Source: a virus
Taxonomy: Duplodnaviria > Heunggongvirae > Uroviricota > Caudoviricetes
Reading direction: 5' to 3' (one strand)
DNA: 25,936 bases
IMG/VR virus record: IMGVR_UViG_2778261085_000012
Location: 1 to 25,936 of that record
Shown: positions 1 through 25,936 of the stretch, piece by piece
Layout: every line of letters starts with the position of its first letter
Numbering within the stretch: position 1 is the first letter of the stretch
Program-made: the position numbers and the translations under genes
The notes under the pieces: generated by a model
What the model was told of the DNA's origin: nothing
The model's database searches: none
What the model saw: the letters and a program-made list of their open reading frames with translations, nothing else

Positions 1-570
1 CTATGCCGGAGGATATTTATTCATTCTTTCAGATATGTGAATGGAACGATTGTCGATTATATTTGTATCAAAAATAGTTACGGCAGGATGATTAAAACAG
101 ATAGAGTGTTTAGGTCTAAGTAAATGTAGTGTTTGCAATCTGGTTATCGCTGTGTTATCAAAATTTGAGAAGTCAACAACAAGATCTACATTCAGTTTTT
201 TTATCTTTGCTTTTAGTTCGTTAAATTTATTTTTCTCGTAAGATATAAAGGCATCCACGCCAACAATATCAGTAAAGAGGAATGATACTCTTGAAGGTGC
301 TATCACATATACCACCATACCGGATTTTTGAAGTTGTTTAATAAACCCTGAGGTAACGATGCCGTCACCAATGGCCTGCATGTGCATGAAAATGCACACT
401 GTTTTATAACTATCCGGCTGTAATGATGTTTTCCTTCTGTATCGCATTTTTAGAAATGCCAGTCTGGCCTTCGTCTTTATCTTTTTTGTTTTAATATTTC
501 GCTGTCTGTTAAGCTGTTTTAATGATGAAATAACATTCATAATGGTACCCTGAAATTCCAAATCACACAT
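1..570 (-). CDS. AT-rich cargo protein; resembles only the N-terminal domain of GT9 heptosyltransferase-type glycosyltransferases (possibly truncated)
   Basis: ORF 1..600 ends with a stop at 1-3; first codon of the track ORF appears to be TTG, first ATG about 570, start uncertain. Segment KTVCIFMHMQAIGDGIVTSGFIKQLQ...VVYVIAPS has the layout of a GT9 N-terminal Rossmann domain. GC content far below neighbouring phage genes. Occupies the P2 Z/fun cargo slot downstream of G. Confidence 0.4.
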   Translation of the reverse strand: MCDLEFQGTIMNVISSLKQLNRQRNIKTKKIKTKARLAFLKMRYRRKTSLQPDSYKTVCIFMHMQAIGDGIVTSGFIKQLQKSGMVVYVIAPSRVSFLFTDIVGVDAFISYEKNKFNELKAKIKKLNVDLVVDFSNFDNTAITRLQTLHLLRPKHSICFNHPAVTIFDTNIIDNRSIHISERMNKYPPA

Positions 571-634
571 GTCATCCGAAATGAGCAGGGTACTATACAA
601 AAAACTGGACTACAATGGTTTGAAATGAAAGCCT

Positions 635-1234
635 TTATGCTTGTTTACTCCTTGATTCCACTGGGGAAGCAGGCCACTCAATATCCGGTGCTCTTGATGT
701 ATCAACACGGTTCAGCAGCACTCGATACTTCTTCCATGCCACCAGTAACGATGTTTCTTCCTCTGTTGCAATATTCAAATCCACGGCATCCTGAAGTGGC
801 GAAATATGCTCACTGGCTACCTGCATGAGGCTGTTTTTTGTTTCTTCCGCCTCCCGTATCCGGAACACTTTTTCTGCTTCTGCATCTTTCACCCACGTTG
901 TGCCGTTCCACTTCTGAAACTCCCCTTCCGGGGATAACCAGGTGACATTTTCCGGTAATGGACCAAGTTCAGAAATAAATAACGCGCCCCCTGATGCCAC
1001 GTCATAAACCGTTTTACCACGATGATCTTCAACGAGATGCCAGGACGCCTTATCACTGTTGAAAATTGCCACGAAGCCAGCTGGAATATCTGGCGGAGCA
1101 ATATCAGTACTATTTGCAGGTAGACCTGTATGAGGTGGAATGTATGCATCACCTTCACCAATAAATTCATTAGTTCCGGCCAGCAGATTATAAATTGTTA
1201 TGGTCCGTGGTTGTTCACTCATTCTGAAATCCAT
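635..1234 (-). CDS. G: tail fibre assembly chaperone (Tfa, P2 gpG-like)
   Basis: N-terminus [48 protein letters not shown] and C-terminus [33 protein letters not shown] match enterobacterial Tfa proteins; track codon 1 appears to be GTG, ATG at codon 3 preceded by GAGG. Confidence 0.85.
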
Positions 1235-1242
1235 GTTCACCT

Positions 1243-2145
1243 CTACTTAATATCAGAGACAGAATATTGTTTATTGAGCGTATGGGTGTGAGCACCAATA
1301 ACGATGCTACTTCCGTGGCTATGTGCGCCAGAGATGACATTACCTACGGGATTTTCTGGATTAATCCGGTGTATATGCGAACCAGGGCGAAACCGGTTAT
1401 TAGCCTGATGTTGTATCAGTACATCATCAGCCTGATGTTCAGGGTTAATACAGACCTGCCCGGAACGGGAGCAATACGTCCGATAATCGCCGCATCCAAT
1501 ATATTTAGTATCCGCATAACGGCAAACAGAATTACCCGGACAGTATGCATATGTGCCAAATACTGCCGACTGGCGGGATTGTGCGTATTCCCAGTTAATT
1601 GATTCTGTTTTTTTATTAAAGTTATCCCATGCCTGCTTCATCTGCCGGGCAACACTTTCAAACGGAACCTGACCACATCCGGCTCCCATTGCAGGGAATA
1701 CCACCGTTTTTATTTTCCTGTCTGTCGTTGCGTGTTTATTGTGCTGAAAGATGGCAAGCAGAGCGGCCCAGGTTGCGTTATATACAGCGTCTGTTCCGTC
1801 AATTGTCAGCGGAACACGCATTGTTGGCGCATGTACCAGCCAGGGGTGATGATTATGCCCCGTTTCAATAACAAATGCAGAACCTACAGGCTGCTCGCCG
1901 AGATATTCACGAAGAATATGATTCTGAACGCGGGACTGTAACTGAGTACCGAAGAATGCGGTAATGGCGGCATCAACACCGCCATCCATCAGGCCGAAAC
2001 TGTTTGCCGCACTTACCATGCAGTCAAATTCCCTGATTGTTTCAAATGGCTTTCCGACAATATTCACATTATCTGCATTTGCGAATACCCGCTTAAATGC
2101 TTCAGCCATTTCTGTTACTGGTGCAGAAAGAATGAGCGTAATCAT
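1243..2145 (-). CDS. macro-domain (ADP-ribose binding/processing) protein with C-terminal HxH fibre-tip-like repeats
   Basis: Three macro-domain motifs: [65 protein letters not shown]-terminus SHIH...[18 protein letters not shown]. Start ATG overlaps the H stop codon (ATGA); stop lies a few nt before G. Confidence 0.7.
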
Positions 2146-4121
2146 GCAAGCCTCACAATATAGTTAAATGCGATGTTTTTGACGGTGTTTTCCGCGTTGC
2201 CATAAGCGGCAATGGTAATGGTGTGTGTATGCGAACCAATAGCGAGCGTATGTGTATGCGCACCTATTGCTACTGTGTGAGTATGAGCTCCTGCGCTTAA
2301 TACGCGATTACTTGCTGTCTTGCTTGTGTTAGTTGCATGCATTCCACCACCGGTACCGGGAGTTTCTGCGTATGCTGAAGTATTGTTGTAAGCAAAGTTG
2401 TGTGTATGTGCTCCGGTGTTATTTGTGGATTTAGTTCCGTAATCAAACGACGATGTGGTTTTCGTCCCCAAATCCGTACTGGATGCGCTGGCGCTGTGGG
2501 TGTGCGATTTAATGCCGTCCTGTTCCTGAGACAATACGGCTCGACCACTGGCAGGTTTGCCCTTAATCGTCCAGCCACGCATATCAGGGATCACGCCTGA
2601 CGGATAAGCGGCTGCAAGTTTCGGGTATGCAGATTTGTCAAAAGTCTGCCCCTGCATCAGGGCATAACCAGACGGAACGGTATCTGATGGCCACGGGATT
2701 GGTGCGCCAGGCGGATAAAACTGCTCTGATGGCGTATAGAGTGAATAAACTGTACCGTCCGTTAACCCTTCCGGCTTATTAGCAGAATATGCTGGTGACG
2801 TATGAATAGTCACGCTGGCATTACTGGTATAATCCCATTGAATATTTACACCAGTCGCATAATTTTCGATTGCAACGTAAATATCGTAAGTATCACCAGA
2901 TGTATTGACCCAGGCAAAATTTGTAAACCCTGTCGATGTGCGCTGCCATAAAGCACCAGTAATCCCCTTCGGATTACCATTACCTGCACGCAAAACAAGT
3001 TCAGATATACCTGCCTGTTGAGGTGAACCGACGTTATATCCAGCGCCACCAATCAACGTAATTGAAACAACAGAACTCGCCTGTGGCATGGTTACCGTTG
3101 CTAATTTGAACCAACCAGCACCACCGCTGAATGACATAGTTGTTGAGTTAAGCGTACCAATATCTTTCGGCGTCAGTGTAATATCCGCTGAAAGGGCCTT
3201 ACCATTCACCTTACGGGCAGAAGGTACCCGACCATTCGCATTGTCATTAGCTGCTTTCACTGCTTTCGGTGTCGCGGTAAGCGTTTCAGATGTGCTGTTA
3301 GTCGCGCTGCTTAGCTGGACAATCCCTTTTTGTGCTGTCGTAGCGTCCTGTGCAGTGTATTTCCCGTTAGCAAGGTCATACGCGGCCTTTACCGCTTTTG
3401 GTGTTGCGGCGAGCGTTTCTGAATCGCTGTTGGTGGCGCTACTGAGCTGGACAAGGCCTTTCCGCGCTGTAGTGGCGTCCTGCGCAGTATATTTCCCGTT
3501 AGCAAGGTCATATGCTGCCTTTACCGCCTTTGGTGTTGCAGCCTGTGTTTCAGACACGCTGTTAGTGTCGCTACTGAGTTGAACAAAGCCTTTTGCGGTC
3601 AGCGAGGCGTCCGGGTGACGTCGTGACTGTTCATGCTCTTTCAGTTTGTCATCCACGTAATCCACTGTGGCCATCACCATGGTGTTATCCACGGTAAGTG
3701 CCACAGTGGCAGTGCTGGATACGGTCAGAATGGTGCGAAATGTTTGTGCACGTCCTGATCCTTCGGCAACGGTAGGCTTGTAACTTTCGGCAGTATTGCC
3801 CACCGCGATTAAATCGCCGTGCTCATCAAACACACCAATTTCCCTGATCCAGAATCCGCCCGTTTCTGGAGGAATAACCAGCTCTGCAATAATGCGGTTT
3901 TGATGTGTTGCGTCCAGGATGACGCGATTAACAGTATGTCGCCACACCTCATGCACCAGACGGGTCTGCTTACTGTCTGGTGTGGGCAATGTACCGCCAC
4001 CGTCGCCCACGGCCATATGAGTCAGGCGGACAGGCTTACCATCTGGCGCGGCTGCCTGAGCTAATTTTTTGGCACCCGTATCGGTGATAACGGTTTTAAA
4101 TTTACGTGTTGTGGTACTCAT
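2142..4121 (-). CDS. H: tail fibre protein (P2 gpH-like)
   Basis: 659 aa; N-terminus [26 protein letters not shown]...HEVWRH...IAELVIPPE matches the conserved baseplate-attachment end of P2 H; three approx. 44-aa shaft repeats; C-terminal HxH repeats (AHTHN, AHTHT, AHTHT, SHTHT). Confidence 0.9.
3246..3593 (-). repeat. three tandem approx. 132-bp in-frame coding repeats in the fibre shaft of H
   Basis: Peptide repeat KG(F/L/I)VQLSS(D/A)TNS.SET(Q/L)(A/T)[25 protein letters not shown] occurs three times; the nucleotide repeats are visible directly. Confidence 0.75.
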
Positions 4122-4123
4122 GC

Positions 4124-4654
4124 TTAATCGTCCGGATAAATGGTAATGACTTCGCCGTCGTAAGTTGCTGCCGCCGCGAAAATATCTCCCTGAATCTCCT
4201 GAATGATATTCAGCCCTGTCATGTGGCGGCTGACCGGGCGGGCATCAGCAATCAACCGCTCCATTTCCAGATACATTTCCTCCGTCACGCCACTGTCCAG
4301 TGTGCCGACTTCAACGGTAAATGTTCCCGGTTCTCCGCCGAACTCCCACCACTCAGACACGCGAATGAGGTATCCCAGCGGCTCAATGGCCCTGCGCAGT
4401 GCGCTGATGGTCCCTTTGTGTCGGTGTATCAGCCATGCATCACGAATAACCTGTCGCTTTGTCTCTTCCGGCCAGTTGCGATCCCAGCGGTCAACGGAAA
4501 ATGCCCAGGCGAGATAGGGCAGCAGATGCACCGGGCAGGTATCCGGCGACCACAGTGTGTTGAGGTCTACCGGAATGTCTGTAATGCGTGTTCCGACGGC
4601 TTCGGCACAACGCATGAAATTGCTGGCTGATGGTGGTAACAGTGAATTACTCAT
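4124..4654 (-). CDS. I: baseplate protein (P2 gpI-like)
   Basis: MSNSLLPP...[25 protein letters not shown]...[19 protein letters not shown] collinear with P2 I; start taken at the internal Met of track ORF 4124..4687; short overlap with the J 3' end. Confidence 0.8.
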
Positions 4655-5543
4655 TGCGCCCACCTTCGCTGATGGTGAATGACTCACAGCGCGCCGCCTG
4701 TATGTCGCTGATGGCCATATTCTGTGTGGGTTCGATTATCTCCACGCGTTGCACACCGTGCACATGCAGTGCGGCAGCAATGGCGGACAACGCCACGTCC
4801 TGACCGATAAGCCCCTGCTCAGCCAGCCACTTCCTGAACGACGATTCCGCCGCAGTCAGAATAGGTTCGGATTCCGGACCGGGGTAAAAGTACAGTTTTG
4901 CATTCAGCCGCCATGTCACGATTCTGGCGCTCTGTACGGTCAGGCGGTCGGCCACCGGGCGGGTGTCCTCTGCATTCAGAACGGAGCGAACGGTATTAAG
5001 CAACGCCTCCGTTGCTGTGCCGTCGCCTTCAGTGGACAGAATGGAAACCGTCACATTTGCCGGAGACGGACTGATAGCCCGCGCATCACGCACCAGACCG
5101 CTGGCGCTGCGGGCAAAATACTCGTATGCACCTGACGGGCCAGCAACACTCAGGCCGTCGTACGCCCGCTGCGCCCGCAGTCTCAGCGAGGTGTCGCTCT
5201 CCATCACCGCGTCGGTGGTATCCGTTGCCGGAGTGATAACCAGGCGCTTTGTGTTCATATTGCCCGCGAGGTTGTCCAGGTCTGTCCCGGCGCTGTGGCT
5301 TAACATGCAGGCGCGTGCCCCCTCGTTAACCCGCTGGCGTAACAGCATTTCACGAAACGACATGGTTTGAGCGATAACGTTAAGGGGTTCCGATTCCAGC
5401 TCCAGCGCGGCGGAAACGGCTTCACGCTGTTCGGCGGGATAAGCCGCAATCATCATGGCCTTTGTGTCAGCCAGAATTGCCTCAAAATCAGGCTCCGCGA
5501 TGATGGCGGGTTCCGGTAACTGGGAAAGGTCAACAGCAGGCAT
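4647..5543 (-). CDS. J: baseplate assembly protein J
   Basis: 298 aa; size, position and sequence pattern consistent with P2 gpJ. Confidence 0.85.
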   Translation of the reverse strand: MPAVDLSQLPEPAIIAEPDFEAILADTKAMMIAAYPAEQREAVSAALELESEPLNVIAQTMSFREMLLRQRVNEGARACMLSHSAGTDLDNLAGNMNTKRLVITPATDTTDAVMESDTSLRLRAQRAYDGLSVAGPSGAYEYFARSASGLVRDARAISPSPANVTVSILSTEGDGTATEALLNTVRSVLNAEDTRPVADRLTVQSARIVTWRLNAKLYFYPGPESEPILTAAESSFRKWLAEQGLIGQDVALSAIAAALHVHGVQRVEIIEPTQNMAISDIQAARCESFTISEGGRNE

Positions 5544-5546
5544 GAT

Positions 5547-5897
5547 TTACTCTCTCAGCGTGATGGTTAATTCAACATTCTGCATGGTCTGCATGACAGT
5601 GCCCGACAGCGTCACCCCGGCGCGGCCTCCTGCCTTCCAGACAACGTCGATGGCGTCCAGGGCAATGCGGGGTTCCCATCGTGTCAGCGCAATCACGGCA
5701 GCACTCATGCATTGCAGACGAGTTGTGTTATTCATGGGTTCGTCAATCAAATCAGGCACAAGGCTGCCATATTCCCGTCGCATAACCCGGCTTGCCAGCG
5801 GGGTGATCAGGATGTCCCTGACTGACTGTTTCAGGTGCTCCATATCGTTCAGGTTTCCCGTCCCGTCCGGATTCATTCCTGTGTAGCGGGTTGTCAC
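5547..5897 (-). CDS. W: baseplate protein W (GPW/gp25 family)
   Basis: 116 aa; position between V and J, size as P2 gpW. Confidence 0.8.
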   Translation of the reverse strand: MTTRYTGMNPDGTGNLNDMEHLKQSVRDILITPLASRVMRREYGSLVPDLIDEPMNNTTRLQCMSAAVIALTRWEPRIALDAIDVVWKAGGRAGVTLSGTVMQTMQNVELTITLRE

Positions 5898-6475
5898 TGC
5901 GGGCCTCCTGTCGAATCGCTGCCGCCTTTCACGCCACCGTGTTTATGCGTATGCACGGTAATGCCGTTTGAGGTGAAGTTGCCGCCGCTGTGCGTGATAT
6001 TGCCGCTCATCTTTCCTCCTTTTGTGACGTCAAGCGTCGCCGTTCTCAGAAGGTTTGTGCATTCCACGACGGGCGTGTCCAGTTTCACGCTGACGGATGC
6101 CTGTAAAGTGGCCGTTTTCATGCCGCTGGCGCTCAGTGCGCCTGCGTCCGCGTCGTAGCGGAACACCGCGCCGTCCGGCGCGCTGATCACGATTTCTTTC
6201 AGGCTTTTGCCGGGGGCCGGATTGGCATCACTCCACAGGCTGCCAATTATCATGGCGGTTTCCGGGTTGCCGCCAATGCAGGCAATTACCACCTGTTCGC
6301 CTGGTGATGGCGGCAGCCACACATTGAAGGCTCCCGCGCGCGTGGTGTTCCAGCGCAGCCAGCCTGTTTCCAGTTCGCCGCTGCGAACGCGCACGCGCCA
6401 GGACTTCTCATCAACTTCAGAGATGATCCCGGTGCGGATGATATTGCTCAGCAGTCGCATGAGTTCTGCGCTCAC
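5894..6475 (-). CDS. V: baseplate spike/assembly protein V
   Basis: 193 aa; N-terminus MSAELMRLLSNIIRTGIISEVDEKSWRVRVRSGELETGWLRW typical of gpV; overlaps W start by 4 nt. Confidence 0.8.
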   Translation of the reverse strand: MSAELMRLLSNIIRTGIISEVDEKSWRVRVRSGELETGWLRWNTTRAGAFNVWLPPSPGEQVVIACIGGNPETAMIIGSLWSDANPAPGKSLKEIVISAPDGAVFRYDADAGALSASGMKTATLQASVSVKLDTPVVECTNLLRTATLDVTKGGKMSGNITHSGGNFTSNGITVHTHKHGGVKGGSDSTGGPQ

Positions 6476-7116
6476 CGTACAGCCTCCGCAATCCGGCCCA
6501 GCACCGTGTTATAAATCAGGCGTTCATCTGCCTGACTGATGCCCAACAGCTCACGTACCGGGTAATCGGTGAAAATGCCCGGCGCAACCTGATCGCGCTC
6601 ACCGAACTGATGAACGCGGGCAATACGTGCGGCCACGCCGCTGTAACCCACCGTCACACCGGAAGCATCTGCACGGGCTTTCAGGTAGCGGGCGGTGCGC
6701 AGTTTTACGAACATGGGGACGCGCTTTGTGCTGTCCTGGTTGATGCGCCGGGTGCGTATTTCCAGAAAACGGTCGATGTCATCCCGGTAAAACGTGCGGA
6801 TATTGTTTTTATCCTCATCCCACCCGGTAATGGTTCGCCCGTATTTCCCCGTGTCGTGATGCCAGTTTTTCAGCGTGCGTGCTTCGTTATTCCAGATAAA
6901 GCGAATGCGTTCCTGTATCCGGGTTACACGGCGTTTGCGTGGTGTCCATGCGGTCCCGTCCGGCGCTTTCTGTGACCGGATTCGTGCCTGCTGGGCGCGA
7001 CGTAAATCCTGTGCCAGCTTTCTGGCGATGTTATTGATGGCCTGCTGATTCAGGCTGTCGCGGATGGCCTCAAAGGTTTCATCCACGCGGGTGAATGCCT
7101 TATCCATCGCTTTCAC
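6472..7116 (-). CDS. S: virion morphogenesis / tail completion protein (gpS-like)
   Basis: 214 aa basic protein in the P2 S position; start may be at the internal Met of MKAMDKAF; overlaps R 3' end. Confidence 0.7.
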   Translation of the reverse strand: MKAMDKAFTRVDETFEAIRDSLNQQAINNIARKLAQDLRRAQQARIRSQKAPDGTAWTPRKRRVTRIQERIRFIWNNEARTLKNWHHDTGKYGRTITGWDEDKNNIRTFYRDDIDRFLEIRTRRINQDSTKRVPMFVKLRTARYLKARADASGVTVGYSGVAARIARVHQFGERDQVAPGIFTDYPVRELLGISQADERLIYNTVLGRIAEAVR

Positions 7117-7567
7117 CCCACGTCACATCCTGGAATACATGCGACCAGTCGCCTTCGGAAGATGGCAGGCGGGGTTTTGGCTCCGGCAGGTGTTCTGCCT
7201 GCGGTGTGCCCTGACTGCTGCGCGTGATGCGAACGCGTTCCCGCAGGGGGAGCGTAAACAGGAGATCGGCGCTGTCATCGTCATTGATAACGGCGGAAAA
7301 TTTGATGTCCTGATTACGCTCCGGATTGAGCAACAACTGTGGCTGATTTTCGGATAACCACGCCAGCAGCGGCAGCGTGAGGTCGTCCAGCTCTCCGGCG
7401 TAATCCATGACAAACATCACCATCTGATAGCGGTAAACAAACGAGGGCGTTTCTCCGGTCGTTTCAATGTTGCCGCTCTCCACGAAAATGGTGAATTTTT
7501 CCGGGTTGGCCTGACACCATCGGCATGAACGGGTCATGGCTTCACGCAGGGAATCAGTTTTCAGCAT
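7100..7567 (-). CDS. R: tail completion protein R
   Basis: 155 aa; MLKTDSLREAM...FVMDYAGELDDLTLPLLAWLSENQP collinear with P2 gpR. Confidence 0.85.
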   Translation of the reverse strand: MLKTDSLREAMTRSCRWCQANPEKFTIFVESGNIETTGETPSFVYRYQMVMFVMDYAGELDDLTLPLLAWLSENQPQLLLNPERNQDIKFSAVINDDDSADLLFTLPLRERVRITRSSQGTPQAEHLPEPKPRLPSSEGDWSHVFQDVTWGESDG

Positions 7568-7844
7568 GGTTGTTGTCCTCGTTGTTCAGTCGTTGCAGCC
7601 GGCGCTGTTCCAGTAATTCAATGGCCCGTTTATCCGCGTTACAGGTTTCCAGTGCATCCAGAAGGCGGTCGCCCCATATACCGAGATTTCCCCATGTGGG
7701 AGTATCAGGGAAGGGGGGAGGCATTACCGGTATGGTCAGCGTCTGCGGTATAAGCCGGACTGACGGCGCTGGCCGTGGCGCGTTCTGCGTGCCTGCGCAA
7801 CCTGTCAGTAAAACGAGCGTCAGGCAAAGCGTGGGCGCATTCAT
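7554..7844 (-). CDS. lysC: o-spanin lipoprotein (LysC/Rz1-like), overlapped arrangement
   Basis: Signal peptide with lipobox MNAPTLCLTLVLLTGCAG, proline-rich mature part; starts inside lysB in another frame and extends past it into the R start, as in P2. Confidence 0.65.
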   Translation of the reverse strand: MNAPTLCLTLVLLTGCAGTQNAPRPAPSVRLIPQTLTIPVMPPPFPDTPTWGNLGIWGDRLLDALETCNADKRAIELLEQRRLQRLNNEDNNHAEN

Positions 7845-8112
7845 CTTTTGCAATATCGTTGCGTAGCTGTTCACGTCTGGCCTCTCCGTCCTGATTGCGT
7901 TGCTGATTTTCCACGCGGAGTTGCGCCAGCACCTGCTGCATATCCTGCACCCCGGTGCTGATGATATTCAGGGTGTCGGCGGTACTTTTCAGGGCGCTGG
8001 CCTGCGCTTCGTTTCTGGCGTTCTCCCGGCCCAGCGACCACGACAGACGCATGGATGTTCCCCATGCGGCAATCAGAAGGAAAGCGACGCCCAGCGTGGG
8101 CCAGAGCTTCAT
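7705..8112 (-). CDS. lysB: i-spanin (LysB/Rz-like)
   Basis: Start taken at the internal Met MKLWPTLGVAFLLIAAWG (N-terminal TM) followed by a charged coiled-coil-like region; ATG overlaps the endolysin stop. Confidence 0.7.
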   Translation of the reverse strand: MKLWPTLGVAFLLIAAWGTSMRLSWSLGRENARNEAQASALKSTADTLNIISTGVQDMQQVLAQLRVENQQRNQDGEARREQLRNDIAKDECAHALPDARFTDRLRRHAERATASAVSPAYTADADHTGNASPLP

Positions 8113-8501
8113 GCCGGATAGGCTCCGTGTGGTAACTGAAAATGCGGTCCGTCTTTCAGGGTCTTCCAGTCGCCGCCCCATTCCACCGGAATATTCAGCT
8201 CCCGGCTGGCCTGTCTGAATGCTGCTGCGATTTTTTCGTACAGCGGCCATTCCCATGACACCTGGCTGCCGATATAAGCCACAACATCCACGGCATGTCC
8301 CGTAAGGTGGCGGCTGTTCATGGTCTGGCTCTTACCCGTGGCCACCAGTTGCTTCTGGCGGTAACGGCTGCGCAACCCTTCGGTGATACCAAAATCCACT
8401 TCCGAGATTTCCAGTGCCCGTCGGGTCACTTTCACCAGATCAGGATTTACGCCCTGCAAATTCTTTTCGCTCCGGCTGCTGAATTTAAATGTGTTGCTCA
8501 T
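8109..8501 (-). CDS. endolysin, peptidase M15 (L-Ala-D-Glu / DD-peptidase type)
   Basis: 130 aa; SRHLTGHAVDV and HFQLPHG zinc-ligand motifs typical of M15 endopeptidase endolysins. Confidence 0.8.
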   Translation of the reverse strand: MSNTFKFSSRSEKNLQGVNPDLVKVTRRALEISEVDFGITEGLRSRYRQKQLVATGKSQTMNSRHLTGHAVDVVAYIGSQVSWEWPLYEKIAAAFRQASRELNIPVEWGGDWKTLKDGPHFQLPHGAYPA

Positions 8502-8821
8502 TCGTCCTTCTCCTTCACCCTGCGATTAAAGGCCGCAATAACCTTGTCGCGTGCTTTCTCTGCCCCCATAAAACCGATTGATGCGCCGATAAACGTCACG
8601 GCATCTTCAGGAAACCCGAAGAAGCGCAACGACCCGGCCACGGCCATGGCAAGAACGCCGCACGCCAGCGATCCCGTTACGGTCTGAACCAGTGTTCGTC
8701 CGTCATAAAGACTCATCAGCGCGGAAATGCTGACTGCCGCGCCTACTGCATACACCGTTGGCAGGTGGTCAAAGAGCCACGCAATAACCTGCTCTGTGAT
8801 CCCTGTTTGAATGGTGCTCAC
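8498..8821 (-). CDS. holin (putative, GTG start)
   Basis: Track ORF 8498..9040 overlaps X; the plausible product starts at an internal GTG preceded by GGAG right after the X stop. Predicted TM segments with a charged C-terminal tail (KARDKVIAAFNRRVKEKDE). Confidence 0.6.
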   Translation of the reverse strand: MSTIQTGITEQVIAWLFDHLPTVYAVGAAVSISALMSLYDGRTLVQTVTGSLACGVLAMAVAGSLRFFGFPEDAVTFIGASIGFMGAEKARDKVIAAFNRRVKEKDE

Positions 8822-8823
8822 TG

Positions 8824-9024
8824 CTACTCCCCCCACAACTGAATCATTTCTCGTTTCTTCTTCTCCGGCTCCGGCATCTCCACTTCCTGCCCGGCGTCCA
8901 GAAATACCTGCTGACAGAGTCCGGGGTTGGCATCCAGCACCTTTTCGGTGACGCCCTGCGTCGTGCCGTAGTACCGGAAACAGAGCGAATCCACGGTGTC
9001 GCCTTCCAGTGCCTTCACTTTCAT
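8824..9024 (-). CDS. X: tail protein X
   Basis: MKVKALEGDTVDSLCFRYYGTTQGVTEKVLDANPGL matches P2 gpX; ATG overlaps the L stop. Confidence 0.8.
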   Translation of the reverse strand: MKVKALEGDTVDSLCFRYYGTTQGVTEKVLDANPGLCQQVFLDAGQEVEMPEPEKKKREMIQLWGE

Positions 9025-9527
9025 CAGCACAGCTCCGCAAAGATTCGCGGGCGGCGCAGAATGTCAGAGATGGCCCAGCTCACATCGCGCCACAAATCCG
9101 ATGTCTGTATATCCAGTGCGTCCGCGCGGCGGTCGCCCTTATCCGTTGTGTCCGCATCGCGGTAACGCTCCAGAATCAGGGCGCGTGTGGCGGTATAAAC
9201 GGCATTGCGCCAGTGCCAGAGATTGACGCTTTCTCCGTTAATTACGGGTGCCGGAACATCGGCCAGCGTCTGATGGCCAGCCGCCTGTTGTTCCTGCTGC
9301 CACGCTTCCAGCTCGCGGGTAACGTGTGCCACGGCCCCGGTGGCGGTATGCAGCAGGCGGGAGGTGGTCACACGGCCCGGCAGTCGTATCGCCAGACGCA
9401 GCTCACGCAGCACAATATCCGGCCAGAATGCGCCCGCTGAAATACGGGTATCACCATCATCGGTATCGGTGATGTCGTCCTCTGCGGGTCCGGGGTTGGT
9501 TCTGGCAACCATACTCATGGGGTTCAC
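9024..9527 (-). CDS. L: head completion/stabilisation protein L
   Basis: 167 aa; position and C-terminal pattern (DLWRDVSWAISDILRRPR) as P2 gpL. Confidence 0.8.
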   Translation of the reverse strand: MNPMSMVARTNPGPAEDDITDTDDGDTRISAGAFWPDIVLRELRLAIRLPGRVTTSRLLHTATGAVAHVTRELEAWQQEQQAAGHQTLADVPAPVINGESVNLWHWRNAVYTATRALILERYRDADTTDKGDRRADALDIQTSDLWRDVSWAISDILRRPRIFAELC

Positions 9528-9620
9528 TCCTGAAAAAAATCGGGCGGTGGGTGCGCGGTGTAAACGGTCACGGAGTCAAACCGGAACACCGCGCACGCCG
9601 CCCGCTGACGGGGTCAGTCG

Positions 9621-10421
9621 TTAACCGCGCTTCGCCTTCTGCGTCGCGGTGGTTTTTCGTGTTGCAGGCTTCCGCGTTGTCTTTTTACTTTTGCTGCTTT
9701 CGTCCTGCGCCTGCTGTGCGCTGGCGTCTTCTGGTTCGGCTGCGGAATCGGCTTTTTTCAGGGCGCGGGAAAGGGTTGCAATCTCGCGTTTCACACCTGC
9801 GTTCGGGTTCAGGTGCATCGTTTCGCGCAGCAGCTTCAGTGATAAGGCCATGTTGTCTGCATCGGTCAGACCACGACGGGCAAAGGCGCACGCCTTGCAT
9901 AATTTGGCGCGCACTTCGTCCGGCATGTCCTGGTCGGTGACAATCTCCCGGAGGGTATCCAGTGGTTCGATAAAGGCGGACAAATCCGCGTCAGCATCCG
10001 TCCCGGCCTGCGTCAGTACCGGGTTGCAGATTTCTTCGGTCAGCACTGTGGCAGCCGTACGGCCAAAGTTATCAGGCATAATGAGGTTATGACGGACCAC
10101 ATACGCACCAATACGCAACGCCAGTGGAAGATCGCCGCAGTCAATCGCCCACACCATCAGCGTGGCAATCACTTCGTCCTGCTGCCCGCCGTCAGCCTCC
10201 AGCGTTCCCTCAATCCAGCCGGAAAAGTCCGGCAACAACTCTTTTTTGATGGCGGCTTTCGCGCTTCTGGCCTGTACGCCCTTAAGCCGGGCCTGTGCCA
10301 GACGCAGACGATACAGCACCTCTTCATGCGCGGTACGCGCGGCGTGGTCCACGCCTTCATTCGCCCGGCCTGCGCGCTGTGCCATCACGTTCTGCCAGTG
10401 TTGCTGTGCAGGAGTAATCAT
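9621..10421 (-). CDS. M: terminase small (endonuclease) subunit M
   Basis: 266 aa; MITPAQQHW...ELLPDF...MPDEVRAKL and basic C-terminal tail collinear with P2 gpM. Confidence 0.85.
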   Translation of the reverse strand: MITPAQQHWQNVMAQRAGRANEGVDHAARTAHEEVLYRLRLAQARLKGVQARSAKAAIKKELLPDFSGWIEGTLEADGGQQDEVIATLMVWAIDCGDLPLALRIGAYVVRHNLIMPDNFGRTAATVLTEEICNPVLTQAGTDADADLSAFIEPLDTLREIVTDQDMPDEVRAKLCKACAFARRGLTDADNMALSLKLLRETMHLNPNAGVKREIATLSRALKKADSAAEPEDASAQQAQDESSKSKKTTRKPATRKTTATQKAKRG

Positions 10422-10466
10422 TTTTTCTCTCCGTTACAGGCGGGCATGATGCCCGCCGTGAGTTGA

Positions 10467-11519
10467 TTAGCTGTCGGCGAACTTCAGGCCAGTGACCATC
10501 GCGCACTTGCCATAGTCTTCAACGACATAAGCGTCATTGATGGACTGGTAGGTGGCGATGCGGTTGTATTCCGGTTCGTCTTTCATCAGACGACGCATTG
10601 AACCTTTCTGCCAGTAAATCGACAGGTTGTTGAACGAGGTGATCAGCATCGTTGAATCCGGGAAGAACGGCGCAAGGAACACGCCCAGCCCGCCAATGGT
10701 GCGCGATGACAGAATGAGCTGCCCGGCGAGTAATTCCGCATTGGGATTCTGGCCGCTGATGCTGTTCAGCACGGGCAGACGCAGCGAGTTAAACAGGTTG
10801 CGCCCCATAATCACCACGAGGTCGTCAGCTTCCTTGTGCCATTCATCCAGCAGGGATGAGCGCGCGTCCTGTACCAGTGCATCAGCGTTCGCATACTTAC
10901 CCGCGTGCGCCACGGTGTTGTCCATGTTACGGGAGGTCAGCGTCACGTCATTCATAACGCGTTCGCTGGCGTCGGTTCTGATGTGCTCCAGCCAGCCCAC
11001 GTTAACGTCCTGAAGCAACTTGTTGGTGCTGAAGTTGGACTCATCCGCGTGAGACGTGCCGTTGAAACCGATCATGATGCGGTCAAGTGCCACCTGTCGG
11101 GCAATCTGTGCGCTGATGCGGGACTGAAAATCAGGGTGTGCCGCCCAGGTATCAAGCTGCGGATATGAAATAAACGTGTCGTAGTTCACCTGTTCGCACT
11201 GGTATTTGCGGTTTTTCAGATCAACCACGTTATTCGGGTTACGGCGTTTTGTGCCGTCATAACTGGTATTCGTGCGCGCAATCGGCCCGGTGGTATCCGG
11301 GAGGATTTTTTCGCCTTTCTGGTCTGTCACGCCGATCACGTTAATTCTTTTTGTAAATTCGGTGCTTTCCTTTGAGGCGTTTTCAAAACGCTGCTGTACC
11401 GAGGGTTCCACGGTAAATCGCGATACCAGTGCGGAAACCGGGATATTGTTAAGCGACGCCTGCTGCGCCATATAGCAACCCAGCTTGTTGCGGGTAATAT
11501 CTGACATCACCAGATTCAT
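10467..11519 (-). CDS. N: major capsid protein N
   Basis: 350 aa; FTVEPSV...GEKI...MIGFNG...LQDVNVGWL...LVVIMGRNL...LSIYWQ...YVVEDY pattern as P2 gpN; AGGAG upstream of the ATG. Confidence 0.9.
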   Translation of the reverse strand: MNLVMSDITRNKLGCYMAQQASLNNIPVSALVSRFTVEPSVQQRFENASKESTEFTKRINVIGVTDQKGEKILPDTTGPIARTNTSYDGTKRRNPNNVVDLKNRKYQCEQVNYDTFISYPQLDTWAAHPDFQSRISAQIARQVALDRIMIGFNGTSHADESNFSTNKLLQDVNVGWLEHIRTDASERVMNDVTLTSRNMDNTVAHAGKYANADALVQDARSSLLDEWHKEADDLVVIMGRNLFNSLRLPVLNSISGQNPNAELLAGQLILSSRTIGGLGVFLAPFFPDSTMLITSFNNLSIYWQKGSMRRLMKDEPEYNRIATYQSINDAYVVEDYGKCAMVTGLKFADS

Positions 11520-11542
11520 AAAAAATTTGCTCCTTTGTCTTA

Positions 11543-12379
11543 TCAGAAGTCAGCCAGCTGGTCGGAGGCTGCGCCCGTTGCGGTGAACCGGTTTTGCGGA
11601 TCGCCGTCCTGCGTGCGCAGTTTTTCCTTCAGTGCTGCCAGCTCTGTGGTCAGTGAAGTGATTTTCTGGCTGTCCTGCTGATGGCGGGTTTCCAGCGCAT
11701 TAAAACGGTCGATAATGTCGGCCTGTGACGTTGCGACGCCTTCCACCGCTTCCTGAATGCGGGAGAAACTGGCGTCATCCGCTTTGCGGCCACGGCCAAT
11801 AATCCCCATTACGCGGTTAAACCACTGGGTGCCTTCTTCCTGGCGTTGTTCTGCCATTTCGATGATTTCAGACTCGATGGCTTCGGAGATAAGCGGTGCT
11901 TCACCCTGGATACTGTTGAACGTCATCACCGCCTGACGTTGCTGTGCCGTGAATTTCAGGCGCTCAGTGCCCAGGCTTGCCGGGGTGTCGGTCATCGCCA
12001 GCCCGACCAGATAGGCGCGCCCGTTAACGGAGAACTGCGGGTGCAGTTCGATACTGGAATAGATTTTCTTGCCGTCAGCGACAAGCTGCTTCATGCGCTC
12101 GGTCGGTTCGATTTCTGCATACAGCGCAGTACGTCCGGCCAGCGGGCCTTCCGTAATATCTTCCGTACTCAGCGCGGTGACATCGCCCATTGCGGAAAAT
12201 TCGCTTGACGGGCATGGCGAGAGATAGTGCTCAACGTTCACGCGGGCAGCGTAAACATCCGGGTTGAAGTTCTCGGCGGCTTCACGCAGATGTACCGGAC
12301 TGATTTCGCGGCCATCAACAGTTGATCCGGAGACAGCCACGCGAAACTTTTTGCGGGATGTCTTTTTTTCATTAGCCAT
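11543..12379 (-). CDS. O: capsid scaffolding protein O
   Basis: Start taken at MANEKKTSRKKFRVAVSGSTVDGREISP preceded by GAGGGG; collinear with P2 gpO. Track ORF begins 11 codons further upstream. Confidence 0.8.
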   Translation of the reverse strand: MANEKKTSRKKFRVAVSGSTVDGREISPVHLREAAENFNPDVYAARVNVEHYLSPCPSSEFSAMGDVTALSTEDITEGPLAGRTALYAEIEPTERMKQLVADGKKIYSSIELHPQFSVNGRAYLVGLAMTDTPASLGTERLKFTAQQRQAVMTFNSIQGEAPLISEAIESEIIEMAEQRQEEGTQWFNRVMGIIGRGRKADDASFSRIQEAVEGVATSQADIIDRFNALETRHQQDSQKITSLTTELAALKEKLRTQDGDPQNRFTATGAASDQLADF

Positions 12380-12533
12380 AGTTTTTGCCCCTCTGACTGG
12401 TTCTTCAGTCATGATGGCAAAGCGTAACAGGCTGATACAAAGGGCTTTTGTTGTAAGAAAACGGCCAGAACAGGCGGTTAAGGAGAACAGTTTCGCGCGC
12501 GGGTAATCTTCCTGTAATTACTCAGGGGGAGCA
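12380..12533. promoter_or_regulatory. divergent late promoter region between O and P
   Basis: Intergenic region between divergently oriented O and P, as in P2 where Ogr-activated late promoters lie here. Specific -35/-10 elements and activator half-sites were not resolved by eye. Confidence 0.4.
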
Positions 12534-14285
12534 ATGATTCAGGACGCTTTTGTGCGCCAGCGTGCGCGGCAACTTTACTGGCAGGGTTATCCGCCCGCAG
12601 AAATATCACGTCTGATGGGAATAAACCCGAACACGATTTATGCGTGGAAAAAACGCGACCAGTGGGATGAAACACCACCCGTGCAGCGTGTCACGCAGTC
12701 CATCGATGCGCGCCTCATCCAGCTTACTGAAAAACAGAATAAAACAGGCGGTGACTTTAAGGAAATAGACCTGCTGACCCGGCAGCTTAAAAAGCTGCAT
12801 GATGGCCAGCCGGATGTGATGGCCGCAGGAAAGAAAGGCCGGGCGAAAAAACTCAAAAATCATTTCACGCCGGAACAGATTGCCGCACTGCGGGAAAAAA
12901 TCATCAGCAGGCTGGAGTGGCATCAGCGGGGCTGGTTTGACTCCCTGACCCTTTGCAGGGAAGCCGGGATACGTAACAGGATGATCCTGAAATCCCGACA
13001 GATTGGGGCGACCTGGTATTTTGCACAGGAAGCACTGCTGATGGCGCTGCGTGACGATGTGGCGCAACCTTACCAGCGTAACCAGATTTTTTTGTCTGCG
13101 TCGCGTCGTCAGGCGTTCCAGTTTAAAAGCATTATTCAGAAGGCCGCGGCTGAAGTTGATGTGGAGCTGAAAGGGGGCGATAAAATCATCCTCTCCAACG
13201 GCGCAGAGCTGCATTTTCTCGGCACTTCTGCTGCGTCGGCACAGTCCTATACGGGCAATTTTTATTTTGATGAATTTTTCTGGGTCAGTCGCTTTGCTGA
13301 ACTGCGCAAGGTGGCTGGCGCTATGGCAACCCTCAGCGGACTGCGGCGCACCTACTTCTCCACGCCATCCACCGAAACGCACGAGGCATACGCCTACTGG
13401 AACGGCGACCGCTGGAACGAGAAAAAGGCCTCGCATAAACGCCAGCGTTTTTCTGTGGACTGGAAAACGCTGCATAACGGGCTTATCTGCCCTGACCGGA
13501 CGTGGCGGCAAATTGTCACGCTGGAAGATGTGGTTAATCACGGCTGGAAACACACCGATATCGACGAAATTCGTGATGAAAACACCGAAGACGAGTTCCT
13601 CAATCTCTATATGTGTGAGTTTGTCCGCGAAGGGGAATCGGCATTTAACCTGAATATCCTGATTGGCTGCGGTGTTGACGGATACGACGACTGGAAAGAC
13701 TGGAAACCTTTTGCTCCCCGCCCGATGGGAAATCGTCCGGTATGGATTGGGTATGACGCAAACGGCAGCAGTGGCAACGGCGACAGCGGCGCTGTGTCCG
13801 TGGTGGTTCCTCCGGCTGTTCCTGGTGGCCGTTTTCGAACGGTGGAGACGCGACGCGTTCAGGGGCTGGAGTTTGAAGAACAGGCCAGAGTCATTGAAGA
13901 GTTCACGTGTCGCTACAACGTGGAACACATCGGCATTGATGTGACGGGCGGGAACGGGGAGGCTGTTTATCAGATAGTGAAACGGTTTTTCCCTGCTGCT
14001 ATTCCGTACACCTTCACGCTGTCATCAAAACGGTCGCTGGTACTGAAAATGCTGCAAATAATGCGTGCCGGGCGGTGGGAATACGATCGCGCCGAACGCG
14101 AACTGGTCGCGGCCTTTAACGCCGTGCGTAAGGTGAAAACACCGGGCGGCTTTATCACTTACGAAACGGACCGCGCGAGGGGGATCAGCCACGGCGACCT
14201 TGCGTGGGCGACCATGCTTGCTGTCATTAACGAACCAATTGGCGGCGAAGGAGAAAACGAGCGTTTCACGGTTATGGAGTTCTGA
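12534..14285 (+). CDS. P: terminase large (ATPase) subunit P
   Basis: 583 aa; RBS AGGGGGA; N-terminus MIQDAFVRQRARQLYWQGYPPAEISRLMGINPNTIYAWKKRDQWDE typical of P2-family terminase. Confidence 0.9.
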   Translation: MIQDAFVRQRARQLYWQGYPPAEISRLMGINPNTIYAWKKRDQWDETPPVQRVTQSIDARLIQLTEKQNKTGGDFKEIDLLTRQLKKLHDGQPDVMAAGKKGRAKKLKNHFTPEQIAALREKIISRLEWHQRGWFDSLTLCREAGIRNRMILKSRQIGATWYFAQEALLMALRDDVAQPYQRNQIFLSASRRQAFQFKSIIQKAAAEVDVELKGGDKIILSNGAELHFLGTSAASAQSYTGNFYFDEFFWVSRFAELRKVAGAMATLSGLRRTYFSTPSTETHEAYAYWNGDRWNEKKASHKRQRFSVDWKTLHNGLICPDRTWRQIVTLEDVVNHGWKHTDIDEIRDENTEDEFLNLYMCEFVREGESAFNLNILIGCGVDGYDDWKDWKPFAPRPMGNRPVWIGYDANGSSGNGDSGAVSVVVPPAVPGGRFRTVETRRVQGLEFEEQARVIEEFTCRYNVEHIGIDVTGGNGEAVYQIVKRFFPAAIPYTFTLSSKRSLVLKMLQIMRAGRWEYDRAERELVAAFNAVRKVKTPGGFITYETDRARGISHGDLAWATMLAVINEPIGGEGENERFTVMEF

Positions 14286-15331
14286 TGAGCAGAAAAAATA
14301 AAAAAGTGCGCATGAGTTCACGCATTGATCTCGCTGATGCGCTCAGGAAAGAATCATCGCTCAGTGCATTCACATTTGATGGTCCTTATCGCCTGACCGG
14401 GCATGACCTGCTGGACAATATGTACTGTGCTGATAACGGGCGGTGGTATGAAACCCCGGTGGACTGGTACGGTCTGGCAAGAGCTGCCCGGCAAACGTCC
14501 TGGCATCAGTCTGCGCTTTACTTTAAGCGCAATGTATTACTCGGTTGCTACATCCCGCACCCGCTGCTTTCCCGGCAGGATTTCTCGGCGCTGGCGCTGG
14601 ACTGGTTTGTGTTCGGTAACGCATTCCTTGAGCTTCGAAGCAATATGCTCGGCGAACCGCTTAAATTACGGCACGCCCTGGCGAAATACATGCGACGCGG
14701 AAGCGATCTTGAATCATGGTGGTATGTGCAGGATGGCAAGGACGCGTTCCAGTTTCGCCCTGGCAAAGTGTGCCACCTGATGAATCCGGATATTAACCAG
14801 GAAATCTACGGCATGCCGGAATATCTCGGCGCATTACTCTCGGCCAGCCTGTCTCATTCGGCGGACATGTTCAGAAAACTGTATTACGACAACGGATCCC
14901 ACGCCGGGTGCATCATCTACATCGGTGCAGCGCAGGTAAACCGCGAAAGCATGGACTCCCTGAAAGAAACGTTACAGGGTGCACGTGGTGGTGGTGCGTT
15001 TAAAAACGTGCTCATTCATGCGCCCAACGGGGGCAAAGAGGGGGTGCAAATTTTGCCGTTCCAGCAGATCACCGCAAAGGATGAGTTCATGAATGTTAAG
15101 GCGGCATCCCGTGATGATGTGCTGGCTGCGCACCGTGTCCCGCCGCAACTGATGGGGGCGATGCCGGGTGAAAAAAGTGCGTTTGGTGATGTGGAGAAGG
15201 CCGCGCGGGTTTACGCAATTAACGAGCTGATGCCCGTCATGGAGGCCATGAAGCACATCAATGACTGGCTTGGCGAAGAGGTGATCCGCTTTAACCCTTA
15301 TGCACTGCTGGACACCCAGCCCACATCCTGA
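14285..15331 (+). CDS. Q: portal protein Q
   Basis: 348 aa; start MSRKNKKVR overlaps the P stop (TGATG); size and position as P2 gpQ. Confidence 0.9.
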   Translation: MSRKNKKVRMSSRIDLADALRKESSLSAFTFDGPYRLTGHDLLDNMYCADNGRWYETPVDWYGLARAARQTSWHQSALYFKRNVLLGCYIPHPLLSRQDFSALALDWFVFGNAFLELRSNMLGEPLKLRHALAKYMRRGSDLESWWYVQDGKDAFQFRPGKVCHLMNPDINQEIYGMPEYLGALLSASLSHSADMFRKLYYDNGSHAGCIIYIGAAQVNRESMDSLKETLQGARGGGAFKNVLIHAPNGGKEGVQILPFQQITAKDEFMNVKAASRDDVLAAHRVPPQLMGAMPGEKSAFGDVEKAARVYAINELMPVMEAMKHINDWLGEEVIRFNPYALLDTQPTS

Positions 15332-15354
15332 CGCGCTTCGCTTGTCTGCTGCTT

Positions 15355-15385
15355 CGCCGGGGCATAAAAAATTTATGCCCCGGCT
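15355..15385 (+). other. perfect 13-bp stem-loop immediately 3' of Q (terminator-like hairpin without U-tract)
   Basis: GCCGGGGCATAAA aaa TTTATGCCCCGGC. Confidence 0.4.
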
Positions 15386-15784
15386 CTCCAGCTCCTGTAT
15401 CAGTCAGATAATTTCACGACGCTTTCCTGCTTATTGCCATCATCGACGGTCAGACTCTTACGCAATCCCACCGCGTTAACTGCATGTTCTCGCCGCCTCA
15501 GTGCGATTTTGACGGCCTTACCTTTCACCCCATCAAATCAAAAGCCCTCACGTCTTTTTCACGCTCAGCGTGAGAAATACAGCCATTCTGTTGTGTTGCT
15601 GCGACATCGTTCAGGGGATGCTATTTACCCCCTGAAACGCGGGCTGTTCCCCCGTCACCTGCGCGCAGAAAAAGCGCGTTTTTTTGTGCACGTACGGATC
15701 CTTGACGGATCCAGCCACCACGCGGGCCGGAAGTACAAAAAGTCGTTCAAAAAAATTGTGCAAACTTGTGCACTATCGTGCAAA

Positions 15785-15815
15785 CAAAAAAAAGCGCCTT
15801 ATCGGCGCTTCAAAA
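15785..15815 (-). terminator. Rho-independent terminator (minus strand)
   Basis: On the minus strand: AAGCGCC gataa GGCGCTT followed by a T9 run; sits just 3' of the 15819..16088 ORF. Confidence 0.6.
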
Positions 15816-15818
15816 GTA

Positions 15819-16088
15819 TCAATTGTTGCTGTGTATTAATCGCCAACCACGAACATATGCTTCATAGGCATCTCTGTGCCTTACAGTTCCAGCCTGGCTA
15901 AACGGAATGTTAGCTAAAACTAAATCATTCTGAGCCATAGCGCGTCCTTCAAGCGCATCTTTTATGCCTAGCTCAAAAGCACAGGCAGCGCATTTGTGCC
16001 GACCTTCTTGTCCTTGATATTCAGGGAGAGACAGAAATGTTGGGTTATAACGATGAGGGTTCTTGCAAATACCTGTTTTAGCCCGCAC
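15819..16088 (-). CDS. hypothetical 89-aa Cys/His-containing protein in the cargo slot
   Basis: GTG start preceded by GAGGT; intrinsic terminator directly downstream; contains CxxxH...HxCxxC. Overlaps a probably spurious plus-strand ORF. Confidence 0.35.
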   Translation of the reverse strand: MRAKTGICKNPHRYNPTFLSLPEYQGQEGRHKCAACAFELGIKDALEGRAMAQNDLVLANIPFSQAGTVRHRDAYEAYVRGWRLIHSNN

Positions 16089-16111
16089 TTTATTTACCTC
16101 ATAGGAAAAAT

Positions 16112-16250
16112 ATGCGTGCCTTTACAGAGGTGCGTGTAAGCAATAAAATATACGACGCACATTTTGATTTACTTCGGAAGGCACGCATATCAGGTTAAGT
16201 GAGTCCGACCGAGTTTTACGCCCCAATAGTTGCTGCTATTGGGGCGTTTT
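16112..16250 (+). other. candidate small transcript (sRNA or 28-aa peptide) ending in an intrinsic terminator
   Basis: Promoter-like TTTACA-N17-TAAAAT; 13-bp long-range inverted repeat ATATGCGTGCCTT/AAGGCACGCATAT; possible 28-codon ORF with RBS AGGA; terminator hairpin at the 3' end. Confidence 0.25.
16219..16250 (+). terminator. Rho-independent terminator (plus strand)
   Basis: CGCCCCAATAG ttgctg CTATTGGGGCG followed by TTTT. Confidence 0.6.
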
Positions 16251-16452
16251 GCATGGACAATGCCGCGCAATTATCTTGTCGCTCACAATGCGAACGATCT
16301 TACAAAAAGGCACATTACTGTCAAGATAATTGATCGTTTTAATCGATAGATAATATACAATCTATTTGTTTAACAGATCGATTATTGAAGTAAGTGTGCC
16401 AAATGGAATGATACTGTTTCTATAAACGTGAGCATTTTTCGCGCAGATGCTT

Positions 16453-16764
16453 TTACTCAGGAAATAACGCCCGGATATTCCCAGCCATCTGGCTGGTTAT
16501 TTTAGCCACTGGTGCAGACTGTGCTTCAAACTTTTTTGAGCTGATTTGTGTCACAGGTAACATCTCATCATCAGCCCATGCGGCCAGTCGGTAAGCCTCT
16601 GCCGGATTCGTCTTCAGAAGTGCCAGCCCGGCCAGAAAAGCCACGCGTTGGCCGCTTTTGCGGGCTTCTGGTGTAAGGCTGTCCAGCCAGGCGCATGCTT
16701 CTCCTTCGTTCTTGACGGCAGCTGGCTTCAGATAGAAACTTATCCGTCTGGTTGGTGTCGTCAT
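16453..16764 (-). CDS. parR: ParR-like centromere-binding protein (plasmid R1 ParR/StbB family)
   Basis: 103 aa; RRISFYLKP...AWLDSLTPEARKSGQRVAFLAGLALLKTNP parallels the R1 ParR N-terminal region; located immediately downstream of the ParM-like gene. Confidence 0.65.
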   Translation of the reverse strand: MTTPTRRISFYLKPAAVKNEGEACAWLDSLTPEARKSGQRVAFLAGLALLKTNPAEAYRLAAWADDEMLPVTQISSKKFEAQSAPVAKITSQMAGNIRALFPE

Positions 16765-16768
16765 TGGT

Positions 16769-17728
16769 TTACTCCTTGTTCATTGCGTACAGCCCATTAA
16801 CCAGAGCAAACTGTGGCACCCCGTCCGCGATGAAAGTCGCATTAACTCCGCAGGCTTCGCGGATAGCGGGTGCCACAATCTCCGCTCCTCCACCGACAAC
16901 CATCACCCGCCCGTAACCCGAAAAACCCGCCAGCGCGCGGATCACGCGTTGTTTCAGTGTTTCCTCCTTTTCACGAATAACTGCCATCAGGCTGGCGTAA
17001 TGCGCGTCATTGTGGATGTGCTGGCGCAGCCAGGCTTCATCGTGGCGATGTTCGATAATGGTACTGGCGATGTGGTGACTGGTGCGCATACCGTTGGTGG
17101 CCATCACCGACAGCACGGCATCGGCCATCAGAGAAACGCCTACGTGTGGATCGCAAAACACCTGGCTGATACCTGCCAGTTGCCCCTGAACCTTTGCCAC
17201 ATCCAGCGTGGTTCCGCCCAAATCCACAATCAGCAGGGATTCAAACGGACTCATGCCAGCCAGTGCTTTAAAGCCAGCCGGAATGGATTCAGGCATAACC
17301 CGCACGTTACGGATAGTGAATGCCTCGCCGTTCTGGTACTCCACCGGGCGCATGACGTTCGCTTTTTTGCGGTTGATGTTGGCCATGTCCGGCTGTGCGT
17401 TTGTGTCGAAATACTCGCTCAGTGGCAGGGTGACAACCACATCCACTTCCTGTGGTGTGATACCTGATTTGACCAGCGCATGATGAATGGCAATCACATT
17501 CACATCGCTGTACTGGTATTGCGTGTCAGTTGTCTGAACAAAGCGATCGCTGACCGGATCAAAATCATAGCGCACGCCATCAATCATGTAGTTTGCGGGT
17601 TGCGTGCCACCGAACGGCGCAGACCATTCCGACTTGAAGCTGTTCGGGCTGATGGCGTTGCGACGTTCGCCGTTCTCAGTCCATGCCAGCTTGATGTTGG
17701 TGGAGCCGTCGTCGATACAAATTTTCAT
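16769..17728 (-). CDS. parM: ParM/StbA-like actin-family ATPase
   Basis: 319 aa; MKICIDDGSTNIKLAW..., YSDVNVIAIHHAL, MPESIPAG, LIVDLGGTTLD and VMVVGGGAE are collinear with plasmid R1 ParM. Confidence 0.85.
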   Translation of the reverse strand: MKICIDDGSTNIKLAWTENGERRNAISPNSFKSEWSAPFGGTQPANYMIDGVRYDFDPVSDRFVQTTDTQYQYSDVNVIAIHHALVKSGITPQEVDVVVTLPLSEYFDTNAQPDMANINRKKANVMRPVEYQNGEAFTIRNVRVMPESIPAGFKALAGMSPFESLLIVDLGGTTLDVAKVQGQLAGISQVFCDPHVGVSLMADAVLSVMATNGMRTSHHIASTIIEHRHDEAWLRQHIHNDAHYASLMAVIREKEETLKQRVIRALAGFSGYGRVMVVGGGAEIVAPAIREACGVNATFIADGVPQFALVNGLYAMNKE

Positions 17729-17759
17729 GTCGATTTTCCTTATGTTGATTAATTAATCG

Positions 17760-17870
17760 TTTACGGGATTCTGAAATCCCGTTTTTGCCTGTTTTGTGTG
17801 CGCTTCATATATCGCGGCGCGTTTTTTGCTCATTTACGGGATTTGTGAATCCCGTTTCTGTCTGTTTTTT
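17760..17870. repeat. two copies of an approx. 40-bp repeat, each with a perfect hairpin, spaced about 71 bp
   Basis: TTTACGGGATTcTGAAATCCCGTTTtTGcCTGTTTT and TTTACGGGATTtGTGAATCCCGTTTcTGtCTGTTTT; copy 1 is in the A/parM intergenic region, copy 2 is inside the A 3' end. Confidence 0.7.
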
Positions 17871-20627
17871 GTTTCCACTGGTCAGGCCACCCCGCAGCAG
17901 GTCTGCTTTGCGGCGGGCGCGTTCAGTGGTTTCACTGATTCTCAGTGCGTGCTCTGCGTCGCGGATGGCGCGCAGCATGTCAGAAAGCACGGTAACGGGT
18001 GTTTTCATGGTGTTCTGGTCTTGCTGAAGTGTGGATGCCAGGCGTGCGGCGGCTTCGGGGTCTGATGCCCCCAGCTGTTCCAGATAGCTGGCGACCGGGT
18101 TATGGCGGATCTCCGTGCTGCTTACGCCGTGATTACGGCTCAGGCGCTGCCAGAGCTGCGTGATTCGGCTGTCCGGTCGGGTATCTGGTTTGCGTACAAT
18201 TTCAAATCCCTGCGGTGCAATGATGCTGCCGTCAACGTACAGACTGCCGCCCCGTAACAGGTGCAGCATCTGTTGTTCACCGATATGCAGGCCGAGAGAT
18301 TCGGCAGACTCCCGCCATTCTTTAGCGAGTAACTCGTGGTTATCAGGCAAAGGTCGCGGCTGTTTGCGGCTCTGTGTCCAGTTCTGCATTTCATCGCTGC
18401 TGTTTTTTGCCTGTTTGTCACGAAGCGAACGCATCAGCGCTCGGCGTTCGTGCCGTTTCAGTGAGCGCATCCATTCATTTACTTCAACGCCGTCAGGAAG
18501 CTGCGGCCACGGTGCTGGCCGTTCTTCCGGCTGTTCTGTTCCGTTGTTGCTCGTTTCCTGTACACGGGGACAGTTATTGCCACGAGTCCAAGGGGCGGCA
18601 GGGCCGCCCTGAAGGTCAAAACCATTTTCGCGGGCGCTGTCTTCCGTTTCCGGTTTACGTCTTACCAGTTTCCAGTTATCCGGATGCGTGCATACACGGG
18701 AGGATTCCCCGATGAGTGGTGACCAGATCCCGTAAATCTGTACGCTCTGTTCGCCGTAATCATTCAGCTCATCTGCGAGGTCGTAGGCGGTGCGAATCAG
18801 GTAGTCTTTGCGTGGAACAAGTACGCCGCCCTGTTTTTCAATGTAGGTGGCAAAACACCCGGCATCGGCGGCAGCGAGTACCGCATCCATTGCGTCATCT
18901 TTCAGTCGTTGCGGGCCTTCCGGGTTGCGTGCCATCTGGCTGGCAAGGCGGCGCAGTTCACGCCACACCTGACGGGAGGGGATGCCAAAGAACTGGAACT
19001 GGCGGACCCGATGAAGGCGCGCCCAGCCGATGGCGCGCTCCACACTCTCGGCCATTGATTTTCCGGTTTCGTGGTCAACGCGTGGCTTGCCCGTTTTCGG
19101 GTCGATGCCATCCACGGCGCGGCTGTCCAGGTTCTTTCCGATGTAGGTCGCGATATAGCTGGTTGGTGTGCCTTTTGAGCCGTCGACATACTCCGCCTTA
19201 AAGCGCGGAGTAATATCATTGCCCAGCTCGTGGCGGTCTTCCTGAATGGCAATATCGCGGGTGATGGCCACGATGCTGTCGATTTCTTCCGGATGAGCAA
19301 AGACCATCATATGCCAGTGCACGGTGCCGTCATGGTGAGGCTCCACCGTGCGGATGCCATACCAGCGCAGACCGTCGCGGTTCAGTTTTTTGCGGACTGC
19401 CGCAAAAAACGTGTTAACCAGGTAATCGCTGGAGTCGCGCATGGTGGCCCCGTTCCATTTGGGATTCGGATTACCGTTCTCTGTTGTGGCGTGGTATTTT
19501 GACGGGCAGGTGACAGTCAGAAACACCGCTCTGTCGCCACGGGCTTCGGCCAGAAGTTCCAGCCCCTTCATGGTGGCCATCATTTCTGCCTTACGGTGAA
19601 CCGGGTTACTTACTCCCGCGTAATACACTGTCTCGAGATCAATCGTGAACCCGTCTTCGTTTTCCAGCATGAAACTTTTCAGGAAATCGCGTGTTTTCTC
19701 GCGCTGCGCGCGAAACTCGCTTAATGCGTCCTGACTCAGATAGGGCGATGTTTTTCTGGAAACCAGACAGGCGGCGCGGAGTTGTTCTTCCCGCCACTCG
19801 CAACGTAACAGCCACAGTTTGCGTTTCCACCATTCCGCACAGGTCAGGCGAAGGATTGCACCCGGCAGCAGCTCCGTGTCCGGTTCGTTCCTCCGGTCTT
19901 TGTCTGTTGTCAGTGCGTCATAATGTGGAGGCATGGCGTGCAGGTGTAACGCCATGCGGGCCAGCATCTGATACGCCTTCAGCGTTACATCCATGGTCAG
20001 CTCGCCATCGGTCGCGCCAAAGCCATCGCAGAGTTTTTCGAAAGTGCTGCTGAACATCGCCGCCGTCATGGTGGCCAGCGTCTGTATCTGGTGTTTGTTG
20101 AGCTGCGGCAGGTAAAGCAAATCATCCAGGCGTTCGCGTCCGGCAAGGGAGCGATAACCCGGTGTCAGCCAGCGGTGGTCGGTGCGGTCCAGACGTTCGA
20201 ATATTTTGCGCAGGGTTCCGCGTGCATAGCGTTCCGCCTGCCAGCTCTTTTTGCCTTTCCGGCGATCGGCTTCCTGTTTTTTGCGCAGGAAGGAGAGGTG
20301 GCGAATAAGCGGATCGCGCAGATAGGACGGCAGCAGGCGCAGCGAGGCCATGGCTTCATCCACCGCGCCGCGTGCCTGTTTTCTGGCGTCTCCTGCCAGT
20401 GTGATGGTTTTGTCCTGTTTTTCCTGTGCGTCCAGGTTTTTATTAATCAGGTTGCCCAGCGGCGTGGCGGAGAACGCCGCATCAGCCATTTCCTGGCGGC
20501 GCTCGTTCTCTACCCGGTAGGCATCCAGCCAGGAGGAAAGCGCGGATTTAGGAGCGGGGATCCCCGTTCCTTCACGCCCCACTGCGTGGCGCGGTTGTTG
20601 CCAGTCCCTGATGTACTCTGCCGTCAT
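17805..20627 (-). CDS. A: replication initiation endonuclease A (rolling-circle, P2 gpA-like)
   Basis: 940 aa; conserved core ...LTVTCPSKYH...WYGIRTVEPHHDGTVHWHMMVF...YIATYIGKNLD...; longer than P2 A (about 760 aa as remembered). Confidence 0.9.
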   Translation of the reverse strand: MTAEYIRDWQQPRHAVGREGTGIPAPKSALSSWLDAYRVENERRQEMADAAFSATPLGNLINKNLDAQEKQDKTITLAGDARKQARGAVDEAMASLRLLPSYLRDPLIRHLSFLRKKQEADRRKGKKSWQAERYARGTLRKIFERLDRTDHRWLTPGYRSLAGRERLDDLLYLPQLNKHQIQTLATMTAAMFSSTFEKLCDGFGATDGELTMDVTLKAYQMLARMALHLHAMPPHYDALTTDKDRRNEPDTELLPGAILRLTCAEWWKRKLWLLRCEWREEQLRAACLVSRKTSPYLSQDALSEFRAQREKTRDFLKSFMLENEDGFTIDLETVYYAGVSNPVHRKAEMMATMKGLELLAEARGDRAVFLTVTCPSKYHATTENGNPNPKWNGATMRDSSDYLVNTFFAAVRKKLNRDGLRWYGIRTVEPHHDGTVHWHMMVFAHPEEIDSIVAITRDIAIQEDRHELGNDITPRFKAEYVDGSKGTPTSYIATYIGKNLDSRAVDGIDPKTGKPRVDHETGKSMAESVERAIGWARLHRVRQFQFFGIPSRQVWRELRRLASQMARNPEGPQRLKDDAMDAVLAAADAGCFATYIEKQGGVLVPRKDYLIRTAYDLADELNDYGEQSVQIYGIWSPLIGESSRVCTHPDNWKLVRRKPETEDSARENGFDLQGGPAAPWTRGNNCPRVQETSNNGTEQPEERPAPWPQLPDGVEVNEWMRSLKRHERRALMRSLRDKQAKNSSDEMQNWTQSRKQPRPLPDNHELLAKEWRESAESLGLHIGEQQMLHLLRGGSLYVDGSIIAPQGFEIVRKPDTRPDSRITQLWQRLSRNHGVSSTEIRHNPVASYLEQLGASDPEAAARLASTLQQDQNTMKTPVTVLSDMLRAIRDAEHALRISETTERARRKADLLRGGLTSGNKKQTETGFTNPVNEQKTRRDI

Positions 20628-20633
20628 AGTGAT

Positions 20634-20999
20634 TTACTTCGTCATGCCATTCAGGGTGTCGCGGCAGACTGTAGCCAGCCGCTGAATTTCCAGCACGGTG
20701 TCTTCTGTGTCGGTATGGCGATGTGTGATGCGGATGCTGTCGGCAATCACATCGACGATTGCAGAGGATGGGCGCTGGTAAATGCCAATAACGGACGGGG
20801 TGCCACCTTCAATGCGGTAAAGCCTGTAATTTCCCTCGTGGCTGTCAATCATGTAGCGACCATCAATAACAATCTTTCCGTCAGCGAGCTGCGGTACAGG
20901 CAGGGATTTCAGGTACATGTCATAACGATCACGCACGCGAGCGGCAAGATCACGCTCTGTGTTGAGCAGGTATTCAAGAAAGTCGTTGGCGAGAATCAT
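20634..20999 (-). CDS. hypothetical early protein (121 aa), coupled to A
   Basis: Stop 7 nt upstream of the A start codon, same strand; no recognisable family. Confidence 0.5.
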   Translation of the reverse strand: MILANDFLEYLLNTERDLAARVRDRYDMYLKSLPVPQLADGKIVIDGRYMIDSHEGNYRLYRIEGGTPSVIGIYQRPSSAIVDVIADSIRITHRHTDTEDTVLEIQRLATVCRDTLNGMTK

Positions 21000-21071
21000 T
21001 GCGGCAATCCTCTTGTTACAGATGTGCGAAGGCCTCCCGCCGCAAGGTGCAGGAAAGGCCCGGAACAGGAA

Positions 21072-21302
21072 TTAATGGAGTTTGTTTTGCTGCTGGATGA
21101 GCTGTTGAAGCTCGTGCAGATCATCCGCCAGATAGCTGAAAACAGAGGCGGAATAAATGTTTGATAGTGCGTGGCTGCGCTCATGCAACATATTGATGTG
21201 CATGATTTGCGCGACGCGTGTTGCGCGAAAAAGTCTGCGGTTGATTTCGCTGCGGATGTGAATACGCTCAGCGCGGGCGCGCTGTTGCATGCGGTTTGCC
21301 AT
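21072..21302 (-). CDS. hypothetical basic protein (76 aa)
   Basis: ORF downstream of the structured intergenic region, same strand as A; GAGG about 9 nt upstream of the start; overlaps long spurious ORFs, so uncertain. Confidence 0.3.
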   Translation of the reverse strand: MANRMQQRARAERIHIRSEINRRLFRATRVAQIMHINMLHERSHALSNIYSASVFSYLADDLHELQQLIQQQNKLH

Positions 21303-21486
21303 GACGTGGCCTCGTGTATAGTAAGTTTTGAAAACTCACCATCCAGAGTTGAGAATCTCGGGGTGGCGAGACGTACGGGGTTCTCAACACCGGCTACACA
21401 CGATCCCGGCCCGACCGAAGTCGGCCCCGTACGCCCCGCCATAATTCTGACGCGAAAAAGACGTGGCAATACAGTACGCACAAAAA

Positions 21487-21502
21487 AACCGCTGGCGCGG
21501 TT
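21487..21502 (-). terminator. candidate intrinsic terminator (minus strand) inside the early operon
   Basis: On the minus strand: AACCGC gcca GCGGTT followed by T7; short 6-bp GC-rich stem. Confidence 0.35.
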
Positions 21503-21599
21503 GTGCGCGTGTGTAGTCAGCGGGTTGAGAATCCCGGCACCCGTTTTATGAGGTGCAGCGGAAATGTAACCCGACTCAACGAGCGCTGGCAAGCGGTTT

Positions 21600-21627
21600 T
21601 TGTGTTGCGTGCTGAAGTATGTATAAT
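21600..21627 (+). promoter_or_regulatory. sigma70-type promoter for the antisense cargo gene
   Basis: TTGTGT - 16 nt - TATAAT, with TG immediately upstream of the -10; 60 nt upstream of the ATG at 21689. Confidence 0.55.
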
Positions 21628-21688
21628 CGCGGCGCAAAAATGGAATGCGCCGAAGGATAGCGGCGTTTATTAACAATGGAGGTTGTTT

Positions 21689-22156
21689 ATGCCTGTTGCT
21701 ATGGAGCAAGCAGACAAGAAGATTTTTTTCCATCTGTGGTACAGCTACTGGCTGGAAGAGATGGTTTTCATACTCAACAACAAGGCCGCTTTTGTGCTGC
21801 GCTCTGGAGCCTTGATTGCTGCGGTGTTGTCTTTTCTTCTGATTGAGTTCCCTGCCCTGATGAGTCTTTGCGGACTGGTGTTTTTTGGTTTTTCCTGGTT
21901 TTGCAGCAAGTGTGAATTCGTCGCCGAACTGGCGTGCTGGCAGAAACAGAGCTATCTGCGTCTGATTACGCAAAGGGATTTTATGACCACTGAACGCCTC
22001 ACTGAGCGCATTCTGCATCTGGAAGAAACGAACAGCGCATACATGAAAGCGATTGTCAGGCCCGCAAAAAACAAAGCGAGTGCATCTGTTGGGTTGTCTG
22101 CCAGCGAACATTTGCGTTACTCCGAAAGGTTAATTTGCTGGTTGTGCAGTTTCTGA
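21689..22156 (+). CDS. predicted membrane protein (155 aa) encoded antisense within the early operon (moron)
   Basis: Strong RBS GGAGG with 6-nt spacer; own promoter; hydrophobic stretch AFVLRSGALIAAVLSFLLIEFPALMSLCGLVFFGFSWF (about 2 TM helices); opposite orientation to all flanking early genes. Confidence 0.65.
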   Translation: MPVAMEQADKKIFFHLWYSYWLEEMVFILNNKAAFVLRSGALIAAVLSFLLIEFPALMSLCGLVFFGFSWFCSKCEFVAELACWQKQSYLRLITQRDFMTTERLTERILHLEETNSAYMKAIVRPAKNKASASVGLSASEHLRYSERLICWLCSF

Positions 22157-22221
22157 ACTGTGAAGAGCCTGTTGGCATCTCGGAAATGATGATGGATGTA
22201 ATTCCTGGTGGTTGATGGTGC

Positions 22222-22488
22222 TCATGCTCTGGCTTCCTTCAGTAGCTGGTTAAACATGTGAGTAAGTGGATTGCTACACCCGAACGGCATCGGGTTTACG
22301 TGGTAAGAAGCCTGGCCTCCTGTTTTGCGAGCGCGACCACCTGTGCTGCGGTTTGTTCTGATGACTAAGCCGCCGCGCCAAAGTTGGCGTAACTCAGCAT
22401 TAATGGCTGTGGTTGGAGTATTCAGTGCTGCGGCGATCTCTCCGCCGCTACACCCCGGATGAGTAGCGATGTAGTCCAGAATGGTCAT
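22222..22488 (-). CDS. winged-helix DNA-binding early protein (FaeA-like)
   Basis: 88 aa; TILDYIATHPGCSGGEIAAALNTPTTAINAELRQLWRGGLV resembles FaeA/PapI-like wHTH proteins. Confidence 0.55.
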   Translation of the reverse strand: MTILDYIATHPGCSGGEIAAALNTPTTAINAELRQLWRGGLVIRTNRSTGGRARKTGGQASYHVNPMPFGCSNPLTHMFNQLLKEARA

Positions 22489-22688
22489 CTACGTGGCTCC
22501 TGTACTTGTCGGATAAGATTCACCCGCGCCACGTTGGTGGCGCAGAAATAAGTGCCGTCAGTGAGGTAGATGTGGTGTGCATCCTTTTCCGAACGATGTT
22601 TGTCGATAGTGGTAATCAGGCGTTCGTCGACCTCGTATTCGCGCCCTCTGGAGGTAAAGCGAACGACGGAAAAATGCTTAATTGCCAT
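22485..22688 (-). CDS. hypothetical early protein (67 aa)
   Basis: Stop overlaps the next gene's start; same strand as the early operon. Confidence 0.5.
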   Translation of the reverse strand: MAIKHFSVVRFTSRGREYEVDERLITTIDKHRSEKDAHHIYLTDGTYFCATNVARVNLIRQVQEPRR

Positions 22689-22711
22689 TGCGCCCCTTTT
22701 GTCCAGTAACC

Positions 22712-23122
22712 CTATGCGTTAAATACGGCACGTTGCGCGTCATCAATGAATACAGCTTGAGAGCGTTCTATCAGGCGGAGATTTGTCAGAAGCGCTGATT
22801 CCCTTATGGGGTGAGGAGTGATCAGGTATTTGTTCTGTAATCCGGCGATAATGGTGTATCGCTGTGGCTCCGAGCCAATAGTGTAAATAAGGCGTCCGGT
22901 GTCAGATAAATCCAGTCCGGTGACTGGTTTAGTTTTGAGAAGCGCAAGTTCCACACCCTGTTCTTCGATGATTTTGGCAGCTTCTGCCGTGACTTTTGCG
23001 ACTATCATTGTGTGGGTTGCGACGTCCATGTGAGCATTGGCCACGGCTTTTTTCGCTACTTCGTTTTCTGTCTTTGAAATTTCTTTCAGTGCTCTGATGA
23101 TACCTTCTTCTTTTGCGTGCAT
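22712..23122 (-). CDS. hypothetical early protein (136 aa)
   Basis: ORF in the early operon, correct strand and spacing; family not recognised. Confidence 0.55.
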   Translation of the reverse strand: MHAKEEGIIRALKEISKTENEVAKKAVANAHMDVATHTMIVAKVTAEAAKIIEEQGVELALLKTKPVTGLDLSDTGRLIYTIGSEPQRYTIIAGLQNKYLITPHPIRESALLTNLRLIERSQAVFIDDAQRAVFNA

Positions 23123-23211
23123 TTTTGTATCTCCGTTATTTGCGTGTGCGAATACCTCCGTTAATACGGATGGTTTTCACGTTTTCTTATTTAATTTGAT
23201 GCTTTATTTGT

Positions 23212-23319
23212 ATCGTTATTCACCAGTGAAAAAGCGTTCAATCTTTTTTACTGAATGAATAATTCGCATAATCCCAATGGCGCAGGCCACCGAAATAATC
23301 AGAACAAGCCATGAGATAA
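23212..23319 (-). CDS. candidate 35-aa hydrophobic peptide (not in ORF track)
   Basis: Read by eye: MSIFISWLVLIISVACAIGIMRIIHSVKKIERFFTGE; single TM then basic tail; GGGG about 8-11 nt upstream; starts a few nt after the preceding gene's stop. Confidence 0.3.
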
Positions 23320-23325
23320 ATATAC

Positions 23326-23568
23326 TCATGCAATATTCCCCAGCTTATACGGTTCAATATGTTCCCCGCATTCTGCGGCACAGATCAGCTCGGAAAGTTC
23401 GTTAAGTGCATCCAGATCATCAGCGTAAAAAGCCACGTCATACAGACTCCGGATTGCCCTGGTCAATGAGTCACGGGCTGCACGTTCAGCATGAGCGCCT
23501 GATGCACTTAAGCGAAAATAAAAACGCTCAAGTGCTTTGTTAATGAGAGTTTTATATTCTTTGCCCAT
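23326..23568 (-). CDS. hypothetical early protein (80 aa)
   Basis: ORF in the early operon; acidic protein, no recognised family. Confidence 0.55.
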   Translation of the reverse strand: MGKEYKTLINKALERFYFRLSASGAHAERAARDSLTRAIRSLYDVAFYADDLDALNELSELICAAECGEHIEPYKLGNIA

Positions 23569-23579
23569 CGCAACGCCCT

Positions 23580-23867
23580 TTAATCTGCTTTCTGAATTTC
23601 AGTTTCTGAATCCATACAAATAATTTCGATATAGGGTTCATCGCCATTAGCCAGGCGTGCCTTTTCAGCTTCACTAATGATTTCTCGTACGGTCTGGTAC
23701 GGAAGTTCCACAAGCAGTCGCGTGCCGTTCAGATAAACGTAAGTGGCTTCGTCGGCTCCGTTTTTACCCGCCGGAGCCACTCCATCAATAGCGGATGCGC
23801 GTAATAACAGTTCACCGCGAAAATCAATAAAACGGATAAATACACCTTGTGCATGCTCTTTGGTCAT
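23580..23867 (-). CDS. hypothetical early protein (about 96 aa)
   Basis: Start taken at the internal MTKEHAQ, directly after the upstream gene's stop; track ORF extends to 23927. Confidence 0.55.
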   Translation of the reverse strand: MTKEHAQGVFIRFIDFRGELLLRASAIDGVAPAGKNGADEATYVYLNGTRLLVELPYQTVREIISEAEKARLANGDEPYIEIICMDSETEIQKAD

Positions 23868-23877
23868 AAAGCACCTG

Positions 23878-24216
23878 TTATAAATCAGCCCGTTTAATAA
23901 AACTTTGCCCGCGAAGCAGACGATCAACCGTGCGAAGTGCTTCGTATAATGTGAAATCCTGTCCGAAGTGATTGTCGCCGCAGCTCAATGCAAAAATGCG
24001 GTTTCCGGTAAACGGATTGCGTGGGCATTTGTGGACCACGATTCCAGCTTTCTCAATCAGCCAGGTATGCTCGCCGATTTGTTTTACAGCGTGGCCATCC
24101 GGTGTTGCGTGTGTTTCGCTCAGGCTGTAGCGGATGTTGCTGCGTGATGCGCTGGTAGCGAAACGGTTAGCTTGGCGTTCCGTTTCGGTGCGAAAATTAC
24201 GGCGTTGCTTCAGCAT
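23878..24216 (-). CDS. hypothetical early protein (112 aa)
   Basis: Second gene of the early operon; basic N-terminus; family not recognised. Confidence 0.55.
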   Translation of the reverse strand: MLKQRRNFRTETERQANRFATSASRSNIRYSLSETHATPDGHAVKQIGEHTWLIEKAGIVVHKCPRNPFTGNRIFALSCGDNHFGQDFTLYEALRTVDRLLRGQSFIKRADL

Positions 24217-24230
24217 AAAATGACACCTCG

Positions 24231-24509
24231 TTATTTTGTCATCTGCACGTATTTCTCTGCGTTTCTGATGGTTTTCAGGAAAATTGCGAAGAGATTTACT
24301 GTACGTTTTGAGTTTTTTTCTTCTTGGTTGATGGGAAGGGCTGCTCTGTCAGCCTGCCTTTTCACTGCATTAACAGTTTGATTGGTACGCTTCGCGTAAT
24401 CTTTCAGGCTTTCTTCGAGTACCGGTAATCCATGCTCATCGCGGTATGGGTAGAACGCCGCCAAACGCTCAAAATCCGCTTGCTCGTATGTGTTCAAGAG
24501 CTTTGTCAT
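24231..24509 (-). CDS. cox: Cox-like early regulator/excisionase (first gene of the early operon)
   Basis: 92 aa; position equals P2 cox; C-terminal half YAKRTNQTVNAVKRQADRAALPI fits the Cox-type HTH pattern (P2 Cox FAKLIGKSTGAVRRMIDKGKLPV). Confidence 0.55.
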   Translation of the reverse strand: MTKLLNTYEQADFERLAAFYPYRDEHGLPVLEESLKDYAKRTNQTVNAVKRQADRAALPINQEEKNSKRTVNLFAIFLKTIRNAEKYVQMTK

Positions 24510-24600
24510 GATGTGATAACCTGTTCAGTCTGTGGTTATTTGTTGCTAAAAGTCGTCTCTAGGCGACTTTTAGGGTTAATTTAGTCGTCTGGAGACCACC
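24510..24600. promoter_or_regulatory. immunity switch region with divergent promoters and operator repeats
   Basis: Direct repeats AGTCGTCT (about 24551 and 24583) plus inverted repeat AAAAGTCG...CGACTTTT between the divergent cox-like and C genes; RBS GGAG before the C start. Confidence 0.5.
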
Positions 24601-24912
24601 ATGTCAAGTGGGTACGAAAAAAAACTGAAAGAGATACGGAAAAGTGAAGGGTTAACTCAAGCTGAGTTTGCAGATGTTACTGGGATAAATCTCGGAACTA
24701 TAAAGAATTATGAGAGCGGTAAAAGAGAGGTTGGTTTAAGCGTTGTTGATCGCGTAATTAATTCTAAGGATTTCGAAAAATACACTATATGGCTTATGAC
24801 GGGAAAAACAAATGAGGCTGCTGGGCAGATCAGTCCCTCTCTCTCCCCTGATGGGCCAGAAAACACATCGTCTTTTCAAAAATCCCGCAAGACTGGTACA
24901 CAGCCCGGCTAA
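24601..24912 (+). CDS. C: immunity repressor, P2 C-type (HTH)
   Basis: 103 aa; LKEIRKSEGLTQAEFADVTGINLGTIKNYESGKR...KYTIWLMTGK parallels P2 C (VLMRKSEYLSRQQLADLTGVPYGTLSYYESG...KYTLWFMT). Confidence 0.85.
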   Translation: MSSGYEKKLKEIRKSEGLTQAEFADVTGINLGTIKNYESGKREVGLSVVDRVINSKDFEKYTIWLMTGKTNEAAGQISPSLSPDGPENTSSFQKSRKTGTQPG

Positions 24913-24961
24913 TCATGGAACGCTGGGGGCATGGTGGTCTTGTAACGCTGGGGTTTCACGA

Positions 24962-25936
24962 ATGAGCATAAAATCAATTCCGGGAGGGTATCTTCTTGAC
25001 ATGCGCCCTGAGGGGCGTAAAGGCAAACGCATTCGCAAAAAATTTAAAACGAAATCGGATGCAGTTTTATATGAGCGGTGGGTGCTGGCGCAACAGCATA
25101 ACAATGAGTGGAAAGGAAACTCCATTGATCGCCGTCCGCTGTCGGTGCTTATTGACTTGTGGTGGAAATACCACGGCCAGCTAATGAAGTCAGGGCATAA
25201 CACGCGCCTTAAATTGCTGCGCTTGAGTGAGGCAATGGATGACCCGTGCGTGCATAAACTTAATACAACGATGCTCACCGAGCTACGTGTGTCCAGGATA
25301 GAGCAGGGGATACAGCCCAGCACCATTAATCGAGAGATTGGGGCGTTAAGCGCGATGTTTACCGCACTCATCTCATCCGGCCATTTTCTTAACGATAACC
25401 CCGTTCAAGGCCTTAAAGGAATGAAGGTTAACGAGCGCGAAATGGGATATCTGAGTAAGTCTGAATGTGTTCAGTTGCTGGATGCACTGGCTGAAAATCC
25501 CGATGAACGGCTGGCTGTCGAAATCCTTCTGTCGACCGGGGCGCGATGGGGCGAGGTAGCGGCACTGGAGCAGCGCCGTGTTCTTCATTGTCGAATCACT
25601 TTTTCAAAAACGAAGAACAGCAAAAACCGTACCGTTCCTATTTCTGAAAGCCTGTTTGAAAAGATCAAAAAACGGGGCGGGAAACTGGTGTTTCCGACGC
25701 TGGATTATCCATTGGTTCGCGATGTCATCAAAACGGTCGCACCTGATGTTCCTGACGGCCAGGCTGTTCATGCGCTGCGCCACACCTTCGCCAGTCATTT
25801 CATGATGAACGGCGGCAATATTCTGACGCTCCAGAAAATTCTGGGGCACGCAAAGATTCAGACAACGATGATTTATGCCCATCTTGCGCCGGATTACTTG
25901 CAGGATGCGGTGAGATTTAATCCTATTGCTGGGTAA
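24962..25936 (+). CDS. int: tyrosine integrase
   Basis: Start taken at MSIKSIPGGYLLDMRPEG; C-terminal catalytic motifs HALRHTFASHFMMNGGNILTLQKILGHAKIQTTMIYAHL; stop codon is the last triplet of the window. Confidence 0.9.
   Translation: MSIKSIPGGYLLDMRPEGRKGKRIRKKFKTKSDAVLYERWVLAQQHNNEWKGNSIDRRPLSVLIDLWWKYHGQLMKSGHNTRLKLLRLSEAMDDPCVHKLNTTMLTELRVSRIEQGIQPSTINREIGALSAMFTALISSGHFLNDNPVQGLKGMKVNEREMGYLSKSECVQLLDALAENPDERLAVEILLSTGARWGEVAALEQRRVLHCRITFSKTKNSKNRTVPISESLFEKIKKRGGKLVFPTLDYPLVRDVIKTVAPDVPDGQAVHALRHTFASHFMMNGGNILTLQKILGHAKIQTTMIYAHLAPDYLQDAVRFNPIAG

Follow-up and report, generated by a model that had tools for sequence, protein, structure and literature searches.

A short reading frame behind the tail-fibre genes of an Escherichia coli P2-like prophage, best explained as an IS200C-made remnant of a GT9 glycosyltransferase gene

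Introduction

What is the short, AT-rich reading frame that lies directly behind the tail-fibre genes of an Escherichia coli P2-like prophage, and what would the gene to which it belongs do when intact? The question is raised by the DNA analysed here (the window), a stretch of 25,936 nucleotides that carries such a prophage in reverse: its minus-strand genes run from the capsid to the tail fibre, and its plus strand carries the terminase and portal genes. A preliminary description, made from the letters alone, saw in the reading frame the N-terminal half of a GT9 heptosyltransferase-type enzyme that was too short to be intact, and left the choice between a remnant and a stand-alone domain. Comparison with intact relatives, modelling of the full-length protein and tracing of the sequence at the left edge of the window now make it possible to say how the reading frame arose and, more cautiously, what its parent does.

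The reading frame and its setting

Within the window the minus strand carries the tail fibre gene H (2142-4121), an open reading frame with a macro domain (1243-2145) and a tail-fibre assembly gene of the P2 G / lambda Tfa type, tfa (635-1240; Pfam Caudo_TAP, E 4e-44). A spacer of 94 nt (541-634) separates the last of these from the ATG of the glycosyltransferase reading frame. A mechanical search gives a minus-strand frame at 1-600 with a TTG start and 199 aa, but the start annotated in intact homologues is the ATG at 540, which yields a frame of 179 aa (1-540, minus strand, stop at 1-3). This frame is chimeric. Positions 20-540 (minus strand) align with intact alleles as the 5' 521 nt of a WaaU-like GT9 gene (codons 1-173 plus 2 nt), and positions 1-19 are the terminal 19 nt of IS200C, of the IS200/IS605 family, which supply the last codons (..KYPPA) and the TAG stop; the three bases at 20-22 (TTC) can be assigned to either part, a 3-nt GAA ambiguity. 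The view that all of 1-600 is glycosyltransferase-like thus holds for 20-540 but not for the first 19 positions. RefSeq lists the 179-aa product as a 'hypothetical protein' of E. coli (WP_244580911.1). The source contig is NNXD01000009.1 (GCA_002486915.1), in which window base 1 is contig base 57, and an exact-sequence look-up finds the 179-aa sequence on this one contig only, recorded in 2 samples.

The reading frame does lie directly downstream of G in the Z/fun position, as first described. In P2 the same slot, between G and the FI / F operon, holds fun(Z), a non-essential lysogenic-conversion gene that blocks T5; the likeness is drawn from position and annotation, and fun(Z) lies on the opposite strand in P2. 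The carriers also differ from P2 in that the FI-FII-E-E'-T-U block is inverted in E. coli prophages with the GT9 gene, so that U converges on it, while D and ogr keep the P2 orientation. The arrangement is constant. In 13 IMG/VR contigs, as in complete genomes, the assembly gene is followed after about 97 nt by the glycosyltransferase gene, and after a further gap of about 100 nt come U and T, which converge on it. In 13/13 E. coli-type contigs tfa is immediately upstream of the full-length gene; it is likewise immediately upstream of the truncated copy in contig L034 and of the gene in the Providencia-type contig L035, and directly upstream in L001, L010, L005 and L014 as well.

A promoter and terminator scan of 1-1400 found neither on the gene's strand between tfa and the reading frame. 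The 94-nt spacer has a TATAGT box at 592-597 (minus strand), for which the scan gave no acceptable -35 element, and when the upstream regions of seven loci are aligned they contain -10-like boxes but no conserved element. The gene may consequently depend on read-through from the late tail-fibre operon instead of being expressed in the lysogen; if so, the case for lysogenic conversion is weakened.

The parent enzyme

By megablast, 49 of 5426 complete E. coli genomes carry the parent gene, uninterrupted in 48 of the 49, and a scan of IMG/VR gave 13 E. coli-type viral contigs with the full-length form. The 392-aa protein bears the RefSeq name 'glycosyltransferase family 9 protein' (WP_001100987.1 for the allele of strain 165). 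The family itself is small: only 34 clusters, with 39-98% identity, are present in a database of 5.8 billion proteins, and its hosts are E. coli, Providencia species, Orbus and metagenomes. Between intact alleles dN/dS is 0.29.

The intact allele passes the Pfam model PF01075 (Glyco_transf_9) with 26.9 bits against a gathering score of 22. The matching residues, 206-312, are part of what is missing from the window, and the window fragment, whether taken as 179 or 199 aa, gave no match to PF01075 or to NCBIfam at E <= 1 in a search of Pfam and NCBIfam, in which any other hits were noise with E > 0.1; the check with GT9 models proposed earlier is thus negative for the fragment and positive for its intact counterpart. 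The fragment alone does align colinearly with residues 16-121 of WaaU (BLASTP E 9e-5). When the family profile is compared with K-12 WaaU by hhalign, the match covers 307 columns, residues 21-340 against 13-334, with a probability of 99.5% and an E of 3.6e-23; WaaC and WaaQ follow at about 2e-6 (1.9e-6). A profile search of PDB sequences returned only a marginal WaaC match (E 0.09) and a spurious response regulator, so a comparison of structures was needed. The AF2 model of the intact allele (P0001), built on the family alignment, has a pLDDT of 87.9 and a pTM of 0.84 and shows a two-domain GT-B fold. A long N-terminal helix (residues 3-33) precedes the first Rossmann domain (47-161), the linker helix spans 170-179, and the second Rossmann domain, which begins at about residue 199, is followed by a C-terminal helix (353-366). 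The best Foldseek matches in the PDB are all GT9 enzymes, namely 3TOV (Veillonella), WaaC and WaaF, with E values from 1e-13 to 1e-10 and TM scores of 0.55-0.72, whereas for other GT-B families E is >= 1e-7 and the TM score about 0.4. These comparisons show the parent to encode a predicted 392-aa GT-B glycosyltransferase of family GT9 whose closest characterised relative is K-12 WaaU (RfaK), and they bear out the original reading of the fragment as the N-terminal half of such an enzyme.

Several conserved features accompany the fold. A G58-D59 pair after the first beta-strand is invariant in 21 family members, the window copy included, and aligns with the GD of WaaU and WaaQ; its aspartate is the putative equivalent of the catalytic Asp13 of WaaC. 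In the second domain the conserved motif VDTAIVHLASA aligns with VDTGLSHLTAA of WaaC, the region of Asp261. The conserved N-terminal stretch of about 45 residues is strongly basic, with 14 Lys/Arg and 1 acidic residue. The likeness to WaaU is near full-length at the profile level and takes in the N-terminal extension before the first Rossmann strand, the GD motif, a VDTA(L/I)VH(I/L)A motif and low GC (waaU 31% vs 33%), and one family homologue lies in a waa cluster. On the other hand, identity is about 21%, the E. coli copies of the family are prophage-borne and outside the waa locus, and the window copy is without the C-terminal half. WaaU, moreover, is only a 'putative' heptosyltransferase IV (ADP-heptose:LPS, GT9, outer core) in the K-12 annotation. 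WaaC, WaaF and 3TOV, the closest in structure, have the DT..H.A donor-domain motif in common with the family, but their sequence similarity is marginal (hmmsearch E 0.09; hhalign E 2e-6) and they do not have the basic N-terminal helix of about 45 residues.

Base composition

The reading frame is as AT-rich as the preliminary description stated. Positions 1-540 have a GC content of 34.3%, against 52.6% for the window, and no other 540-nt stretch of the 25.9 kb goes lower (minimum 0.343; 5th percentile 0.43); GC3 is 0.32 in the reading frame and 0.6-0.7 in core phage genes. As a mark of foreign origin, however, this is weaker evidence than it appears, because low GC typifies the gene class. The outer-core waa genes of K-12 have 27-36% GC (waaU 31.0%, waaL 31.9%, waaZ 32.5% and waaS 26.8%), and the members of the present family lie 7 to 18 GC points under their own whole locus in 6 of 7 loci (4 in L016) and 2.5 to 21 points below the 5 kb upstream. 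The description of the gene as 'compositionally foreign' is thus right about the low GC and doubtful about what it signifies: judged by its relatives, the AT-richness of the locus reflects the class of gene rather than an exotic donor.

Neighbourhoods of the homologues and the probable role of the intact enzyme

The surroundings of the homologues point to the LPS core. A 54%-identical homologue (P0009) belongs to a waa core cluster, with two GT8 genes on one side and waaA-coaD on the other, in the order WaaL-type ligase, GT9, GT4, Kdo/heptose kinase, GT4, GT8, GT8, P0009, waaA, coaD, mutM and rpmGB. The Orbus homologue adjoins a GT2 gene, a canonical GT9 gene and two EptA-like genes of the sulfatase family, and another homologue stands between asmA and an O-antigen cluster. 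The Providencia copies are prophage-borne and, as in E. coli, immediately follow a Caudo_TAP assembly gene; the prophages of P. stuartii and P. alcalifaciens that have the gene carry a baseplate of the E217/Pam3 type, and that of P. rettgeri has a Mu-type baseplate. In P. rettgeri the gene forms a pair with a GT2 gene beside the integrase.

Enzymes of GT9 transfer heptose to the LPS core, or GlcNAc in the case of WaaK-type members. By analogy with these relatives, we infer that the intact enzyme modifies the LPS core. It would act at the cytoplasmic face of the inner membrane, where its very basic N-terminal helix might hold it, and would add one sugar, a heptose or a hexosamine, to the core oligosaccharide. 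The altered core would probably mask or change a phage receptor, and this change would limit superinfection, or else the re-adsorption of progeny to lysogens and debris. LPS-associated structures are the receptors of P2-like phages (PMC13622650), and it is for this reason that the gene's place behind the fibre genes is probably a matter of masking the receptor.

The same position behind the fibre genes can be read differently. GT9-related enzymes include the autotransporter heptosyltransferases TibC and Aah, and if the parent enzyme glycosylated a phage or host protein in their manner, a tail fibre for example, and not LPS, its constant place after the fibre and assembly genes would be explained. 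The gene is found on the same strand immediately after tfa in three prophage backbones (P2-like, and those with E217/Pam3-type and Mu-type baseplates), no terminator is predicted between the two genes in E. coli, and TibC is among the structural matches of the model, at rank 31. That match (E 2e-6, TM 0.45) is, however, far poorer than those to WaaC, WaaF and 3TOV; the strongest relative by sequence, WaaU, is an LPS enzyme; and the chromosomal homologues have waa/LPS and O-antigen genes for neighbours and no phage in their vicinity. Glycosylation of a protein therefore seems very unlikely, and action on the LPS core remains the preferred reading of the intact enzyme.

A wider proposal can be made tentatively, as a serious possibility that falls short of being the probable case. 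The intact gene may be a mobile 'tail-fibre-linked LPS-core conversion' module that has been captured by at least three unrelated myovirus backbones, each time directly after the tail-fibre assembly gene, and that, by remodelling the LPS core, removes the phage's own receptor from the lysogen or the lysing cell. Its repeated disruption by IS elements in E. coli, by IS200C, by ISKpn26 in strain CH468 and in many split draft-genome copies, might then be the outcome of a fitness cost, or of selection against the altered core.

Truncation of the window copy by IS200C

How the window copy came to be so short is recorded at its left edge. Over gene nucleotides 1-521 (window 540 to 20) the copy shows 3 substitutions relative to the intact strain 165 allele, and from nucleotide 522 (window 19) onward the two are unrelated; the megablast matches from complete E. 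coli genomes all end near window position 16-20. The 19 divergent nucleotides and the 56 nt that follow to the end of the contig read ...TAAATATCCTCCGGCATAGCCGGAGGTTTTTCAAATGCGCC..., and 2715 E. coli genomes contain this junction stretch, with as many as 35 copies in a single genome. Across the junction, 81/81 nt are identical to IS200C ends in LF82 and other strains, where the adjoining tnpA gene is annotated 'IS200/IS605-like element IS200C family transposase'. In addition, three IS200C copies with unrelated flanks set the boundary of the element exactly where the window leaves the glycosyltransferase gene. The visible part of the element amounts to 75 nt (window 1-19 plus 56 nt of contig), is identical to IS200C termini and includes the terminal hairpin CCTCCGG-CATA-GCCGGAGG, followed by TTTTT. 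Only one end of IS200C is in the contig; the complete element is about 710 bp long and carries tnpA.

The uninterrupted form of the locus is also available. Contig L031 of IMG/VR matches window 16-3578 with 2 mismatches in 3563 nt (99.94% identity), a region that takes in the same macro-domain and assembly genes, and it reads through the insertion point (...GAAAGAATGAA|AAAAGTTTTATC...) into a complete reading frame of 392 aa. By this identity, L031 is the 'before' state of the window's locus. The existence of such an empty-site allele suggests that the element simply inserted and did not also delete the 3' half of the gene. IS200C has inserted after gene nucleotide 521, so that in place of codons 174-392 the frame has five to six codons and a stop that derive from the IS. 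The sequence beyond codon 173 is that of IS200C and not an out-of-frame copy of the gene, which disposes of a frameshifted continuation. Since the fragment is 3 nt from intact alleles, the disruption is recent; and the multi-copy nature of IS200C accounts for the end of the assembly contig 56 nt left of the window.

These findings also bear on what lies to the left, where further cargo had been suspected. Extension in that direction is limited to the 56 nt before the contig ends, all of it IS200C terminus. Beyond the contig one would expect the other end of IS200C, '...TTTTCTGTGCACAA', followed by the remainder of the gene, 'AAAAGTTTTATCTTTACTAAAG', so that IS200C should be followed by the missing 658 nt of the gene's 3' part, with gene U after them. 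Intact relatives carry nothing else before the convergent gene U, so additional cargo is not expected.

The proximity of the junction to the contig end (75 nt, in a short-read draft assembly) invites the objection that the end of the contig was wrongly joined to IS200C and that the gene is intact in the genome. Yet the switch from gene to element occurs exactly at the IS200C terminus that independent copies define, as a true insertion gives, and multi-copy IS elements are typical sites of contig breaks. ISKpn26, moreover, disrupts the same gene independently in the complete genome of strain CH468. An assembly artefact can accordingly be given very little credence, and a genuine IS200C insertion is taken as the cause of the truncation.

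State of the truncated product

The reading frame spans residues 1-173 of the 392-aa protein, its front 44% (521 nt of the 1179-nt gene). After 173 glycosyltransferase codons the frame ends in N-K-Y-P-P-A and a stop, which the junction and the IS supply. The basic N-terminal helix, the N-terminal Rossmann domain and the invariant G58-D59 are retained; the break at residue 173 falls inside the linker helix 170-179, and the VDTAIVHLASA donor motif (residues 289-299 of the intact protein) is absent owing to the IS200C insertion. GT-B enzymes need both halves and the returning C-terminal helix. Having lost the whole donor-binding domain, the window copy is, as judged from its sequence, almost certainly inactive. 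In the source strain the LPS-modifying function would thus be lost, and the truncated product would be non-functional and transfer no sugar.

It could be argued instead that the 179 aa work by themselves as a stand-alone N-terminal (acceptor-binding) domain, LPS-core-binding or dominant-negative for example, that has been kept by selection. The reading frame is open, its start, GD motif and entire predicted domain are preserved, and RefSeq annotates it as a protein. But its end was made by IS sequence, the exact product occurs on that single contig in 2 samples, none of the 34 family clusters is naturally so short (0/34), and the C-terminal helix 353-366 of the model has gone as well. A distance of 3 nt from intact alleles, furthermore, leaves no time for a new function to have arisen. 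That the product is a selected domain is hardly conceivable; of the two possibilities left by the preliminary description, the stand-alone domain finds no support, its end being IS-derived, and the remnant is borne out by the truncation at codon 174 and by the uninterrupted gene of L031.

Considered as a whole, the evidence makes it highly probable that window 1-540 is a recent IS200C-made remnant of a prophage accessory GT9 gene (a 'moron') whose parent probably alters the LPS core, and this is the best single explanation of the locus. The feature in the window is an ordinary, recently made pseudogene and no new kind of cargo.

Comparison with known phage-encoded systems

Among deposited phages there is no close copy of the parent gene, Campylobacter phages A11a and A18a having only a gene with 23% identity, and plasmids carry only GT9 genes of 24-27% identity. 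PADLOC gave no defence-system match for the intact allele or the fragment, and PHROGs places the family in phrog_36326, of 'unknown function'. A search of the literature on prophage heptosyltransferases, waaU or GT9 genes and the LPS core in P2-like phages found no description or functional test of the gene, and two papers on P2 hotspots, PMC9122126 among them, mention neither glycosyl- nor heptosyltransferases. The prophage cargo listed for P. aeruginosa does include GT9 genes (PMC10449497). By its sequence relationships, the parent gene is an uncharacterised, new member of the phage-encoded genes for modification of surface glycans, although its naming as GT9 is already in RefSeq.

Genes of that kind include the gtrABC operons of P22 and the Shigella phages, which modify surface polysaccharide for lysogenic conversion. 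Like them, the present family consists of accessory glycosyltransferases that temperate phages carry at the edge of the tail module and that would be expected to alter the phage's own class of receptor. The gtr systems act on the O-antigen in the periplasm by means of three membrane proteins, whereas the model of the family described here predicts one GT-B enzyme, soluble or peripheral, of the core-assembly type.

That the parent gene is instead an intracellular anti-phage defence of the P2-hotspot kind, with no surface modification, is barely plausible: the locus is variable in P2, with fun(Z) at the same position, and P2 hotspots are rich in defence systems (PMC9122126), but PADLOC finds no match and the gene is a single one with a complete glycosyltransferase fold and homologues in LPS clusters.

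Implications

The window copy itself matters little; it is a dead gene, and one IS200C insertion explains both its truncation and the break in the contig. Its parent is of modest interest. If the intact gene does remodel the LPS core, it would be the equivalent, at the level of the core, of lysogenic conversion of the O-antigen, and it would be relevant to phage host range, to the typing of E. coli cores and to resistance in phage therapy.

The N-terminal segment and fate of the GT9 gene

The first 45 residues of the GT9-gene product, encoded at 406-540 of the window (minus strand), form a conserved and very basic segment, with 14 Lys/Arg against 1 acidic residue, for which one long helix is predicted. 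WaaU has such a basic N-terminal segment as well, but WaaC and WaaF do not. The segment may serve to anchor the enzyme to the membrane or to LPS.

The interruption of this gene in the window is not the sole case of its kind. In the complete genome of strain CH468, it is broken by ISKpn26, a member of the IS5 family, at a site different from that in the window. At least seven further proteins of the same cluster (among P0038-P0047) are 'partial', with differing break points at the contig ends of draft assemblies, and in one IMG/VR contig (L034) the match to the GT9 protein stops at residue 205, 69 nt short of the contig end. Taken together, these independent breaks suggest that the AT-rich GT9 gene is either a recurrent target of insertion sequences or is selected against.

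Outside of E. coli, the GT9 homologues of a P. rettgeri prophage and of the Orbus chromosome each lie beside a gene for a GT2-family glycosyltransferase of ~325 aa (8144-9118 of the P. rettgeri locus L014 and 9134-10111 of the Orbus locus L008). This shared arrangement hints at a two-enzyme module that is missing from the E. coli prophages. Among deposited phage genomes, a homologue of the GT9 gene is detectable only in those of the Campylobacter phages A11a and A18a (hits H146 and H147), which are ~174 kb and whose records are unannotated; identity here is 23% over 81% of the protein.

A rearranged P2-like lineage

Every E. coli prophage with an intact GT9 gene (L010/L019/L020 of strain OkiPb01714, L001 of strain 165, and those among L022-L036) carries the FI-FII-E-E'-T-U block inverted relative to P2, an inversion that makes U and the GT9 gene convergent. 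The orientation of D and ogr is that of P2. In OkiPb01714, the rearranged prophage is integrated between raiA and pheL. These prophages apparently constitute a viable, rearranged P2-like lineage.

At the second variable locus of P2, the old/tin position, the window holds a short stretch between the portal gene Q and the ParM-type partition gene (15332-16452). It is low in GC (~41% around 15870-16050), and its sole plausible ORF (15819-16088, minus strand) encodes 89 aa. In the related prophage of OkiPb01714, this position is occupied by a DUF3800 gene.

A possible exchange of the fibre module

An ORF of 300 aa (1243-2145, minus strand) separates the tail-fibre gene H from the assembly gene and has a 4-nt overlap with the stop codon of H. 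Its N-terminus is a Macro domain of the ADP-ribose-binding/hydrolase type (PF01661, E 7.7e-19), its C-terminal tail resembles the His-rich C-terminal repeats of H, and the product falls in PHROG family 2613, a family of unknown function. Among E. coli prophages in RefSeq, the pair of macro-domain and assembly genes adjoins tail-fibre genes that carry the label 'prophage tail fiber N-terminal domain-containing protein' or 'stfR'. The 2400-nt query, taken as a whole (1-2400), matches 4387 of the 5426 complete E. coli genomes. Within it, the fibre tip, macro-domain ORF, and assembly gene (669-2298) are ~94% identical to E. coli modules annotated beside such tail-fibre genes. For the adjoining stretch, 16-700, identity is 99.3%, to P2-like prophages whose fibre differs. 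These alignments suggest a recombination joint within the 3'-terminal part of the assembly gene, across which the fibre module would have been exchanged with prophages bearing stfR-type tail fibres, which we read as lambdoid.

Follow-up and report, generated by a model that had tools for sequence, protein, structure and literature searches.

The window, i.e., the whole 25,936-nt stretch of viral DNA analysed here, belongs to a prophage of the P2 family in which an intact macrodomain gene is wedged between the tail-fibre gene H and a chaperone gene. The three genes stand in a row on the minus strand and encode H, a 300-residue protein (the macro protein) and a chaperone of 199 residues. The features of the locus are as follows:

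2142..4121, minus strand: tail-fibre gene H, 659 aa (Pfam Phage_tail_fib, 183 bits; PHROG 295)
2211..2297, minus strand: three 9-residue GxHxH repeats of H, aa 609-637
2142..2145, minus strand: ATGA overlap of the macro start with the H stop, a site of translational coupling
1243..2145, minus strand: macrodomain protein gene, 300 aa including a Cys/His extension; TAG stop at 1243-1245
1591..2145, minus strand: macro domain proper, aa 1-185, probably Ymx7-like
1423..1545, minus strand: Cys-rich module, aa 201-241, delimited from the alignment
1276..1383, minus strand: His-repeat tail, aa 255-290, with HIH, HSH and HTH
1235..2143, minus strand: 909-nt segment that E. coli STEC1585 and MS6193 lack in an H-Tfa locus with 97% identity elsewhere
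1235..1242, minus strand: 8-nt spacer with AGGTGA, a Shine-Dalgarno-like motif serving the chaperone gene
635..1234, minus strand: lambda-Tfa-type tail-fibre assembly chaperone gene, 199 aa (Pfam Caudo_TAP, 150 bits; PHROG 105)

H also matches the Pfam models Phage_fiber_2 (193 bits), Collar (47 bits) and Phage_fiber (21.8 bits). Its N-terminal tail-collar domain is followed by three Phage_fiber_2 repeats and a Collar domain, and an HxH "needle" makes up the C-terminus; its five HxH motifs read HTH and lie at residues 540, 572, 613, 622, and 631. The downstream gene had been taken in the initial annotation for the chaperone gene G of P2, but its product is of the lambda-Tfa type. The backbone, likewise first assigned to P2, is rather P88-like: from 3245 to 24182 it shares 96% identity with phage P88 and related Peduoviridae. 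A swapped module occupies positions 1-3244 and harbors the distal half of H, the macro ORF, Tfa, and a glycosyltransferase gene.

The location of a 300-residue ORF between the fibre and chaperone genes, with an ATGA overlap at the H stop, is confirmed at the nucleotide level, the macro ATG lying at 2145-2143 and the H TGA at 2144-2142. At the other end, the TAG stop (1245-1243) falls just ahead of the chaperone gene, as proposed. It is followed by GAGGTGAAC and then by the chaperone ATG at 1234, with 8 nt between stop and start. This ATG (MDFRMSEQ...) is taken as the true Tfa start on the basis of the macro-less STEC1585 junction described below, and was preferred to a GTG at 1240 given in a mechanical ORF list, which was rejected. 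The macro gene overlaps or abuts each neighbour, its GC content (45-49%) is like that of the adjoining H 3' end and Tfa, and no promoter-like or terminator-like site was found at either junction in a consensus scan. It does not fit the definition of a moron, i.e., an independently expressed lysogenic-conversion gene with its own promoter and terminator and a distinct composition. An H-macro fusion produced by programmed frameshifting was rejected, as the junction is a plain ATGA devoid of a slippery heptamer. Models of tail-fibre assembly chaperones (Caudo_TAP, P2 G) do not match the macro protein, while ORF 635-1234 has such a match. The V-W-J-I-H-G genes of P2 and the lambda late operons are expressed late, from which a late timing may be inferred for the macro gene.

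Distribution and gene order

The macro gene is a recurrent, already annotated module and not a one-off. RefSeq names it "macro domain-containing protein", and the Gifsy-1 record already reads 'contains pfam01661, Macro'. The order fibre-ATGA-macro-Tfa is found also in Gifsy-1 (Salmonella LT2), in SEN4 and SEN5 (P2-like Salmonella phages), and in E. coli phage Chuche. Their proteins (Gifsy-1 STM2588.1n, SEN4/SEN5 gp19, and Chuche CDS0053, all PHROG 2613) belong to the same family, with 64-85% identity over full length and an identical gene order, and differ solely in the His tail, which varies in sequence and in length (269-300 aa in total). The initial annotation held that a macro domain at this locus is not a standard P2 component; P2 itself indeed lacks such a gene, but the unusualness of the arrangement was overstated. 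A full-text literature search returned no functional study of this macro family.

Among RefSeq complete E. coli genomes, 128 of 5,426 (2.4%) carry the macro gene at a threshold of at least 80% identity, and the RefSeq label is 'macro domain-containing protein' in every case. The settings comprise lambdoid Stf genes, P2-type H genes, P1-like phage-plasmid fibres, and an N15-like linear plasmid prophage. A darA gene was observed near the P1-like phage-plasmid fibres that carry the macro gene. Very many Salmonella genomes possess it as well, and the protein database holds 1,712 relatives of the macro protein, chiefly from Salmonella, Escherichia, Erwinia, and Citrobacter.

About 60 IMG/VR loci were parsed. 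In every one, the macro gene starts with an ATGA over a fibre ending in [KR]NI[AV][FY]NYIVRLA, the same ATGA junction being present in Gifsy-1, SEN5, and Chuche. The fibres encoded upstream range from 411 to 1,177 residues, and Tfa starts either 8 nt past the macro stop or with a 4- or 11-nt overlap. Co-expression with the fibre, which had been anticipated, is supported by this conserved coupling and by junctions free of promoter- or terminator-like sites. Three IMG/VR loci (L013-L015) carry copies 100% identical to the present gene. The Salmonella form of the protein has 269-274 residues and one or two HxH motifs, and the E. coli form 289-300 residues and two or three. A macro-only form of 203 residues, 69% identical over aa 1-195, occupies the same slot between fibre and Tfa, again with the ATGA start (L145, L156, and L163). 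In SEN34, a decayed fragment of the macro gene is seen.

The macro gene is accessory and mobile. In E. coli STEC1585 and MS6193, the segment 1235-2143 is replaced by a single base, yielding a TAATG stop/start junction. H of these macro-less loci has the same length (96.8% identity), Tfa is 97.8% identical, and the glycosyltransferase is retained. Besides, 4,654 E. coli genomes match, at least partly, a query running from fibre to chaperone (window 600-4200), versus 128 with the macro gene. Such macro-less H-Tfa alleles and the far more numerous fibre-chaperone matches indicate that fibre and chaperone can dispense with the macro gene.

A wider clade, also PHROG 2613, encompasses more than 6,000 stand-alone macro proteins of ~185 residues. 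Within 43 non-redundant viral loci of this clade, a fibre gene lies upstream in four and a Tfa gene downstream in three. The remaining loci place the gene among small accessory genes or beside those of DnaB, primase, thymidylate kinase, methyltransferase, or UvsX. A few fibre associations are independent of the enterobacterial ones. In a Devosia prophage, a Collar-domain gene directly precedes a related macro gene, as does a Collar-type fibre gene in viral contig L147; in Microcystis phage Mae-JY35, the macro gene is flanked by virion and ejection proteins. The label 'tail protein' borne by homologues in jumbo phages was set aside: these genes sit among small hypotheticals, and the label was apparently carried over by homology. 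Outside the enterobacteria, the nearest relatives are 47-56% identical over aa 2-195 and are encoded by stand-alone genes on the chromosomes of Chloroflexota, Cyanobacteria, Acidobacteriota, and others. These genes have mixed surroundings, with 144 Pfam families among 113 neighbours and none in more than six, and no recurring partner gene was found around the 43 viral and ~70 chromosomal relatives. The macro domain is drawn from the cellular stock, and many phages use it in many genomic positions. The use of a conserved macro domain by so many phages, at such varied positions, argues for intracellular biochemistry over receptor binding.

The macro domain and its Cys/His extension

The three macro-domain motifs announced for the N-terminal part are all present, at aa 46-58, 87-107 (VGSAF...VHAP), and 150-158 (FPAMGAGCG). 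The HMM search agrees: Pfam Macro (PF01661) matches aa 44-169 over profile positions 1-118 of 118, with 68.2 bits for a cut-off of 22 and an E-value of 7.7e-19. PHROG 2613, a family of 'unknown function', covers the protein over its full length (495 bits). The ADP-ribose-binding loops have the expected form, N-x6-GG[VLI]-D and a glycine-rich phosphate loop, loop 1 being N48-SFGLMD-G55-G56-V57-D58 and loop 2 G154-A-G-C-G158. Residues N48, D54, G55, D58, G154, and G158 are invariant among 103 homologues, close and distant, and the domain displays a dN/dS of 0.09. None of the outcomes named beforehand as contradicting the assignment (want of a significant macro-domain match, a known non-enzymatic role as a common fibre-module component of P2-like phages, or degeneracy of all catalytic and binding residues) came about.

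An AlphaFold2 model based on an alignment of the 103 sequences has a pLDDT above 90 for most of aa 1-185 and below 50 for aa 241-300; an initial run with 16 close homologues (pLDDT 56) had been discarded. The model has the three-layer alpha/beta/alpha fold of the macro superfamily, and the structure comparison figures are 14.9 for Af1521, 14.8 for the PARP14 macro domain, 14.7 for DarG, 13.5 for MacroD2, and 8.3 for the macro domain of ThsA. The domain is well conserved and ordinary in kind, and probably a catalytic module that processes ADP-ribose derivatives. Loop 2 (GAGCG) is devoid, however, of the aromatic residue found in the G-[VIA]-[YF]-G motif of MacroD, and binding without catalysis is therefore possible.

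Several known systems offer points of comparison. Yeast Ymx7 (YMR087W, PDB ID: 1njr) and Poa1p are ADP-ribose-1''-phosphate phosphatases of the Pfam family Macro_2 (PF14519), the model of which gives the macro protein 24 bits, slightly below its cut-off of 27. Ymx7 is a cellular enzyme tied to tRNA-splicing by-products and, unlike the macro protein, has neither a Cys/His tail nor a phage context. In type II Thoeris, the signal is His-ADPR, sensed by the macro domain of ThsA. The likeness to this domain, and to the Tad-type phage sponges of ADP-ribose-derived signals, would lie in a recognition of ADP-ribose derivatives that is linked to tail fibres; a close relationship of the macro protein to the ThsA macro domain was not found. 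The sensitivity of Pseudomonas N4-like phages to type II Thoeris is set by fibre and chaperone alleles (10.64898/2026.06.04.730250); tail fibres and chaperones have recently been implicated as triggers of ADP-ribose-signal immunity.

The erasure of defensive ADP-ribosylation by a phage macrodomain is also a recent finding. AdfM of T4 (Tk.4; 10.1101/2025.11.20.689424) and AdfM of PhiKZ (gp104; PMC13309987) remove the marks set by DarT2. These phage-encoded, stand-alone erasers provide a functional precedent for a cytoplasmic eraser, but they are of a different macrodomain class, lie outside fibre operons, and are devoid of an HxH tail. No sequence similarity between the macro protein and PhiKZ gp104 is detectable, models of the antitoxin DarG reach 12-14 bits and place it outside the DarG/AdfM anti-DarT class, and the PADLOC defence-system profiles gave no significant match to it. 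The family is of another, probably Ymx7-like class, and its macro domain is joined to a unique Cys/His module bearing repeats of the fibre type. As the macro protein resembles neither DarG/AdfM nor ThsA, its target is not indicated by these precedents.

The macro domain is followed by a Cys-rich module with conserved C202, C208, C225, C232, and an HQxDD motif in the alignment. AlphaFold2 proposes β-strands or β-hairpins at aa 211-225 with moderate confidence, and the module is possibly a metal-binding β-hairpin unit. Its dN/dS is 0.18. Outside the macro gene family, no homologue of the module was found among 1.84 billion representative proteins, two repeat-rich candidates (P0123 and P0126) having been judged spurious on inspection.

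The His-repeat tail carries HxH motifs at aa 257, 275, and 286. HxH motifs of this type coordinate metal, as in the needle of T4 gp37. That such repeats end both the macro protein and H, as first noticed from the sequence, is upheld by a BLASTP match between the two C-termini (E-value 9e-5) and by the octapeptide IGAHTHTL, common to both. The last 45 residues are built from the 9-residue GxHxH unit of the neighbouring fibre, and may be compared with the HxH repeats of T4 gp37-type needles and of the C-termini of lambda Stf and P2 H, which have Tfa or gp38 as chaperone. In contrast to these fibres, the macro protein has just one to three repeats, and neither a fibre shaft nor a tip domain. It gives no match to Pfam fibre-repeat models, and the PHROG 295 fibre profile reaches only an E-value of 0.27. 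The tail is of low confidence in the AlphaFold2 monomer (pLDDT <50) and is the least constrained region of the protein (dN/dS 0.48), with zero to three HxH motifs across homologues; in the commonest E. coli allele the third motif is mutated (GTPTHT or GTPIHT). No recent DNA copy of a fibre 3' end was found in the macro tail, either in the window (best match 15/16 nt) or in Izhakiella.

Izhakiella australiensis possesses three macro copies that have, instead of this extension, a Cys/His-rich sequence unrelated to it. This sequence ends in fibre-type repeats (GRHNHYIYTGAHTHS...GAHHHGVKK) that resemble its own fibre (GAHNHFIDMGAHGHS). A frameshift origin was rejected, since the other two frames are closed or unrelated and homology is confined to the flanks. 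The Cys/His extension is optional, yet two different forms of it have been acquired, both with GxHxH repeats of the fibre type. The occurrence of a second, unrelated tail of this kind argues that the extension is under selection, and the two versions are taken to reflect selection, either for an oligomerisation that depends on metal or for docking on the line where fibre and Tfa are assembled. The macro gene also takes up the position at which T2-type phages encode the tip adhesin gp38.

Proposed role and alternatives

The reading favoured here, to which nearly an even chance is given, is that the macro protein erases or hydrolyses ADP-ribose in the cytoplasm, being co-translated with the fibre at a late stage and probably serving counter-defence. 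Comparative evidence leans to such a cytoplasmic enzyme, given the H and Tfa alleles that function without the macro gene, the macro-only form in the same slot, and a wider clade located mostly outside tail regions. The protein would be an accessory, horizontally mobile enzyme of the Ymx7/MacroD type, produced late in lytic growth from one mRNA with the fibre and chaperone and translationally coupled to them. The macro domain would bind an ADP-ribose moiety and most likely hydrolyse the 1'' substituent, candidates being a phosphate, an acyl group, a protein carboxylate, or nucleic-acid-linked ADP-ribose; an ADP-ribose-derived small molecule may be the substrate as well. Acting in the infected cytoplasm, it would counteract a host response based on ADP-ribose and directed at, or set off by, late phage components. 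The four-Cys module and the GxHxH repeats would most likely mediate metal-dependent oligomerisation, or alternatively dock the enzyme on the fibre/Tfa assembly line, near nascent fibres. AdfM and the link between Thoeris and fibres make counter-defence the most plausible purpose. Counter-defence genes, however, are usually early and have their own promoters, which counts against this assignment, as does the inability of a late gene to shield incoming DNA. Moreover, a fibre-type HxH tail in two unrelated versions is no less compatible with a structural association with the fibre than with a free cytoplasmic enzyme.

Such an association is the essence of a less likely rival, in which the macro protein is a virion-borne fibre accessory: its HxH tail would trimerise as in gp37, perhaps via Tfa, and join the fibre tip, where three macro domains would be displayed as a ligand-binding or enzymatic module altering adsorption or host range. 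The slot between the fibre and chaperone genes, coupled on both sides and conserved in every locus, speaks for it, together with the use of the neighbouring fibre's own 9-residue unit (with IGAHTHTL in common with H), the Izhakiella extension that ends fibre-like again without a DNA-level copy, and the Collar-type fibre genes directly upstream of related macro genes in the Devosia prophage and L147. The same fibre and chaperone alleles exist macro-less, however, and the slot is also occupied by the tail-less, macro-only form; within the tail, constraint is lowest (dN/dS 0.48), and the third HxH is gone from the commonest E. coli allele. Local alignment of tails with fibres is divided. E. coli-type tails have a mean of 58.9 with E. 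coli-type fibres versus 43.4 with Salmonella fibres, whereas Salmonella tails match their own fibres no better than foreign ones (50.0 versus 48.1), a co-variation that is weak and confounded by the existence of just two main lineages. The 'tail protein' labels stem from homologues in non-structural regions of jumbo phages. Macrodomains, finally, bind intracellular nucleotides, and we know of no ADP-ribose-like receptor on enterobacterial surfaces. A role inside the cell but directed at the fibre itself is distinctly less probable. The macro protein would be a maturation helper, stripping ADP-ribose or a related adduct that a host transferase puts on nascent fibre or Tfa, or otherwise aiding the folding of the fibre, and would be required only in hosts with that transferase. 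Its accessory distribution suits such a host-dependent need, the tight coupling would ensure synthesis beside fibre and chaperone from one mRNA, and the fibre-like tail could steer the enzyme to the fibre/Tfa complex. Yet the literature searched documents no ADP-ribosylation of tail fibres, relatives of the macro domain mostly lie far from fibre genes, and on present data this proposal is inseparable from a cytoplasmic eraser.

The macro gene might also be a passenger without role in the phage cycle, hitch-hiking in the most often exchanged module, that of fibre tip and chaperone; the His tail would then be a leftover of the 3' end of some earlier fibre gene, or it would be the lysogen, and not the phage, that the gene serves. 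It does lie inside the swapped module, the P88-like homology ending at 3245, has spread into four unrelated temperate phage types, has decayed to a fragment in SEN34, and has a variable, partly degenerate tail. This explanation is nonetheless very doubtful: purifying selection is strong on the macro domain (dN/dS 0.09) and on the Cys module (0.18), the binding-loop residues are invariant, and the exact translational coupling is kept in all loci. Neither a DNA-level trace of a fibre-derived copy nor a promoter-like site for expression in the lysogen was found by the searches described above.

A more specific, and improbable, proposal places an ADP-ribose eraser or sponge at the tip of the nascent fibre, tethered there to act on an immune signal or adduct raised when the fibre and chaperone are sensed. 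It would assemble through its GxHxH repeats and Tfa, beside or onto the fibre tip. By analogy with what type II Thoeris appears to do in Pseudomonas, a host sensor would recognise the folded fibre/chaperone complex, and trigger and antidote would move as a single exchangeable host-range cassette.

Temperate enterobacterial phages, among them Gifsy-1 and P2-like, P1-like, and N15-like elements, have the macro gene hard-wired in their most mobile host-range cassette. If the protein is a counter-defence enzyme, as favoured above, the swap of a fibre tip could pass on immunity evasion as well, and anti-defence that is late and linked to structure would become a category open to testing. Were it carried on the virion, it would represent an unexpected kind of enzymatic fibre accessory. 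Natural isogenic pairs with and without the macro gene exist, and genetics is easy.

Variants of the macro gene between fibre and Tfa

One form of the macro protein consists of the macro domain only, and its gene is found on three IMG/VR contigs:

L145 3938-4546, macro-only gene
L156 3938-4546, macro-only gene
L163 3935-4543, macro-only gene

Their 203-aa products are 69% identical to the window macro protein over aa 1-195 and possess neither the Cys-rich module nor the HxH tail. These genes occupy the same ATGA-coupled slot, preceded by a fibre ending in NTAFNY[IL]VRLA and followed by a Tfa gene.

Izhakiella australiensis harbors the fibre-macro-Tfa module three times within one genome:

L178 2068-2967, macro gene
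L179 120-1019, macro gene
L180 120-1019, macro gene

The extension of these proteins is Cys/His-rich (CGC...CDCGCG...CRCG), different from and non-homologous to the usual one, and still terminates in fibre-type GxHxH repeats. Homology to the Erwinia form is confined to the two ends of the extension, covering 35 nt at its start and 65 nt at its end.

The Cys-rich module also occurs as a lone fragment, 60% identical over 55 aa, in Salmonella phage SEN34:

L006 3501-3665, Cys-rich-module fragment

It adjoins an O-acetyltransferase moron and is remote from any macro domain; it appears to be what is left of a decayed macro gene.

Relatives in other phages and in cellular genomes

Related stand-alone macro genes are located near fibre or virion genes in three further loci:

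L010 5180-6561, Devosia prophage
L147 2442-4474
L007 1478-4912, Microcystis phage Mae-JY35

They lie directly 3' of a fibre gene with a Collar or Collar-like domain, or are flanked by virion and ejection proteins. These are independent cases of such a placement, in unrelated phages.

Outside the enterobacteria, the macro domain has its nearest relatives (47-56% identity) in single chromosomal genes on genome contigs (L181-L253) of Chloroflexota, Cyanobacteria (including Acaryochloris marina), Acidobacteriota, Rokubacteria, and Planctomycetota; these genes have no conserved neighbours. For a gene of enterobacterial prophages, this is a strange leap across the phylogeny.

Other features of the window prophage

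Three further features of this P88-like prophage are the following:

1-540, minus strand, family 9 glycosyltransferase (heptosyltransferase-like) gene
3243-3597, tandem duplications inside H
16453-17728, minus strand, ParM/StbA actin-like segregation gene and Plasmid_stab_B gene

The glycosyltransferase gene, downstream of Tfa and of low GC content (33-37%), is probably an LPS-modifying moron. The copy of E. coli STEC1585 is intact (392 aa). In the window, homology is broken at window nt 16 and the ORF stops after 179 aa (…ERMNKYPPA*), reflecting either a truncation by rearrangement or a cut at the edge of the source contig.

The duplications in H comprise three Phage_fiber_2 repeats, whose DNA sequences are 80-84% identical; H of E. 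coli MS6193 is 44 aa longer because it possesses one more repeat unit.

The segregation genes adjoin replication gene A. ParM domains are fused to the macro protein in a single database entry (P0018, 463 aa), probably as an assembly or deletion artefact.

Follow-up and report, generated by a model that had tools for sequence, protein, structure and literature searches.

The macro-domain protein encoded between the tail fibre gene H and the tail fibre assembly chaperone gene (tfa) of this phage ends in an HxH-containing tail that appears to derive from the tip of a fibre. The window, that is, the whole stretch of DNA analysed, spans 25,936 nucleotides of the IMG/VR record IMGVR_UViG_2778261085_000012 (Caudoviricetes). 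Our preferred reading, to which we give a probability of roughly 0.55 on the strength of sequence comparisons, is that the gene encodes an optional, late-expressed ADP-ribose-processing enzyme that retains an HxH strand of fibre origin, with metal-dependent trimerisation as its probable purpose. Since the tail looks like an old, truncated copy of a fibre tip, the motif common to both proteins belongs to the inherited build of the family and does not mark a fresh recombination event. The features discussed are collected in Table 1.

Table 1. Features of the fibre-macro-Tfa cassette, in window coordinates
Feature	Position	Strand	Basis
Tail fibre assembly chaperone Tfa, 199 aa from the ATG at 1234	635..1234	-	Pfam, PDB
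Macro-domain gene, 300 aa, optional in the fibre-Tfa cassette	1243..2145	-	ORF; Pfam Macro
HxH tail, aa 246-300	1246..1410	-	hhalign, dN/dS, AF2
Cys-rich mini-domain, aa 197-245	1411..1557	-	conservation, AF2, dN/dS
Macro domain proper, aa 1-196, Poa1p-like	1558..2145	-	AF2, Foldseek, conservation, dN/dS
ATGA overlap, H stop TGA / macro start ATG	2142..2145	-	sequence
Tail fibre gene H, 659 aa	2142..4121	-	ORF; Pfam hits
H aa 455-659: T4 gp37-type collar, needle and head tip	2145..2759	-	phmmer vs PDB
H aa 609-637: three tandem 9-residue HxH units	2211..2297	-	sequence, BLASTP
Hypervariable head segment of the H tip (~aa 575-608)	2299..2400	-	blastn, tip comparison

The fibre protein H combines a P2-type N-terminus, three Phage_fiber_2 repeats, a Collar domain and a gp37-type tip (Pfam: Phage_tail_fib, E 5.6e-54; Phage_fiber_2, E 4.3e-58; Collar, E 3.3e-12), and is labelled 'phage tail protein' in E. 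coli loci that are 97% identical. Its tip matches the T4 gp37 tip (2XGF) in two stretches spanning aa 455-659 (phmmer against PDB sequences, E 3.8e-73) and is a direct homologue of it, the similarity including IGAHTHT(V/L)AIGSH(G/T)HTIT, the other HxH motifs and the terminus. There are five HxH motifs in the H tip and seven in the aligned 2XGF chain; the fibre end of lambda Stf/Tfa groups with the T4 gp37 tip as the closest known system. In gp37, each HxH of the three chains coordinates one iron ion on the fibre axis. Seven iron ions are held in this way by the gp37 motifs, as cited in a passage of PMC11705849. By homology, IGAHTHTL in H is part of one HxH repeat unit of a T4 gp37-type needle. 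The triplet of such units was invariant in nine of nine aligned fibre tips, and nucleotide homology to other fibre-macro-Tfa cassettes (blastn against loci L002 and L003) breaks in the hypervariable head segment.

The macro protein matched Pfam Macro (PF01661) with 68.2 bits against a cutoff of 22 (E 7.7e-19), its residues 44-169 covering profile positions 1-118 of 118, and PHROG 2613 ('unknown function') with an E value of 1e-148. The second and only other Pfam match, Macro_2 (PF14519), the family of Poa1p-like ADP-ribose-1''-phosphate phosphatases, stayed below threshold (24.0 bits, cutoff 27). Several close homologues carry a precomputed PF14519 match, and Macro_2 also takes in many members of the family, along with relatives from jumbo phages. 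Neither fibre shaft repeats nor an N-terminal baseplate/tail attachment domain were found among these Pfam matches. An AF2 model computed with 15 sequences reached a pLDDT of 54; with 80 sequences the macro domain was resolved and the tail was not, the monomer showing a pLDDT of 80-96 over aa 1-190, except in block 111-120 (73). The predicted three-layer alpha/beta/alpha macro fold found 209 PDB macro structures at E ≤ 0.001, ADP-ribose complexes included. The best match of the modelled domain in Foldseek was 1NJR (E 6.7e-11, 237 aligned columns), yeast Poa1p/Ymx7, an ADP-ribose-1''-monophosphatase, followed by TTHA0132, macroH2A, DarG and MacroD2; the domain is accordingly predicted to bind or hydrolyse ADP-ribose derivatives. 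Although Poa1p/Ymx7 is the closest structure, identity is 19%, the window protein has additional Cys-rich and HxH modules at its C-terminus, and its gene sits in a tail-fibre cassette.

MacroD-type ligand loops consist of an N-x6-GG[VLI]-D motif and a glycine-rich second loop. Both are present here, as N48-SFGLMD-G55-G56-V57-D58 and G154-A-G156-C-G158, and none of N48, G51, G55, G56, D58 and G158 varies among 80 sequences, jumbo-phage relatives included. The second loop lacks the aromatic residue of the G-[VIA]-[YF]-G pattern, a feature shared with TTHA0132. Following the macro domain, the Cys-rich mini-domain displays the pattern YCPx4C...YIGxGDYRTYCxxSGxxCIxxxHQxDD, with C202, C225 and C232 invariant and C208 conserved in at least 90% of sequences; we infer a zinc-ribbon-like metal site from this pattern, and AF2 places a beta-hairpin at 211-225 with low confidence. 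An exhaustive phmmer search of 1.84 billion representatives with aa 190-300 returned nothing outside this protein family except two spurious repeat proteins. The dN/dS ratio is ~0.1 for the macro domain, ~0.15 for the Cys-rich mini-domain and 0.3-0.45 for the HxH tail, which shows that all three parts are under selection.

In this allele the tail contains SHIH, AHSH and IGAHTHTL, which give the G-x-H-x-H contexts GSHIH, GAHSH and GAHTH. Aligned with hhalign to the last ~45 residues of gp37-type fibres, it is collinear over 39 columns with an E value of 8.3e-6 and a probability of 84%, so that the homology rests on a short and compositionally biased segment; the HxH core alone yields E 1e-6 and 91%. 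The alignment spans two to three HxH units and continues beyond them through ...NTVKNI. The macro tail then ends in ...SVSDIK, short of the AFNYIVRLA collar strand. This collinear profile match bears out the proposal of the earlier note that the macro protein carries a segment derived from a fibre tip and, on moderate evidence, the tail is an old, truncated homologue of the last ~45 residues of the fibre. It shares with the T4 gp37 tip the G-x-H-x-H-T unit and its collinear context, but it would correspond to the returning strand only, without collar, head, ascending strand or AFNYIVRLA: the macro protein gave no Collar match in Pfam, and no collar strand, collar domain or head domain was found in it. 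Moreover, the HxH triplet is invariant in T4 gp37-type fibres, whereas the macro tail has one to three, partly eroded motifs, and the gp37 tip sits on a fibre shaft whereas the tail sits on an enzyme.

Conservation of the tail across the family is uneven. All 72 full-length IMG/VR tails keep between one and three HxH motifs, so that the macro ORF without any HxH, which the earlier note had named as a case against its view, was not encountered among them. The first HxH after HQxDD is conserved in at least 90% of sequences, and even between genera with saturated synonymous sites the tail is retained. In Salmonella alleles the units follow the exact 9-residue period of the fibre (IGAHTHTID-IGAHNHAIH), whereas spacing in the allele of the window is 18 and 11 residues. 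Many alleles have eroded motifs: for instance, the commonest E. coli allele reads IGTPIHTL in place of the HxH shared with H, others have GAYNH or GAYAY, one homologue cluster is entirely devoid of HxH, and tail length ranges from 33 to 64 residues. Because HxH motifs are eroded in many alleles and dN/dS is highest in this part of the protein, the function of the tail may be weak or partly vestigial. A trimerisation or chaperone-related role would be the most plausible function. The pLDDT of the tail in the single-chain AF2 model (<50) suggests disorder in the monomer, which would be expected if folding required an oligomer.

We then turn to the DNA underlying the shared peptide. All peptides quoted earlier were found on the minus strand, and IGAHTHTL is indeed common to H (aa 619-626, nt 2244-2267) and the macro protein (aa 283-290, nt 1276-1299). 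The reported identity of 18/21 nucleotides was also reproduced, between the 21-mers at 2244-2264 (H) and 1276-1296 (macro). Over the eight full codons identity is 20/24, and the four mismatches are all synonymous and in third positions; four of eight codons differ, and half of the synonymous sites have already diverged. A BLASTP comparison of the two proteins aligned only their C-termini (14/36 identical, E 9e-5 for a single comparison). Codon-shuffled controls never reached the observed local DNA score (0/1000), and peptide-level duplication between H and the macro protein is real and non-random. When synonymous codons were redrawn under fixed peptides, 23% of the trials reached the observed score, and the probability of at least 20/24 identities given the two peptides was 0.27. 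The DNA flanking the 8-mers is unrelated (10/45 and 7/36 identical). Of the earlier observation, therefore, the sharing of a peptide stands, while the 'near-identical DNA segment' adds no signal of its own: with unrelated flanks and an identity no higher than the peptides impose, it is only their codon shadow. A duplication at the DNA level was rejected, as local alignment and both resampling controls revealed no identity beyond the peptide, and the exact 8-mer match in this phage is fortuitous, the two repeat units both being close to a consensus, and carries no trace of recent exchange.

The surroundings of the macro gene are highly regular. The ATGA overlap is predicted to couple translation of H and the macro gene; it follows ...VRLA* in 71 of 71 assessable IMG/VR loci and recurs in Gifsy-1, SEN5, Chuche, Erwinia, Citrobacter and Salmonella loci. 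A frameshift or read-through fusion of H and macro was discarded by inspection, CTT GCA TGA not being slippery and the ATGA overlap being the only connection. Downstream, the macro stop and the tfa start are separated by a stretch containing a GAGGTGA Shine-Dalgarno sequence. The ORF at 635-1234 encodes a genuine Tfa by both score (Pfam Caudo_TAP, 150.4 bits against a cutoff of 22.1, E 4e-44; PDB 5YVQ_B, Mu gpU, E 1e-9) and location directly downstream of the fibre cassette. The macro gene lies between a gp37-type fibre gene (71/71 IMG/VR loci) and tfa (70/73), and the order fibre-macro-Tfa is kept on four backbones: P2-like, lambdoid, P1-like and N15-like. We found no promoter or convincing terminator between H and tfa, and no promoter-like site upstream of the macro gene; with GC contents of 46% for macro, 46% for tfa and 50% for H, and its ATGA coupling to H, the gene does not have the makings of a moron. 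LPS-modifying morons adjoin the cassette.

Despite this regularity, the macro gene is dispensable to the cassette. STEC1585 has an H and a Tfa 97% identical in nucleotides to those of the window and no macro gene, 4 bp standing in place of window positions 1229-2140. Since STEC1585 lacks exactly the macro gene, the indel borders are the ends of the gene and not the HxH repeats, which we rejected as borders. The macro gene is thus a discrete, optional insert travelling with the fibre-Tfa cassette. Of 5426 complete E. coli genomes, 128 (2.4%) carried it, against 4654 with fibre/Tfa DNA. More broadly, the macro protein is one of a large, conserved family from enterobacterial prophages; homologues form 1712 database clusters, some with hundreds of members, and macro domain, Cys-rich region and HxH tail are all present in full-length ones; shortened clusters occur too, some annotated as partial (e.g. 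P0023, 255 aa). HxH-tailed homologues are found by the hundred in Escherichia, Salmonella, Citrobacter and Erwinia, and the family extends to Salmonella Gifsy-1 and the isolated phages Chuche and SEN4/SEN5. Relatives of the macro protein in jumbo phages include PhiPA3 gp271 and Noxifer gp265, which are distinct from the jumbo-phage macro enzyme AdfM discussed below. Family members are annotated as 'macro domain-containing protein' or, misleadingly, as 'phage tail protein', and full-text searches combining macro domain or macrodomain with tail fibre, fibre assembly or phage tail found no published description of the family.

These data are compatible with the following scenario. The tail would have arisen once, by partial duplication or capture of the 3' end of a fibre gene, and weaker purifying selection would preserve it for the ability of three tails to zip around metal ions, a step that the downstream Tfa possibly nucleates as it does for the fibre. 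The macro enzyme would be a trimer, produced late and in quantities similar to those of the fibre. In the weakest step of the scenario, it would be a cytoplasmic enzyme whose substrate is an ADP-ribose derivative or an ADP-ribosylated target, its putative purpose being counter-defence or repair rather than receptor binding as a part of the virion.

Other origins of the shared motif have to be weighed against this scenario. The earlier note had seen in it a recombination joint or segmental duplication created by modular exchange of the distal fibre; in such an event H DNA would have been copied into the macro gene, or HxH would have served as the crossover for insertion or deletion of the gene. 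The identical 8-residue peptide, the 18/21 matching bases and the mosaic nature of fibre cassettes speak for it. Nevertheless, the DNA identity is explained by the peptide alone, at synonymous-codon expectation (P 0.23-0.27) with four of eight codons differing and unrelated flanks; the indel borders seen with STEC1585 lie at gene ends, outside HxH; and the tail is family-wide and independent of the neighbouring fibre allele, showing no co-variation with the adjacent fibre tip or Tfa across 10 loci. We regard recent recombination as largely refuted already and as very improbable. It is also quite unlikely that the tail evolved its HxH motifs independently and resembles the fibre in composition only. 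The match is indeed short and rich in His, Gly and Thr, the C-terminal 105 aa have no match among PDB sequences (phmmer), and the spacing of 18 and 11 residues departs from the fibre's 9, but the profile alignment remains collinear past the HxH units, Salmonella alleles show the fibre's period, and the invariable gp37-type fibre neighbour provides both opportunity and context for capture.

What the tail does now is a separate matter. It could be a leftover of the insertion without present function, on a monomeric macro enzyme, as its dN/dS (the highest of the three parts), the frequent loss of individual HxH motifs, the variable length (33 to 64 residues) and the existence of truncated clusters, some annotated as partial (e.g. 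P0023), would suggest. This we consider rather unlikely: a dN/dS of 0.3-0.45 is not neutral, at least 90% of sequences keep the first HxH after HQxDD, every full-length IMG/VR tail has at least one HxH, and the tail outlasts saturated synonymous divergence across genera. A Tfa-assembled macro trimer might instead sit on or beside the fibre, as an extracellular enzyme or lectin for a ribose- or phosphate-containing surface polymer, in the manner of the esterase or depolymerase domains that other receptor-binding proteins carry. Such a role would fit the fibre-type tail, the translational coupling to the fibre gene, the LPS-modifying morons beside the cassette, and the many database entries named 'phage tail protein'. 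Genes for gp38-type adhesins likewise lie downstream of the distal fibre gene in T-even phages, and the macro gene shares this slot, and the dependence on a fibre cassette, with those of T2/S16-type gp38 and with other small genes found between fibre and chaperone genes; yet the proteins are unrelated in sequence and fold, and gp38 adhesins attach to both fibre tip and receptor, while the fibre of this cassette can work in the absence of the macro gene. A fibre and Tfa of 97% nucleotide identity exist without it, as do most E. coli cassettes (128 vs 4654 genomes), the macro protein has no collar strand or fibre-attachment domain, and its jumbo-phage relatives lie in non-structural neighbourhoods, for which reason we did not accept their 'tail protein' label as support for a virion role. 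Furthermore, we know of no macro substrate that is extracellular. A place in the virion is therefore unlikely.

A cytoplasmic enzyme with a fibre-derived strand, as we prefer, has a possible parallel in phage counter-defence. AdfM (PhiKZ gp104 / PhiPA3 gp108) is a phage macrodomain that removes the ADP-ribose added to DNA by DarT2 (PMC13309987). As a stand-alone phage macro enzyme directed against a host system, it sets a precedent for counter-defence; however, AdfM is DarG2-like, lacks a fibre-derived tail and is not part of any tail operon, whereas the macro protein of the window matches DarG only weakly (PADLOC DarG, a marginal match with E 0.0048 and 14.4 bits over 38 residues only; DarG structures at rank 11 and lower among the macro-fold Foldseek matches). 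Activation of type II Thoeris is reported to be determined by side tail fibres folded with their chaperones; the signal of this system, His-ADPR, is recognised by a macro domain (bioRxiv 10.64898/2026.06.04.730250). The macro gene could encode a counter-defence enzyme tethered genetically, and perhaps physically, to the trigger of immunity, a speculative idea that we hold to be improbable as it stands. A macro enzyme translated alongside fibre and Tfa could degrade or trap ADP-ribose-derived signals, or strip off ADP-ribosylation, at the very time and place at which the trigger is made, and the HxH tail could allow Tfa-assisted trimerisation or mimic the fibre end. If true, this would define a new type of anti-defence protein, made of an enzyme and the remnant of a structural protein.

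Two warnings for annotation follow from this analysis: HxH identity is not evidence of recent recombination, and members of the macro family should not be called tail proteins. The preferred reading would make the family a clear case of a structural fragment, the iron-binding HxH strand of gp37-type fibres, being reused on an enzyme, and it places a predicted ADP-ribose-processing activity in the module that temperate phages exchange most often. Should the macro enzyme counteract immunity or modification based on ADP-ribose, immune evasion would travel together with receptor specificity in host-range cassettes.

The C-termini of H and of the macro protein share the octapeptide IGAHTHTL. The earlier note, which took this for a near-identical duplicated DNA segment, had quoted the peptides correctly, and its 21-mers are indeed identical at 18 of 21 bases. 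BLASTP aligns the two proteins at their C-termini only (E 9e-5), and the peptide duplication is real. Over the eight codons of the octapeptide 20 of 24 bases are identical, all 4 differences being synonymous third positions. The best local DNA alignment of the two genes scored 18, a value reached in 0 of 1000 codon-order shuffles. When both peptides were kept fixed and synonymous codons were redrawn from the codon usage of five genes of the window, this score was reached in 23% of trials and the octamer gave P(at least 20/24) = 0.27; the DNA identity therefore adds nothing beyond the peptide. Half of the synonymous sites in the shared segment have already diverged, and the DNA flanks of the octamer are identical at 10/45 and 7/36 positions. 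The most likely account of the exact match in the window is that two repeat units, both close to the consensus, coincide by chance.

A recombination joint or a recent duplication, as had been proposed, is contradicted by the borders of the macro gene, its variation relative to the fibre, its HxH losses or its synonymous divergence. The E. coli locus STEC1585 carries H and Tfa at 97% nucleotide identity without a macro gene, and has 4 bp in place of window 1229-2140 (GCATGATT... and ...AACATGGATTTCAGA in the window vs GCATAATGGCATTCAGA in STEC1585), so that the indel is bordered by the ends of the macro gene itself. The HxH repeats are excluded as borders, since those of STEC1585 fall outside them. 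An identical macro tail is found beside differing fibre ends (the window's own and IGAHTHSV-AIGSHGHT in the lambdoid prophage L003), and one Gifsy-type fibre end adjoins two different macro tails: the tail is independent of the neighbouring fibre tip. In the E. coli allele met most often (cluster P0001, 579 members) this HxH is lost, the peptide there being IGTPIHTL, and the H and macro copies of the segment show high synonymous divergence.

The window's left end is the tail-fibre end of a P2-like prophage, and the genes treated here are all on the minus strand. The H stop and macro start codons form an ATGA overlap, and a Shine-Dalgarno sequence precedes the Tfa start, 8 nt separating that start from the macro stop. 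The H-Tfa interval contains no promoter-like site and no convincing terminator-like site. GC content is 46% in both the macro gene and Tfa, close to that of H (50%), and 55-59% in the baseplate genes.

Coordinates of the features discussed
Feature	Location	Strand	Details
Baseplate genes J and I	window	minus	
Tail fibre H	window 2142-4121	minus	659 aa; Pfam Phage_tail_fib, three Phage_fiber_2 repeats, Collar
Macro-domain ORF	window 1243-2145	minus	300 aa; Pfam Macro E 8e-19
Tfa, fibre assembly chaperone	window 635-1234	minus	Caudo_TAP E 4e-44
Glycosyltransferase-9-like gene, 5' part	window 1-~540	minus	35% GC
IGAHTHTL in H	window 2244-2267	minus	aa 619-626
IGAHTHTL in macro protein	window 1276-1299	minus	aa 283-290
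Homology break in H	window ~2299-2400	minus	aa ~575-608
ORF antisense to H	window 3088-3582	plus	164 aa
Acetyltransferase	L002 869-1441		P2-like cassette
LPS GlcNAc-transferase and DapH-like acetyltransferase	L010 3676-5361		P1-like plasmid pZ1323CEC0011-3
Disrupted macro gene	L010 6001-6892		same plasmid
phiRSL1 ORF054	L007 3971-4507		jumbo-phage macro protein
Noxifer gp265	L008 3983-4630		jumbo-phage macro protein
FBKp24 gp159	L009 3914-4513		jumbo-phage macro protein

Window 16-700 is 99.3% identical to the STEC1585 locus, where the low-GC gene carries the annotation 'glycosyltransferase family 9 protein'; lying directly 3' of Tfa, it looks like an LPS-modifying moron. Other macro/Tfa cassettes hold the tabulated transferases in this slot. 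The plus-strand ORF opposite H, whose internal repeats mirror the three Phage_fiber_2 repeats, is most likely a non-coding shadow ORF.

H belongs to the gp37/Stf tip family: its residues 455-659 are homologous to the crystallised T4 gp37 tip (2XGF, E 3.8e-73), whose chain has seven HxH motifs in the alignment. The seven iron ions of gp37 are ascribed to these motifs (PMC11705849). Unlike gp37, H retains five of the seven, the last three forming a 9-residue tandem repeat; this triplet and the terminus are invariant across nine fibre tips, all from macro-bearing cassettes. Nucleotide homology to the L002 and L003 cassettes breaks exactly between the N-side and C-side HxH motifs, at what is probably the hypervariable receptor-binding head of a gp37-type tip, although much shorter than that of T4 and without two of gp37's seven HxH sites. 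Tfa is related to Mu gpU (5YVQ_B).

Profile-profile comparison of 13 macro tails with 9 fibre ends matched the double HxH core (E 1e-6, probability 91%). With whole C-terminal regions, hhalign gave a collinear alignment over 39 columns (E 8.3e-6, probability 84%), by which the macro protein ends where the fibre would go on with AFNYIVRLA. Salmonella alleles retain the fibre's 9-residue period (IGAHTHTID-IGAHNHAIH-TGAYAYLH). As far as so short a segment can show, the macro tail appears related to the fibre C-terminus and probably derives from the gp37 needle strand; by analogy it would also work like one, yet a fibre tip is defined by a collar, a head and a terminal strand, all of which it lacks.

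The macro protein is a genuine macro-domain protein, closest in structure to Poa1p. A database search at E ≤ 1e-5 gave 1712 relatives, of which the closest clusters belong to Escherichia, Salmonella, Citrobacter and Erwinia and go by the names 'macro domain-containing protein' or 'phage tail protein'; its group, PHROG 2613, has no assigned function, and it scores just under the Macro_2 threshold. AlphaFold2 (80-sequence alignment) gave pLDDT 80-96 for residues 1-190 apart from block 111-120 (73), and values below 50 for residues 233-300. The top solved-structure match of the modelled domain was yeast Poa1p/Ymx7, an ADP-ribose-1''-monophosphatase (1NJR, E 6.7e-11), followed by TTHA0132, macroH2A, DarG and MacroD2; the nearest viral models were macro proteins of jumbo phages (Noxifer, PhiPA3 gp271) and giant viruses. 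It cannot be placed in DarG/AdfM. N48-x6-G55-G56-V57-D58 and G154/G156/G158 show little or no variation even with jumbo-phage relatives included; we take these to be the ligand loops from known MacroD-type motifs, and their conservation fits an intact predicted ADP-ribose site. The strongly conserved macro domain (residues 1-196) is followed by a conserved Cys-rich stretch (YCPx4C...YIGxGDYRTYCxxSGxxCIxxxHQxDD; C202, C225 and C232 invariant, C208 at least 90% conserved) and by a tail of 33-64 residues from the HQxDD motif, with 1-3 HxH units and frequent indels and erosions. Pairwise dN/dS is ~0.1, ~0.15 and 0.3-0.45 in the three parts, respectively. An exhaustive phmmer search of 1.84 billion representatives found no Cys-rich/HxH module on other kinds of protein. 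On an 8.4-kb Logan contig, protein P0018 (463 aa) joins StbA/ParM-like partition domains (PF17989, PF06406, PF21523) to a part covering 80% of the macro protein with 97% identity; either a real fusion, on a phage-plasmid, or an error of assembly or gene calling could account for it.

The order gp37-type fibre, macro, Tfa recurs in P2-like elements (the window, L002, phages Chuche and SEN4/SEN5), lambdoid prophages (L003, Gifsy-1, L014), the P1-like plasmid L010, where macro is a pseudogene, the N15-like linear plasmid L011, and other myovirus-type prophages of Erwinia and Citrobacter. The window and L003 share a cassette running from Tfa through macro and into the last ~480 fibre codons, interrupted solely at the hypervariable head. 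We examined 80 IMG/VR loci, 74 with a recognisable macro start: the ORF upstream ends in ...VRLA* and overlaps macro as ATGA in 71/71 assessable loci, and a downstream Tfa is present in 70/73, two of the three exceptions (L054, L082) having a disrupted macro ORF. Full-length tails (n=72) bear one HxH in 16 loci, two in 36 and three in 20. Among 5426 complete E. coli genomes, 128 have the macro gene and 4654 fibre/Tfa DNA of this kind. L010, L054 and L082 carry the macro gene in frameshifted or interrupted form beside an intact fibre gene, and in L010 the annotated Tfa is intact as well, consistent with macro being dispensable for fibre function.

The macro gene is discrete, optional and under selection; it is transcribed together with the fibre gene, to which its translation is coupled, and its product joins a Poa1p-like macro domain to a fibre-derived HxH strand. 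The macro protein is no tail fibre protein, as it has neither shaft repeats nor an attachment domain, and its gene no typical moron, as it lacks a promoter-like site of its own. In gp37 each HxH gives two of the six histidines round an axial iron, so three strand copies are needed per metal site. Being made of HxH units and unstructured as a monomer, the macro tail would most simply be a metal-dependent trimerisation stalk, by analogy with gp37; the four cysteines beneath it are the probable ligands of a small zinc site. Tfa may assist its folding, because the tail corresponds to the fibre's extreme C-terminal part and the Tfa gene comes straight after.

Annotations of the jumbo-phage macro proteins read 'tail protein' or 'phage tail assembly-like', yet their neighbours are non-structural; these names look propagated from the enterobacterial family. 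In FBKp24 an RNA 2'-phosphotransferase gene is located upstream of the macro gene, about 1.9 kb or five genes away, a neighbourhood that would be in keeping with an Appr-1''-p pathway. Of all the steps the role is the least secure: we prefer cytoplasmic, late-acting ADP-ribose processing to a virion or receptor role, since fibre and Tfa also occur without the macro gene, the macro protein lacks any collar or attachment element, its jumbo-phage relatives sit among non-structural genes, and AdfM provides a precedent for phage macro enzymes as counter-defence factors (PMC13309987). According to a preprint, side tail fibres, together with their chaperones, trigger type II Thoeris, a system in which a macro domain reads the His-ADPR signal (bioRxiv 10.64898/2026.06.04.730250); speculatively, a macro enzyme coupled to fibre and chaperone might blunt Thoeris-type signalling. 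The peptide duplication, real but explained at the DNA level in an ordinary way, points to a widespread, uncharacterised enzyme and fibre-remnant architecture.

Follow-up and report, generated by a model that had tools for sequence, protein, structure and literature searches.

The window, that is, the whole 25,936-nt stretch of DNA analyzed here, is a P88-like prophage (Xuanwuvirus, Peduoviridae, P2 family) and raises a question at one locus: is the 89-aa reading frame next to its ParM and ParR genes a gene at all, and does it serve the partition module or something else? A sequence-only reading had described a minus-strand ORF with a GTG start preceded by GAGGT and followed by its own terminator, and had proposed it as a possible third component of the cargo locus downstream of parM and parR. 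The frame was recovered at 15819-16088 with GAGGT at 16100-16096, and the minus-strand stem-loop and T run of the terminator were also detected. Two details had to be corrected, as the run consists of T8, then G and TTT, instead of T9, and the distance between TGA and the scanned stem is 7 nt instead of 4 nt. The gene and its immediate signals are as follows.

15819 to 16088, minus strand: coding sequence of 89 aa, GTG start at 16088-16086, TGA stop
16096 to 16100, minus strand: Shine-Dalgarno sequence GAGGT, 7 nt 5' of the GTG
15781 to 15811, minus strand: intrinsic terminator of the 89-aa gene, stem-loop 15811-15791 followed by T8-G-TTT
15758 to 15773, minus strand: second terminator-like hairpin plus T7, a back-up terminator ahead of the cos region

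The stem-loop at 15811-15791 is a G+C hairpin with the composition GAAGCGCC-GATA-AGGCGCTT. The length of the ORF is not significant by itself, since many spurious ORFs of similar size occur in the window, and proof of gene status must therefore come from homology. All 32 of the 32 copies in IMG/VR are intact and start with GTG. The conservation check proposed with the original description gave a clear outcome, with the frame retained in relatives down to about 35% identity. Copies in Escherichia coli differ by at most 2 nt, leaving dN/dS uninformative. Judged from these sequence comparisons, the 89-aa ORF is a genuine, self-contained prophage gene. PGAP annotates it in some genomes only and misses the identical intact ORF elsewhere. 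Automatic annotation frequently overlooks the gene.

The protein belongs to a large, uncharacterized family that has neither a name nor a Pfam model. It matches PHROG 3941 (unknown function) over the full length of the profile (E 6.3e-49, residues 4-89 against profile positions 1-86 of 86). An exhaustive HMMER search gave 172 family representatives at 50% identity and a profile search at least 1,598 family clusters at 90% identity, and every member found in these searches is unnamed or ‘hypothetical’. Scanning one genome per species yielded 227 loci with a family member, in taxa that include Gammaproteobacteria, Bacteroidota, Firmicutes, Spirochaetes, Myxococcota, Actinobacteria and Verrucomicrobia. 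Nearly all matches from a single-protein scan of viral contigs are near-identical copies. Six residues are invariant in the family (C8, H12, R30, G41, Q65 and R70) and five more are at least 90% conserved (H31, C33, C36, S64 and H71). The CxxxH...HxCxxC motif noted from the letters alone is present as C8-x3-H12...H31-x-C33-x2-C36, and its residues turn out to be the conserved core of the family; C8, H12, C33 and C36 fit a predicted CHCC zinc site. R-H-K stands directly before the C-x2-C in the conserved core. The protein also contains a second conserved motif, SQ-G-x-x-R-H, and two pseudo-repeats of the form SQxGxxRH(K/R)xAxxAYxxG.

Searches for a known counterpart of this domain returned little. 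Sequence searches of the PDB with the single sequence and with the profile found chance-level matches only, the best being a weak resemblance to the CRIPT Zn knuckle (E 0.41). A fold search with the AF2 model found no match in the PDB or BFVD, and the fold, which is predicted with confidence, appears to be one without a known counterpart. Scanning the ORF against Pfam, NCBIfam and PADLOC produced no usable match. At E ≤ 1, the sole Pfam match was PF08100, which is irrelevant (13.6 bits against a cut-off of 25.6), and no helix-turn-helix (HTH), transcription-factor or zinc-finger family was matched. Membership in the Ogr/Delta family was considered and rejected, as there is no Pfam homology beyond this sub-threshold match. 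PADLOC has no model for the solitary protein, and its PDC-S36 model was not matched. The window protein has a pI of 9.2 and a net charge of +3.8; the family is not uniformly basic, with a median pI of 7.7 and a range of 5.0-9.8. Our literature searches found no paper on the protein, on WP_001390707 or on PDC-S36.

The gene lies within a cassette whose boundaries can be placed by comparison with related phages.

Up to 15331: genes for gpO, terminase gpP and portal gpQ, followed by the cos-proximal region and then the ORF
15796 to 16452: autonomous cassette of 657 bp, with promoter, leader and antisense RNA, ORF and terminator
16453 to 16764: Plasmid_stab_B (ParR-like) gene
16769 to 17728: ParM gene
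17805 to 20627: gpA replication endonuclease gene

The cassette extends from the parR stop to the cos-proximal region, inside the gpA-gpQ variable hotspot. P88 keeps both flanks, parM-parR at 94% and the portal-cos side at 93% identity to the window, and its homology ends precisely at 16453, the parR stop, and at 15795, so that 15796-16452 is recognizable as a swappable cassette. The corresponding slot of P88 contains two genes unrelated to the 89-aa ORF, and other Xuanwuviruses likewise retain parMR with different cargo in it. A 681-bp query that spans the cassette (15780-16460) had matches of at least 98.7% identity in 166 of 5,426 complete E. coli genomes. These matches are always chromosomal, and among the matches listed (40 of the 166) they always overlap the partition (parR) gene. 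In P2-like phages, the gpA-gpQ interval is a hotspot where accessory and anti-phage genes, but also non-defense cargo, are found, and about one quarter of these phages have a ParM/ParR-type pair there (Rousset et al. 2022, PMC9122126). The window protein appears as WP_001390707 in the supplementary loci table of that work under ‘StbA + Plasmid_stab_B + hypothetical’, and we found no tested activity for its cassette there (PMC9122126).

The proposal that the 89-aa protein assists ParM/ParR segregation as a third component of the module can be weighed against this setting. The ORF is located 364 nt downstream of parR on the same strand, no terminator is predicted in the gap, so that read-through from parMR is possible, and parR is overlapped by every one of the listed E. 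coli matches. However, P88 and the other Xuanwuviruses keep parMR with other genes in the slot, and the 89-aa gene has its own predicted promoter. In a survey of the nearest ORF on each side of the homologue at 80 species loci (148 ORFs), ParM and ParR are not among the 25 commonest Pfam families listed. Homologues also reside in elements without nearby partition genes. A P22-like Salmonella phage has its homologue immediately after the cI repressor; a Providencia phage and an Arsenophonus phage-plasmid have theirs on the opposite strand, in the interval from the Q antiterminator to the lysis genes; and on an Escherichia marmotae IncF plasmid, the homologue sits beside toxin-antitoxin, TIR and macro-domain genes. 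These are more distant homologues (40-61% identity), and no ParMR was found near any of them. Others are in lambdoid phages, plasmids, defense islands, chromosomes and restriction-modification (R-M) operons. The cassette is independent of the adjacent ParMR genes, and the suggestion of a third ParMR cargo component does not hold.

Across the family, the recurrent neighbors are R-M genes that act on GATC. The 148 neighbor ORFs include 18 D12 (Dam-like) methyltransferases, 16 DpnII endonucleases and 15 N6_N4 (DpnA-like) methyltransferases. Searching by tblastn, we found DpnII/Dam-type (GATC) R-M genes within 2.5 kb of the homologue at 41 of the 80 species loci, and a DpnII-family endonuclease within that distance at 30 of them. 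The typical order is methyltransferase, small gene and DpnII endonuclease, separated by gaps of 2-50 nt, with the small gene having its own Shine-Dalgarno sequence and the D12 methyltransferase being its most constant R-M partner. Some homologues adjoin a D12 methyltransferase and a type II endonuclease (DUF6996/6997/7226), and further neighbors elsewhere are the PADLOC candidate PDC-S19 (DUF3644) and TIR or AbiEii genes. The family is tightly linked to Dam/DpnII-type R-M cassettes in many phyla. Among the ORFs of the window itself, there are no R-M genes near the 89-aa gene.

The putative zinc domain is also found fused to other proteins. It is C-terminal on DpdB/DndB-like proteins encoded just upstream of a DpnII endonuclease, and it is joined to a WYL protein and to HNH_2. 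NOV_C/DUF3883 proteins recognized by the PADLOC PDC-S36 model begin with two copies in tandem, and HNH nucleases also have tandem copies as an N-terminal module; DUF3883 (NOV_C) is a PD-(D/E)XK family (PMC3424549). Paralogues of these NOV_C proteins have EVE or MrcB_N reader domains in the N-terminal slot that the zinc domain holds. The double-zinc NOV_C genes belong to operons with a D12 methyltransferase and PDDEXK_11, followed once by HARE-HTH. The nucleases that partner the family are of unrelated folds (DpnII family, NOV_C PD-(D/E)XK, HNH_2, PDDEXK_11 and DUF6996/6997). Because nuclease folds vary and Dam-class (GATC) methylation stays constant, we infer that a module reading DNA or its methylation state is favored over an inhibitor of a specific enzyme.

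In Dam+ Gammaproteobacteria, the gene is solitary and stands behind a conserved leader of about 250 nt, as seen in Salmonella, Enterobacter, Rahnella, Yersinia, Pantoea, Citrobacter, E. whittamii, Providencia, Proteus, Arsenophonus and Gilliamella. The window has the following elements upstream of the ORF.

16297 to 16324, minus strand: predicted sigma-70 promoter, TTGACA, 16 nt, TAAGAT
16296 to 16379, no strand assigned: cluster of three GATC (Dam) sites
16332 to 16335: GATC 7 nt upstream of the -35 hexamer, the invariant site of the relatives
16296 to 16299: GATC overlapping the 3' edge of the -10 hexamer
16376 to 16379: third GATC of the cluster
16089 to 16290, minus strand: structured 5' leader, about 200 nt long (z = -4.8 relative to shuffles)
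16121 to 16149, plus strand: predicted antisense promoter, TTTACA, 17 nt, TAAAAT, 10 of 12 consensus positions
16156 to 16252, plus strand: predicted cis-antisense sRNA, some 95-105 nt long and complementary to the leader over its full length

The promoter of 13 related loci takes the form TAAG-nn-GATC-6/7 nt-TTGAnn-17-TAnnAT, and the window promoter is positionally homologous to it. The GATC upstream of the -35 is invariant in 14 loci, including the window. Relatives have a second GATC in the -35 (TTGATC), at the 3' edge of the -10 (TAGGATC/TAAGATC) or just past the -10. In the Dam+ relatives, the 300 nt upstream of the gene contain 10-17 GATC sites per kb, compared with 1-4 per kb in most flanks. 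Upstream GATC sites of the homologues embedded in R-M operons fall in methyltransferase coding sequence, and the enrichment in those operons was therefore not counted as regulatory evidence. The leader contains a perfect stem of 13 bp (16190-16178 with 16122-16110), extended by pairing of the Shine-Dalgarno sequence with ACCU at 16195-16192; the AGG core has a probability of 0.02-0.09 of being unpaired. Most relatives also have the Shine-Dalgarno sequence inside a predicted local hairpin. Folding models predict that the folded leader sequesters the ribosome-binding site.

Opposite the leader, the relatives encode what appears to be a conserved small RNA. The core positions of its promoter, TTTAC(A)-17-TAnnnT, are invariant in the aligned relatives, and the window site is at the equivalent position. 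The RNA of the relatives is about 80-105 nt long, with a single-stranded 5' end, (C)GAGAUCUCAA, an A/U hairpin, a G/C terminator hairpin and a U/C-rich tail. In the two models, R1 and R2, of the relatives' RNA, which is transcribed opposite the leader, a 5' single strand, GAGAUCUC, precedes both hairpins. A covariance model built from the RNAs of four relatives found 17 loci, always opposite the gene strand and at a constant distance. From a plain MAFFT alignment, in which the stems did not line up, RNAalifold recovered no more than 5 pairs, and the structure was then given by hand and the sequences realigned with the covariance model. In the resulting alignments, which are fitted to the covariance model itself, 94% of cells pair, compared with 68-70% after shuffling, and compensatory changes occur at 16-19 of 20 pairs. 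The covariation score of these model-guided alignments is 0.56-0.59, compared with 0.17-0.20 in shuffled ones, and was reached in none of 500 shuffles; sliding the structure by 1-3 columns lowers it to 0.10 or less. Many G-U pairs are present on the antisense strand, where the equivalent sense-strand pairs would be A-C mismatches.

In the window, the terminator hairpin at 16218-16247 with UUUUG is the best match anywhere to a second covariance model (16216-16246, plus strand, 20.9 bits, E 0.007; the minus strand scores 14.4 bits). The match covers hairpin 2 only, the 5' half having diverged and being without the GAGATCTC GATC motif. We predict a window sRNA at approximately 16156-16252. The leader and the antisense RNA are not represented in Rfam, whether those of the window or those of ten relatives. 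The hairpin at 16218-16247 also gave weak Rfam matches to sar and ctRNA, which were rejected as reflecting only a terminator-like hairpin. When the leader was modeled with the sRNA bound, the Shine-Dalgarno sequence was not freed in silico. No antisense RNA was detected for the R-M-operon homologues of most phyla. By comparison with the relatives, expression of the window gene is predicted to be restricted at three levels, namely a GATC-bearing promoter, a folded leader and a cis-antisense sRNA.

The reading that we prefer, tentatively and at somewhat less than even confidence, is that the 89-aa protein is a zinc module that binds DNA and responds to the methylation of GATC, left over as an orphan from an R-M system and now operating on the background of host Dam. 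In R-M systems, the domain would be a controller or a targeting subunit that recognizes GATC or the state of adenine methylation, and the prophage copy would be an orphan working with host Dam methylation. The protein may be made in a burst only when the GATC sites of the cassette are un- or hemimethylated, as in phage replication, induction or entry. It may then bind under-methylated GATC DNA in conflicts between mobile elements, shielding phage DNA or blocking that of a rival, and uncontrolled synthesis would probably harm a Dam+ cell. A more complete version, which is doubtful as a whole, holds that a new zinc fold reads GATC adenine methylation both in DpnII/Dam-type cassettes, as a non-HTH fourth component, and in NOV_C and HNH nucleases, as the reader module. 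Orphan copies captured by enterobacterial prophages and plasmids, under a Dam-gated promoter and a new antisense sRNA family, would then be methylation-triggered effectors with control similar to that of type I toxin-antitoxin (TA) systems.

Several observations speak against a GATC reader. The fold resembles no known DNA-binding domain, the pI of the family is variable and not uniformly basic, and the association with R-M fits a protein-protein role with the methyltransferase or nuclease equally well. Dam, SeqA or another factor could control the GATC promoter without the 89-aa protein, and the GATC sites upstream in R-M operons are not obviously regulatory. The antisense RNA of the window fits the family model in the terminator hairpin only. 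The cargo of the P2 hotspot is partly non-defense, and PADLOC lacks a model for the solitary protein.

The nearest known kinds are the controller proteins of R-M systems, with the same operon position and a different fold, and the reader domains of restriction nucleases. Like the family studied here, C proteins such as C.PvuII, C.BamHI, C.AhdI and C.Esp1396I are small and encoded in R-M operons, typically upstream of and co-oriented with the endonuclease gene, and they are expected to time or control restriction, a role that may be comparable (review PMC12707154). In contrast, C proteins are Xre-type helix-turn-helix dimers, and the family has a CHCC motif, no HTH and a fold without a PDB match; the window copy also has no R-M partner in the window, and we identified no C-box operator for the family. 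Among reader domains on nucleases (the DpnI winged helix, the wH-fusion type IV enzymes (PMC11037411) and EVE/MrcB_N-NOV_C), the zinc domain has the same N-terminal slot in NOV_C and HNH nucleases. Like the DpnI-type readers, it is associated with adenine (Dam-class) methylation; its fold is unrelated to theirs. The zinc-nuclease fusions are encoded next to a D12 methyltransferase, which would suggest recognition of unmethylated rather than methylated sites. PDC-S36 proteins have two N-terminal copies of the zinc motif of the window protein, which at 89 aa has no NOV_C/DUF3883 PD-(D/E)XK nuclease domain. The old/tin cargo of P2 is an independently expressed accessory cassette in the same cos-proximal variable slot (PMC9122126), yet Old, Tin and the PADLOC models all lack homology to the window protein.

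For the regulation, a close parallel is the transposase gene of IS10/Tn10. Transposase synthesis there is controlled by a Dam-sensitive promoter, pIN, and the antisense RNA-OUT, a logic that couples expression to the passage of the replication fork or the entry of new DNA. The window similarly combines a GATC overlapping the sense -10 with a predicted cis-antisense RNA from an internal opposing promoter. It differs in where the antisense RNA lies, over leader sequence far 5' of the ribosome-binding site and not over the site itself, and Dam dependence of the window promoter is inferred.

The same features would suit a type I TA-like system, in which the zinc protein would be a toxic effector of addiction or abortive infection and the sRNA its antitoxin, with a biochemical target that could be unrelated to GATC. 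In line with such a system, the gene is small and stands alone on prophages and plasmids, automatic annotation often misses it, its long leader is structured and predicted to hide the Shine-Dalgarno sequence, and the cis-antisense sRNA is conserved, covaries and has a promoter and terminator of its own. The putative toxin, however, is an 89-aa soluble, non-hydrophobic protein, and homologues in most phyla are ordinary members of R-M operons with no antisense RNA detected. Non-membrane type I toxins do exist, as in RalR/RalA of the rac prophage and SymE/SymR, and ralR was first described as a restriction-alleviation gene. As is predicted for the window gene, these systems place a small soluble, prophage-borne protein under antisense sRNA control, but they show no sequence or predicted structural similarity to the window protein, whose homologues elsewhere are stable operon members. 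We consider a toxin-antitoxin role unlikely; it is compatible with a GATC reader, and the two are not exclusive.

The protein could instead modulate R-M enzymes, whether by inhibiting, activating or chaperoning the endonuclease or by regulating methyltransferases of the Dam family, with the orphan copy being an anti-restriction factor or a modulator of host Dam. The position of the gene directly between methyltransferase and endonuclease genes, the D12 methyltransferase as the most constant partner, the fusions to nucleases and a variable pI that suits a protein partner are all in line with such a role, and location on mobile elements would suit an anti-restriction gene. On the other side, a single inhibitor is unlikely to serve nuclease partners of unrelated folds, the domain fills the EVE/MrcB_N reader slot in NOV_C proteins, and the fusions to DndB-like and WYL proteins point to DNA or regulation. 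Moreover, the DNA-mimic anti-restriction proteins Ocr and ArdA are strongly acidic, unlike the positively charged window protein, and the DNA of a Dam+ host is already protected from DpnII-type enzymes. A modulator of R-M enzymes seems to us quite improbable.

A phage transcription factor or antirepressor, either an Ogr/Delta-type zinc-finger late activator or a Tum-like protein, might be expected from a small Cys/His protein in a P2-family phage, in a position equivalent to that of tum in phage 186. The absence of any Pfam transcription-factor or zinc-finger match at E ≤ 1 and the spread of the family across unrelated phages, plasmids and R-M operons of many phyla, which misfits a phage-specific factor, make it very improbable. 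The ParM/ParR accessory role is largely refuted by the evidence above and has next to no likelihood left.

Even if the mechanism that we prefer is wrong, the gene is real, frequently unannotated and uncharacterized. If GATC reading by a new zinc fold is right, the well-studied DpnII/Dam-type R-M systems would contain an overlooked extra component, and one module would have been reused as the DNA reader of candidate defense nucleases. An orphan copy of it would be present in about 3% of complete E. coli genomes and in many Salmonella and Providencia genomes. The pairing of a Dam-site promoter with an antisense RNA, previously known mainly from IS10, would be found again, together with a new class of methylation reader and a new sRNA family absent from Rfam. 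There would also be a testable link between host Dam methylation and the prophage accessory genes in the P2 defense hotspot.

Upstream of the solitary homologues, the relatives' copies of the small predicted zinc-protein gene that lack restriction-modification genes, sits an antisense sRNA family made up of two conserved hairpins with strong covariation. The family is present at 17 related loci, the hosts of which are Enterobacterales and Gilliamella, and Rfam has no entry for it. Examples at three of the comparison loci are as follows.

L004 3845-3923, minus strand, antisense sRNA
L060 2344-2424, minus strand, antisense sRNA
L005 3852-3927, minus strand, antisense sRNA

In several solitary cassettes (L004, L060, L062, L064 and L072), the first element is a conserved terminator about 100 nt 5' of the sense promoter. 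It consists of ggtcgcaga(a/g)atgcggcc and a run of T after it, and seems to shield the module against transcription from upstream. No counterpart of this terminator was found in the window within the interval from the ParR-like gene to the promoter. There, the sense promoter of the ORF is flanked on both sides by a perfect 11-nt inverted repeat, CAATTATCTTG / CAAGATAATTG, at 16268-16278 and 16322-16332, with one arm directly adjoining the invariant GATC. The repeat was seen only in the window lineage and may be an operator.

In a subgroup of homologue loci (L086, L087 and L105, from Citrobacter, Buttiauxella and Klebsiella), the small gene is followed downstream on the same strand by a gene for a 320-334-aa protein with an N-terminal DUF4062 domain, and restriction-modification genes are absent. 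This is a distinct two-gene arrangement.

Annotation of the ORF (15819-16088 in the window) varies among records, as the equivalent stretches of the E. coli chromosomes L015 and L016 illustrate. PGAP annotates it (WP_001390707) in some genomes, while an identical, intact ORF is left unannotated in others. NCBI also holds an 83-aa version of the protein, implying a different start. The homologue in Escherichia phage 503458 (L002, NC_049341) is disrupted, and the genes for portal, terminase, ParM and gpA likewise appear there as several short CDSs apiece; all of these breaks look like assembly indel errors rather than biology.

In the window itself, the gpA replication endonuclease (17805-20627, minus strand) is 940 aa long. 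Its Phage_GPA domain spans no more than residues 179-503; the extended C-terminal portion matches PHROGs of unknown function. The cos-proximal region carries two closely spaced GGATCC sites (15700-15725), one containing the GATC at 15708, just past the terminator that closes the portal operon. This terminator and three Rfam matches in the window are listed below.

15661-15679, plus strand, terminator closing the portal operon
693-891, minus strand, IS009 RNA, full-length match, 184.9 bits
21359-21446, minus strand, C4 antisense RNA, 76.8 bits
21482-21556, minus strand, isrK, 61.8 bits

The C4 antisense RNA and isrK adjoin each other, and the pair also occurs in the Arsenophonus phage-plasmid (L014 7145-7328). 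In this P2-family prophage, the two are RNA immunity elements of the P1/P7 type.

Follow-up and report, generated by a model that had tools for sequence, protein, structure and literature searches.

A conserved folded mRNA leader and a predicted cis-antisense RNA upstream of an 89-residue cargo gene in P2-like prophages

Judged by comparison with distant homologous loci, the segment at positions 16100–16250 of the window (the whole 25,936-nucleotide stretch analysed here, IMG/VR record IMGVR_UViG_2778261085_000012) is part of a conserved, folded 5′ leader of a minus-strand cargo gene for an 89-residue protein, and this gene is probably controlled by a short antisense RNA from the opposite strand. 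We assign a probability of about 0.6 to the reading in which leader and cis-antisense RNA form the control region of a cargo cassette that makes two RNAs and in which the cargo protein is repressed. The comparison reveals conserved promoters, covarying helices and strand asymmetries, and no conserved open reading frame on the antisense strand.

Results

The prophage locus

The prophage in the window is P2-like (Peduoviridae, Xuanwuvirus-type), with E. coli as host. To the left of the locus, the plus strand carries the terminase (12534–14285) and portal (14285–15331) genes, followed by the cos-proximal region. The minus strand holds, in order, the 89-residue ORF (15819–16088), a 364-bp intergenic region, parR (16453–16764; Pfam Plasmid_stab_B), parM (16769–17728), and the replication gene gpA. 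Positions 16100–16250 sit in the gpA–gpQ cargo hotspot, with parMR on one side and the 89-residue gene on the other; the wider region is bounded by parR/parM and the portal gene. The gpA–gpQ interval is a P2 hotspot for accessory and defence genes, and about one quarter of P2-like phages carry a partition system in it (PMC9122126). The same DNA is present at ≥95% identity in 166 of 5426 complete E. coli genomes, and the intergenic region is without annotation in all genomes among the matches listed. One carrier is ETEC H10407 (NC_017633.1, 2141198–2141561). With blastn, this region matched no plasmid, and among phages only near-identical Xuanwuvirus records. The features of the locus (window positions, strand) are:

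15791–15811, minus: intrinsic terminator of the cargo gene, a GC stem followed by T8 (terminator scan), judged strong
15819–16088, minus: 89-residue cargo gene, GTG start, GAGG at 16100..16097, 8 nt before the GTG; phrog_3941
16089–16290, minus: structured 5′ leader of the cargo mRNA, about 200 nt (fold z −3.6; matched by covariance model R1; architecture common to the leader types)
16110–16122, minus: 3′ arm of helix P2, overlapping TGTAAAG and ending 9 nt before the Shine-Dalgarno sequence (repeat scan, duplex search, and folding)
16112–16198, plus: 28-codon ORF, judged not to be a gene
16121–16149, plus: predicted antisense promoter TTTACA-17-TAAAAT (promoter scan, conserved geometry); its −35 is the complement of the invariant leader TGTAAA
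16130–16160, minus: inner hairpin P3 (GTGCGT / ACGCAC) from minimum-free-energy structures, holding the antisense −10 and start site
16156–16251, plus: predicted cis-antisense small RNA, about 95 nt, both ends placed from the promoter and hairpin H1
16178–16190, minus: 5′ arm of P2, inside the antisense-covered region (duplex z −5.2 against shuffles)
16218–16247, either strand: hairpin H1, a GC-rich 12-bp stem with a 6-nt loop, proposed terminator of the antisense RNA (plus strand) and also a hairpin in the sense leader
16248–16251, plus: short U tract TTTT after H1, the first T of which can pair; below the scan threshold
16297..16324, minus: predicted sense sigma-70 promoter TTGACA-16-TAAGAT (promoter scan, 10 of 12 matches), pointing through the region towards the cargo gene

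Several further elements lie nearby. Two copies of a palindromic unit, TTTACGGGATT-N4-AATCCCGTTT, are found at 17760–17786 and 17833–17859, just upstream of parM and within the 3′ end of gpA; they are likely a parC centromere or ParR operator serving the partition system of the prophage. An AT-rich imperfect palindrome with GATC sites (16326–16385; 26-nt arms, 73% complementary), placed between parR and the sense promoter, is kept in the type B loci L041 and L042 and absent outside P2-like phages. Elsewhere in the prophage, Rfam models matched at gathering level on the minus strand for C4 antisense RNA (RF01695, 21359–21446), isrK (21482–21556), and IS009 (693–891), matches that are consistent with an immunity module of the P1/P7 C4 type in the prophage.

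The 89-residue cargo protein

The sequence evidence indicates that the 89-residue ORF is a real gene. Its product matched phrog_3941 (E 6e-49) as the only hit in PHROGs, and nothing in Pfam, PADLOC, or NCBIfam. A single-sequence protein search first gave two matches, and an alignment-based search was needed for the rest; it returned 1354 homologous clusters at 90% identity, every one named hypothetical, with no Pfam domain among them. C8, H12, C33, C36, R30, H31, and R70 are invariant among the homologues, and the product is a small basic protein that probably binds zinc. The sequence is basic and hydrophilic, lacks any hydrophobic stretch, and is confidently modelled by AF2 as a helical, soluble-looking fold (mean pLDDT 83). 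Structural and profile searches gave no significant neighbours. Foldseek ranked ribosome modulation factor, entry 2jrm, first among the PDB matches of the model (E 1.7; TM on the target, 0.52). Two R-H-K...A-x-x-G-Y-like repeats are present in the protein, and comparing its profile with that of E. coli RMF gave no significant match.

Homologous genes occur in P2-like phages, in a P22-like phage after cI, and in Providencia phages beside the lysis genes. In the P22-like Salmonella phage BIS08P22 (3614–3859 of locus L123), the cassette follows the cI repressor gene after one small ORF, at the position held by rexAB in lambda, and scores 129.9 bits against model R1. In the E. coli genomes L041 and L042, RefSeq/PGAP has left out a homologue of 92 residues. 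Downstream of it, the type B cassette of these genomes (2117–2395 and 1763–2050, both minus) has another small gene, of 95 residues, without a family match. In Bacteroidota (Bacteroidales, Capnocytophaga), the homologous gene or domain lies within DpnII-type GATC restriction-modification operons (L038 3007–3846, L040 2956–3267, L124 4001–4267), in the order D12 methylase, DpnII endonuclease, homologous gene, and N6_N4 methylase. L038 has a single, fused 603-residue ORF for the D12 methylase and DpnII domains, and its homologous gene carries an additional fused C-terminal domain of roughly 190 residues.

A conserved leader architecture in unrelated sequences

Homologues were taken from viral, genome, and metagenome contigs, together with the divergent E. 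coli prophages L041 and L042, and the DNA upstream of each start codon was extracted for comparison. The proteins are only 50–64% identical and come from different phage backgrounds, and the upstream regions have the same architecture in unrelated primary sequence. At least seven leader sequence types can be distinguished, A (the window) and B to G. Read in the orientation of the gene, the order is promoter, purine motif, GC-rich H1, A-rich linker, P2 5′ arm, P3, TGTAAAG, P2 3′ arm, and Shine-Dalgarno sequence, the last often inside a small hairpin, P4. TGTAAA is invariant and located just before the ribosome-binding site; between types, only TGTAAAG is common and the remaining core differs completely. 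Unpaired core nucleotides conserved in all members, as expected of a riboswitch or ligand-sensing leader, were not found.

A promoter of the form TTGAnn-16..18-TAnnAT is present in all leader types, with the −10 ending 167–236 nt before the start codon and GATC beside the −35 and at the −10. In the window, such GATC sites fall within 16296–16335: one overlaps the sense −10 and another is found about 10 nt upstream of the −35. Sense transcription is predicted to start near 16290. The recurrence of GATC beside the sense −35 and over the sense −10 extends in types C to F to the inside of the antisense promoter. Over the promoters and leaders of the phage types, 33 GATC sites are observed and 9.2 expected, and this 3.6-fold enrichment suggests Dam-dependent control of the promoters. 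An 11-bp perfect inverted repeat, CAATTATCTTG / CAAGATAATTG (16268–16278 and 16322–16332), brackets the sense −35 and positions +12 to +22 of the leader, and may be an operator.

Covariation of the leader helices

R1, a covariance model for which only types D and E were used (alignment A2), locates types B, C, and F correctly in position and strand (E 1e-5 to 1e-7), and with filters off matches the minus strand of the window at 16091–16250 (22.5 bits, E 3e-5). In a further alignment (A4), 90.5% of cells pair, compared with 77% in shuffles and 34–45% with the partner slid. For covariation, the score of 0.333 exceeds those of shuffles (0.124) and of slid partners (0.03–0.07), and none of 500 shuffles reach the observed value. 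Nineteen pairs have changed on both sides, including 10 of 12 in H1 and 6 of 14 in P2. Compensatory changes above controls, the general mark of a conserved structured RNA, are thus seen on A4, an alignment that was fitted to the model and so favours the structure tested.

As for P2, an independent duplex search anchored on TGTAAA alone recovers the helix in the same place, formed by four different sequences, and an equivalent helix of different sequence is found in types B, C, D, and E. Duplex z-scores of −5 to −6 were obtained for types A and B, with weaker values for C to E. In the window, P2 corresponds to the inverted repeat ATATGCGTGCCTT / AAGGCACGCATAT at 16110–16122 and 16178–16190, which the first-pass annotation had listed; it is real, 13 bp long and perfect, and by our own estimate a perfect 13-bp repeat within 150 bp has a chance expectation of about 1e-4. 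The repeat had been counted as part of a plus-strand unit. A wobble count of 57 G.U to 15 A.C indicates instead that P2 forms on the sense, minus-strand RNA, and the repeat is therefore better described as a long-range stem of the cargo mRNA leader. P4, which pairs the Shine-Dalgarno sequence with an anti-Shine-Dalgarno segment, shows a compensatory change from GCAC/GUGC to GCGC/GCGC, and in type C the pairing of P2 takes in UGUAA itself. A single switch, common to all types, between P2 and occlusion of the ribosome-binding site was rejected, as thermodynamic folding gave predictions that were not consistent from type to type.

Hairpin H1 and its strand-asymmetric flanks

H1 is the most variable segment of the leader, with 54% pairwise identity compared with 81–83% in the core, yet it is always a hairpin. 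Its stem is conserved by covariation and has an energy of −20.6 to −22.7 kcal/mol. Variation in sequence with retention of the hairpin is the pattern expected of a specificity or terminator element. The wobble pairs of H1 show no clear asymmetry after the outermost pair, where most A.C cells lie, is set aside. The flanks are asymmetric in all types: the 8 nt after H1 contain about 4 T on the antisense strand, which is U- or pyrimidine-rich, and about 0.7 T on the sense strand, which is A-rich. The antisense tail begins with TTTTTT in type G2 (L121) and is similar in G1 by direct reading of the sequence, is interrupted by C in types C to E, and has 3–4 U in the window.

In the window, the hairpin had been described as a strong intrinsic terminator with a 10-bp stem. 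The hairpin is present and its arms comprise 12 bp (16218–16229 and 16236–16247), and strong is not the appropriate term, as the plus-strand tail GTTTTGCA offers only 3–4 U and the hairpin was left unflagged by the terminator scan because the U tract is too short (threshold, 5 T in 8). H1 in the window is a sub-canonical terminator, weak by rule. A role as terminator of parMR was rejected, given that H1 is downstream of the sense promoter, shows no U tail when read on the minus strand, and is also found where parMR is absent. Between close relatives, the H1 loop tip is found reverse-complemented (CGGCAA and TTGCCG in L086 and L085; CGTCAA and TTGACG in L104 and L107), differences that amount to inversions of the hairpin tip.

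The predicted antisense promoter and small RNA

The plus-strand promoter-like sequence TTTACA-17-TAAAAT reported in the first-pass annotation is present and matches at 10 of 12 positions. By itself, within the window, it is no more than expected by chance, since two promoter-like sites are found in the region and 2.2 are expected from shuffles. Across the leader types the situation is different: on the antisense strand of all seven types, TTTACA is followed at 17 nt (18 nt in one) by an xAxxxT hexamer, as TAAAAT, TACGAT, TAGACT, TAATCT, TAGTAT, CACAAT (with an extended −10 TG), or TACAAT, and the spacers are unrelated among types. The background frequencies in the same sequences are 0.072 for xAxxxT and 0.015 for TAxxxT, and because the leader types share ancestry, chance calculations for the −10 are only approximate. 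No other promoter-like site was flagged in the leaders of L117 and L121. As a hold-out test, 80 metagenome loci were fetched afterwards. In every held-out leader with TGTAAA at −35 to −40, a hexamer of this form again follows at 17 nt; the spacers are new, and TACTCT is an addition to the hexamers listed above. Two leaders (L191 and L200) have TTGCAA-17-TACAAT in place of TTTACA, so that the RNA motif is altered and the −35 is kept.

Taken together, the conserved promoter geometry, the strand-asymmetric tails of H1, and the variability of H1 make a plus-strand RNA that spans roughly 16156–16251 the most economical reading, and we predict such a transcript. It would be complementary to the leader throughout, by construction, from within P3 through the P2 5′ arm and H1, and it is predicted to fold with −34.3 kcal/mol (z −4.2). 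A promoter of its own opposite a transcribed target, as in a cis-encoded antisense RNA, is represented here by the predicted promoter inside the leader. An Rfam 15 search, which had been proposed as a check and included C4, sar, ctRNA, Spot 42, and isrK, gave no gathering-level match in 15700–16500 or in seven related loci. The best sub-threshold scores (bits, with the gathering cut-off) were ctRNA_pGA1 22.1 (45), sar 22 (43), and Spot_42 19.4 (80), and the sar and ctRNA_pGA1 matches come from the H1 hairpin only. In the literature, we found nothing on transcripts of this locus. STnc6030 of Salmonella BTP1 was considered as a precedent and set aside, since this antisense RNA is unrelated, exceeds 700 nt, and lies in late genes.

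The 28-codon open reading frame

With small corrections, all elements in the first-pass annotation are present, and what does not hold is their arrangement as one compact plus-strand unit. Both the start of the ORF (16112) and the left arm of the repeat (16110–16122) are upstream of or overlap the −35 (16121–16126), and a transcript starting at about 16156 would therefore contain neither. That annotation had also passed over the minus-strand gene at 15819–16088 and the minus-strand promoter TTGACA-16-TAAGAT (16324..16297), and with them the antisense relation of the unit to the leader of the neighbouring gene. Of its two interpretations, the candidate small RNA is borne out by comparison, through promoter geometry kept in seven types and in held-out loci, a hairpin kept by compensatory change, and a U- or pyrimidine-rich tail on the plus strand only. 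The other interpretation, a micro-protein or type I toxin-like peptide of 28 residues from 16112–16198, we find scarcely credible. The ORF does exist, with AGGA 5 nt before the ATG; its start codon, however, precedes the only plus-strand promoter. It is also not conserved: types C1, E3, and F have no antisense-strand ORF of at least 15 residues at this position, and elsewhere the peptides are unrelated and in other frames, the type B peptide having only the first two residues, MR, in common with that of the window. The 28-residue peptide is not hydrophobic and has no match in PHROGs, and AGGAAAAA is accounted for as the complement of UUUUUCCU, which precedes the sense-strand Shine-Dalgarno sequence. 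A frame and peptide conserved in relatives and enclosed in a transcript, as expected of a micro-protein, were thus not found, and the ORF was rejected as a gene.

Discussion

Proposed mechanism

Based on these observations, we propose that the P2-like prophage carries a self-contained cassette of promoter, leader, 89-residue gene, and terminator, from which two RNAs would be made. The minus-strand cargo mRNA would begin near 16290 from the GATC-flanked sigma-70 promoter, and its leader of about 200 nt would form H1 and the long-range helix P2, closing just upstream of the ribosome-binding site. The plus-strand antisense RNA of about 95 nt would start at about 16156 from the promoter embedded in the leader and end at about 16251, after H1. 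Its most likely action would be to pair with the leader, including the P2 5′ arm, and thereby repress the cargo protein. Pairing could expose the duplex to RNase III, or remodel P2 so that the freed 3′ arm occludes the start region, or both, and with the convergent promoters 134 bp apart transcriptional interference could contribute as well. When the antisense-covered segment is blocked in silico, the accessibility of the start codon or the Shine-Dalgarno sequence is lower in 9 of 13 leaders, and in the remaining leaders the rise in either measure is at most 0.09. Because alternative pairings differ by type, and the Shine-Dalgarno sequence is partly paired while P2 is formed in the minimum-free-energy fold of type A, the direction and mechanism of regulation are, like the existence and exact ends of both RNAs and the function of the protein, what we infer from the conserved patterns.

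Alternative readings

A somewhat unlikely alternative is that the region acts only as a cis-regulatory mRNA leader, with translation controlled by the 89-residue protein, a host factor, temperature, or a ligand. In that case TGTAAA would be an RNA motif and not the complement of a promoter, and H1 a stabilising or processing hairpin of the mRNA. The G.U count makes P2 specific to the sense RNA, the compensatory changes in P4 and the pairing of UGUAA within P2 in type C point the same way, and the small, basic, putatively zinc-binding product could bind the leader of its own mRNA, by analogy with Com of phage Mu. Such a leader would, however, leave unexplained why xAxxxT recurs at exactly 17–18 nt across unrelated spacers, why a substitution to TTGCAA preserves the −35 character, and why the tail of H1 is U-rich on one strand. 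The core nucleotides other than TGTAAAG also vary between types, unlike those of riboswitch aptamers, and no Rfam riboswitch matched.

Improbable to a greater degree is an action at the level of DNA, in which the inverted repeats are repressor operators and H1 insulates parMR from plus-strand read-through, with no dedicated small RNA. The perfect 11-bp repeat around the sense promoter would suit this reading, as would the GATC clusters at both promoters, which suggest control by Dam or a protein; the G.U excess in P2, meaningless in duplex DNA, argues for RNA pairing, and H1 and P2 accompany the 89-residue gene into contexts without parMR. Moreover, the arm sequences are wholly different between types, yet the candidate binding protein is 55–64% identical. 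Chance co-occurrence in AT-rich intergenic DNA would agree with a promoter-like count no higher than in shuffles, but is effectively refuted by the comparative data: perfect repeats of 13 bp and 12 bp within 150 bp are each unlikely, and the whole architecture is kept through compensatory change in distant homologues. Control by leader and cis-antisense RNA remains the reading that we prefer. A more far-reaching version of it, which we offer as speculation and consider unlikely, is that the cassette is an undescribed mobile module of temperate phages, in which Dam-methylated GATC sites at convergent promoters and an antisense RNA with a hypervariable hairpin time a burst of a new zinc-binding family; the protein, whose homologues in Bacteroidota belong to DpnII-type operons, may then be tied to GATC restriction-modification, as an anti-restriction protein, a controller-like factor of such systems, or a translation-targeting toxin.

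If the preferred reading is true, an unannotated regulatory RNA pair (leader and antisense RNA), absent from Rfam, serves a widespread protein family (1354 clusters). The sites of this family, the P2 gpA–gpQ hotspot, beside cI in a P22-like phage, and beside the lysis genes in Providencia phages, are classic positions for cargo expressed in lysogens. Tight antisense control, GATC-rich promoters, and the DpnII restriction-modification operons in Bacteroidota would provide handles on the role of the protein. For annotation some caution is called for, since PGAP misses the gene in some genomes (L041 and L042) and never annotates the RNA.

Comparison with known systems

Long folded leaders are known from the type I toxin-antitoxin loci hok/sok, tisB/istR-1, zorO/orzO, and symE/symR. 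As in these systems, a small gene of a mobile element has its own promoter, a leader of about 200 nt, and long-range pairing near the ribosome-binding site, and a short antisense RNA (60–100 nt), predicted in the present case, comes from a promoter inside or next to the leader. The cargo product differs from the short hydrophobic membrane peptides of these loci in being an 89-residue hydrophilic, basic protein with a Cys/His cluster, the antisense RNA would cover the upstream leader and not the ribosome-binding site, and neither sequence nor Rfam models link the cassette to these families.

In IS10, a Dam-sensitive, GATC-bearing sense promoter for RNA-IN faces an internal antisense promoter for RNA-OUT, a hairpin RNA of about 70 nt, and the logic is a burst of expression on new or hemimethylated DNA followed by shut-off. 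A GATC-bearing sense promoter facing an internal antisense promoter is also what we predict here. RNA-OUT pairs at the start codon region of the transposase mRNA; the predicted RNA would instead pair with a leader that precedes a phage cargo gene, and it is GATC enrichment that suggests Dam dependence here. The antisense RNAs sar of P22, OOP of lambda, and C4 of P1/P7 are likewise short antisense RNAs of temperate phages, acting in cis or in trans, with an intrinsic terminator at the end, and differ from the RNA predicted here in target gene and position, with no match to their models.

A type I toxin is small (usually <60 residues) and a hydrophobic membrane peptide or a demonstrated toxin; at 89 residues and with its hydrophilic sequence, the cargo protein does not have this feature, and we therefore class the leader and its antisense RNA as a new family within a known kind, cis-antisense RNAs that control a cargo gene of a mobile element.

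Follow-up and report, generated by a model that had tools for sequence, protein, structure and literature searches.

Why would a phage that integrates into the chromosome of its host carry partition genes? Active partition is usually regarded as a plasmid trait, and parM and parR are nonetheless found in the window analysed here (the whole stretch of DNA, 25,936 nucleotides), which is a P88-like prophage (Xuanwuvirus, Peduoviridae) of the P2 family, an integrating phage with E. coli as its host. The two genes are co-oriented minus-strand ORFs, at coordinates that match those of a first-pass annotation exactly (Table 1). The start of parM lies 76 bp downstream of the stop of replication gene A, and the portal and terminase genes are on the other flank, beyond parR. 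The placement given in that annotation, between gene A and cos on an element with an integrase and a repressor, was confirmed. The genes are already named in RefSeq and PHROGs, and a literature search found no functional study or experiment on the module; the gain is therefore in the biology of the module and not in the discovery of a new kind of system. The explanation favoured here, with moderate confidence, is that parMR is a functional type II (ParMRC-type) partition locus that would act on the circular, A-replicated, extrachromosomal form of the phage genome.

Table 1. Features of the parMR region and its surroundings, with positions in the window (structural-gene assignments for ORFs left of 12534 come from an annotated relative only)
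Feature	Position	Strand	Basis or remark
Cassette terminator	15811-15791		
Variable cargo cassette, outside the par locus	15796..16452	-	Present in about 5-7/87 related loci, flanks conserved
orf89, phrog_3941	15819-16088		Inside the cargo cassette
Cassette promoter-like site	16324-16297		Flanking inverted repeat 16268-16278/16322-16332
parR (stbB), ribbon-helix-helix-type adaptor, 103 aa	16453..16764	-	PF10784, alignments, profile match to 2JD3
parM, actin-like segregation ATPase, 319 aa	16769..17728	-	Pfam, R1 ParM structures, R100 BLASTP
ATTAATCAA box and AAGGA ribosome-binding site	17729..17756	-	Conserved island in three-lineage alignment; directly upstream of parM
Candidate parC, proximal 43-nt repeat unit	17757..17799	.	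Palindrome ACGGGATTctgaAATCCCGT at 17763-17782; A-parM intergenic, with the parM ATG about 35-54 nt downstream
Candidate parC, distal 43-nt repeat unit	17830..17872	.	Palindrome ACGGGATTtgtgAATCCCGT at 17836-17855; within the last gene A codons
Gene A, rolling-circle replication initiator, 940 aa	17805..20627	-	PF05840, 9.6e-131; 31% identity to P2 A
Homologue of the P2 ori nick-site region, inside gene A	18570..18618	-	Aligns locally with P2 29862-29922, where the nick site of P2 is annotated
HTH repressor and tyrosine integrase	24601-25936		

Identity and integrity of ParM and ParR

Matches to Pfam, to the R1 structures, to R100 and to PHROGs bear out the first-pass identification of the two proteins as ParM and ParR. 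ParM, which begins MKICIDDGSTNIKLAW..., matches PF06406 (StbA_N, E=2.5e-82) over residues 1-157 and PF21523 (ParM C-terminal domain, E=3.3e-68) over residues 159-316, and it recovers the R1 ParM structures (1MWK and others) in a phmmer search at E=7e-92. Identity to R100 ParM is 46% across 318 residues with 2 gaps (BLASTP), a value that is also given for R1/R100. All nucleotide-binding motifs are retained (IDDGSTNIK, VMPESIPAG, DLGGTTLD and GGGAE). The domains, structures and motifs together identify the actin-fold ATPase of a type II (ParMRC) system, and ParM is predicted to form filaments with ATP. PHROGs 691 and 2515, both described as 'partition protein', match the pair at 6.6e-88 and 2.3e-59. 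An NCBIfam search returned sub-threshold matches only, and an Rfam search returned two sub-threshold matches only, both at the 16218-16247 hairpin.

ParR is a more diverged protein that matches PF10784 (Plasmid_stab_B, E=9.8e-24) and shares 34% identity with R100 ParR across the N-terminal domain. A phmmer search of the PDB with the single ParR sequence found no match, and the structure of pB171 ParR (2JD3) was reached by profiles only, as the best solved-structure match of a prophage-ParR profile (E=0.0029) and again at E=2.7e-14 once other phage lineages and R100 ParR were added. The AlphaFold2 model of the ParR monomer (15 sequences) had a mean pLDDT of 57.6, a value that does not support a fold search and that is expected of an obligate ribbon-helix-helix dimer. 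These family and profile matches place a small ribbon-helix-helix adaptor, its fold assigned from sequence, directly downstream of parM; the two genes are separated by 4 nt and the ribosome-binding site of parR lies inside the last parM codons, so that the two are coupled.

Alignments of ParR reveal an invariant RRISFYLKP at the N-terminus, a variable linker at about residues 65-93 and a conserved C-terminal tail, NIRALFPE. The ParR of all phage lineages has a strictly C-terminal N-x-x-x-L-F-P-x motif, the Asn of which aligns with the C-terminus of R100 ParR; in R1 it is the C-terminal peptide of ParR that binds ParM (PDB 4A62). This three-part build of an invariant, presumed DNA-binding strand, a free linker and a conserved tail is as expected of a working adaptor. 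The SFYLKP strand and the LFP-x C-terminus also set the phage-linked ParR apart as a distinct subfamily, and plasmid ParRs are too diverged for detection by tblastn with the phage protein.

The function of the pair is predicted from sequence and some truncated protein clusters occur in databases, as might be the case for an inert relic of an old plasmid-phage recombination that hitchhikes with gene A. Such a relic is scarcely credible given that parM has a dN/dS of 0.01-0.12, indicative of strong purifying selection, and that ParM is intact in 80/80 IMG/VR relatives. Further, both the tail and the DNA-binding strand of ParR are conserved, and synteny is held to 54% protein identity across genera.

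Distribution among phages and bacterial genomes

The pair is present in all 14 of the phage records with this type of gene A and in 1303 of 5426 complete E. coli genomes, about a quarter, compared with 1328 genomes in which gene A is found at a coverage of at least 80%. A genome can hold parMR in up to 3 places, and 1449 of the 1451 copies are chromosomal. The order A-parM-parR-portal is kept in prophages of Plesiomonas, Hafnia, Serratia and Enterobacter, the ParM of which is 54-62% identical. All loci with a full-length ParM identity of at least 53.6% (from Escherichia, Salmonella, Plesiomonas, Hafnia, Serratia and Enterobacter) adjoin gpA and a P2-type portal/terminase, and none of the loci at or below 52% has gpA. 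In E. albertii, A is 97% and ParM 98% identical, with the portal at 30% only. The integrase is retained by all relatives. P2, 186 and the Klebsiella P2-like phages are without parMR.

Two apparent exceptions were set aside. Phage 500465-2, considered as a relative without parMR, belongs to a different genus and has a poorly delimited record, and is uninformative. An Apirhabdus plasmid with 61% identity over an N-terminal segment carries a frameshifted R1-like parM with direct iterons and is not of the phage type.

It had been allowed at the outset that the pair might turn out to be a ubiquitous core of P2-like phages with an established role. It is near-universal in this lineage, but it does not occur in P2-like phages generally and its role is not established. 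Judged by gene content and order, parMR is a lineage-conserved extension of the P88-like replication module and not exchangeable cargo.

The neighbouring variable interval

The map stretch between A and cos is where P2 has tin and old, and parMR was originally placed in a variable cargo slot of that kind. The distribution described above does not agree with this placement, as the pair is co-oriented with A, accompanies it in phage records and E. coli genomes alike, and is syntenic in four other genera. In P2, tin and old are on the opposite strand, are transcribed from their own promoter with mapped transcript starts, are variable and act against other phages, whereas parMR is conserved and without a defence match. 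Presence and absence among near-identical phages, as is typical of cargo, was not seen for parMR, and scanning recognised neither a promoter nor a terminator of its own between A and parM.

The truly variable slot runs from the parR stop to cos and measures 0.99-3.1 kb among relatives. On position and occurrence, the true counterpart of tin/old is the orf89 cassette beside parR. The AT-rich repeats at 16260-16400, which had been linked to the par genes, are part of this cassette and shared with few relatives (about 5-7 of 87), and thus lie outside the par locus.

The position between A and cos could nonetheless suggest a weapon or a defence, either through ParR/parC incompatibility or exclusion directed at resident plasmids or related phages, or through co-option for anti-phage defence in the tin/old hotspot. 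The DNA-binding strand of ParR and the palindromes upstream of parM are common to all E. coli variants, and co-resident related prophages would share a centromere type. Conversely, PADLOC (E<=0.01) returned no match for ParM, ParR or orf89, and it is the neighbouring parR-cos interval that is hypervariable and the pair that is conserved, neither of which fits the defence role first suggested. Cross-binding to plasmid centromeres is also unlikely, because the plasmid ParRs are too diverged and the R100 parC iterons differ. A role in exclusion or defence is therefore regarded as quite improbable.

A candidate centromere upstream of parM

The repeats noted earlier at 17760-17870 are real and are the best candidate for a centromere to which ParR would bind. 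In the candidate parC, each of two 43-nt direct repeats holds a 20-bp palindrome, and the two palindromes lie 73 bp apart; 2 palindrome matches were observed against 0.07 expected. The proximal palindrome is present in 85/85 close relatives and the spacing is 73 bp in 83 of the 85; in Plesiomonas and Hafnia it is 72-73 bp. In these two genera a GGG-N10-CCC pair is found at equal distances from parM despite differing surrounding DNA, and in Hafnia the ORF upstream is a different one, with the distal site lying across its end, which indicates that the palindrome pair tracks parM and not A. The A-rich CCC core of the palindromes resembles the iterons of R100 parC. It should be noted that among close relatives the palindrome arms have no extra conservation over neighbouring DNA (11/32 versus 37/110 variable columns), and that the Enterobacter and Serratia relatives have a different repeat layout upstream of parM.

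Two other uses of the palindromes were considered and rejected. As plus-strand intrinsic terminators they would have no plus-strand gene entering them, and substitutions in the arms are one-sided and non-compensatory across the 85 relatives. As a P2-type ori they are displaced by the nick-region homologue at 18570-18618, and in Hafnia the pair follows parM.

A sigma-70 scan of 17729-17900 found no promoter-like site, and no strong promoter or terminator was recognised between A and parM. The conserved ATTAATCAA box is possibly a weak -10 element, with uncertain promoter function.

Comparison with known actin-based systems

Among known systems, one of the closest is ParMRC (StbA/StbB/parC) of plasmids R1 and R100. 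The likeness extends from a collinear ParM with all ATPase motifs to a parR directly downstream with a coupled ribosome-binding site, a homologous ParR N-domain, a C-terminal Asn tail that aligns, and repeated sites with an A-rich CCC core directly upstream of parM. The differences lie in the carrier, in the centromere and, as noted above, in the ParR subfamily. R1 and R100 are theta-replicating low-copy plasmids, whereas the phage integrates and replicates by rolling circle. In R1, parC is an array of ten direct 11-bp iterons around an internal promoter, which in type II systems is autoregulated by ParR; parMR has two palindromes and no clear promoter of its own (sigma-70 scan). Two palindromic sites, in place of ten iterons, may be too few for a complete ParR ring of the R1 kind.

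The closest match for the probable mode of action is srpMRC of the SXT/R391 ICEs (Carraro et al. 2015; PMC4489591), a ParM-type locus that is expressed with the mobility and replication programme and makes the element less prone to being lost. As with the phage, its carrier is an integrative element with a tyrosine integrase, the excised circle of which is replicated by a rolling-circle-type initiator (PMC4489591). SrpM and SrpR are only distantly related to R1 ParM and ParR, whereas the phage pair is close to R1, and the srpMRC carrier is an ICE whereas the parMR carrier is a phage, in which the function of the locus is a predicted one.

A second integrated prophage, CGP3 of Corynebacterium glutamicum, has an actin, AlpC, and a DNA-binding adaptor, AlpA, that are needed for efficient viral DNA replication (PMC4446434, PMC5539076). 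AlpC/AlpA/alpS resembles parMR in that an actin-like filament former and an adaptor act on phage DNA after induction. The likeness is one of description; AlpC is a distant actin relative from a Gram-positive host and its reported role is in replication and transport and not in partition. Only one further phage record in the collection has a ParM homologue, that of the P1-like phage-plasmid D6, which is of StbA type and 48% identical; D6 is a 91-kb plasmid prophage, and its ParM is no closer than the plasmid ParMs.

The CGP3 example raises the alternative that ParMR organises the lytic cycle, moving or spacing replicating circles during productive growth to the benefit of replication or packaging and not of inheritance. 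The requirement for the CGP3 actin and adaptor in efficient viral replication (PMC4446434, PMC5539076) would fit such a role, as would the location of parMR at the end of the early/replication block, co-oriented with A, adjoining the presumed ori and without a strong promoter of its own. An O157 Sp13-type remnant that lacks head and packaging genes nevertheless keeps parMR, for which inheritance is a better fit than virion production, and the module is absent from other P2-like phages that replicate in the same way. A lytic organiser is accordingly a possible explanation but not the expected one. The two roles are compatible, and ParMR could serve both partition and the lytic cycle.

Replication and extrachromosomal forms

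The sole replication function found in the early region of the window is the P2-type rolling-circle initiator gpA, and neither a theta-type plasmid replicon nor a plasmid-type initiator was found in that region. The nick-site homologue inside gene A presumably marks the ori of the phage, about 0.7 kb from the distal palindrome.

Circular forms have been encountered in two settings. Under NZ_CP148288.1, a circular 'plasmid' of 34,461 bp is recorded that amounts to an entire P88-like phage genome, integrase and parMR included. A sister strain has the identical phage in integrated form, and the record could be an assembled excision product. Sp13 of O157 Sakai excises spontaneously into circles that replicate, and circles are found in uninduced cells (PMC2669165). 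In O157:H7 there is an Sp13-type remnant that is now without head and packaging genes but still has int, the early genes, A and an intact parMR; from its position and description we infer that this locus is Sp13.

These circles would be consistent with a facultative phage-plasmid, in which the phage could, in place of integrating, settle into a stable plasmid-like carrier state maintained by ParMRC. Phage-plasmids such as P1, N15 and SSU5 are extrachromosomal as the norm, and this does not describe parMR phages, for which 1449 of the 1451 E. coli copies are chromosomal and the integrase is present in all relatives. Rolling-circle A is the only replication function seen, and the circular record is possibly an excision product. 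The first-pass suggestion of persistence as an episome thus does not hold as the norm, and as an occasional alternative to integration it is considered unlikely.

Proposed mode of action

The partition reading builds on the observed gene identity, intactness, selection, synteny and paired palindromes, and has a precedent in the ParM-type system that stabilises an integrative, rolling-circle-replicating element (PMC4489591). The replicating circles of Sp13 (PMC2669165), and the retention of A and parMR in the Sp13-type remnant, speak for it as well. ParR dimers would bind the palindromes at 17763-17782 and 17836-17855 through the N-terminal ribbon-helix-helix domain, and the conserved C-terminal tail of ParR would capture the ends of ParM-ATP filaments. 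Filament growth would then separate sister circular phage genomes, as in plasmid R1. The substrate would be the extrachromosomal circle replicated by initiator A, with its ori about 0.7 kb away.

Because parMR has the same orientation as A, and no strong promoter or terminator could be recognised between A and parM, the pair is probably co-transcribed with A in the early/replication operon whenever the genome is derepressed and extrachromosomal. Such periods would be the interval from infection to integration, the time that follows spontaneous excision, and induction. This timing is a guess, as the scan for sigma-70 promoters gave none upstream of parM. It counts against the partition reading that P2-type rolling-circle replication in a lytic cycle produces genomes in large number, where the need for active partition is not obvious. 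The most likely benefit is inheritance by both daughter cells, with less abortive lysogeny and less prophage loss, similar to what srpMRC provides for SXT/R391.

Implications for P88-like prophages

That a partition locus is fixed in a widespread integrating lineage suggests an extrachromosomal phase long enough or frequent enough for selection to act on it. It is tentatively proposed, as a possibility well short of an expectation, that P88-like prophages have a hidden plasmid-like phase in which the rolling-circle-replicated circle is partitioned by a minimal two-palindrome ParMRC. Should such a phase exist, the phage and its head-less remnants, such as Sp13 in O157, would be able to persist and spread vertically when excised or without attB, and the distinction between integrating phages and phage-plasmids would be blurred. 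The two-palindrome parC would, if true, be a natural minimal type II centromere, and the difference between two palindromes and ten iterons is of interest for how ParR-parC caps ParM filaments. P88 and phiSM are culturable and inducible, which makes the system directly testable. The module may matter for how stable prophages are, for spontaneous curing and abortive lysogeny, and for how defective prophages persist in pathogens such as O157:H7 and UPEC.

Identity and context of the partition genes

Two adjoining minus-strand ORFs, read in the first-pass annotation as the plasmid-type actin-like ATPase ParM and its adaptor ParR, occupy exactly the coordinates assigned to them there, and both identifications are borne out. 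The two Pfam domains of the parM product cover it end to end, the solved R1 ParM structures are matched at E=7e-92, and a 318-residue alignment with R100 ParM shows 46% identity, two gaps and unbroken motifs for phosphate and adenosine binding. Across its N-terminal 56 residues the parR product shares 34% identity with R100 ParR, and the parR ribosome-binding site lies inside the final parM codons. The position of the pair immediately after A (the P2-type rolling-circle replication initiator), in an element with an integrase and repressor, also holds, with 76 bp separating the A stop from the parM start. It should be noted that the A product is longer than that of P2 (940 vs 761 aa) and that the P2 A match covers only residues 77-744. 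A scan between A and parM returned no sigma-70-like promoter or minus-strand terminator; parMR is probably transcribed by read-through from the early operon, perhaps with a weak additional promoter at the ATTAATCAA box.

Features of the parMR region and its surroundings
Feature	Position	Strand	Size	Match or remark
Portal and large terminase genes	12534-15331	+		Opposite side of parMR from A
Cargo cassette	15796-16452			Between parR stop and conserved cos-proximal region
Strong terminator	15811-15791			In the orf89 cassette
orf89 (small cassette ORF)	15819-16088	-		phrog_3941; KCAAC motif
Promoter-like site	16121-16149	+		Opposite the hairpin
Hairpin	16218-16247			Perfect 12-bp stem ACGCCCCAATAG/CTATTGGGGCGT
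Inverted repeat	16268-16278/16322-16332		11 nt	Perfect; brackets the 16324-16297 site
Promoter-like site	16324-16297			TTGACA-16-TAAGAT; within the orf89 cassette
parR	16453-16764	-	103 aa	Plasmid_stab_B (Pfam), 9.8e-24
parM	16769-17728	-	319 aa	StbA_N (Pfam), E=2.5e-82; ParM C-terminal domain, 3.3e-68
Two direct repeats	17757-17799, 17830-17872		43 nt each	Directly upstream of parM; candidate parC (centromere)
Replication protein A	17805-20627	-	940 aa	PF05840, 9.6e-131
Early-region ORF	20996-22111	-	371 aa	Weak Ash-family match, E=1.5e-4, below Pfam cut-off
HTH repressor and tyrosine integrase	24601-25936

The region shares 94-97% identity with Escherichia phages 520873, 503458, P88, Chuche and PhiR44_2, Citrobacter phage phiSM and others, which belong without exception to the genus Xuanwuvirus, family Peduoviridae. 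At the level of annotation nothing in parMR is new; phage records and RefSeq genomes already carry the names 'plasmid segregation protein ParM' and 'plasmid partitioning/stability family protein', and PHROGs families exist for both proteins. No paper analysing ParM/ParR in P2-like phages was found in the searched literature, whose coverage excludes subscription journals; the P88 paper leaves parMR unmentioned, and a 2026 survey of 5945 P2-like genomes makes no mention of partition (PMC13100340). Small ORFs near the 371-aa early ORF encode DUF4754, DUF4761 and MarR-like winged-helix proteins.

A conserved part of the replication module

The first-pass annotation had framed parMR as cargo in the slot where P2 carries its anti-phage genes tin and old, a framing that the comparative data do not bear out: parMR is a fixed part of its lineage. 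Fourteen phage records have an A protein of at least 80% identity, and window-type ParM occurs in exactly these 14. The next-nearest A proteins (Salmonella SEN8 and Klebsiella phages) are 42-44% identical and that of P2 31%, and the phages encoding them are without ParM. Among 5426 complete E. coli genomes, the parMR module is present in 1303 and the window-type A gene, at a probe coverage of at least 80%, in 1328. When one genome per species was scanned, every locus with a full-length ParM of at least 53.6% identity (from Escherichia, Salmonella, Plesiomonas, Hafnia, Serratia and Enterobacter) was flanked by a gpA homologue on one side and P2-type portal/terminase genes on the other, and all loci at or below 52% had no gpA and no detectable relative of the window ParR. 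One locus that seemed to break this split is an R1-like plasmid gene with a frameshift. A and ParM have stayed together in E. albertii, at 97% and 98% identity to the window, beside a portal of only 30% identity; parR itself contains the recombination breakpoint, which follows the conserved N-terminal portion for DNA binding. The phage concerned (NBRC 107761, locus 7102-15128) is a mosaic with an early module nearly identical to that of the window, a ParR 54% identical, and portal and terminase at only 30-35%.

The variable DNA adjoins the pair. Between the end of parR and the portal gene lie 0.99 to 3.1 kb, 51 contigs showing at least 33 different lengths, and the window's cassette (orf89 plus the AT-rich upstream region) occurs in only ~5-7 of 87 relatives, its flanks in ~57-60. 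Because this interval varies and parMR is fixed, the tin/old-like hotspot is the interval adjoining parR, with parMR as its conserved border. P2 tin and old, moreover, lie on the strand opposite A with their own transcript starts, whereas parMR shares the orientation of A. The orf89 cassette has no Pfam or PADLOC match; its hairpin, between the 16324-16297 promoter-like site and orf89, has a T-run on the plus strand only and sub-threshold Rfam matches to ctRNA_pGA1 and sar (22 bits vs gathering scores of 43-45).

More distant relatives have other genes around parMR. In Enterobacter ludwigii (locus L006, 11411-12757 and 8914-9609) these are a KAP-family NTPase, next to parR on its downstream side, and a methyltransferase-like ORF between A and parM; in Hafnia (locus L004, 9453-9956) a 167-aa ORF separates A from parM. 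Therefore, insertions occur on the A side too in other lineages. Enterobacterial-type ParM loci were also seen in public assemblies titled Vagococcus, Streptomyces, Clostridiales and Lachnospiraceae, one of them (L010) a P88-like phage region at 97% identity; contamination or mis-binning is the most likely source of these loci in unrelated Gram-positive assemblies.

A candidate centromere

Each 43-nt repeat holds a perfect 8+8 palindrome, ACGGGATT-N4-AATCCCGT, matched twice in the window (0.07 expected), with the distal copy inside the final codons of A. A spacing of 73 bp, or about seven helical turns, separates the palindromes; both copies are present in 85 of 85 close relatives and this spacing in 83. 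In Plesiomonas and Hafnia prophages the DNA around the motif pair cannot be aligned with the window, and in Hafnia parM is preceded by a different ORF. Both nevertheless have two [CT]GGG-N10-CCC[GA] motifs with a spacing of 72-73 bp, at -53 to -60 and -126 to -132 relative to the ATG and followed by the conserved ATTAATCAA box and RBS, so that the pair tracks parM and not A. Relatives from Enterobacter and Serratia carry instead a long-range inverted repeat of a different kind. The A-rich CCC core is reminiscent of the parC iterons of R100, but there are only two palindromic sites compared to ten direct iterons. Conservation of the arms among close relatives does not exceed that of neighbouring DNA, and arm substitutions (85 relatives) are one-sided, which argues against a selected hairpin without thereby proving protein binding. 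A P2-type origin was ruled out for the palindromes, since the homologue of the P2 ori nick region lies ~0.7 kb away inside gene A (18570-18618).

Selection and ParR architecture

Pairwise dN/dS among seven relatives is 0.01-0.12 for parM and 0.11-0.52 for parR, where changes cluster in the linker, and a full-length 319-aa ParM is present in 80 of 80 IMG/VR relatives. That parMR is a dead relic is contradicted by these selection data. In ParR, the N-terminal stretch RRISFYLKP and two helices are invariant, the linker (~residues 65-93) is hypervariable, and a conserved NIRALFPE motif is strictly C-terminal, a three-part build shared by the proteins from Plesiomonas, Hafnia, Serratia and Enterobacter. 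In alignments, the Asn motif at the C-terminus falls on the R100 ParR end KKNAMKLIN; in the R1 system this end is the ParM-binding peptide (PDB 4A62). A ParR profile matches the pB171 ParR structure 2JD3 at E=0.0029 from prophage sequences only and at 2.7e-14 from all lineages.

Function of parMR

The simplest reading of parMR is a working ParMRC, which would segregate the phage genome, circular and replicated by A, during any extrachromosomal phase. Published precedents for such action on integrative elements number two: srpMRC of SXT/R391 ICEs makes loss of the ICE less frequent once it is excised and replicating by rolling circle, and also confers stability on a single-copy plasmid (PMC4489591), and in prophage CGP3 efficient replication of the viral DNA requires AlpC/AlpA (PMC4446434). 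Bearing on the srpMRC-like model, O157:H7 genomes contain, beside yecA, a defective P2-like prophage whose head and packaging genes have given way to an IS element; int, the early genes and A remain, as do parM and parR, both intact. This prophage fits the published description of Sakai prophage Sp13, which excises spontaneously into circles and amplifies ~30-fold after mitomycin C though it is without morphogenesis genes (PMC2669165). Stabilisation of an excised or not-yet-integrated circle is therefore the favoured reading, functional partition as a whole being somewhat more likely than not. A positioning role in the lytic cycle, the main rival, is less likely and is compatible with circle stabilisation. 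In strain ECP19-598 the O157:H7 prophage (2192.8-2213.2 kb) has an IS3 element in place of the head/packaging genes, a frameshifted tape measure gene, IS30 at the far end, and intact parM (319 aa) and parR (104 aa).

A true phage-plasmid lifestyle would be in keeping with one 34,461-bp circular record that is a whole phage of this type, but it is unlikely as the norm because 1449 of 1451 module copies in complete E. coli genomes are chromosomal. The record, NZ_CP148288.1 (E. coli Z1323PEC0009, pZ1323PEC0009-2), was deposited as a non-mobilizable plasmid and is a complete P88-like genome with integrase, A, parMR and structural genes; it may represent either a stable episome or an excision product captured in the assembly, and its tail-fibre region occurs identically, integrated, in the chromosome of strain Z1323HEC0067. 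The defence or exclusion role also raised in the first-pass annotation has no support.

The parMR pair is thus an already annotated, functionally unstudied type II partition locus of the P88-like phage replication module, its functionality predicted, and falls among the partition systems of integrative mobile elements, a known kind. It is of interest for how widespread it is in E. coli and for a candidate centromere of unusually small size; with these two features, whether P2-like prophages have an extrachromosomal phase becomes a directly testable question.

Follow-up and report, generated by a model that had tools for sequence, protein, structure and literature searches.

A candidate parC-like centromere with two dyad boxes upstream of parM in a P88-like P2-type prophage

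Two repeats at the junction of gpA and parM in a P88-like P2-type prophage probably represent the parC-like centromere of a type II ParM/ParR cassette, judging from their sequence and from that of related loci. An element of this kind is expected at this position, and its layout is unusual and undescribed: its two dyad boxes are separated by seven helical turns, no promoter was detected within the site, and the host is an integrating P2-like phage. ParMRC is a textbook plasmid-segregation machine, which is found here complete with an apparent cis site in an integrating P2-like prophage, and a literature search found no description of this gpA-parM cis site. A preliminary description of this DNA had proposed a centromere as one possible role of the repeats, and this idea gains support from sequence comparison in that the repeats mark the exact 5' boundary of the cassette, the two-box layout recurs in relatives whose ParM is 61-62% identical, and the layout tracks the N-terminal strand of ParR.

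A parM-parR cassette and the repeats at its edge

The stretch of DNA analyzed here (25,936 nucleotides, hereafter the window) is a P88-like (Xuanwuvirus) P2-type prophage, whose 16.4-20.7 kb segment shows 96% identity to Citrobacter phage Shae_phiSM and Escherichia phage P88. The minus strand encodes gpA, followed by an R1-type ParM and then by ParR (Table 1). ParM matches R1 ParM (1MWK) with E = 7e-92 over residues 2-316, and parR begins 4 bp past parM. The locus contains what characterizes a type II (ParMRC) system, namely a ParM ATPase gene and a small ParR gene directly downstream of it, and, as expected of parC, a repeated element directly upstream of parM. ParR belongs to the StbB/ParR family of R1 and carries an N-terminal strand, RRISFYLKP, and a C-terminal tail, NIRALFPE, and the corresponding patterns (R-x-x-x-F-x-x-x-P in the strand and N-x-x-x-L-F-P in the tail) are common to phage ParR and plasmid ParRs; a PDB sequence search with ParR detected no solved relative. 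ParR occurs as sharply distinct alleles (83% and ~55% identical), in which residues 1-24 and the C-terminal NIRALFPE are constant and the middle part is swapped, next to a ParM that is 97% identical throughout.

Table 1. Features of the gpA-parM-parR region (positions in the window; a dot marks features without strand)
Feature	Position	Strand	Remarks
gpA replication endonuclease, 940 aa, PF05840	17805..20627	-	final ~22 codons are cassette DNA; stop TGA 17805-17807
Distal 43-nt repeat unit	17830..17872	-	5' edge of the par cassette; overlaps the last ~22 gpA codons
Distal dyad box ACGGGATT-CACA-AATCCCGT (gene strand)	17836..17855	.	core GGG-N10-CCC 17838-17853, kept in Hafnia L214 and Plesiomonas L216
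Spacer, 30 bp	17800..17829	-	gpA stop codon 17805-17807 and A6 tract
Proximal 43-nt repeat unit	17757..17799	-	within the 76 bp between gpA and parM
Proximal dyad box ACGGGATT-TCAG-AATCCCGT (gene strand)	17763..17782	.	core 17765-17780, starts 52 nt upstream of the parM ATG
parM leader TTAATTAATCAACATAAGGAAAATCGAC	17729..17756	-	ATTAATCAA motif and AAGGA ribosome-binding site; near-zero diversity
parM, actin-like segregation ATPase, 319 aa	16769..17728	-	PF06406 2.5e-82, PF21523 3.3e-68
parR, centromere-binding adaptor, 103 aa	16453..16764	-	PF10784 (Plasmid_stab_B) 9.8e-24
Apparent portable parC-parM-parR cassette, 1,420 bp	16453..17872	-	94% identity to L050/L070 over the span
Candidate intrinsic terminator for the gpA-parM-parR transcript	15791..15811	-	adjoins 15782, where L050/L070 homology resumes

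A repeat finder delimited the repeated element as two direct repeats of 43 nt each, which are 81% identical and lie 73 bp apart from start to start, and not about 71 bp as first described. The remainder of that description holds: there are indeed two elements of ~40 bp with a perfect hairpin (8-bp arms, ACGGGATT-N4-AATCCCGT), one of them intergenic and the other within the last codons of gpA. Eight of the 43 positions differ between the two copies, all of them outside the 16 arm positions (hypergeometric p ~0.015, by our own estimate). The spacer between them holds many of the region's variable positions, yet its mean diversity (0.067) is similar to that of the rest of the region. No further copies were found in either the window or the whole P88 genome. 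At up to three mismatches, the palindrome matches twice in the window against 0.07 matches expected, a number reached by none of 100 shuffles, and the complete P88 genome contains these two copies only. In a palindrome scan of viral contigs, ~113 of the 119 loci recovered (all but five or six) were the same gpA-parM junction.

The edges of the cassette can be placed by comparison with two loci that have other DNA upstream. In L050, a 773-aa gpA that is 31% identical to that of the window is followed by a 159-aa ORF, and both repeats are intergenic; in L070, the upstream position is taken by a different 145-aa ORF, which ends inside the distal palindrome in another frame. These loci share 94% identity with the window between 17870/17872 and 16453/16457; the homologous stretch begins exactly with the distal repeat, at its first base, and extends to the parR stop codon, and the DNA upstream is unrelated. 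Distal repeat, 30-bp spacer, proximal repeat, parM, and parR therefore form a portable 1.42-kb module that, by its sequence, has the anatomy of a parC-parM-parR locus. Because the repeats of L050 are intergenic and the ORF of L070 is in a different frame, it is incidental that the distal copy is coding in P88. Should the boxes be a centromere, the foreign C-terminal tail of P88-like gpA would be explained.

We also considered a coding explanation, in which both repeats are translated as TGF(T/Q)NPVN, in the gpA tail and in a 26-aa ORF, and a gpA origin or nick site. The first was rejected on account of the closed frame in L070, the distribution of variable sites over codon positions (6:8:7), and the T-poor strand; the second was rejected because the boxes follow parMR rather than gpA. 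The 26-aa ORF, MSKKRAAIYEAHTKQAKTGFQNPVND (17753-17833, minus strand), and the gpA tail, …KKQTETGFTNPVNEQKTRRDI (17805-17870), read the repeats in matching relative frame, and a 31-aa ORF extends across the distal repeat in L050. This reading of the repeats by the 26-aa ORF and the gpA tail is probably a side effect of the T-poor strand, as reading frames stay open where the gene strand is only 11-14% T.

A palindrome-anchored sample of loci was used solely for breakpoints and variants, because its selection biases it. A natural deletion corresponding to window positions 17669-16523 has removed most of parM and parR in L117, where both boxes are kept, and L024 has the proximal box only, beside a truncated parM and rearranged DNA.

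Conservation and alternative readings of the repeats

ParM identity does not fall below 94% in the P88-like family, and the strand RRISFYLKP is present in 84 of 84 ParR homologues. A covariation test has no power inside this family, and we therefore turned to relatives with a ParM 54-62% identical, which a ParM search identified in Hafnia, Plesiomonas, Serratia, and Enterobacter. In all of these, parMR is carried by P2-like prophages and lies between gpA and the ogr/portal genes (Table 2).

Table 2. Layout upstream of parM in the window and its relatives
Locus	ParR N-terminal strand	gpA identity	Layout
Window/P88	TRRISFYLKP	100%	two GGG-N10-CCC boxes at -125/-52 from the parM ATG, 73 bp apart
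L050 (E. coli)	TRRISFYLKP	31%	the two repeats retained, their palindromes the same as in the window in arms and loops
Hafnia L214	TRRVSFYLKP	33%	GGGATTGAGGAAACCC at -128, GGGTTCATTAAATCCC at -55, 73 bp apart
Plesiomonas L216	TRRISFYLNP	55%	GGGACAACAAAAACCC at -131, GGGACAACACTAACCC at -59, 72 bp apart
Serratia L217, L220	NRKISFYLKP	47-48%	18-nt inverted repeat, without box pair
Enterobacter L218	NRKISFYLKP	33%	inverted repeat of the Serratia L217/L220 type

The preliminary description had made conservation of the motif in elements with the same genes a test of its relevance, and such conservation was found for its core: Hafnia L214 and Plesiomonas L216, whose ParM is 61-62% identical to that of the window, keep two GGG-N10-CCC boxes with their spacing and position, in a context where spacer and flanks can no longer be aligned with the window. 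The background frequency of GGG-N10-CCC is 0.15-0.7 per kb, and in each locus only the boxes upstream of parM form a pair spaced by 70-75 bp. The ATTAATCAA motif of the parM leader is also present in Hafnia and Plesiomonas. The inverted repeat of Serratia and Enterobacter (GGAACGAAATAGAAAAAT / ATTTTTCTATTTCGTTCC) has arms 26-29 nt apart and lies 120-60 nt upstream of parM; it retains the CAGGCAAAAACGGGAA half-site, and its left arm is preceded by CAGGCAAAAAC, as in the proximal unit of the window. Serratia L217 has in addition a second palindrome, GCCGTTTAAACGGC.

The two-box layout is thus found in all lineages with a TRR(I/V)SFYL ParR, whose gpA is 31-55% identical, and the inverted repeat in those with NRKISFYLKP. 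The class of layout in these sequences tracks the N-terminal strand of ParR and not the type of gpA, and this makes it the best available pointer to ParR as the putative reader of the boxes; the association comprises two classes only, in lineages that share ancestry, which lessens its weight in favor of a centromere.

Variation in the E. coli population was analyzed on E. coli-type loci anchored on ParM and not selected on the palindrome (81 for box retention, 79 for diversity). Both boxes are kept in 81 of 81 loci, although only about half are perfect palindromes. Over the 79 loci, diversity of the arms (0.071) equals that of 4-fold degenerate parM sites (0.071), so that recent purifying selection on the arms is not detectable in this sample, a result that speaks against a centromere.

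It is unlikely, in our opinion, that the repeats act as gene-strand RNA hairpins in the gpA-parM mRNA, as a processing site or stabilizer that would uncouple parMR expression from that of gpA. The repeats are probably transcribed, given that no promoter was detected, and the gene-strand units are stable (-10.7 to -11.0 kcal/mol, z = -3.5 to -4.9). However, RNA folding, which had been put forward as a check, yielded stable hairpins of about -10 to -11 kcal/mol on both strands, and since both fold equally well it cannot tell them apart. Natural variants do not help in this respect: the common proximal variant GCGGGATTTAAAAATCCTGT retains all 8 gene-strand pairs via two G-U pairs, the common distal variant ACGGGACT... 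is mismatched (C-A) on the gene strand and forms a G-U pair on the other strand only, and as the two favor opposite strands there is no consistent strand signal. In Plesiomonas and Hafnia, dyad symmetry returns outside the GGG/CCC core (z ~ -2), but neither strand folds consistently better in the relatives. Among the eight boxes compared, three G-C pairs are invariant and the inner pairs 6-15, 7-14, and 8-13 are broken without compensation in 2-4 of the eight; the covariation score over these boxes was reached by 27 of 500 shuffles. Moreover, no Rfam match was obtained at E <= 1, the hairpins do not overlap the ribosome-binding site, and an RNA function would leave the conserved spacing of 72-73 bp unexplained. 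A symmetric DNA site for a dimeric protein accounts better for this pattern of pairing and variants than would an RNA hairpin specific to one strand.

Many DNA-binding dimers typically recognize dyad boxes, and the repeats might bind a protein other than ParR (a phage regulator, gpA, or a host nucleoid protein), or else be a recombination site that moves the cassette, as breakpoints coincide with the distal repeat in L050 and L070 and with the proximal one in L024. We consider this family of explanations rather improbable: the boxes accompany parMR even where gpA is only 31-55% identical and their layout tracks the type of ParR, the 1.42-kb cassette has no recombinase, the breakpoints fall outside the dyad core, at the outer margin of the repeat unit, and there are no additional copies in the phage genome.

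Similarly improbable is a functionless, neutral duplication left over from the formation of the cassette. It would agree with arms that vary in E. coli as much as synonymous sites, with the one or two arm mismatches seen in about half of the copies, and with L117, which has lost parMR yet retains the repeats. It would not account for a GGG-N10-CCC pair that keeps spacing and position at 61-62% ParM identity between flanks that cannot be aligned, for the absence of arm differences between the paralogous copies (0 of 16 positions), or for the presence of both boxes in all 81 ParM-anchored loci.

The role of operator or promoter, also suggested in the preliminary description, is not borne out, as there is no credible sigma-70 promoter on the gene strand. 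A consensus scan of the gpA-parM region returned 0 promoter-like sites on this strand, and the highest-scoring gene-strand PWM matches upstream of parM reached 1.7-2.6 versus a background mean of 5.1 (best per 200 bp). One match with a PWM score of 4.0 has its -10 element inside the parM coding sequence, and a weak match, TTCAGA-N16-ATTAAT, was rejected, nothing on the gene strand being above background.

Finally, the hairpins are very improbable as plus-strand intrinsic terminators that halt antisense transcription into gpA, although both units match the stem-plus-T-run pattern on the plus strand and fold there at -10.2 to -10.4 kcal/mol: the T-run of the distal unit is not continuous (TTTCTGTCTG), the T-run (the A-tract of the gene strand) is missing beside all four Hafnia/Plesiomonas boxes, whose stems are weak (3-4 G-C pairs and 10-nt loops), the E. 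coli proximal variant present in 16 of 81 copies breaks the hairpin at two positions through plus-strand C-A mismatches, and no plus-strand gene or consensus promoter is aimed at the site (plus-strand PWM 5.6-5.9, equal to background). A-rich sequence comes after the hairpins on the gene strand, where they are therefore not terminators for gpA either.

Comparison with known partition loci

The parC of plasmid R1 lies directly upstream of parM-parR and consists of two sets of five direct 11-bp iterons that flank the par promoter, which is autoregulated by ParR; it is curved and forms a U-shaped complex with ParR (PMC2241845). The phage junction resembles R1 parC in its location upstream of parM-parR, its two repeat blocks with a spacer, its A-rich strand, its A-tracts phased at 10.5 bp, and its homologous partner proteins. 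It differs from it in having two 43-nt units with one 20-bp dyad box each, in the lack of a detected promoter, and in belonging to an integrating P2-like phage replicon; in addition, the phage ParR is shorter (103 aa) and only ~25% identical to R1 ParR. A par promoter located inside parC and autoregulated by ParR, as in R1, was not found at the phage junction, which counts against a centromere.

The gene strand of the phage junction is 47% A and 14% T, and its A-tracts are phased at 10.5 bp with R = 0.59-0.78, a Rayleigh value reached by 0 of 1782 background windows. Corresponding values are 48% A, 17% T, and R = 0.58 for an R1-type parC (L127), and 20% A and 46% T, with T-tracts phased at R = 0.59, for the region upstream of parM in pOXA-48. 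Five loose A-tract 10-11-mers, roughly CAnAAAAC(A/G)G, are in helical phase at the phage junction and do not form a tandem array. A further argument against the dyad boxes is that these 10-11-bp A-tract units could instead be the sites of ParR, with the palindromes being incidental.

Moreover, all characterized ParRs bind direct repeats (PMC9426499), and two dyad boxes would be far fewer than the ten iterons of R1. The preliminary description had remarked that classical parC sites are direct iterons, in agreement with the literature (PMC9426499); here, each palindrome is nested in a longer direct repeat.

Putative parC regions of plasmids whose ParM is 50-52% identical (IncL/M pOXA-48, IncI, and a Pantoea plasmid) also have repeat blocks upstream of parM. 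Those of pOXA-48 are 73 bp apart, as are the phage repeats, and three copies of a palindromic unit, ATTACA-N2-TGTAAT, occur in the Pantoea plasmid. However, their sequences are unrelated to the phage boxes and most of the plasmid units are direct 10-bp iterons. No experimental characterization of these pOXA-48, IncI, and Pantoea regions was found in a literature search. In a pOXA-48-like IncL/M plasmid (L125), the putative parC at 1366-1478 is composed of CTGTATTTTT-type 10-bp iterons in two blocks, with T-tracts phased at 10.5 bp.

Short dyad sites are also the operators of the ribbon-helix-helix proteins Arc, MetJ, and CopG, which read them by the paired N-terminal beta-strands of their dimers, often with two dimers per operator. 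These are promoter operators, whereas no promoter is evident at the phage boxes, which comprise two sites 73 bp apart and would belong to a putative partition complex.

The SXT/R391 locus srpMRC is a type II partition locus of an integrating element, with a centromere in the 5' UTR and expression only on activation; its centromere, srpC, has four repeats, defined by MEME and EMSA, and SrpR has no recognizable ParR domain (PMC4489591). The phage cassette is similar in that it belongs to a normally chromosomal element, in that its putative centromere would lie in a transcribed leader before a ParM-like gene, and in that the promoter would be upstream and activation-dependent. Unlike the phage, the SXT/R391 element is conjugative, and the sequence of srpC is unrelated to the phage boxes.

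What we infer for the phage locus concerns ParR binding and its stoichiometry, DNA bending, expression timing, and biological role. The N-terminal strand RRISFYLKP of ParR would recognize the dyad boxes, the putative target being the conserved core GGG-N10-CCC with a half-site of roughly AAACGGGAT. At a distance of 73 bp, or ~7 helical turns, the two boxes face the same side of the helix, and the DNA around them is probably curved, given its phased A-tracts; bound ParR could therefore build a bent complex as it does on R1 parC. The C-terminal tail of ParR would then capture the ends of ParM filaments, which would push DNA copies apart. As there is no recognizable promoter, parM-parR is most likely transcribed by read-through from gpA, in the early lytic operon, and the system would consequently act on the derepressed, extrachromosomal phage genome and not on the quiescent prophage.

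A fuller scenario is possible but at present doubtful, in which the ParR of P2-like prophages recognizes a minimal centromere of two dyad boxes at a distance of seven helical turns in place of an iteron array, the promoter-less cassette is switched on only by the early operon, and ParMRC segregates or positions excised, replicating phage genomes. If it is true, a transient plasmid-like carrier state might exist in a family regarded as strictly integrative. If the boxes are a centromere, the cassette would be a compact 1.42-kb partition module with a dyad-box architecture simpler than R1 parC, and would offer an experimental handle on what plasmid partition does for an integrating phage; if ParR does not bind them, they would be a minor sequence curiosity.

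Distribution and genomic context of the cassette

We found the cassette in 1303 of 5426 complete E. coli genomes (~24%), at 1449 chromosomal places versus 2 on plasmids. This plasmid-type partition system is therefore overwhelmingly chromosomal and prophage-borne in E. coli, and a plasmid search with ParR returned prophage copies only. A Shigella locus (L005) is interrupted by an IS element and was uninformative. A scan of genome contigs with ParM recovered 3 species representatives only, one of which is a probable contaminant. A ParM of the enterobacterial prophage type, 97% identical, is present in a contig labeled as a Firmicute, 'Vagococcus sp.' (L133, NZ_JBQPOM010000071.1), which probably reflects contamination or mislabeling.

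The DNA that follows parR (15791-16452 in the window, and its equivalents elsewhere) is a variable cargo slot: P88 and L050 have a ClpX-zinc-finger protein there, Serratia L217 has HicAB, and L218 has a KAP NTPase. In the window, the slot is ORF-poor, and its far end is overlapped by a plus-strand ORF of 155 aa (15434-15901) without Pfam matches.

A hok/gef-family toxin gene is located in P88 (L130, NC_026014) at 34928-35068, outside the window, and also occurs in pZ1323PEC0009-2, so that one P2-like phage has counterparts of parMRC and of hok/sok, the two classical stability loci of R1. Under pZ1323PEC0009-2 (L223, NZ_CP148288.1), the complete genome of a P88-like phage has been deposited as a circular 'plasmid' of 34.5 kb; it may either be episomal or have been assembled from induced phage DNA. 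Its circle joins the integrase to the methylase/hok/ogr end, as expected of an excised phage circle.

Follow-up and report, generated by a model that had tools for sequence, protein, structure and literature searches.

A probable IsrK-C4-type antisense-RNA immunity cassette upstream of a derepression gene in a P88-like Escherichia coli prophage

The stretch of DNA analysed here, 25,936 nucleotides long and called the window below, is a P88-like Escherichia coli prophage (genus Xuanwuvirus, Peduoviridae, P2 family). Its region 20600-22300 is 94-95% identical to P88, P88_4B11, vB_EcoM-569R5 and their relatives over the aligned 59-65%. E. coli strain 100181 holds an identical copy of the element region and O145 and O103:H2 strains hold near-identical ones, and a P88-like copy of the module was present in 1181 of 5426 complete E. 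coli genomes, about one fifth. On the plus strand, an HTH repressor (phage C repressor) is encoded at 24601-24912, while the early genes occupy the minus strand. These include a Cox-like gene (24509 to 24231) and, between it and 22222, several small ORFs, one of them of the MarR-type wHTH. A plus-strand ORF of 155 aa (21689-22156) adjoins the element region. From the element onwards, the minus-strand order is a 76-aa ORF (ORF76, 21302 to 21072), orf121 (20999 to 20634; 121 aa, phrog_3237, function unknown), the replication endonuclease gpA (20627 to 17805; Phage_GPA, E = 1e-130) and, past gpA, ParM/partition genes, and this downstream order is the same in all P88-like phages. Neither the 121-aa ORF nor the 155-aa ORF had a match in PADLOC, NCBIfam and Pfam searches, and a scan of the window for tRNA and tmRNA genes found none. 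At the element, RefSeq leaves a gap of 386 bp without annotation, and in several GenBank phage records the equivalent stretch is mis-annotated as a 205-aa 'transcriptional regulator' or as an 'ash family protein'.

The first-pass annotation of this DNA had described a structured element with GTTGAGAAYC repeats between the Cox-proximal and the replication genes. The repeats are real, with exactly three copies in the 25.9-kb window, all within 21348-21533: two lie on the plus strand (21348 and 21524) and one is inverted (21379-21388). Shuffled sequences were expected to hold 0.07 copies, and none of 100 shuffles reached three. A repeat search also recovered the nested inverted repeat (21343-21360 and 21376-21393), its distant third copy and a GC-rich stem (21364-21380 and 21425-21441), all of which the first-pass annotation had noticed. 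The same search region holds a second trio, CTAYACACG/CGTGTGTAG, at 21313-21321, at 21394-21402 (as CGTGTGTAG) and at 21508-21516, three copies against 0.31 expected. This second trio was missed in the first-pass annotation, as were the predicted promoter of the element itself and the epsilon-like derepression gene as the first regulated gene. The richness in secondary structure claimed for the stretch was borne out as well; the 267-nt RNA from 21556 to 21290 on the minus strand, which corresponds to a read-through transcript, folds with -114.9 kcal/mol (z = -4.9 against shuffles), and none of 200 dinucleotide shuffles folded as well.

To place this structure, the whole window was scanned against Rfam using the curated gathering scores of 50 for isrK (RF01394) and 45 for C4 (RF01695). 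An IsrK-type small RNA was found from 21556 to 21482 with 61.8 bits, covering model positions 1-77 of 77, and a C4 antisense RNA from 21446 to 21359 with 76.8 bits, covering positions 1-87 of 87. Both matches are on the minus strand only and lie 35 nt apart, and the Rfam scan that the first-pass annotation had suggested thus settled its 'structured RNA' option in favour of two strand-specific RNA families. The IsrK part consists of hairpin 1, hairpin 2, a linker and an intrinsic terminator at its end, whereas the C4 part consists of a 17-bp closing stem and two internal hairpins, which are the GC-rich stems noted earlier. The minimum free energy (MFE) fold of the single C4 sequence is the structure of the model (-48.5 kcal/mol). 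The covariance check, likewise suggested beforehand, gave compensatory, double-sided changes at 15 of the 27 consensus pairs of C4 (11 homologues including P1 and P4) and at 7 of the 16 consensus pairs of isrK (10 diverse homologues). The helices contain many G-U pairs, each of which would turn into an A-C mismatch if the opposite strand were transcribed, so the structure can be assigned to the RNA of the minus strand. The C4 match has the conserved 5' flank AUUAUGG and the 3' end CCACC, and mature C4 is predicted at about 21440 to 21362 by register with the annotated P1 c4.

Tandem isrK and C4 matches were present in all 12 related phage loci fetched and also in P4 and P1. In silico, the window shows what is expected of the C4 and isrK families, save a match to the sister model c4-a1b1 (RF03163), which, unlike isrK, had no match in the window at E<=10. 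The matches of the two models overlap in both P4 and P1, where they cover one and the same element; isrK and c4-a1b1 are therefore two descriptions of one leader, and the miss in the window is best attributed to model bias.

A hairpin followed by T7 on the minus strand had been proposed as an intrinsic terminator and, by extension, as an attenuator splitting the early operon. The terminator half of this proposal held, as a terminator scan placed the hairpin from 21502 to 21482 on the minus strand (6-bp stem AACCGC/GCGGUU, loop GCCA, U7, -9.0 kcal/mol). A free-standing attenuator is improbable, as the hairpin is the 3' end of IsrK and forms part of the isrK covariance model. Upstream, a sigma-70 promoter denoted as PisrK is predicted on the minus strand within 21564..21592, with the -35 element TTGCCA (21592-21587) and the -10 element TACATT/TTACAT (21569-21563). 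The promoter scan gave the spacing TTGCCA-N18-TACATT and placed +1 at about 21556; the -10 element ends 6 nt before the first isrK base, and an A-tract (21601-21597) lies just upstream of the promoter. When the P88-like, Stx/PA2-like and cdtI-like groups were compared by eye, the -35/-10 pairs differed in sequence and were located in the same register. A dedicated promoter for isrK is supported because three divergent homologue groups keep this register. PisrK and the IsrK terminator are nevertheless predictions from consensus matches. We searched PisrK for a C-repressor operator and found no 8-mer in common with the C/Cox (Pc/Pe) operator region 24490-24620. A further candidate promoter in the IsrK-C4 spacer (TTGCCA-17-AATTAT, 21469 to 21441) was rejected, as its -35 element is TCGCCA in most relatives and its start would fall within the C4 stem. 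A 17-nt sequence upstream (21605 to 21589) is complementary to the 3' arm of the terminator and the U-tract, not to the 5' arm.

A simple intrinsic terminator or attenuator dividing the early operon, with the flanking hairpins as alternative structures in cis and no RNA acting in trans, would accommodate the terminator-like hairpin with its U7 and the very stable cis fold of the read-through RNA. We consider it quite improbable, as the full-length isrK match has the terminator as its final helix and is followed by a second, separate match to the whole of C4, and as every homologue group has a promoter-like site just upstream. Furthermore, the co-variation described below links three places and reaches the ribosome-binding site past C4, which a simple attenuator does not need. 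The predicted alternative folds use the middle of IsrK and the C4 boxes, not the arms of the terminator, and the same pairing of the IsrK middle with the C4 boxes is present in the MFE fold of the read-through RNA.

The two repeat trios correspond to six short boxes in the minus-strand RNA. In IsrK, box a1 (UUCUCAAC, 21531 to 21524) occupies the loop of hairpin 2, where a1 is also placed by the P1 record and by the c4-a1b1 model alignments, and complements a' of C4, and box b1 (CUACACACG, 21516 to 21508) lies in the linker and complements b' of C4. In C4, box b' (CGUGUGUAG, 21402 to 21394) lies in the 12-nt loop of the second hairpin, and box a' (GUUGAGAA, 21388 to 21381) lies in a single-stranded 3' bulge. 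In the mRNA leader, target box a2 (UUCUCAAC, 21355 to 21348) is located a few nt past the closing stem of C4, and target box b2 (CUAUACACG, 21321 to 21313) pairs with b' with one G-U. The second trio, which reads CUAYACACG/CGUGUGUAG as RNA, therefore represents b1, b' and b2. The C4 boxes b' and a' each have two complements, one set (a1/b1) within IsrK and the other (a2/b2) in the leader that precedes the following gene. Box b2 is fused to the Shine-Dalgarno sequence GAGG (21313-21310), 7 nt before the ATG of ORF76 at 21302, and in all homologues b2 is directly followed by (A/G)GG and then by ATG 7-12 nt further on. Between a2 and b2, a leader hairpin is predicted (21319..21341, minus strand) whose 3' arm runs into b2; P88-like loci conserve its sequence, GGTGAGTTTTC-AAAACTTAC, and a stretch able to form a comparable hairpin was seen by eye in the lambdoid, P1 and P4 homologues.

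The energies of the isolated box duplexes were compared for the two partners of b', with means of -11.9 kcal/mol for b':b1 and -13.9 kcal/mol for b':b2. The b2 duplex is favoured on average because the pairing extends into the Shine-Dalgarno sequence. The idea that IsrK is a decoy of higher affinity than the mRNA target is not supported by these energies. RNAcofold of C4 with the leader predicted no intermolecular pairs; loop-loop contacts lie beyond its model.

To see how the boxes vary, we compared 84 sequences: the window, three records of P88-like phages and 80 IMG/VR contigs on which the 76-aa protein is encoded. Among them, the a-box has at least 6 alleles and the b-box at least 12, which occur in 16 combinations, and the boxes were always changed in concert. 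Phages that are otherwise about 84-90% identical across the module differ in their boxes, and do so at all three places together. P88, for example, has the a-box UUUCCAC/GUGGAAA and the b-box CAACUACAG/CUGUAGUUG, 569R5 has UUCGCAG and CUACACAAG, and Citrobacter phiSM has UUGGAAC and CAACCAAAG. Concerted change of the boxes was also seen in the lambdoid homologues, P1 and P4. In an alignment of 16 distinct P88-like sequences, which is almost invariant outside the boxes, 93.4% of the C4-target positions were paired, compared with 66.4% in shuffles and 34-48% in slid controls. Double-sided changes between C4 and its target numbered 64, compared with 18 in shuffles, and affected 10 of 17 pairs. 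Between IsrK and C4, 95.2% were paired (67.8% in shuffles), and the b1-b' helix was paired to 100%. Several b-alleles are common to different a-alleles, and the two-box code is not only highly polymorphic but also appears to reassort, in spite of the interleaved order of the six boxes (a1, b1, b', a', a2, b2).

Judged from these alignments, the boxes vary in the manner typical of sequences that determine the specificity of RNA-RNA pairing, as is the case between P1 and P7, and not in the manner of protein-binding repeats. The first-pass annotation had also offered a binding array for a regulator, and this suggestion was wrong: the repeats are boxes for pairing between RNAs, and they co-vary at all three sites. 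While three GTTGAGAAYC copies within 190 bp, one of them inverted, might recall operators or iterons for a DNA-binding regulator, such a role is scarcely credible. In the strand-specific RNAs, the copies fall in a loop, a bulge and a leader. The inverted copy changes with the others, always as their complement, and several of the pairs are tolerated G-U wobbles, which in DNA would amount to mismatched repeats. Moreover, the unrelated second trio behaves in the same way, and the copies, like PisrK, have no 8-mer in common with the C/Cox operator region.

The gene that follows the leader, ORF76, appears to encode a derepression (anti-repressor) protein that is a distant homologue of P4 epsilon. 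It matched the Pfam family PF25738 (Derepression) with 29.1 bits, just over the cutoff of 27, and showed 30% identity to P4 epsilon over 50 aa (E = 4e-7). Across 34 distinct alleles, 53% of the codon differences in the ORF76 frame were synonymous, compared with 14% and 21% in the other frames. By gene content, ORF76 would be the first gene under C4 control; orf121 and gpA are probably in the same transcription unit and may be controlled by the module too. A gating of the downstream replication genes by the element is plausible by analogy with P4 and P1.

The first-pass annotation had stated that the stretch has no convincing ORF on the minus strand. Strictly, a frame of 371 codons (22111 to 20996) is open across both RNAs and ORF76, and it is open in all P88-like sequences examined; what stood of the statement is that this frame carries no coding signature. 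Its codon differences were synonymous to 17% across C4 and the leader and to 14% across ORF76, without synonymous bias, and resampling showed that an open frame across ORF76 is not unexpected in a sequence that has to encode the ORF76 protein (P = 0.13). The Pfam family Phage_ASH (PF10554) matched its translation with 22.6 bits, below the cutoff of 26, and reached 26.5 bits in P88_4B11. The same family matches the obsolete 'cI' CDS of P4 and, exactly over isrK-C4, the N-terminal extensions that annotators added to the Rha anti-repressors of cdtI and 1720a-02. Because the Phage_ASH matches overlie isrK-C4 and the frame lacks synonymous bias, the 'Ash' reading appears to be translated RNA.

The short ORF orf45 of Gifsy-1, with its AUG at the 5' border of the C4-like segment, is translated, which matters for coupling (PMC4825925), and the equivalent AUG is conserved in the window at 21443. 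Translation from this AUG through C4 would terminate in the ATGA where orf121 begins, and could link the expression of orf121 and gpA to the unfolding of C4. An 'Ash' family protein encoded by the long frame or by the 148-codon ORF from AUG 21443, with the repeats being incidental, would agree with such translation of the Gifsy-1 ORF (PMC4825925), with the frame staying open throughout and with the annotation of 205-aa CDSs in several GenBank records, one of them 'similar to ash family protein'. We nonetheless regard it as very improbable, considering that the score in the window is under the Pfam cutoff, that synonymous differences of 14-17% contrast with the 53% of the ORF76 frame, that openness across ORF76 is not unusual, and that the family itself looks like translated RNA in P4 and in the Rha extensions. 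The variation is, furthermore, concentrated in boxes that are complementary to each other.

Taken all together, we interpret the element as an immunity cassette built from IsrK and the C4 antisense RNA, of the kind known from P1 (immI), P4 (seqA-CI-seqC) and Gifsy-1 (isrK), located in a P88-like prophage, and assign this reading a probability of roughly 0.85. The mechanism proposed below follows characterised homologues in its steps, and it is set on the anatomy, complementarity, co-variation, b2 position and family membership observed here. Transcription from PisrK would mostly end at the IsrK terminator and yield an RNA of about 75 nt, whereas read-through transcripts would carry C4, which would then be excised. 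RNase P carries out this excision in P1 and P4; in the C4 family, its cleavage at the 5' side yields a stable RNA of about 77 nt that represses in trans and confers superinfection immunity. For P1 and P7, excision by RNase P and Rho-dependent polarity are reported from the Schuster and Hartmann laboratories. The excised C4 of the window would pair in trans with a2 and b2 and block ribosome binding at the derepression gene. The loss of translation would probably lead to Rho-dependent polarity on orf121 and gpA, which for gpA is pure analogy. This would keep the anti-repressor and replication functions switched off both in the lysogen and in superinfecting phages with matching box alleles. IsrK may act as a target mimic; by pairing with C4, either in cis in the silent read-through fold or in trans, it would regulate the pool of free C4.

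These steps have precedents in each of the characterised systems. The name 'IsrK-C4 immunity system' is already in use, with IsrK equated to seqA and C4 to CI, for P4-like and lambdoid prophages, P1, P7 and N15 (PMC3632133), and IsrK has been called a structural homologue of P4 seqA (PMC4825925). In Gifsy-1, transcripts from PisrK stop at the terminator or read through, and the read-through RNA is silent as the middle of IsrK pairs with a downstream segment; this 'structure A' was shown experimentally to be translationally silent (PMC4825925). The short IsrK activates translation of the anti-repressor anrP and prophage induction in trans (PMC4825925), and IsrK in excess turns the anti-repressor on. 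Experiments on the promoter, the short and read-through isoforms, Hfq binding and trans-activation of an isrK element exist for Gifsy-1 only (PMC4825925). In P4, the CI RNA is processed from the leader and pairs with seqA and seqC, which leads to premature termination before the replication genes (PMC4825925, PMC3632133). In P1, according to the annotation of its GenBank record, C4 on a2/b2 blocks translation of icd and thereby the expression of ant. The role given to IsrK/seqA differs in this literature, being that of an activator or decoy in Gifsy-1 and that of a co-target needed for immunity in P4.

A variant closer to P4 deserves weight here, in which C4 is mainly a transcription-termination factor and IsrK is a co-target required for immunity instead of an anti-C4 activator, such that transcripts would end ahead of the replication genes only when C4 pairs with both the upstream (IsrK/seqA) and the downstream boxes. 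The isrK and C4 regions of the window match the same Rfam models as P4 seqA and CI, and the order of RNA module, epsilon-like gene, small ORF and replication initiator resembles the immunity-replication operon of P4. Lysogeny reportedly cannot be established without P4 seqA, and in Salmonella Typhi, TraDIS marked the IsrK-like elements in P4-like prophages as required (PMC3632133). On the other hand, the closest experimentally dissected isrK is that of Gifsy-1, where the short RNA activates anti-repressor translation (PMC4825925), and b2 overlaps the Shine-Dalgarno sequence as in P1, which points first to translational control. We therefore hold the P4-style variant to be possible but rather unlikely. 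Termination and translational control are not mutually exclusive.

Within the reading as an IsrK-C4 cassette, the layout agrees with that of P1, whose GenBank record lists the promoter P1c4, a1, b1, c4, a2, b2, icd and ant, ordered and spaced as in the window. In both, a1 sits in a hairpin loop, b1 in a linker, a terminator-like hairpin follows, b' occupies a loop of C4 and a' a bulge of C4; c4 is immediately followed by a2, and b2 runs into the Shine-Dalgarno sequence of the first ORF, which is icd in P1. P1 and P7 also resemble the window in that the specificity resides in a few bases of two boxes, that C4 belongs to the same Rfam family and that an anti-repressor function follows. They differ in several respects. 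The P1 leader scores better with c4-a1b1 than with isrK, whereas the reverse is true for the window. The first gene encodes the 76-aa epsilon-like protein in the window and icd, followed by ant, in P1, and the operon of the window continues into gpA. Unlike in P1, no equivalent of a C1-type operator was found at the promoter by the 8-mer comparison, and the carrier belongs to the P2 family and is not P1-like.

In P4, seqA matches isrK (60.8 bits) and CI matches C4 (74.9 bits), the layout of the boxes is the same as in the window, and b2 is fused to a GGAGG Shine-Dalgarno sequence. Both cassettes lie upstream of an epsilon-type derepression gene and a replication initiator. While the two RNAs are about 107 nt apart in P4, they are separated by 35 nt in the window; the epsilon-type gene comes second after the cassette in P4 but first in the window, and the replication protein is the alpha primase-helicase in P4 and gpA in the window. 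The box sequences of the two differ, so that no cross-immunity is predicted. P4 is a satellite, whereas the carrier in the window is a complete P2-like phage of the helper type.

The Salmonella prophage Gifsy-1, with isrK-orf45(STnc1160)-anrP, is the founding member of the Rfam isrK family. It makes a short terminated IsrK and a read-through mRNA from one promoter, with an anti-repressor being regulated, and its silent fold, in which the middle of IsrK pairs with the C4-like segment, has its like in the predicted MFE fold of the read-through RNA in the window (PMC4825925). Gifsy-1 is lambdoid, however, and its anrP is translated by coupling to orf45 (PMC4825925). In the window, the frame equivalent to orf45 has no stop before ORF76, and ORF76 has a Shine-Dalgarno sequence of its own that is fused to b2. 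The AntQ output of Gifsy-1 has no counterpart in the window. Lambdoid and Stx phages (cdtI, 1720a-02, Stx2a phages and PA2) likewise have tandem isrK and C4 matches above the thresholds and concerted variation of the boxes. Their modules precede Rha-family anti-repressors in the PR operon, unlike that of the window, and show a nucleotide identity to the window of only about 66-71%.

The IsrK-C4 system is thus known from P1/P7, P4, Gifsy-1 and lambdoid phages, and the window is a new, hitherto unannotated case in a P2-family prophage. In the literature searched, we found no description of the module in P88/Xuanwuvirus phages. Apart from an unusually rich set of specificity variants, the cassette is an ordinary one, and the current view of the mechanism, as worked out in P1/P7, P4 and Gifsy-1, is unchanged by it. 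The cassette does explain the stretch that is left blank in RefSeq and mis-annotated in several GenBank phage records, and it identifies the probable control of an anti-repressor, and perhaps of replication genes, in a very common type of E. coli prophage. The concerted variation of the boxes at three sites also provides a clean natural data set on how the specificities of RNA-based immunity diversify.

More tentatively, and with slightly less than even odds, we suggest that P88-like prophages may run a second, RNA-based layer of immunity beside the C/Cox switch. The cassette would gate the epsilon-like anti-repressor and gpA, and its hypervariable, reassorting two-box code, with the 16 allele combinations seen in phages that are otherwise about 90% identical, would define dozens of heteroimmune groups, possibly with cross-talk to P4-like satellites. 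It is of mild interest in this regard that the carrier is a P2-type phage which also has a C/Cox switch, and that its operon follows a P4-like logic, with the cassette placed before an epsilon homologue and gpA.

The Pfam family Phage_ASH (PF10554) matches the window translation at 21293-21568 (-) with 22.6 bits, and also matches the obsolete P4 'cI' CDS with 59.7 bits. Outside the window, the match regions are in the comparison loci L013 (8168-8584 (-)), L006 (1641-2789) and L004 (1941-2804), and those of Rha anti-repressors lie within N-terminal extensions added by annotation. These matches are the conceptual translation of the isrK-C4 module, in which the IsrK small RNA is followed by the C4 antisense RNA. 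What Phage_ASH models appears to be a translated non-coding RNA, and the family drives the mis-annotations 'ash family protein' and 205-aa 'transcriptional regulator'.

A 371-codon open reading frame (20996-22111 (-)) runs antisense to a plus-strand ORF and continues without a stop through the promoter, isrK, C4 and the entire epsilon-like derepression gene, ORF76. Its 3' end, ATGA, overlaps the start of the following gene, orf121. Read from the conserved AUG at 21443, the frame contains no stop in any P88-like allele examined, and is possibly a translated leader like the short orf45 of Gifsy-1. Synonymous-site bias was absent from this frame among the P88-like alleles, and the lack of stops is possibly due to chance.

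The pairing boxes of the module were compared across 84 P88-like sequences, comprising 80 IMG/VR loci (L015-L094), the window and three phage records. Among them are 16 combinations of a- and b-box alleles, in which the same b-allele is found with different a-alleles. The order of the six boxes in the DNA is interleaved (a1, b1, b', a', a2, b2), so that a- and b-alleles are not reassorted by simple single crossovers. This implies gene conversion, several exchanges or convergent change that happened repeatedly. In one P88-like contig (L081, IMGVR_UViG_2582580934_000004, 270-310), a 17-nt insertion in C4 creates two tandem b' loops, one with the specificity CUACACAAG of the contig's own b1/b2 and the other with AGAGCAAAG, the allele of the commonest group. 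This RNA may be a dual-specificity C4, or its double loop may be an assembly chimera.

The isrK promoter PisrK and isrK itself are flanked by a 17-nt inverted repeat (21480-21496 and 21589-21605, 88% complementary), which is kept in P88-like phages and missing from the lambdoid, P4 and P1 homologues. The arm lying upstream, whose minus-strand sequence is ACACAAAAACCGCTTGC, overlaps the PisrK -35 and a UP-element-like A-tract, and is complementary to the 3' arm and U-tract of the IsrK terminator, with which it could pair in transcripts coming from upstream. In the IsrK-C4 spacer, TTGCCA-17-AATTAT (21441-21469 (-)) resembles a promoter whose -10 overlaps the conserved C4 5' flank AAUUAUGG. However, it is probably not a promoter, because the -35 is not conserved, being TCGCCA in relatives.

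Upstream of PisrK, a 155-aa ORF (21689-22156 (+), phrog_6315) is placed between the early operon and the promoter in the opposite orientation, and its insertion cuts the isrK-C4 module and the replication endonuclease gene gpA off from Pe-driven transcription. As P88 and relatives carry different cargo there, the site looks like a moron hot-spot. Searches of the ORF against Pfam, NCBIfam and PADLOC gave no match; its N-terminal half is hydrophobic, as judged by eye, and a TATAAT lies nearby at 21627-21632.

Elsewhere, a full-length Rfam match to IS009 (RF02111; 693-891 (-), 184.9 bits versus a gathering score of 117) is located in the late/tail-fibre region. Directly downstream of gpA are genes for ParM (StbA_N and ParM C-terminal domain) and a small partition protein (16453-17728 (-)), plasmid-type segregation genes within a P2-family prophage; P88 likewise has these genes.

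Follow-up and report, generated by a model that had tools for sequence, protein, structure and literature searches.

Does an open reading frame (ORF) that runs against the early operon of a prophage encode a real protein, and what might that protein do for the phage or its host? The ORF in question encodes 155 aa on the plus strand of the window, i.e. the whole 25,936-nt stretch of viral DNA that was analyzed here. A preliminary description had presented it as an independently transcribed membrane-protein moron with an architecture typical of lysogenic-conversion or superinfection-exclusion genes. Our tentative answer, which we hold to be somewhat short of probable, is that the gene encodes a prophage-expressed exclusion or abortive-infection protein that is transcribed from its own promoter in the lysogen and silenced by lytic read-through.

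The window is a P88/Xuanwuvirus-related, P2-like prophage. Prophages that match it at 99.9-100% identity are carried by Escherichia coli O103:H2 12009 and by several O145 strains, where the integration site adjoins btuC. The early operon is encoded on the minus strand and runs from a Cox-like gene through several small genes to the gene for the gpA replication endonuclease. The features to which the text refers are as follows.

17805-20627, minus: gpA replication endonuclease gene, last gene of the early operon
20996-22111, minus: spurious 371-aa ORF in the codon-aligned antisense frame, without a PGAP annotation
21072-21302, minus: 76-aa 'Derepression' ORF (Pfam PF25738)
21359-21446, minus: C4 antisense RNA (Rfam, 76.8 bits)
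21482-21556, minus: isrK-like RNA (Rfam, 61.8 bits)
21563-21592, minus: PisrK-like promoter, TTGCCA-18-TACATT (consensus scan), divergent from the cassette
21600-21627, plus: putative sigma-70 promoter, TTGTGT at 21600-21605 (3/6), 16-nt spacer, TATAAT at 21622-21627 (6/6)
21610-22156, no strand assigned: inserted cassette comprising the -10 element, leader and ORF (boundaries by alignment)
21628-21688, plus: 5' leader with the Shine-Dalgarno sequence GGAGG at 21678-21682
21689-22156, plus: coding sequence, 155 aa, WP_001143720.1 (PGAP annotation, phrog_6315 match, pN/pS)
21788-21913, plus: region coding for the transmembrane (TM) hairpin, about aa 34-54 and 57-75, with the very short turn EFP
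22222-22488, minus: gene for an 88-aa MarR-like winged helix protein, the upstream early gene, convergent with the cassette
24231-24509, minus: Cox-like gene, first gene of the early operon
24550-24569: palindromic operator of the cI/cox switch region
24601-24912, plus: CI-type HTH repressor gene, at the right end of the window with the integrase gene
Right end of the window, plus: integrase gene

Coding strand of the antisense ORF

The flanking genes and RNAs all lie on the minus strand, in agreement with what had been said of the flanking early genes, and 65 bp separate the stop codon of the 155-aa ORF from that of the MarR-like gene. The presence of a 371-aa minus-strand ORF across the region raises the possibility that the true gene is on the minus strand, or that the region is non-coding. 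The record of Yersinia phage vB_YenM_42.18 points the same way, in that its annotation has a minus-strand CDS of 221 aa across the homologous region. However, codon-aligned antisense frames often remain open by chance. Among six E. coli alleles with 90-100% identity to one another, pN/pS was 0.20 in the plus frame versus 1.32 in the frame of the 371-aa ORF, and the variable sites at plus-frame codon positions 1, 2 and 3 numbered 19, 12 and 38, respectively. The 371-aa ORF also covers two Rfam RNA genes, isrK and C4, and the plus-frame protein keeps its length and TM pattern between genera at 25-37% identity. Purifying selection acts on the plus-strand protein. Based upon pN/pS, the Rfam RNAs beneath the minus ORF, the PGAP call of the plus-strand ORF as WP_001143720.1 and the match to phrog_6315, the plus-strand gene is real and the minus ORF an artefact. 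The preliminary description was therefore correct in reading a plus-strand gene rather than a mis-stranded early gene, and the opposite explanation is extremely improbable. In vB_YenM_42.18, it is the homologous plus-strand ORF (156 aa, 29% identical) that lacks an annotation; the 221-aa 'gp08' was called over it, i.e. on the wrong strand.

Expression signals and the neighboring isrK/C4 module

The preliminary description had the gene driven by a near-consensus promoter and a strong ribosome-binding site. The latter is present as described, with GGAGG followed by a 6-nt spacer and the ATG at 21689. The promoter motif was likewise found where it had been placed, although 'near-consensus' overstates it, as only 9/12 positions match in total and the -35 hexamer agrees with TTGACA at 3/6. 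It was absent from the output of our consensus scan, which requires 4/6 per hexamer. Promoter-like sites occur in the region at chance level (4 found versus 3.5 expected from shuffled sequence), and the motif by itself is thus no evidence. It gains some weight from conservation, since TATAAT, the 5' untranslated region and GGAGG are kept in 6/6 E. coli alleles. Scans found no standard sigma-70 site upstream of distant homologues, and a scan for terminator-like structures found no intrinsic terminator 3' of the ORF.

Several forms of control were considered and rejected. No copy of the cI/cox-region operator lies near the cassette promoter, which argues against control by CI, and no LexA box is nearby, which argues against SOS control. 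The absence of both fits constitutive expression, and the promoter may be active in lysogens. The E. coli 5' untranslated region folds no more stably than its shuffles (z = -0.40), which speaks against a structured leader or riboswitch.

The gene and the promoter of the isrK/C4 module stand back-to-back, with 7 bp between the -35 element of the PisrK-like promoter and that of the cassette, an arrangement that the preliminary description had overlooked. The PisrK-like promoter is invariant in 8 loci. Pairing of C4 with the leader of the 76-aa ORF was calculated at -51 kcal/mol, against -37 +/- 4.3 for shuffles, with 0/300 shuffles as low, and the C4 segment GGUGUUGAGAACCCC is, by eye, also complementary to GGGAUUCUCAACCC within isrK. 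This logic is shared with c4/ant of P1 immI, and we regard the isrK-like RNA, C4 and the 76-aa ORF as a predicted P1 immI-like antirepressor module. The isrK-orf45-anrP operon of Gifsy-1 follows the same logic; its isrK promoter drives the sRNA and, via read-through, the antirepressor operon (PMC4825925). Control of the cassette by either RNA was also rejected, the complementarity of isrK or C4 to the cassette leader being no better than that of shuffles.

Extent, distribution and placement of the cassette

Alignment with relatives that lack the ORF (loci L002 and L005; phage PhiR44_2 is a named example) loses homology near 21610, which defines the left boundary of the cassette. The weak -35 element thus falls in DNA that is common to phages without the gene, and the insert consists of the -10 element, leader and ORF. 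On the right, homology stops at the stop codon of the ORF in two loci (L003 and L008) with a second E. coli P2-like backbone. In these loci the cassette again abuts isrK, and on its other side it is bordered by a DUF4406 gene, the 3' end of which extends over the stop codon of the ORF. On the right, the cassette therefore ends with the ORF, where a different neighbor begins. The resulting insert measures ~540 bp and is found in 12/5,426 complete E. coli genomes, compared with 1,181/5,426 for the flanking isrK/C4 DNA. With its sharp boundaries and this distribution, the gene deserves the name 'moron' in the comparative sense. No compositional signature accompanies it (GC content 47.9% in the ORF, 47.2% in the early region at 22222-24509 and 52.6% in the whole window), and no carriage of the cassette on plasmids was found.

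The protein had been said to belong to no recognizable family, and our remote homology searches bear this out, in that they return only phrog_6315, a PHROGs family of unknown function, and no named family. This sole family match (E = 1.8e-27) is full-length and pairs residues 9-154 with profile positions 4-148 of 152. The family comprises only ~45 clusters in HMMER searches, both word-seeded and exhaustive, that covered billions of proteins. Its members are 151-166 aa long, a few fragments excepted; each is labelled 'hypothetical' and Pfam domains are absent throughout. Wherever a source is named, it belongs to the Enterobacterales, the genera being Escherichia, Salmonella, Klebsiella, Enterobacter, Phytobacter, Cedecea, Serratia, Yersinia, Pectobacterium, Brenneria, Sodalis, Edwardsiella and Regiella. 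Pfam, NCBIfam and PADLOC gave no above-threshold match for the window protein or 35 relatives, and sub-threshold matches to ATP-synt_I, HemY_N and holin models reflect the TM hairpin only. In the literature, we found no paper that mentions the protein accessions or the PHROG, and nothing specific on antisense morons of P2-like phages.

The genomic contexts that were examined are listed below.

E. coli: antisense in two P2-like backbones
E. coli-type third allele (37% identity only): next to DUF4406 and again preceded by the isrK-promoter DNA
Yersinia phage vB_YenM_42.18: between gp07 and gpB
Serratia: P2-like prophages
Enterobacter: 186-like, between cII (CP76) and fil
Regiella: adjoining fil
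Sodalis: antisense to the lytic operon
Klebsiella: remnant
Degraded 186-like remnant: antisense to the lytic operon
Pectobacterium: cassette between cox and a cI-type repressor gene
Salmonella and Edwardsiella: Mu-like prophage, inside the late operon between terminase-region genes

In 11/11 of these contexts the gene runs antisense to the lytic operon around it, and it is co-directional with cI and int wherever these are visible. Convergence is thus a conserved property of the family and no accident of one phage. The preliminary description had pointed to converging transcription with the early operon, and that arrangement turns out to hold throughout. With homologues across P2-like, 186-like and Mu-like prophages, the cassette is mobile and has moved between these phage types.

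Such constant placement could mean that the cassette modulates the lysis-lysogeny switch of the resident phage, acting mainly in cis or on the phage itself. Converging transcription could interfere with the early operon and could read towards cI-int, or the protein might tune induction, e.g. via the adjacent isrK/C4 antirepressor module. The invariable convergence with lytic transcription and co-direction with cI/int would suit this explanation, as would the position of the Pectobacterium cassette, the back-to-back arrangement with the isrK promoter in E. coli and the lack of a terminator after the gene. However, ~99% of otherwise homologous isrK-bearing loci are without the gene, which is therefore dispensable, and it moves between phage types that are unrelated and between positions, one of which, in a Mu-like late operon, has no switch close by. 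The protein is under strong purifying selection and its most conserved polar motifs are cytoplasmic; the protein itself, beyond the transcript, therefore matters. The 5' untranslated region also lacks complementarity to isrK or C4. We consider a role in the switch unlikely.

In family members other than the E. coli subfamily, a small hydrophilic ORF of 23-58 aa usually lies a few bases 5' of the gene and has a conserved FHxLHKPxPP-like motif, an (L/I)HKP core and an acidic tail. Small ORFs with the motif occur in the Yersinia, Serratia, Enterobacter, Pectobacterium, Sodalis, Salmonella and Edwardsiella cassettes. Farther upstream is a conserved, overlapping pair of hairpins (GCCGGG/CCCGGC and CCNNG/CNNGG), followed by TGTGGTA. 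Across seven lineages, 75/75 base-pair cells of these hairpins are Watson-Crick, with compensatory double changes in three pairs and zero one-sided changes. The E. coli cassette of the window has neither the small ORF nor the hairpin pair, and no (L/I)HKP peptide is encoded in any frame near it.

A conserved upstream partner raises the possibility of an addiction or toxin-antitoxin-like pair, in which the small acidic (L/I)HKP protein neutralizes a membrane toxin, namely the protein with two TM helices (2TM), and in which the ancestral two-gene cassette stabilizes the prophage or is triggered when the antidote is lost. Conservation of the small ORF and its motif in the cassettes of seven genera favors such a pair, and the 2TM hairpin does resemble pore-forming effectors. 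Yet the E. coli subfamily, to which the window gene belongs, has lost the small ORF and keeps the 2TM gene alone, intact and under purifying selection, which is hard to reconcile with an unneutralized toxin. To our knowledge, a protein of 155 aa with a large cytoplasmic domain is also unlike the known small membrane toxins. A toxin pair is very unlikely.

Predicted structure, precedents and candidate function

About two TM helices had been expected, and hydropathy analysis places them in adjacent hydrophobic segments, a double peak that is conserved across 35 family members. In these 35 members the turn between the helices contains no K or R, and the flanks average 3.8 and 12.3 K+R; an N-in/C-in topology is therefore predicted, with almost nil periplasmic exposure. 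No signal peptide was found. The AlphaFold2 model is all-helical (pLDDT 84.5, pTM 0.74); residues 2-50 and 55-94 make up a long helical hairpin, after which come three short helices. The hairpin would anchor two cytoplasmic elements, an N-terminal amphipathic helix and a conserved helical domain of ~80 residues. Among polar motifs, the most conserved ones (LEEFDS, NPARN and an A..A..Q..RY..L helix) fall in the predicted cytoplasmic part. PDB fold searches returned generic helical hairpins only. The ORF is a genuine accessory gene of a P2-like prophage, and its product probably resides in the inner membrane.

This topology bears on whether the gene is a lysogenic-conversion factor that serves host fitness unrelated to phages, in envelope physiology, stress tolerance or colonization, through interaction with a membrane or cytoplasmic protein of the host. 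An accessory-gene architecture and a membrane protein are compatible with such a role, as is the occurrence of the gene in Shiga toxin-producing E. coli (STEC) O103/O145 and of the family in plant- and insect-associated Enterobacterales. Against it, the protein lacks a signal peptide and has almost nothing outside the cytoplasm (a turn of ~3 residues), the hosts come from very different niches with no single linking environment, and there is no resemblance to a known virulence or fitness family. This explanation is quite unlikely.

A class II holin or pinholin was also considered and rejected. Among 35 members, only two single-member, sub-threshold holin matches were obtained (E = 0.04-0.1); the gene is antisense in the early region, away from the lysis genes, and a protein of 155 aa with a large conserved cytoplasmic domain is unlike holins.

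An architectural precedent for the exclusion protein proposed at the outset is sieB of phage lambda. It is annotated at 34482-35036 on the plus strand, between ral and N, both of which are on the minus strand in the pL operon (lambda annotation), and in this respect the architecture that had been called 'classic' does have a precedent. Like the window gene, sieB encodes a small inner-membrane protein (PF14163) opposite its early operon, and the sizes are similar (184 aa versus 155 aa). SieB is expressed from the prophage and its product aborts superinfecting phages. The host phage of SieB is lambdoid, whereas the family described here resides in P2-like or Mu-like phages. Homology was rejected, as hhalign of the family against lambda SieB gave a probability of 0.6%. 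The window protein had no match to PF14163 at E up to 10, and PF14163 was not among the families listed for the 35 members; lambda SieB itself, as a control, scored 1e-29.

The morons of P2-like phages (old, tin, Z/fun) are, like the window gene, accessory and polymorphic for presence or absence, and the accessory genes of these phages are frequently anti-phage. The old, tin and Z/fun-type genes of P2 sit outside the early operon, whereas the cassette sits in antisense orientation within the early operon or, in Mu-like phages, the late operon. Independently transcribed antisense genes have been described as typical prophage accessory loci, with STMMW_20121 of Salmonella ST64B and the antisense RNA STnc6030 of BTP1 both independently transcribed, antisense to lytic genes and recognized for an accessory or exclusion role (Owen et al. 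2020, PMC7067206). Both are unrelated in sequence to the window gene, and STnc6030 works as an RNA, in contrast to the window gene, whose protein is under selection. The gene is an uncharacterized one of a familiar class, that of prophage membrane-protein genes antisense in a lytic operon, and involves no new principle.

The predicted build of the family, in which a tight 2TM hairpin follows an N-terminal helix and precedes cytoplasmic helices at the C-terminus, is reminiscent of SLATT proteins, membrane effectors of anti-phage systems such as DRT10 and predicted pore-formers (bioRxiv 10.64898/2026.04.29.721553). In a fold search of BFVD, a library of viral structures, 9 of the top 30 matches were annotated as SLATT, with E = 0.1-1.6 and TM-scores of 0.27-0.52, values that are individually non-significant. 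SLATT HMMs run on the 35 members gave one SLATT_4 match (E = 0.11) and one SLATT_fungal match (E = 0.15), both sub-threshold. The window protein had no match to Pfam SLATT_1-6, SLATT_fungal or NCBIfam, or in PADLOC. No partner gene for nucleotide signalling (SMODS, SLOG or reverse transcriptase) was found near the family's genes in the contexts examined. The resemblance is only suggestive and may serve as a mechanistic lead rather than as a family assignment.

As an exclusion or abortive-infection protein, the product would work as follows. In a lysogen, where the early operon is repressed, the gene would be transcribed from its own promoter, in the same direction as cI and int. The protein would reside in the membrane and, acting from its cytoplasmic face, keep other phages from infecting productively, as a SieB-, RexB- or SLATT-style effector that might, for example, oligomerize and permeabilize the membrane on a phage cue. 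Once the resident phage is lytic, strong early transcription (late transcription in the Mu-like phages) would run antisense across the cassette and turn the gene off. We infer this silencing by convergent transcription, which would spare the lytic growth of the resident phage itself. The precedents and placement make the gene a candidate anti-phage gene. A weak additional hint comes from a single case, a degraded prophage fragment flanked by IS elements in a defense island with a type I restriction-modification system and Hhe, where the ORF is still intact.

A more specific form of this proposal, which we consider improbable, is a hitherto unrecognized, very compact anti-phage module that hops between temperate phages of different types, made up of a SLATT-like 2TM effector with an ancestral (L/I)HKP partner and 5' hairpin, for which antisense placement would be the means of control. 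Such a module, on in the lysogen and off in lytic growth, would need no dedicated immunity protein to tell self from non-self. If the gene is anti-phage, a small one- or two-gene system would be added to the prophage defense repertoire, and the locus would provide a test case for the old idea that antisense placement couples the expression of accessory genes to the lysogenic state. The protein has no recognizable domain, and current defense-finding HMM sets miss it.

Errors of annotation in public records conceal genes of this sort. The strand of Yersinia gp08 is one such error; another is the annotation of an 'ash family' pseudogene across the isrK/C4 RNAs.

An antirepressor module beside the cassette

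Next to the ~540-bp insert at 21610-22156, which bears a -10 element, a leader and the gene for the two-helix membrane protein (hereafter the cassette and the 2TM gene), lies window 21072-21592 on the minus strand. Judged from its sequence, this segment is a P1 immI-like antirepressor module within the P2-like early operon, with the following predicted parts:

Components of the putative isrK/C4 module
21592-21563 (-), the module's own promoter
21482-21556 (-), isrK-like RNA
21359-21446 (-), C4 antisense RNA
21072-21302 (-), 76-aa ORF of the 'Derepression' family

The leader of the 76-aa ORF is strongly complementary to C4 (-51 kcal/mol), and 0 of 300 shuffles were as low. Within isrK, GGGAUUCUCAACCC also shows complementarity to that C4 segment, in this case as judged by eye. 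The module was present in 1,181 of 5,426 E. coli genomes.

In E. coli MDK9L1 (NZ_CP081333; L007 2944-3845), an intact cassette survives together with isrK and part of C4 as an isolated fragment flanked by IS remnants, and the surrounding defence island encodes a type I restriction enzyme, an M48 peptidase, an HNH protein and the Hhe anti-phage protein.

Two calls in public records are likely annotation errors. In Yersinia phage vB_YenM_42.18 (L004 3803-4468), gp08 is a 221-aa CDS called on the wrong strand and covering the real 156-aa gene, and in L002, a relative without the 2TM gene, the isrK and C4 RNA genes are overlaid by a called 'ash family protein' pseudogene (2551-2814).

The ancestral form of the cassette

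Members outside E. coli usually have, directly ahead of the 2TM gene, a small hydrophilic ORF (23-58 aa) that contains a conserved FHxLHKPxPP-like motif and has an acidic tail. This ORF matched no Pfam family, and its product may act as a partner of the 2TM membrane protein or may regulate it. The 5' edge of this ancestral cassette carries a conserved structured element, in which two overlapping hairpins with stems GCCGGG/CCCGGC and CCNNG/CNNGG are followed by TGTGGTA.

Features ahead of the 2TM gene in loci of relatives
L010 5899-5994, small ORF
L014 5896-5994, small ORF
L004 3867-3986, small ORF
L017 5812-5988, small ORF
L020 5831-5986, small ORF
L026 3883-3996, small ORF
L004 3757-3800, hairpin element
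L014, L017, L020, L022, L026 and L027, hairpin element, 140-290 nt ahead of the 2TM gene

All 75 of 75 pair cells in the hairpins were Watson-Crick, with compensatory changes at three pairs (7 lineages). The element may serve as an operator, attenuator, sRNA terminator or recombination site; the E. coli cassette of the window is without it.

Other features of the window

The interval from gpA to the portal gene of the P2-like prophage contains genes for a ParM-like protein (319 aa) and a partition/stability protein (103 aa) at 16453-17728 on the minus strand, which hints at either a plasmid-like maintenance option or cargo of the P2 variable region. A strong, full-length match to Rfam IS009 was found at 693-891 on the minus strand (184.9 bits; gathering score 117). 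Judged by its base sequence, 24546-24599 in the cI/cox switch region is a probable immunity operator. This candidate consists of the palindrome CTAAAAGTCGTCT/AGGCGACTTTTAG, with an additional AGTCGTCT repeat 32 bp from the palindrome, and its sequence occurs only once within the window.
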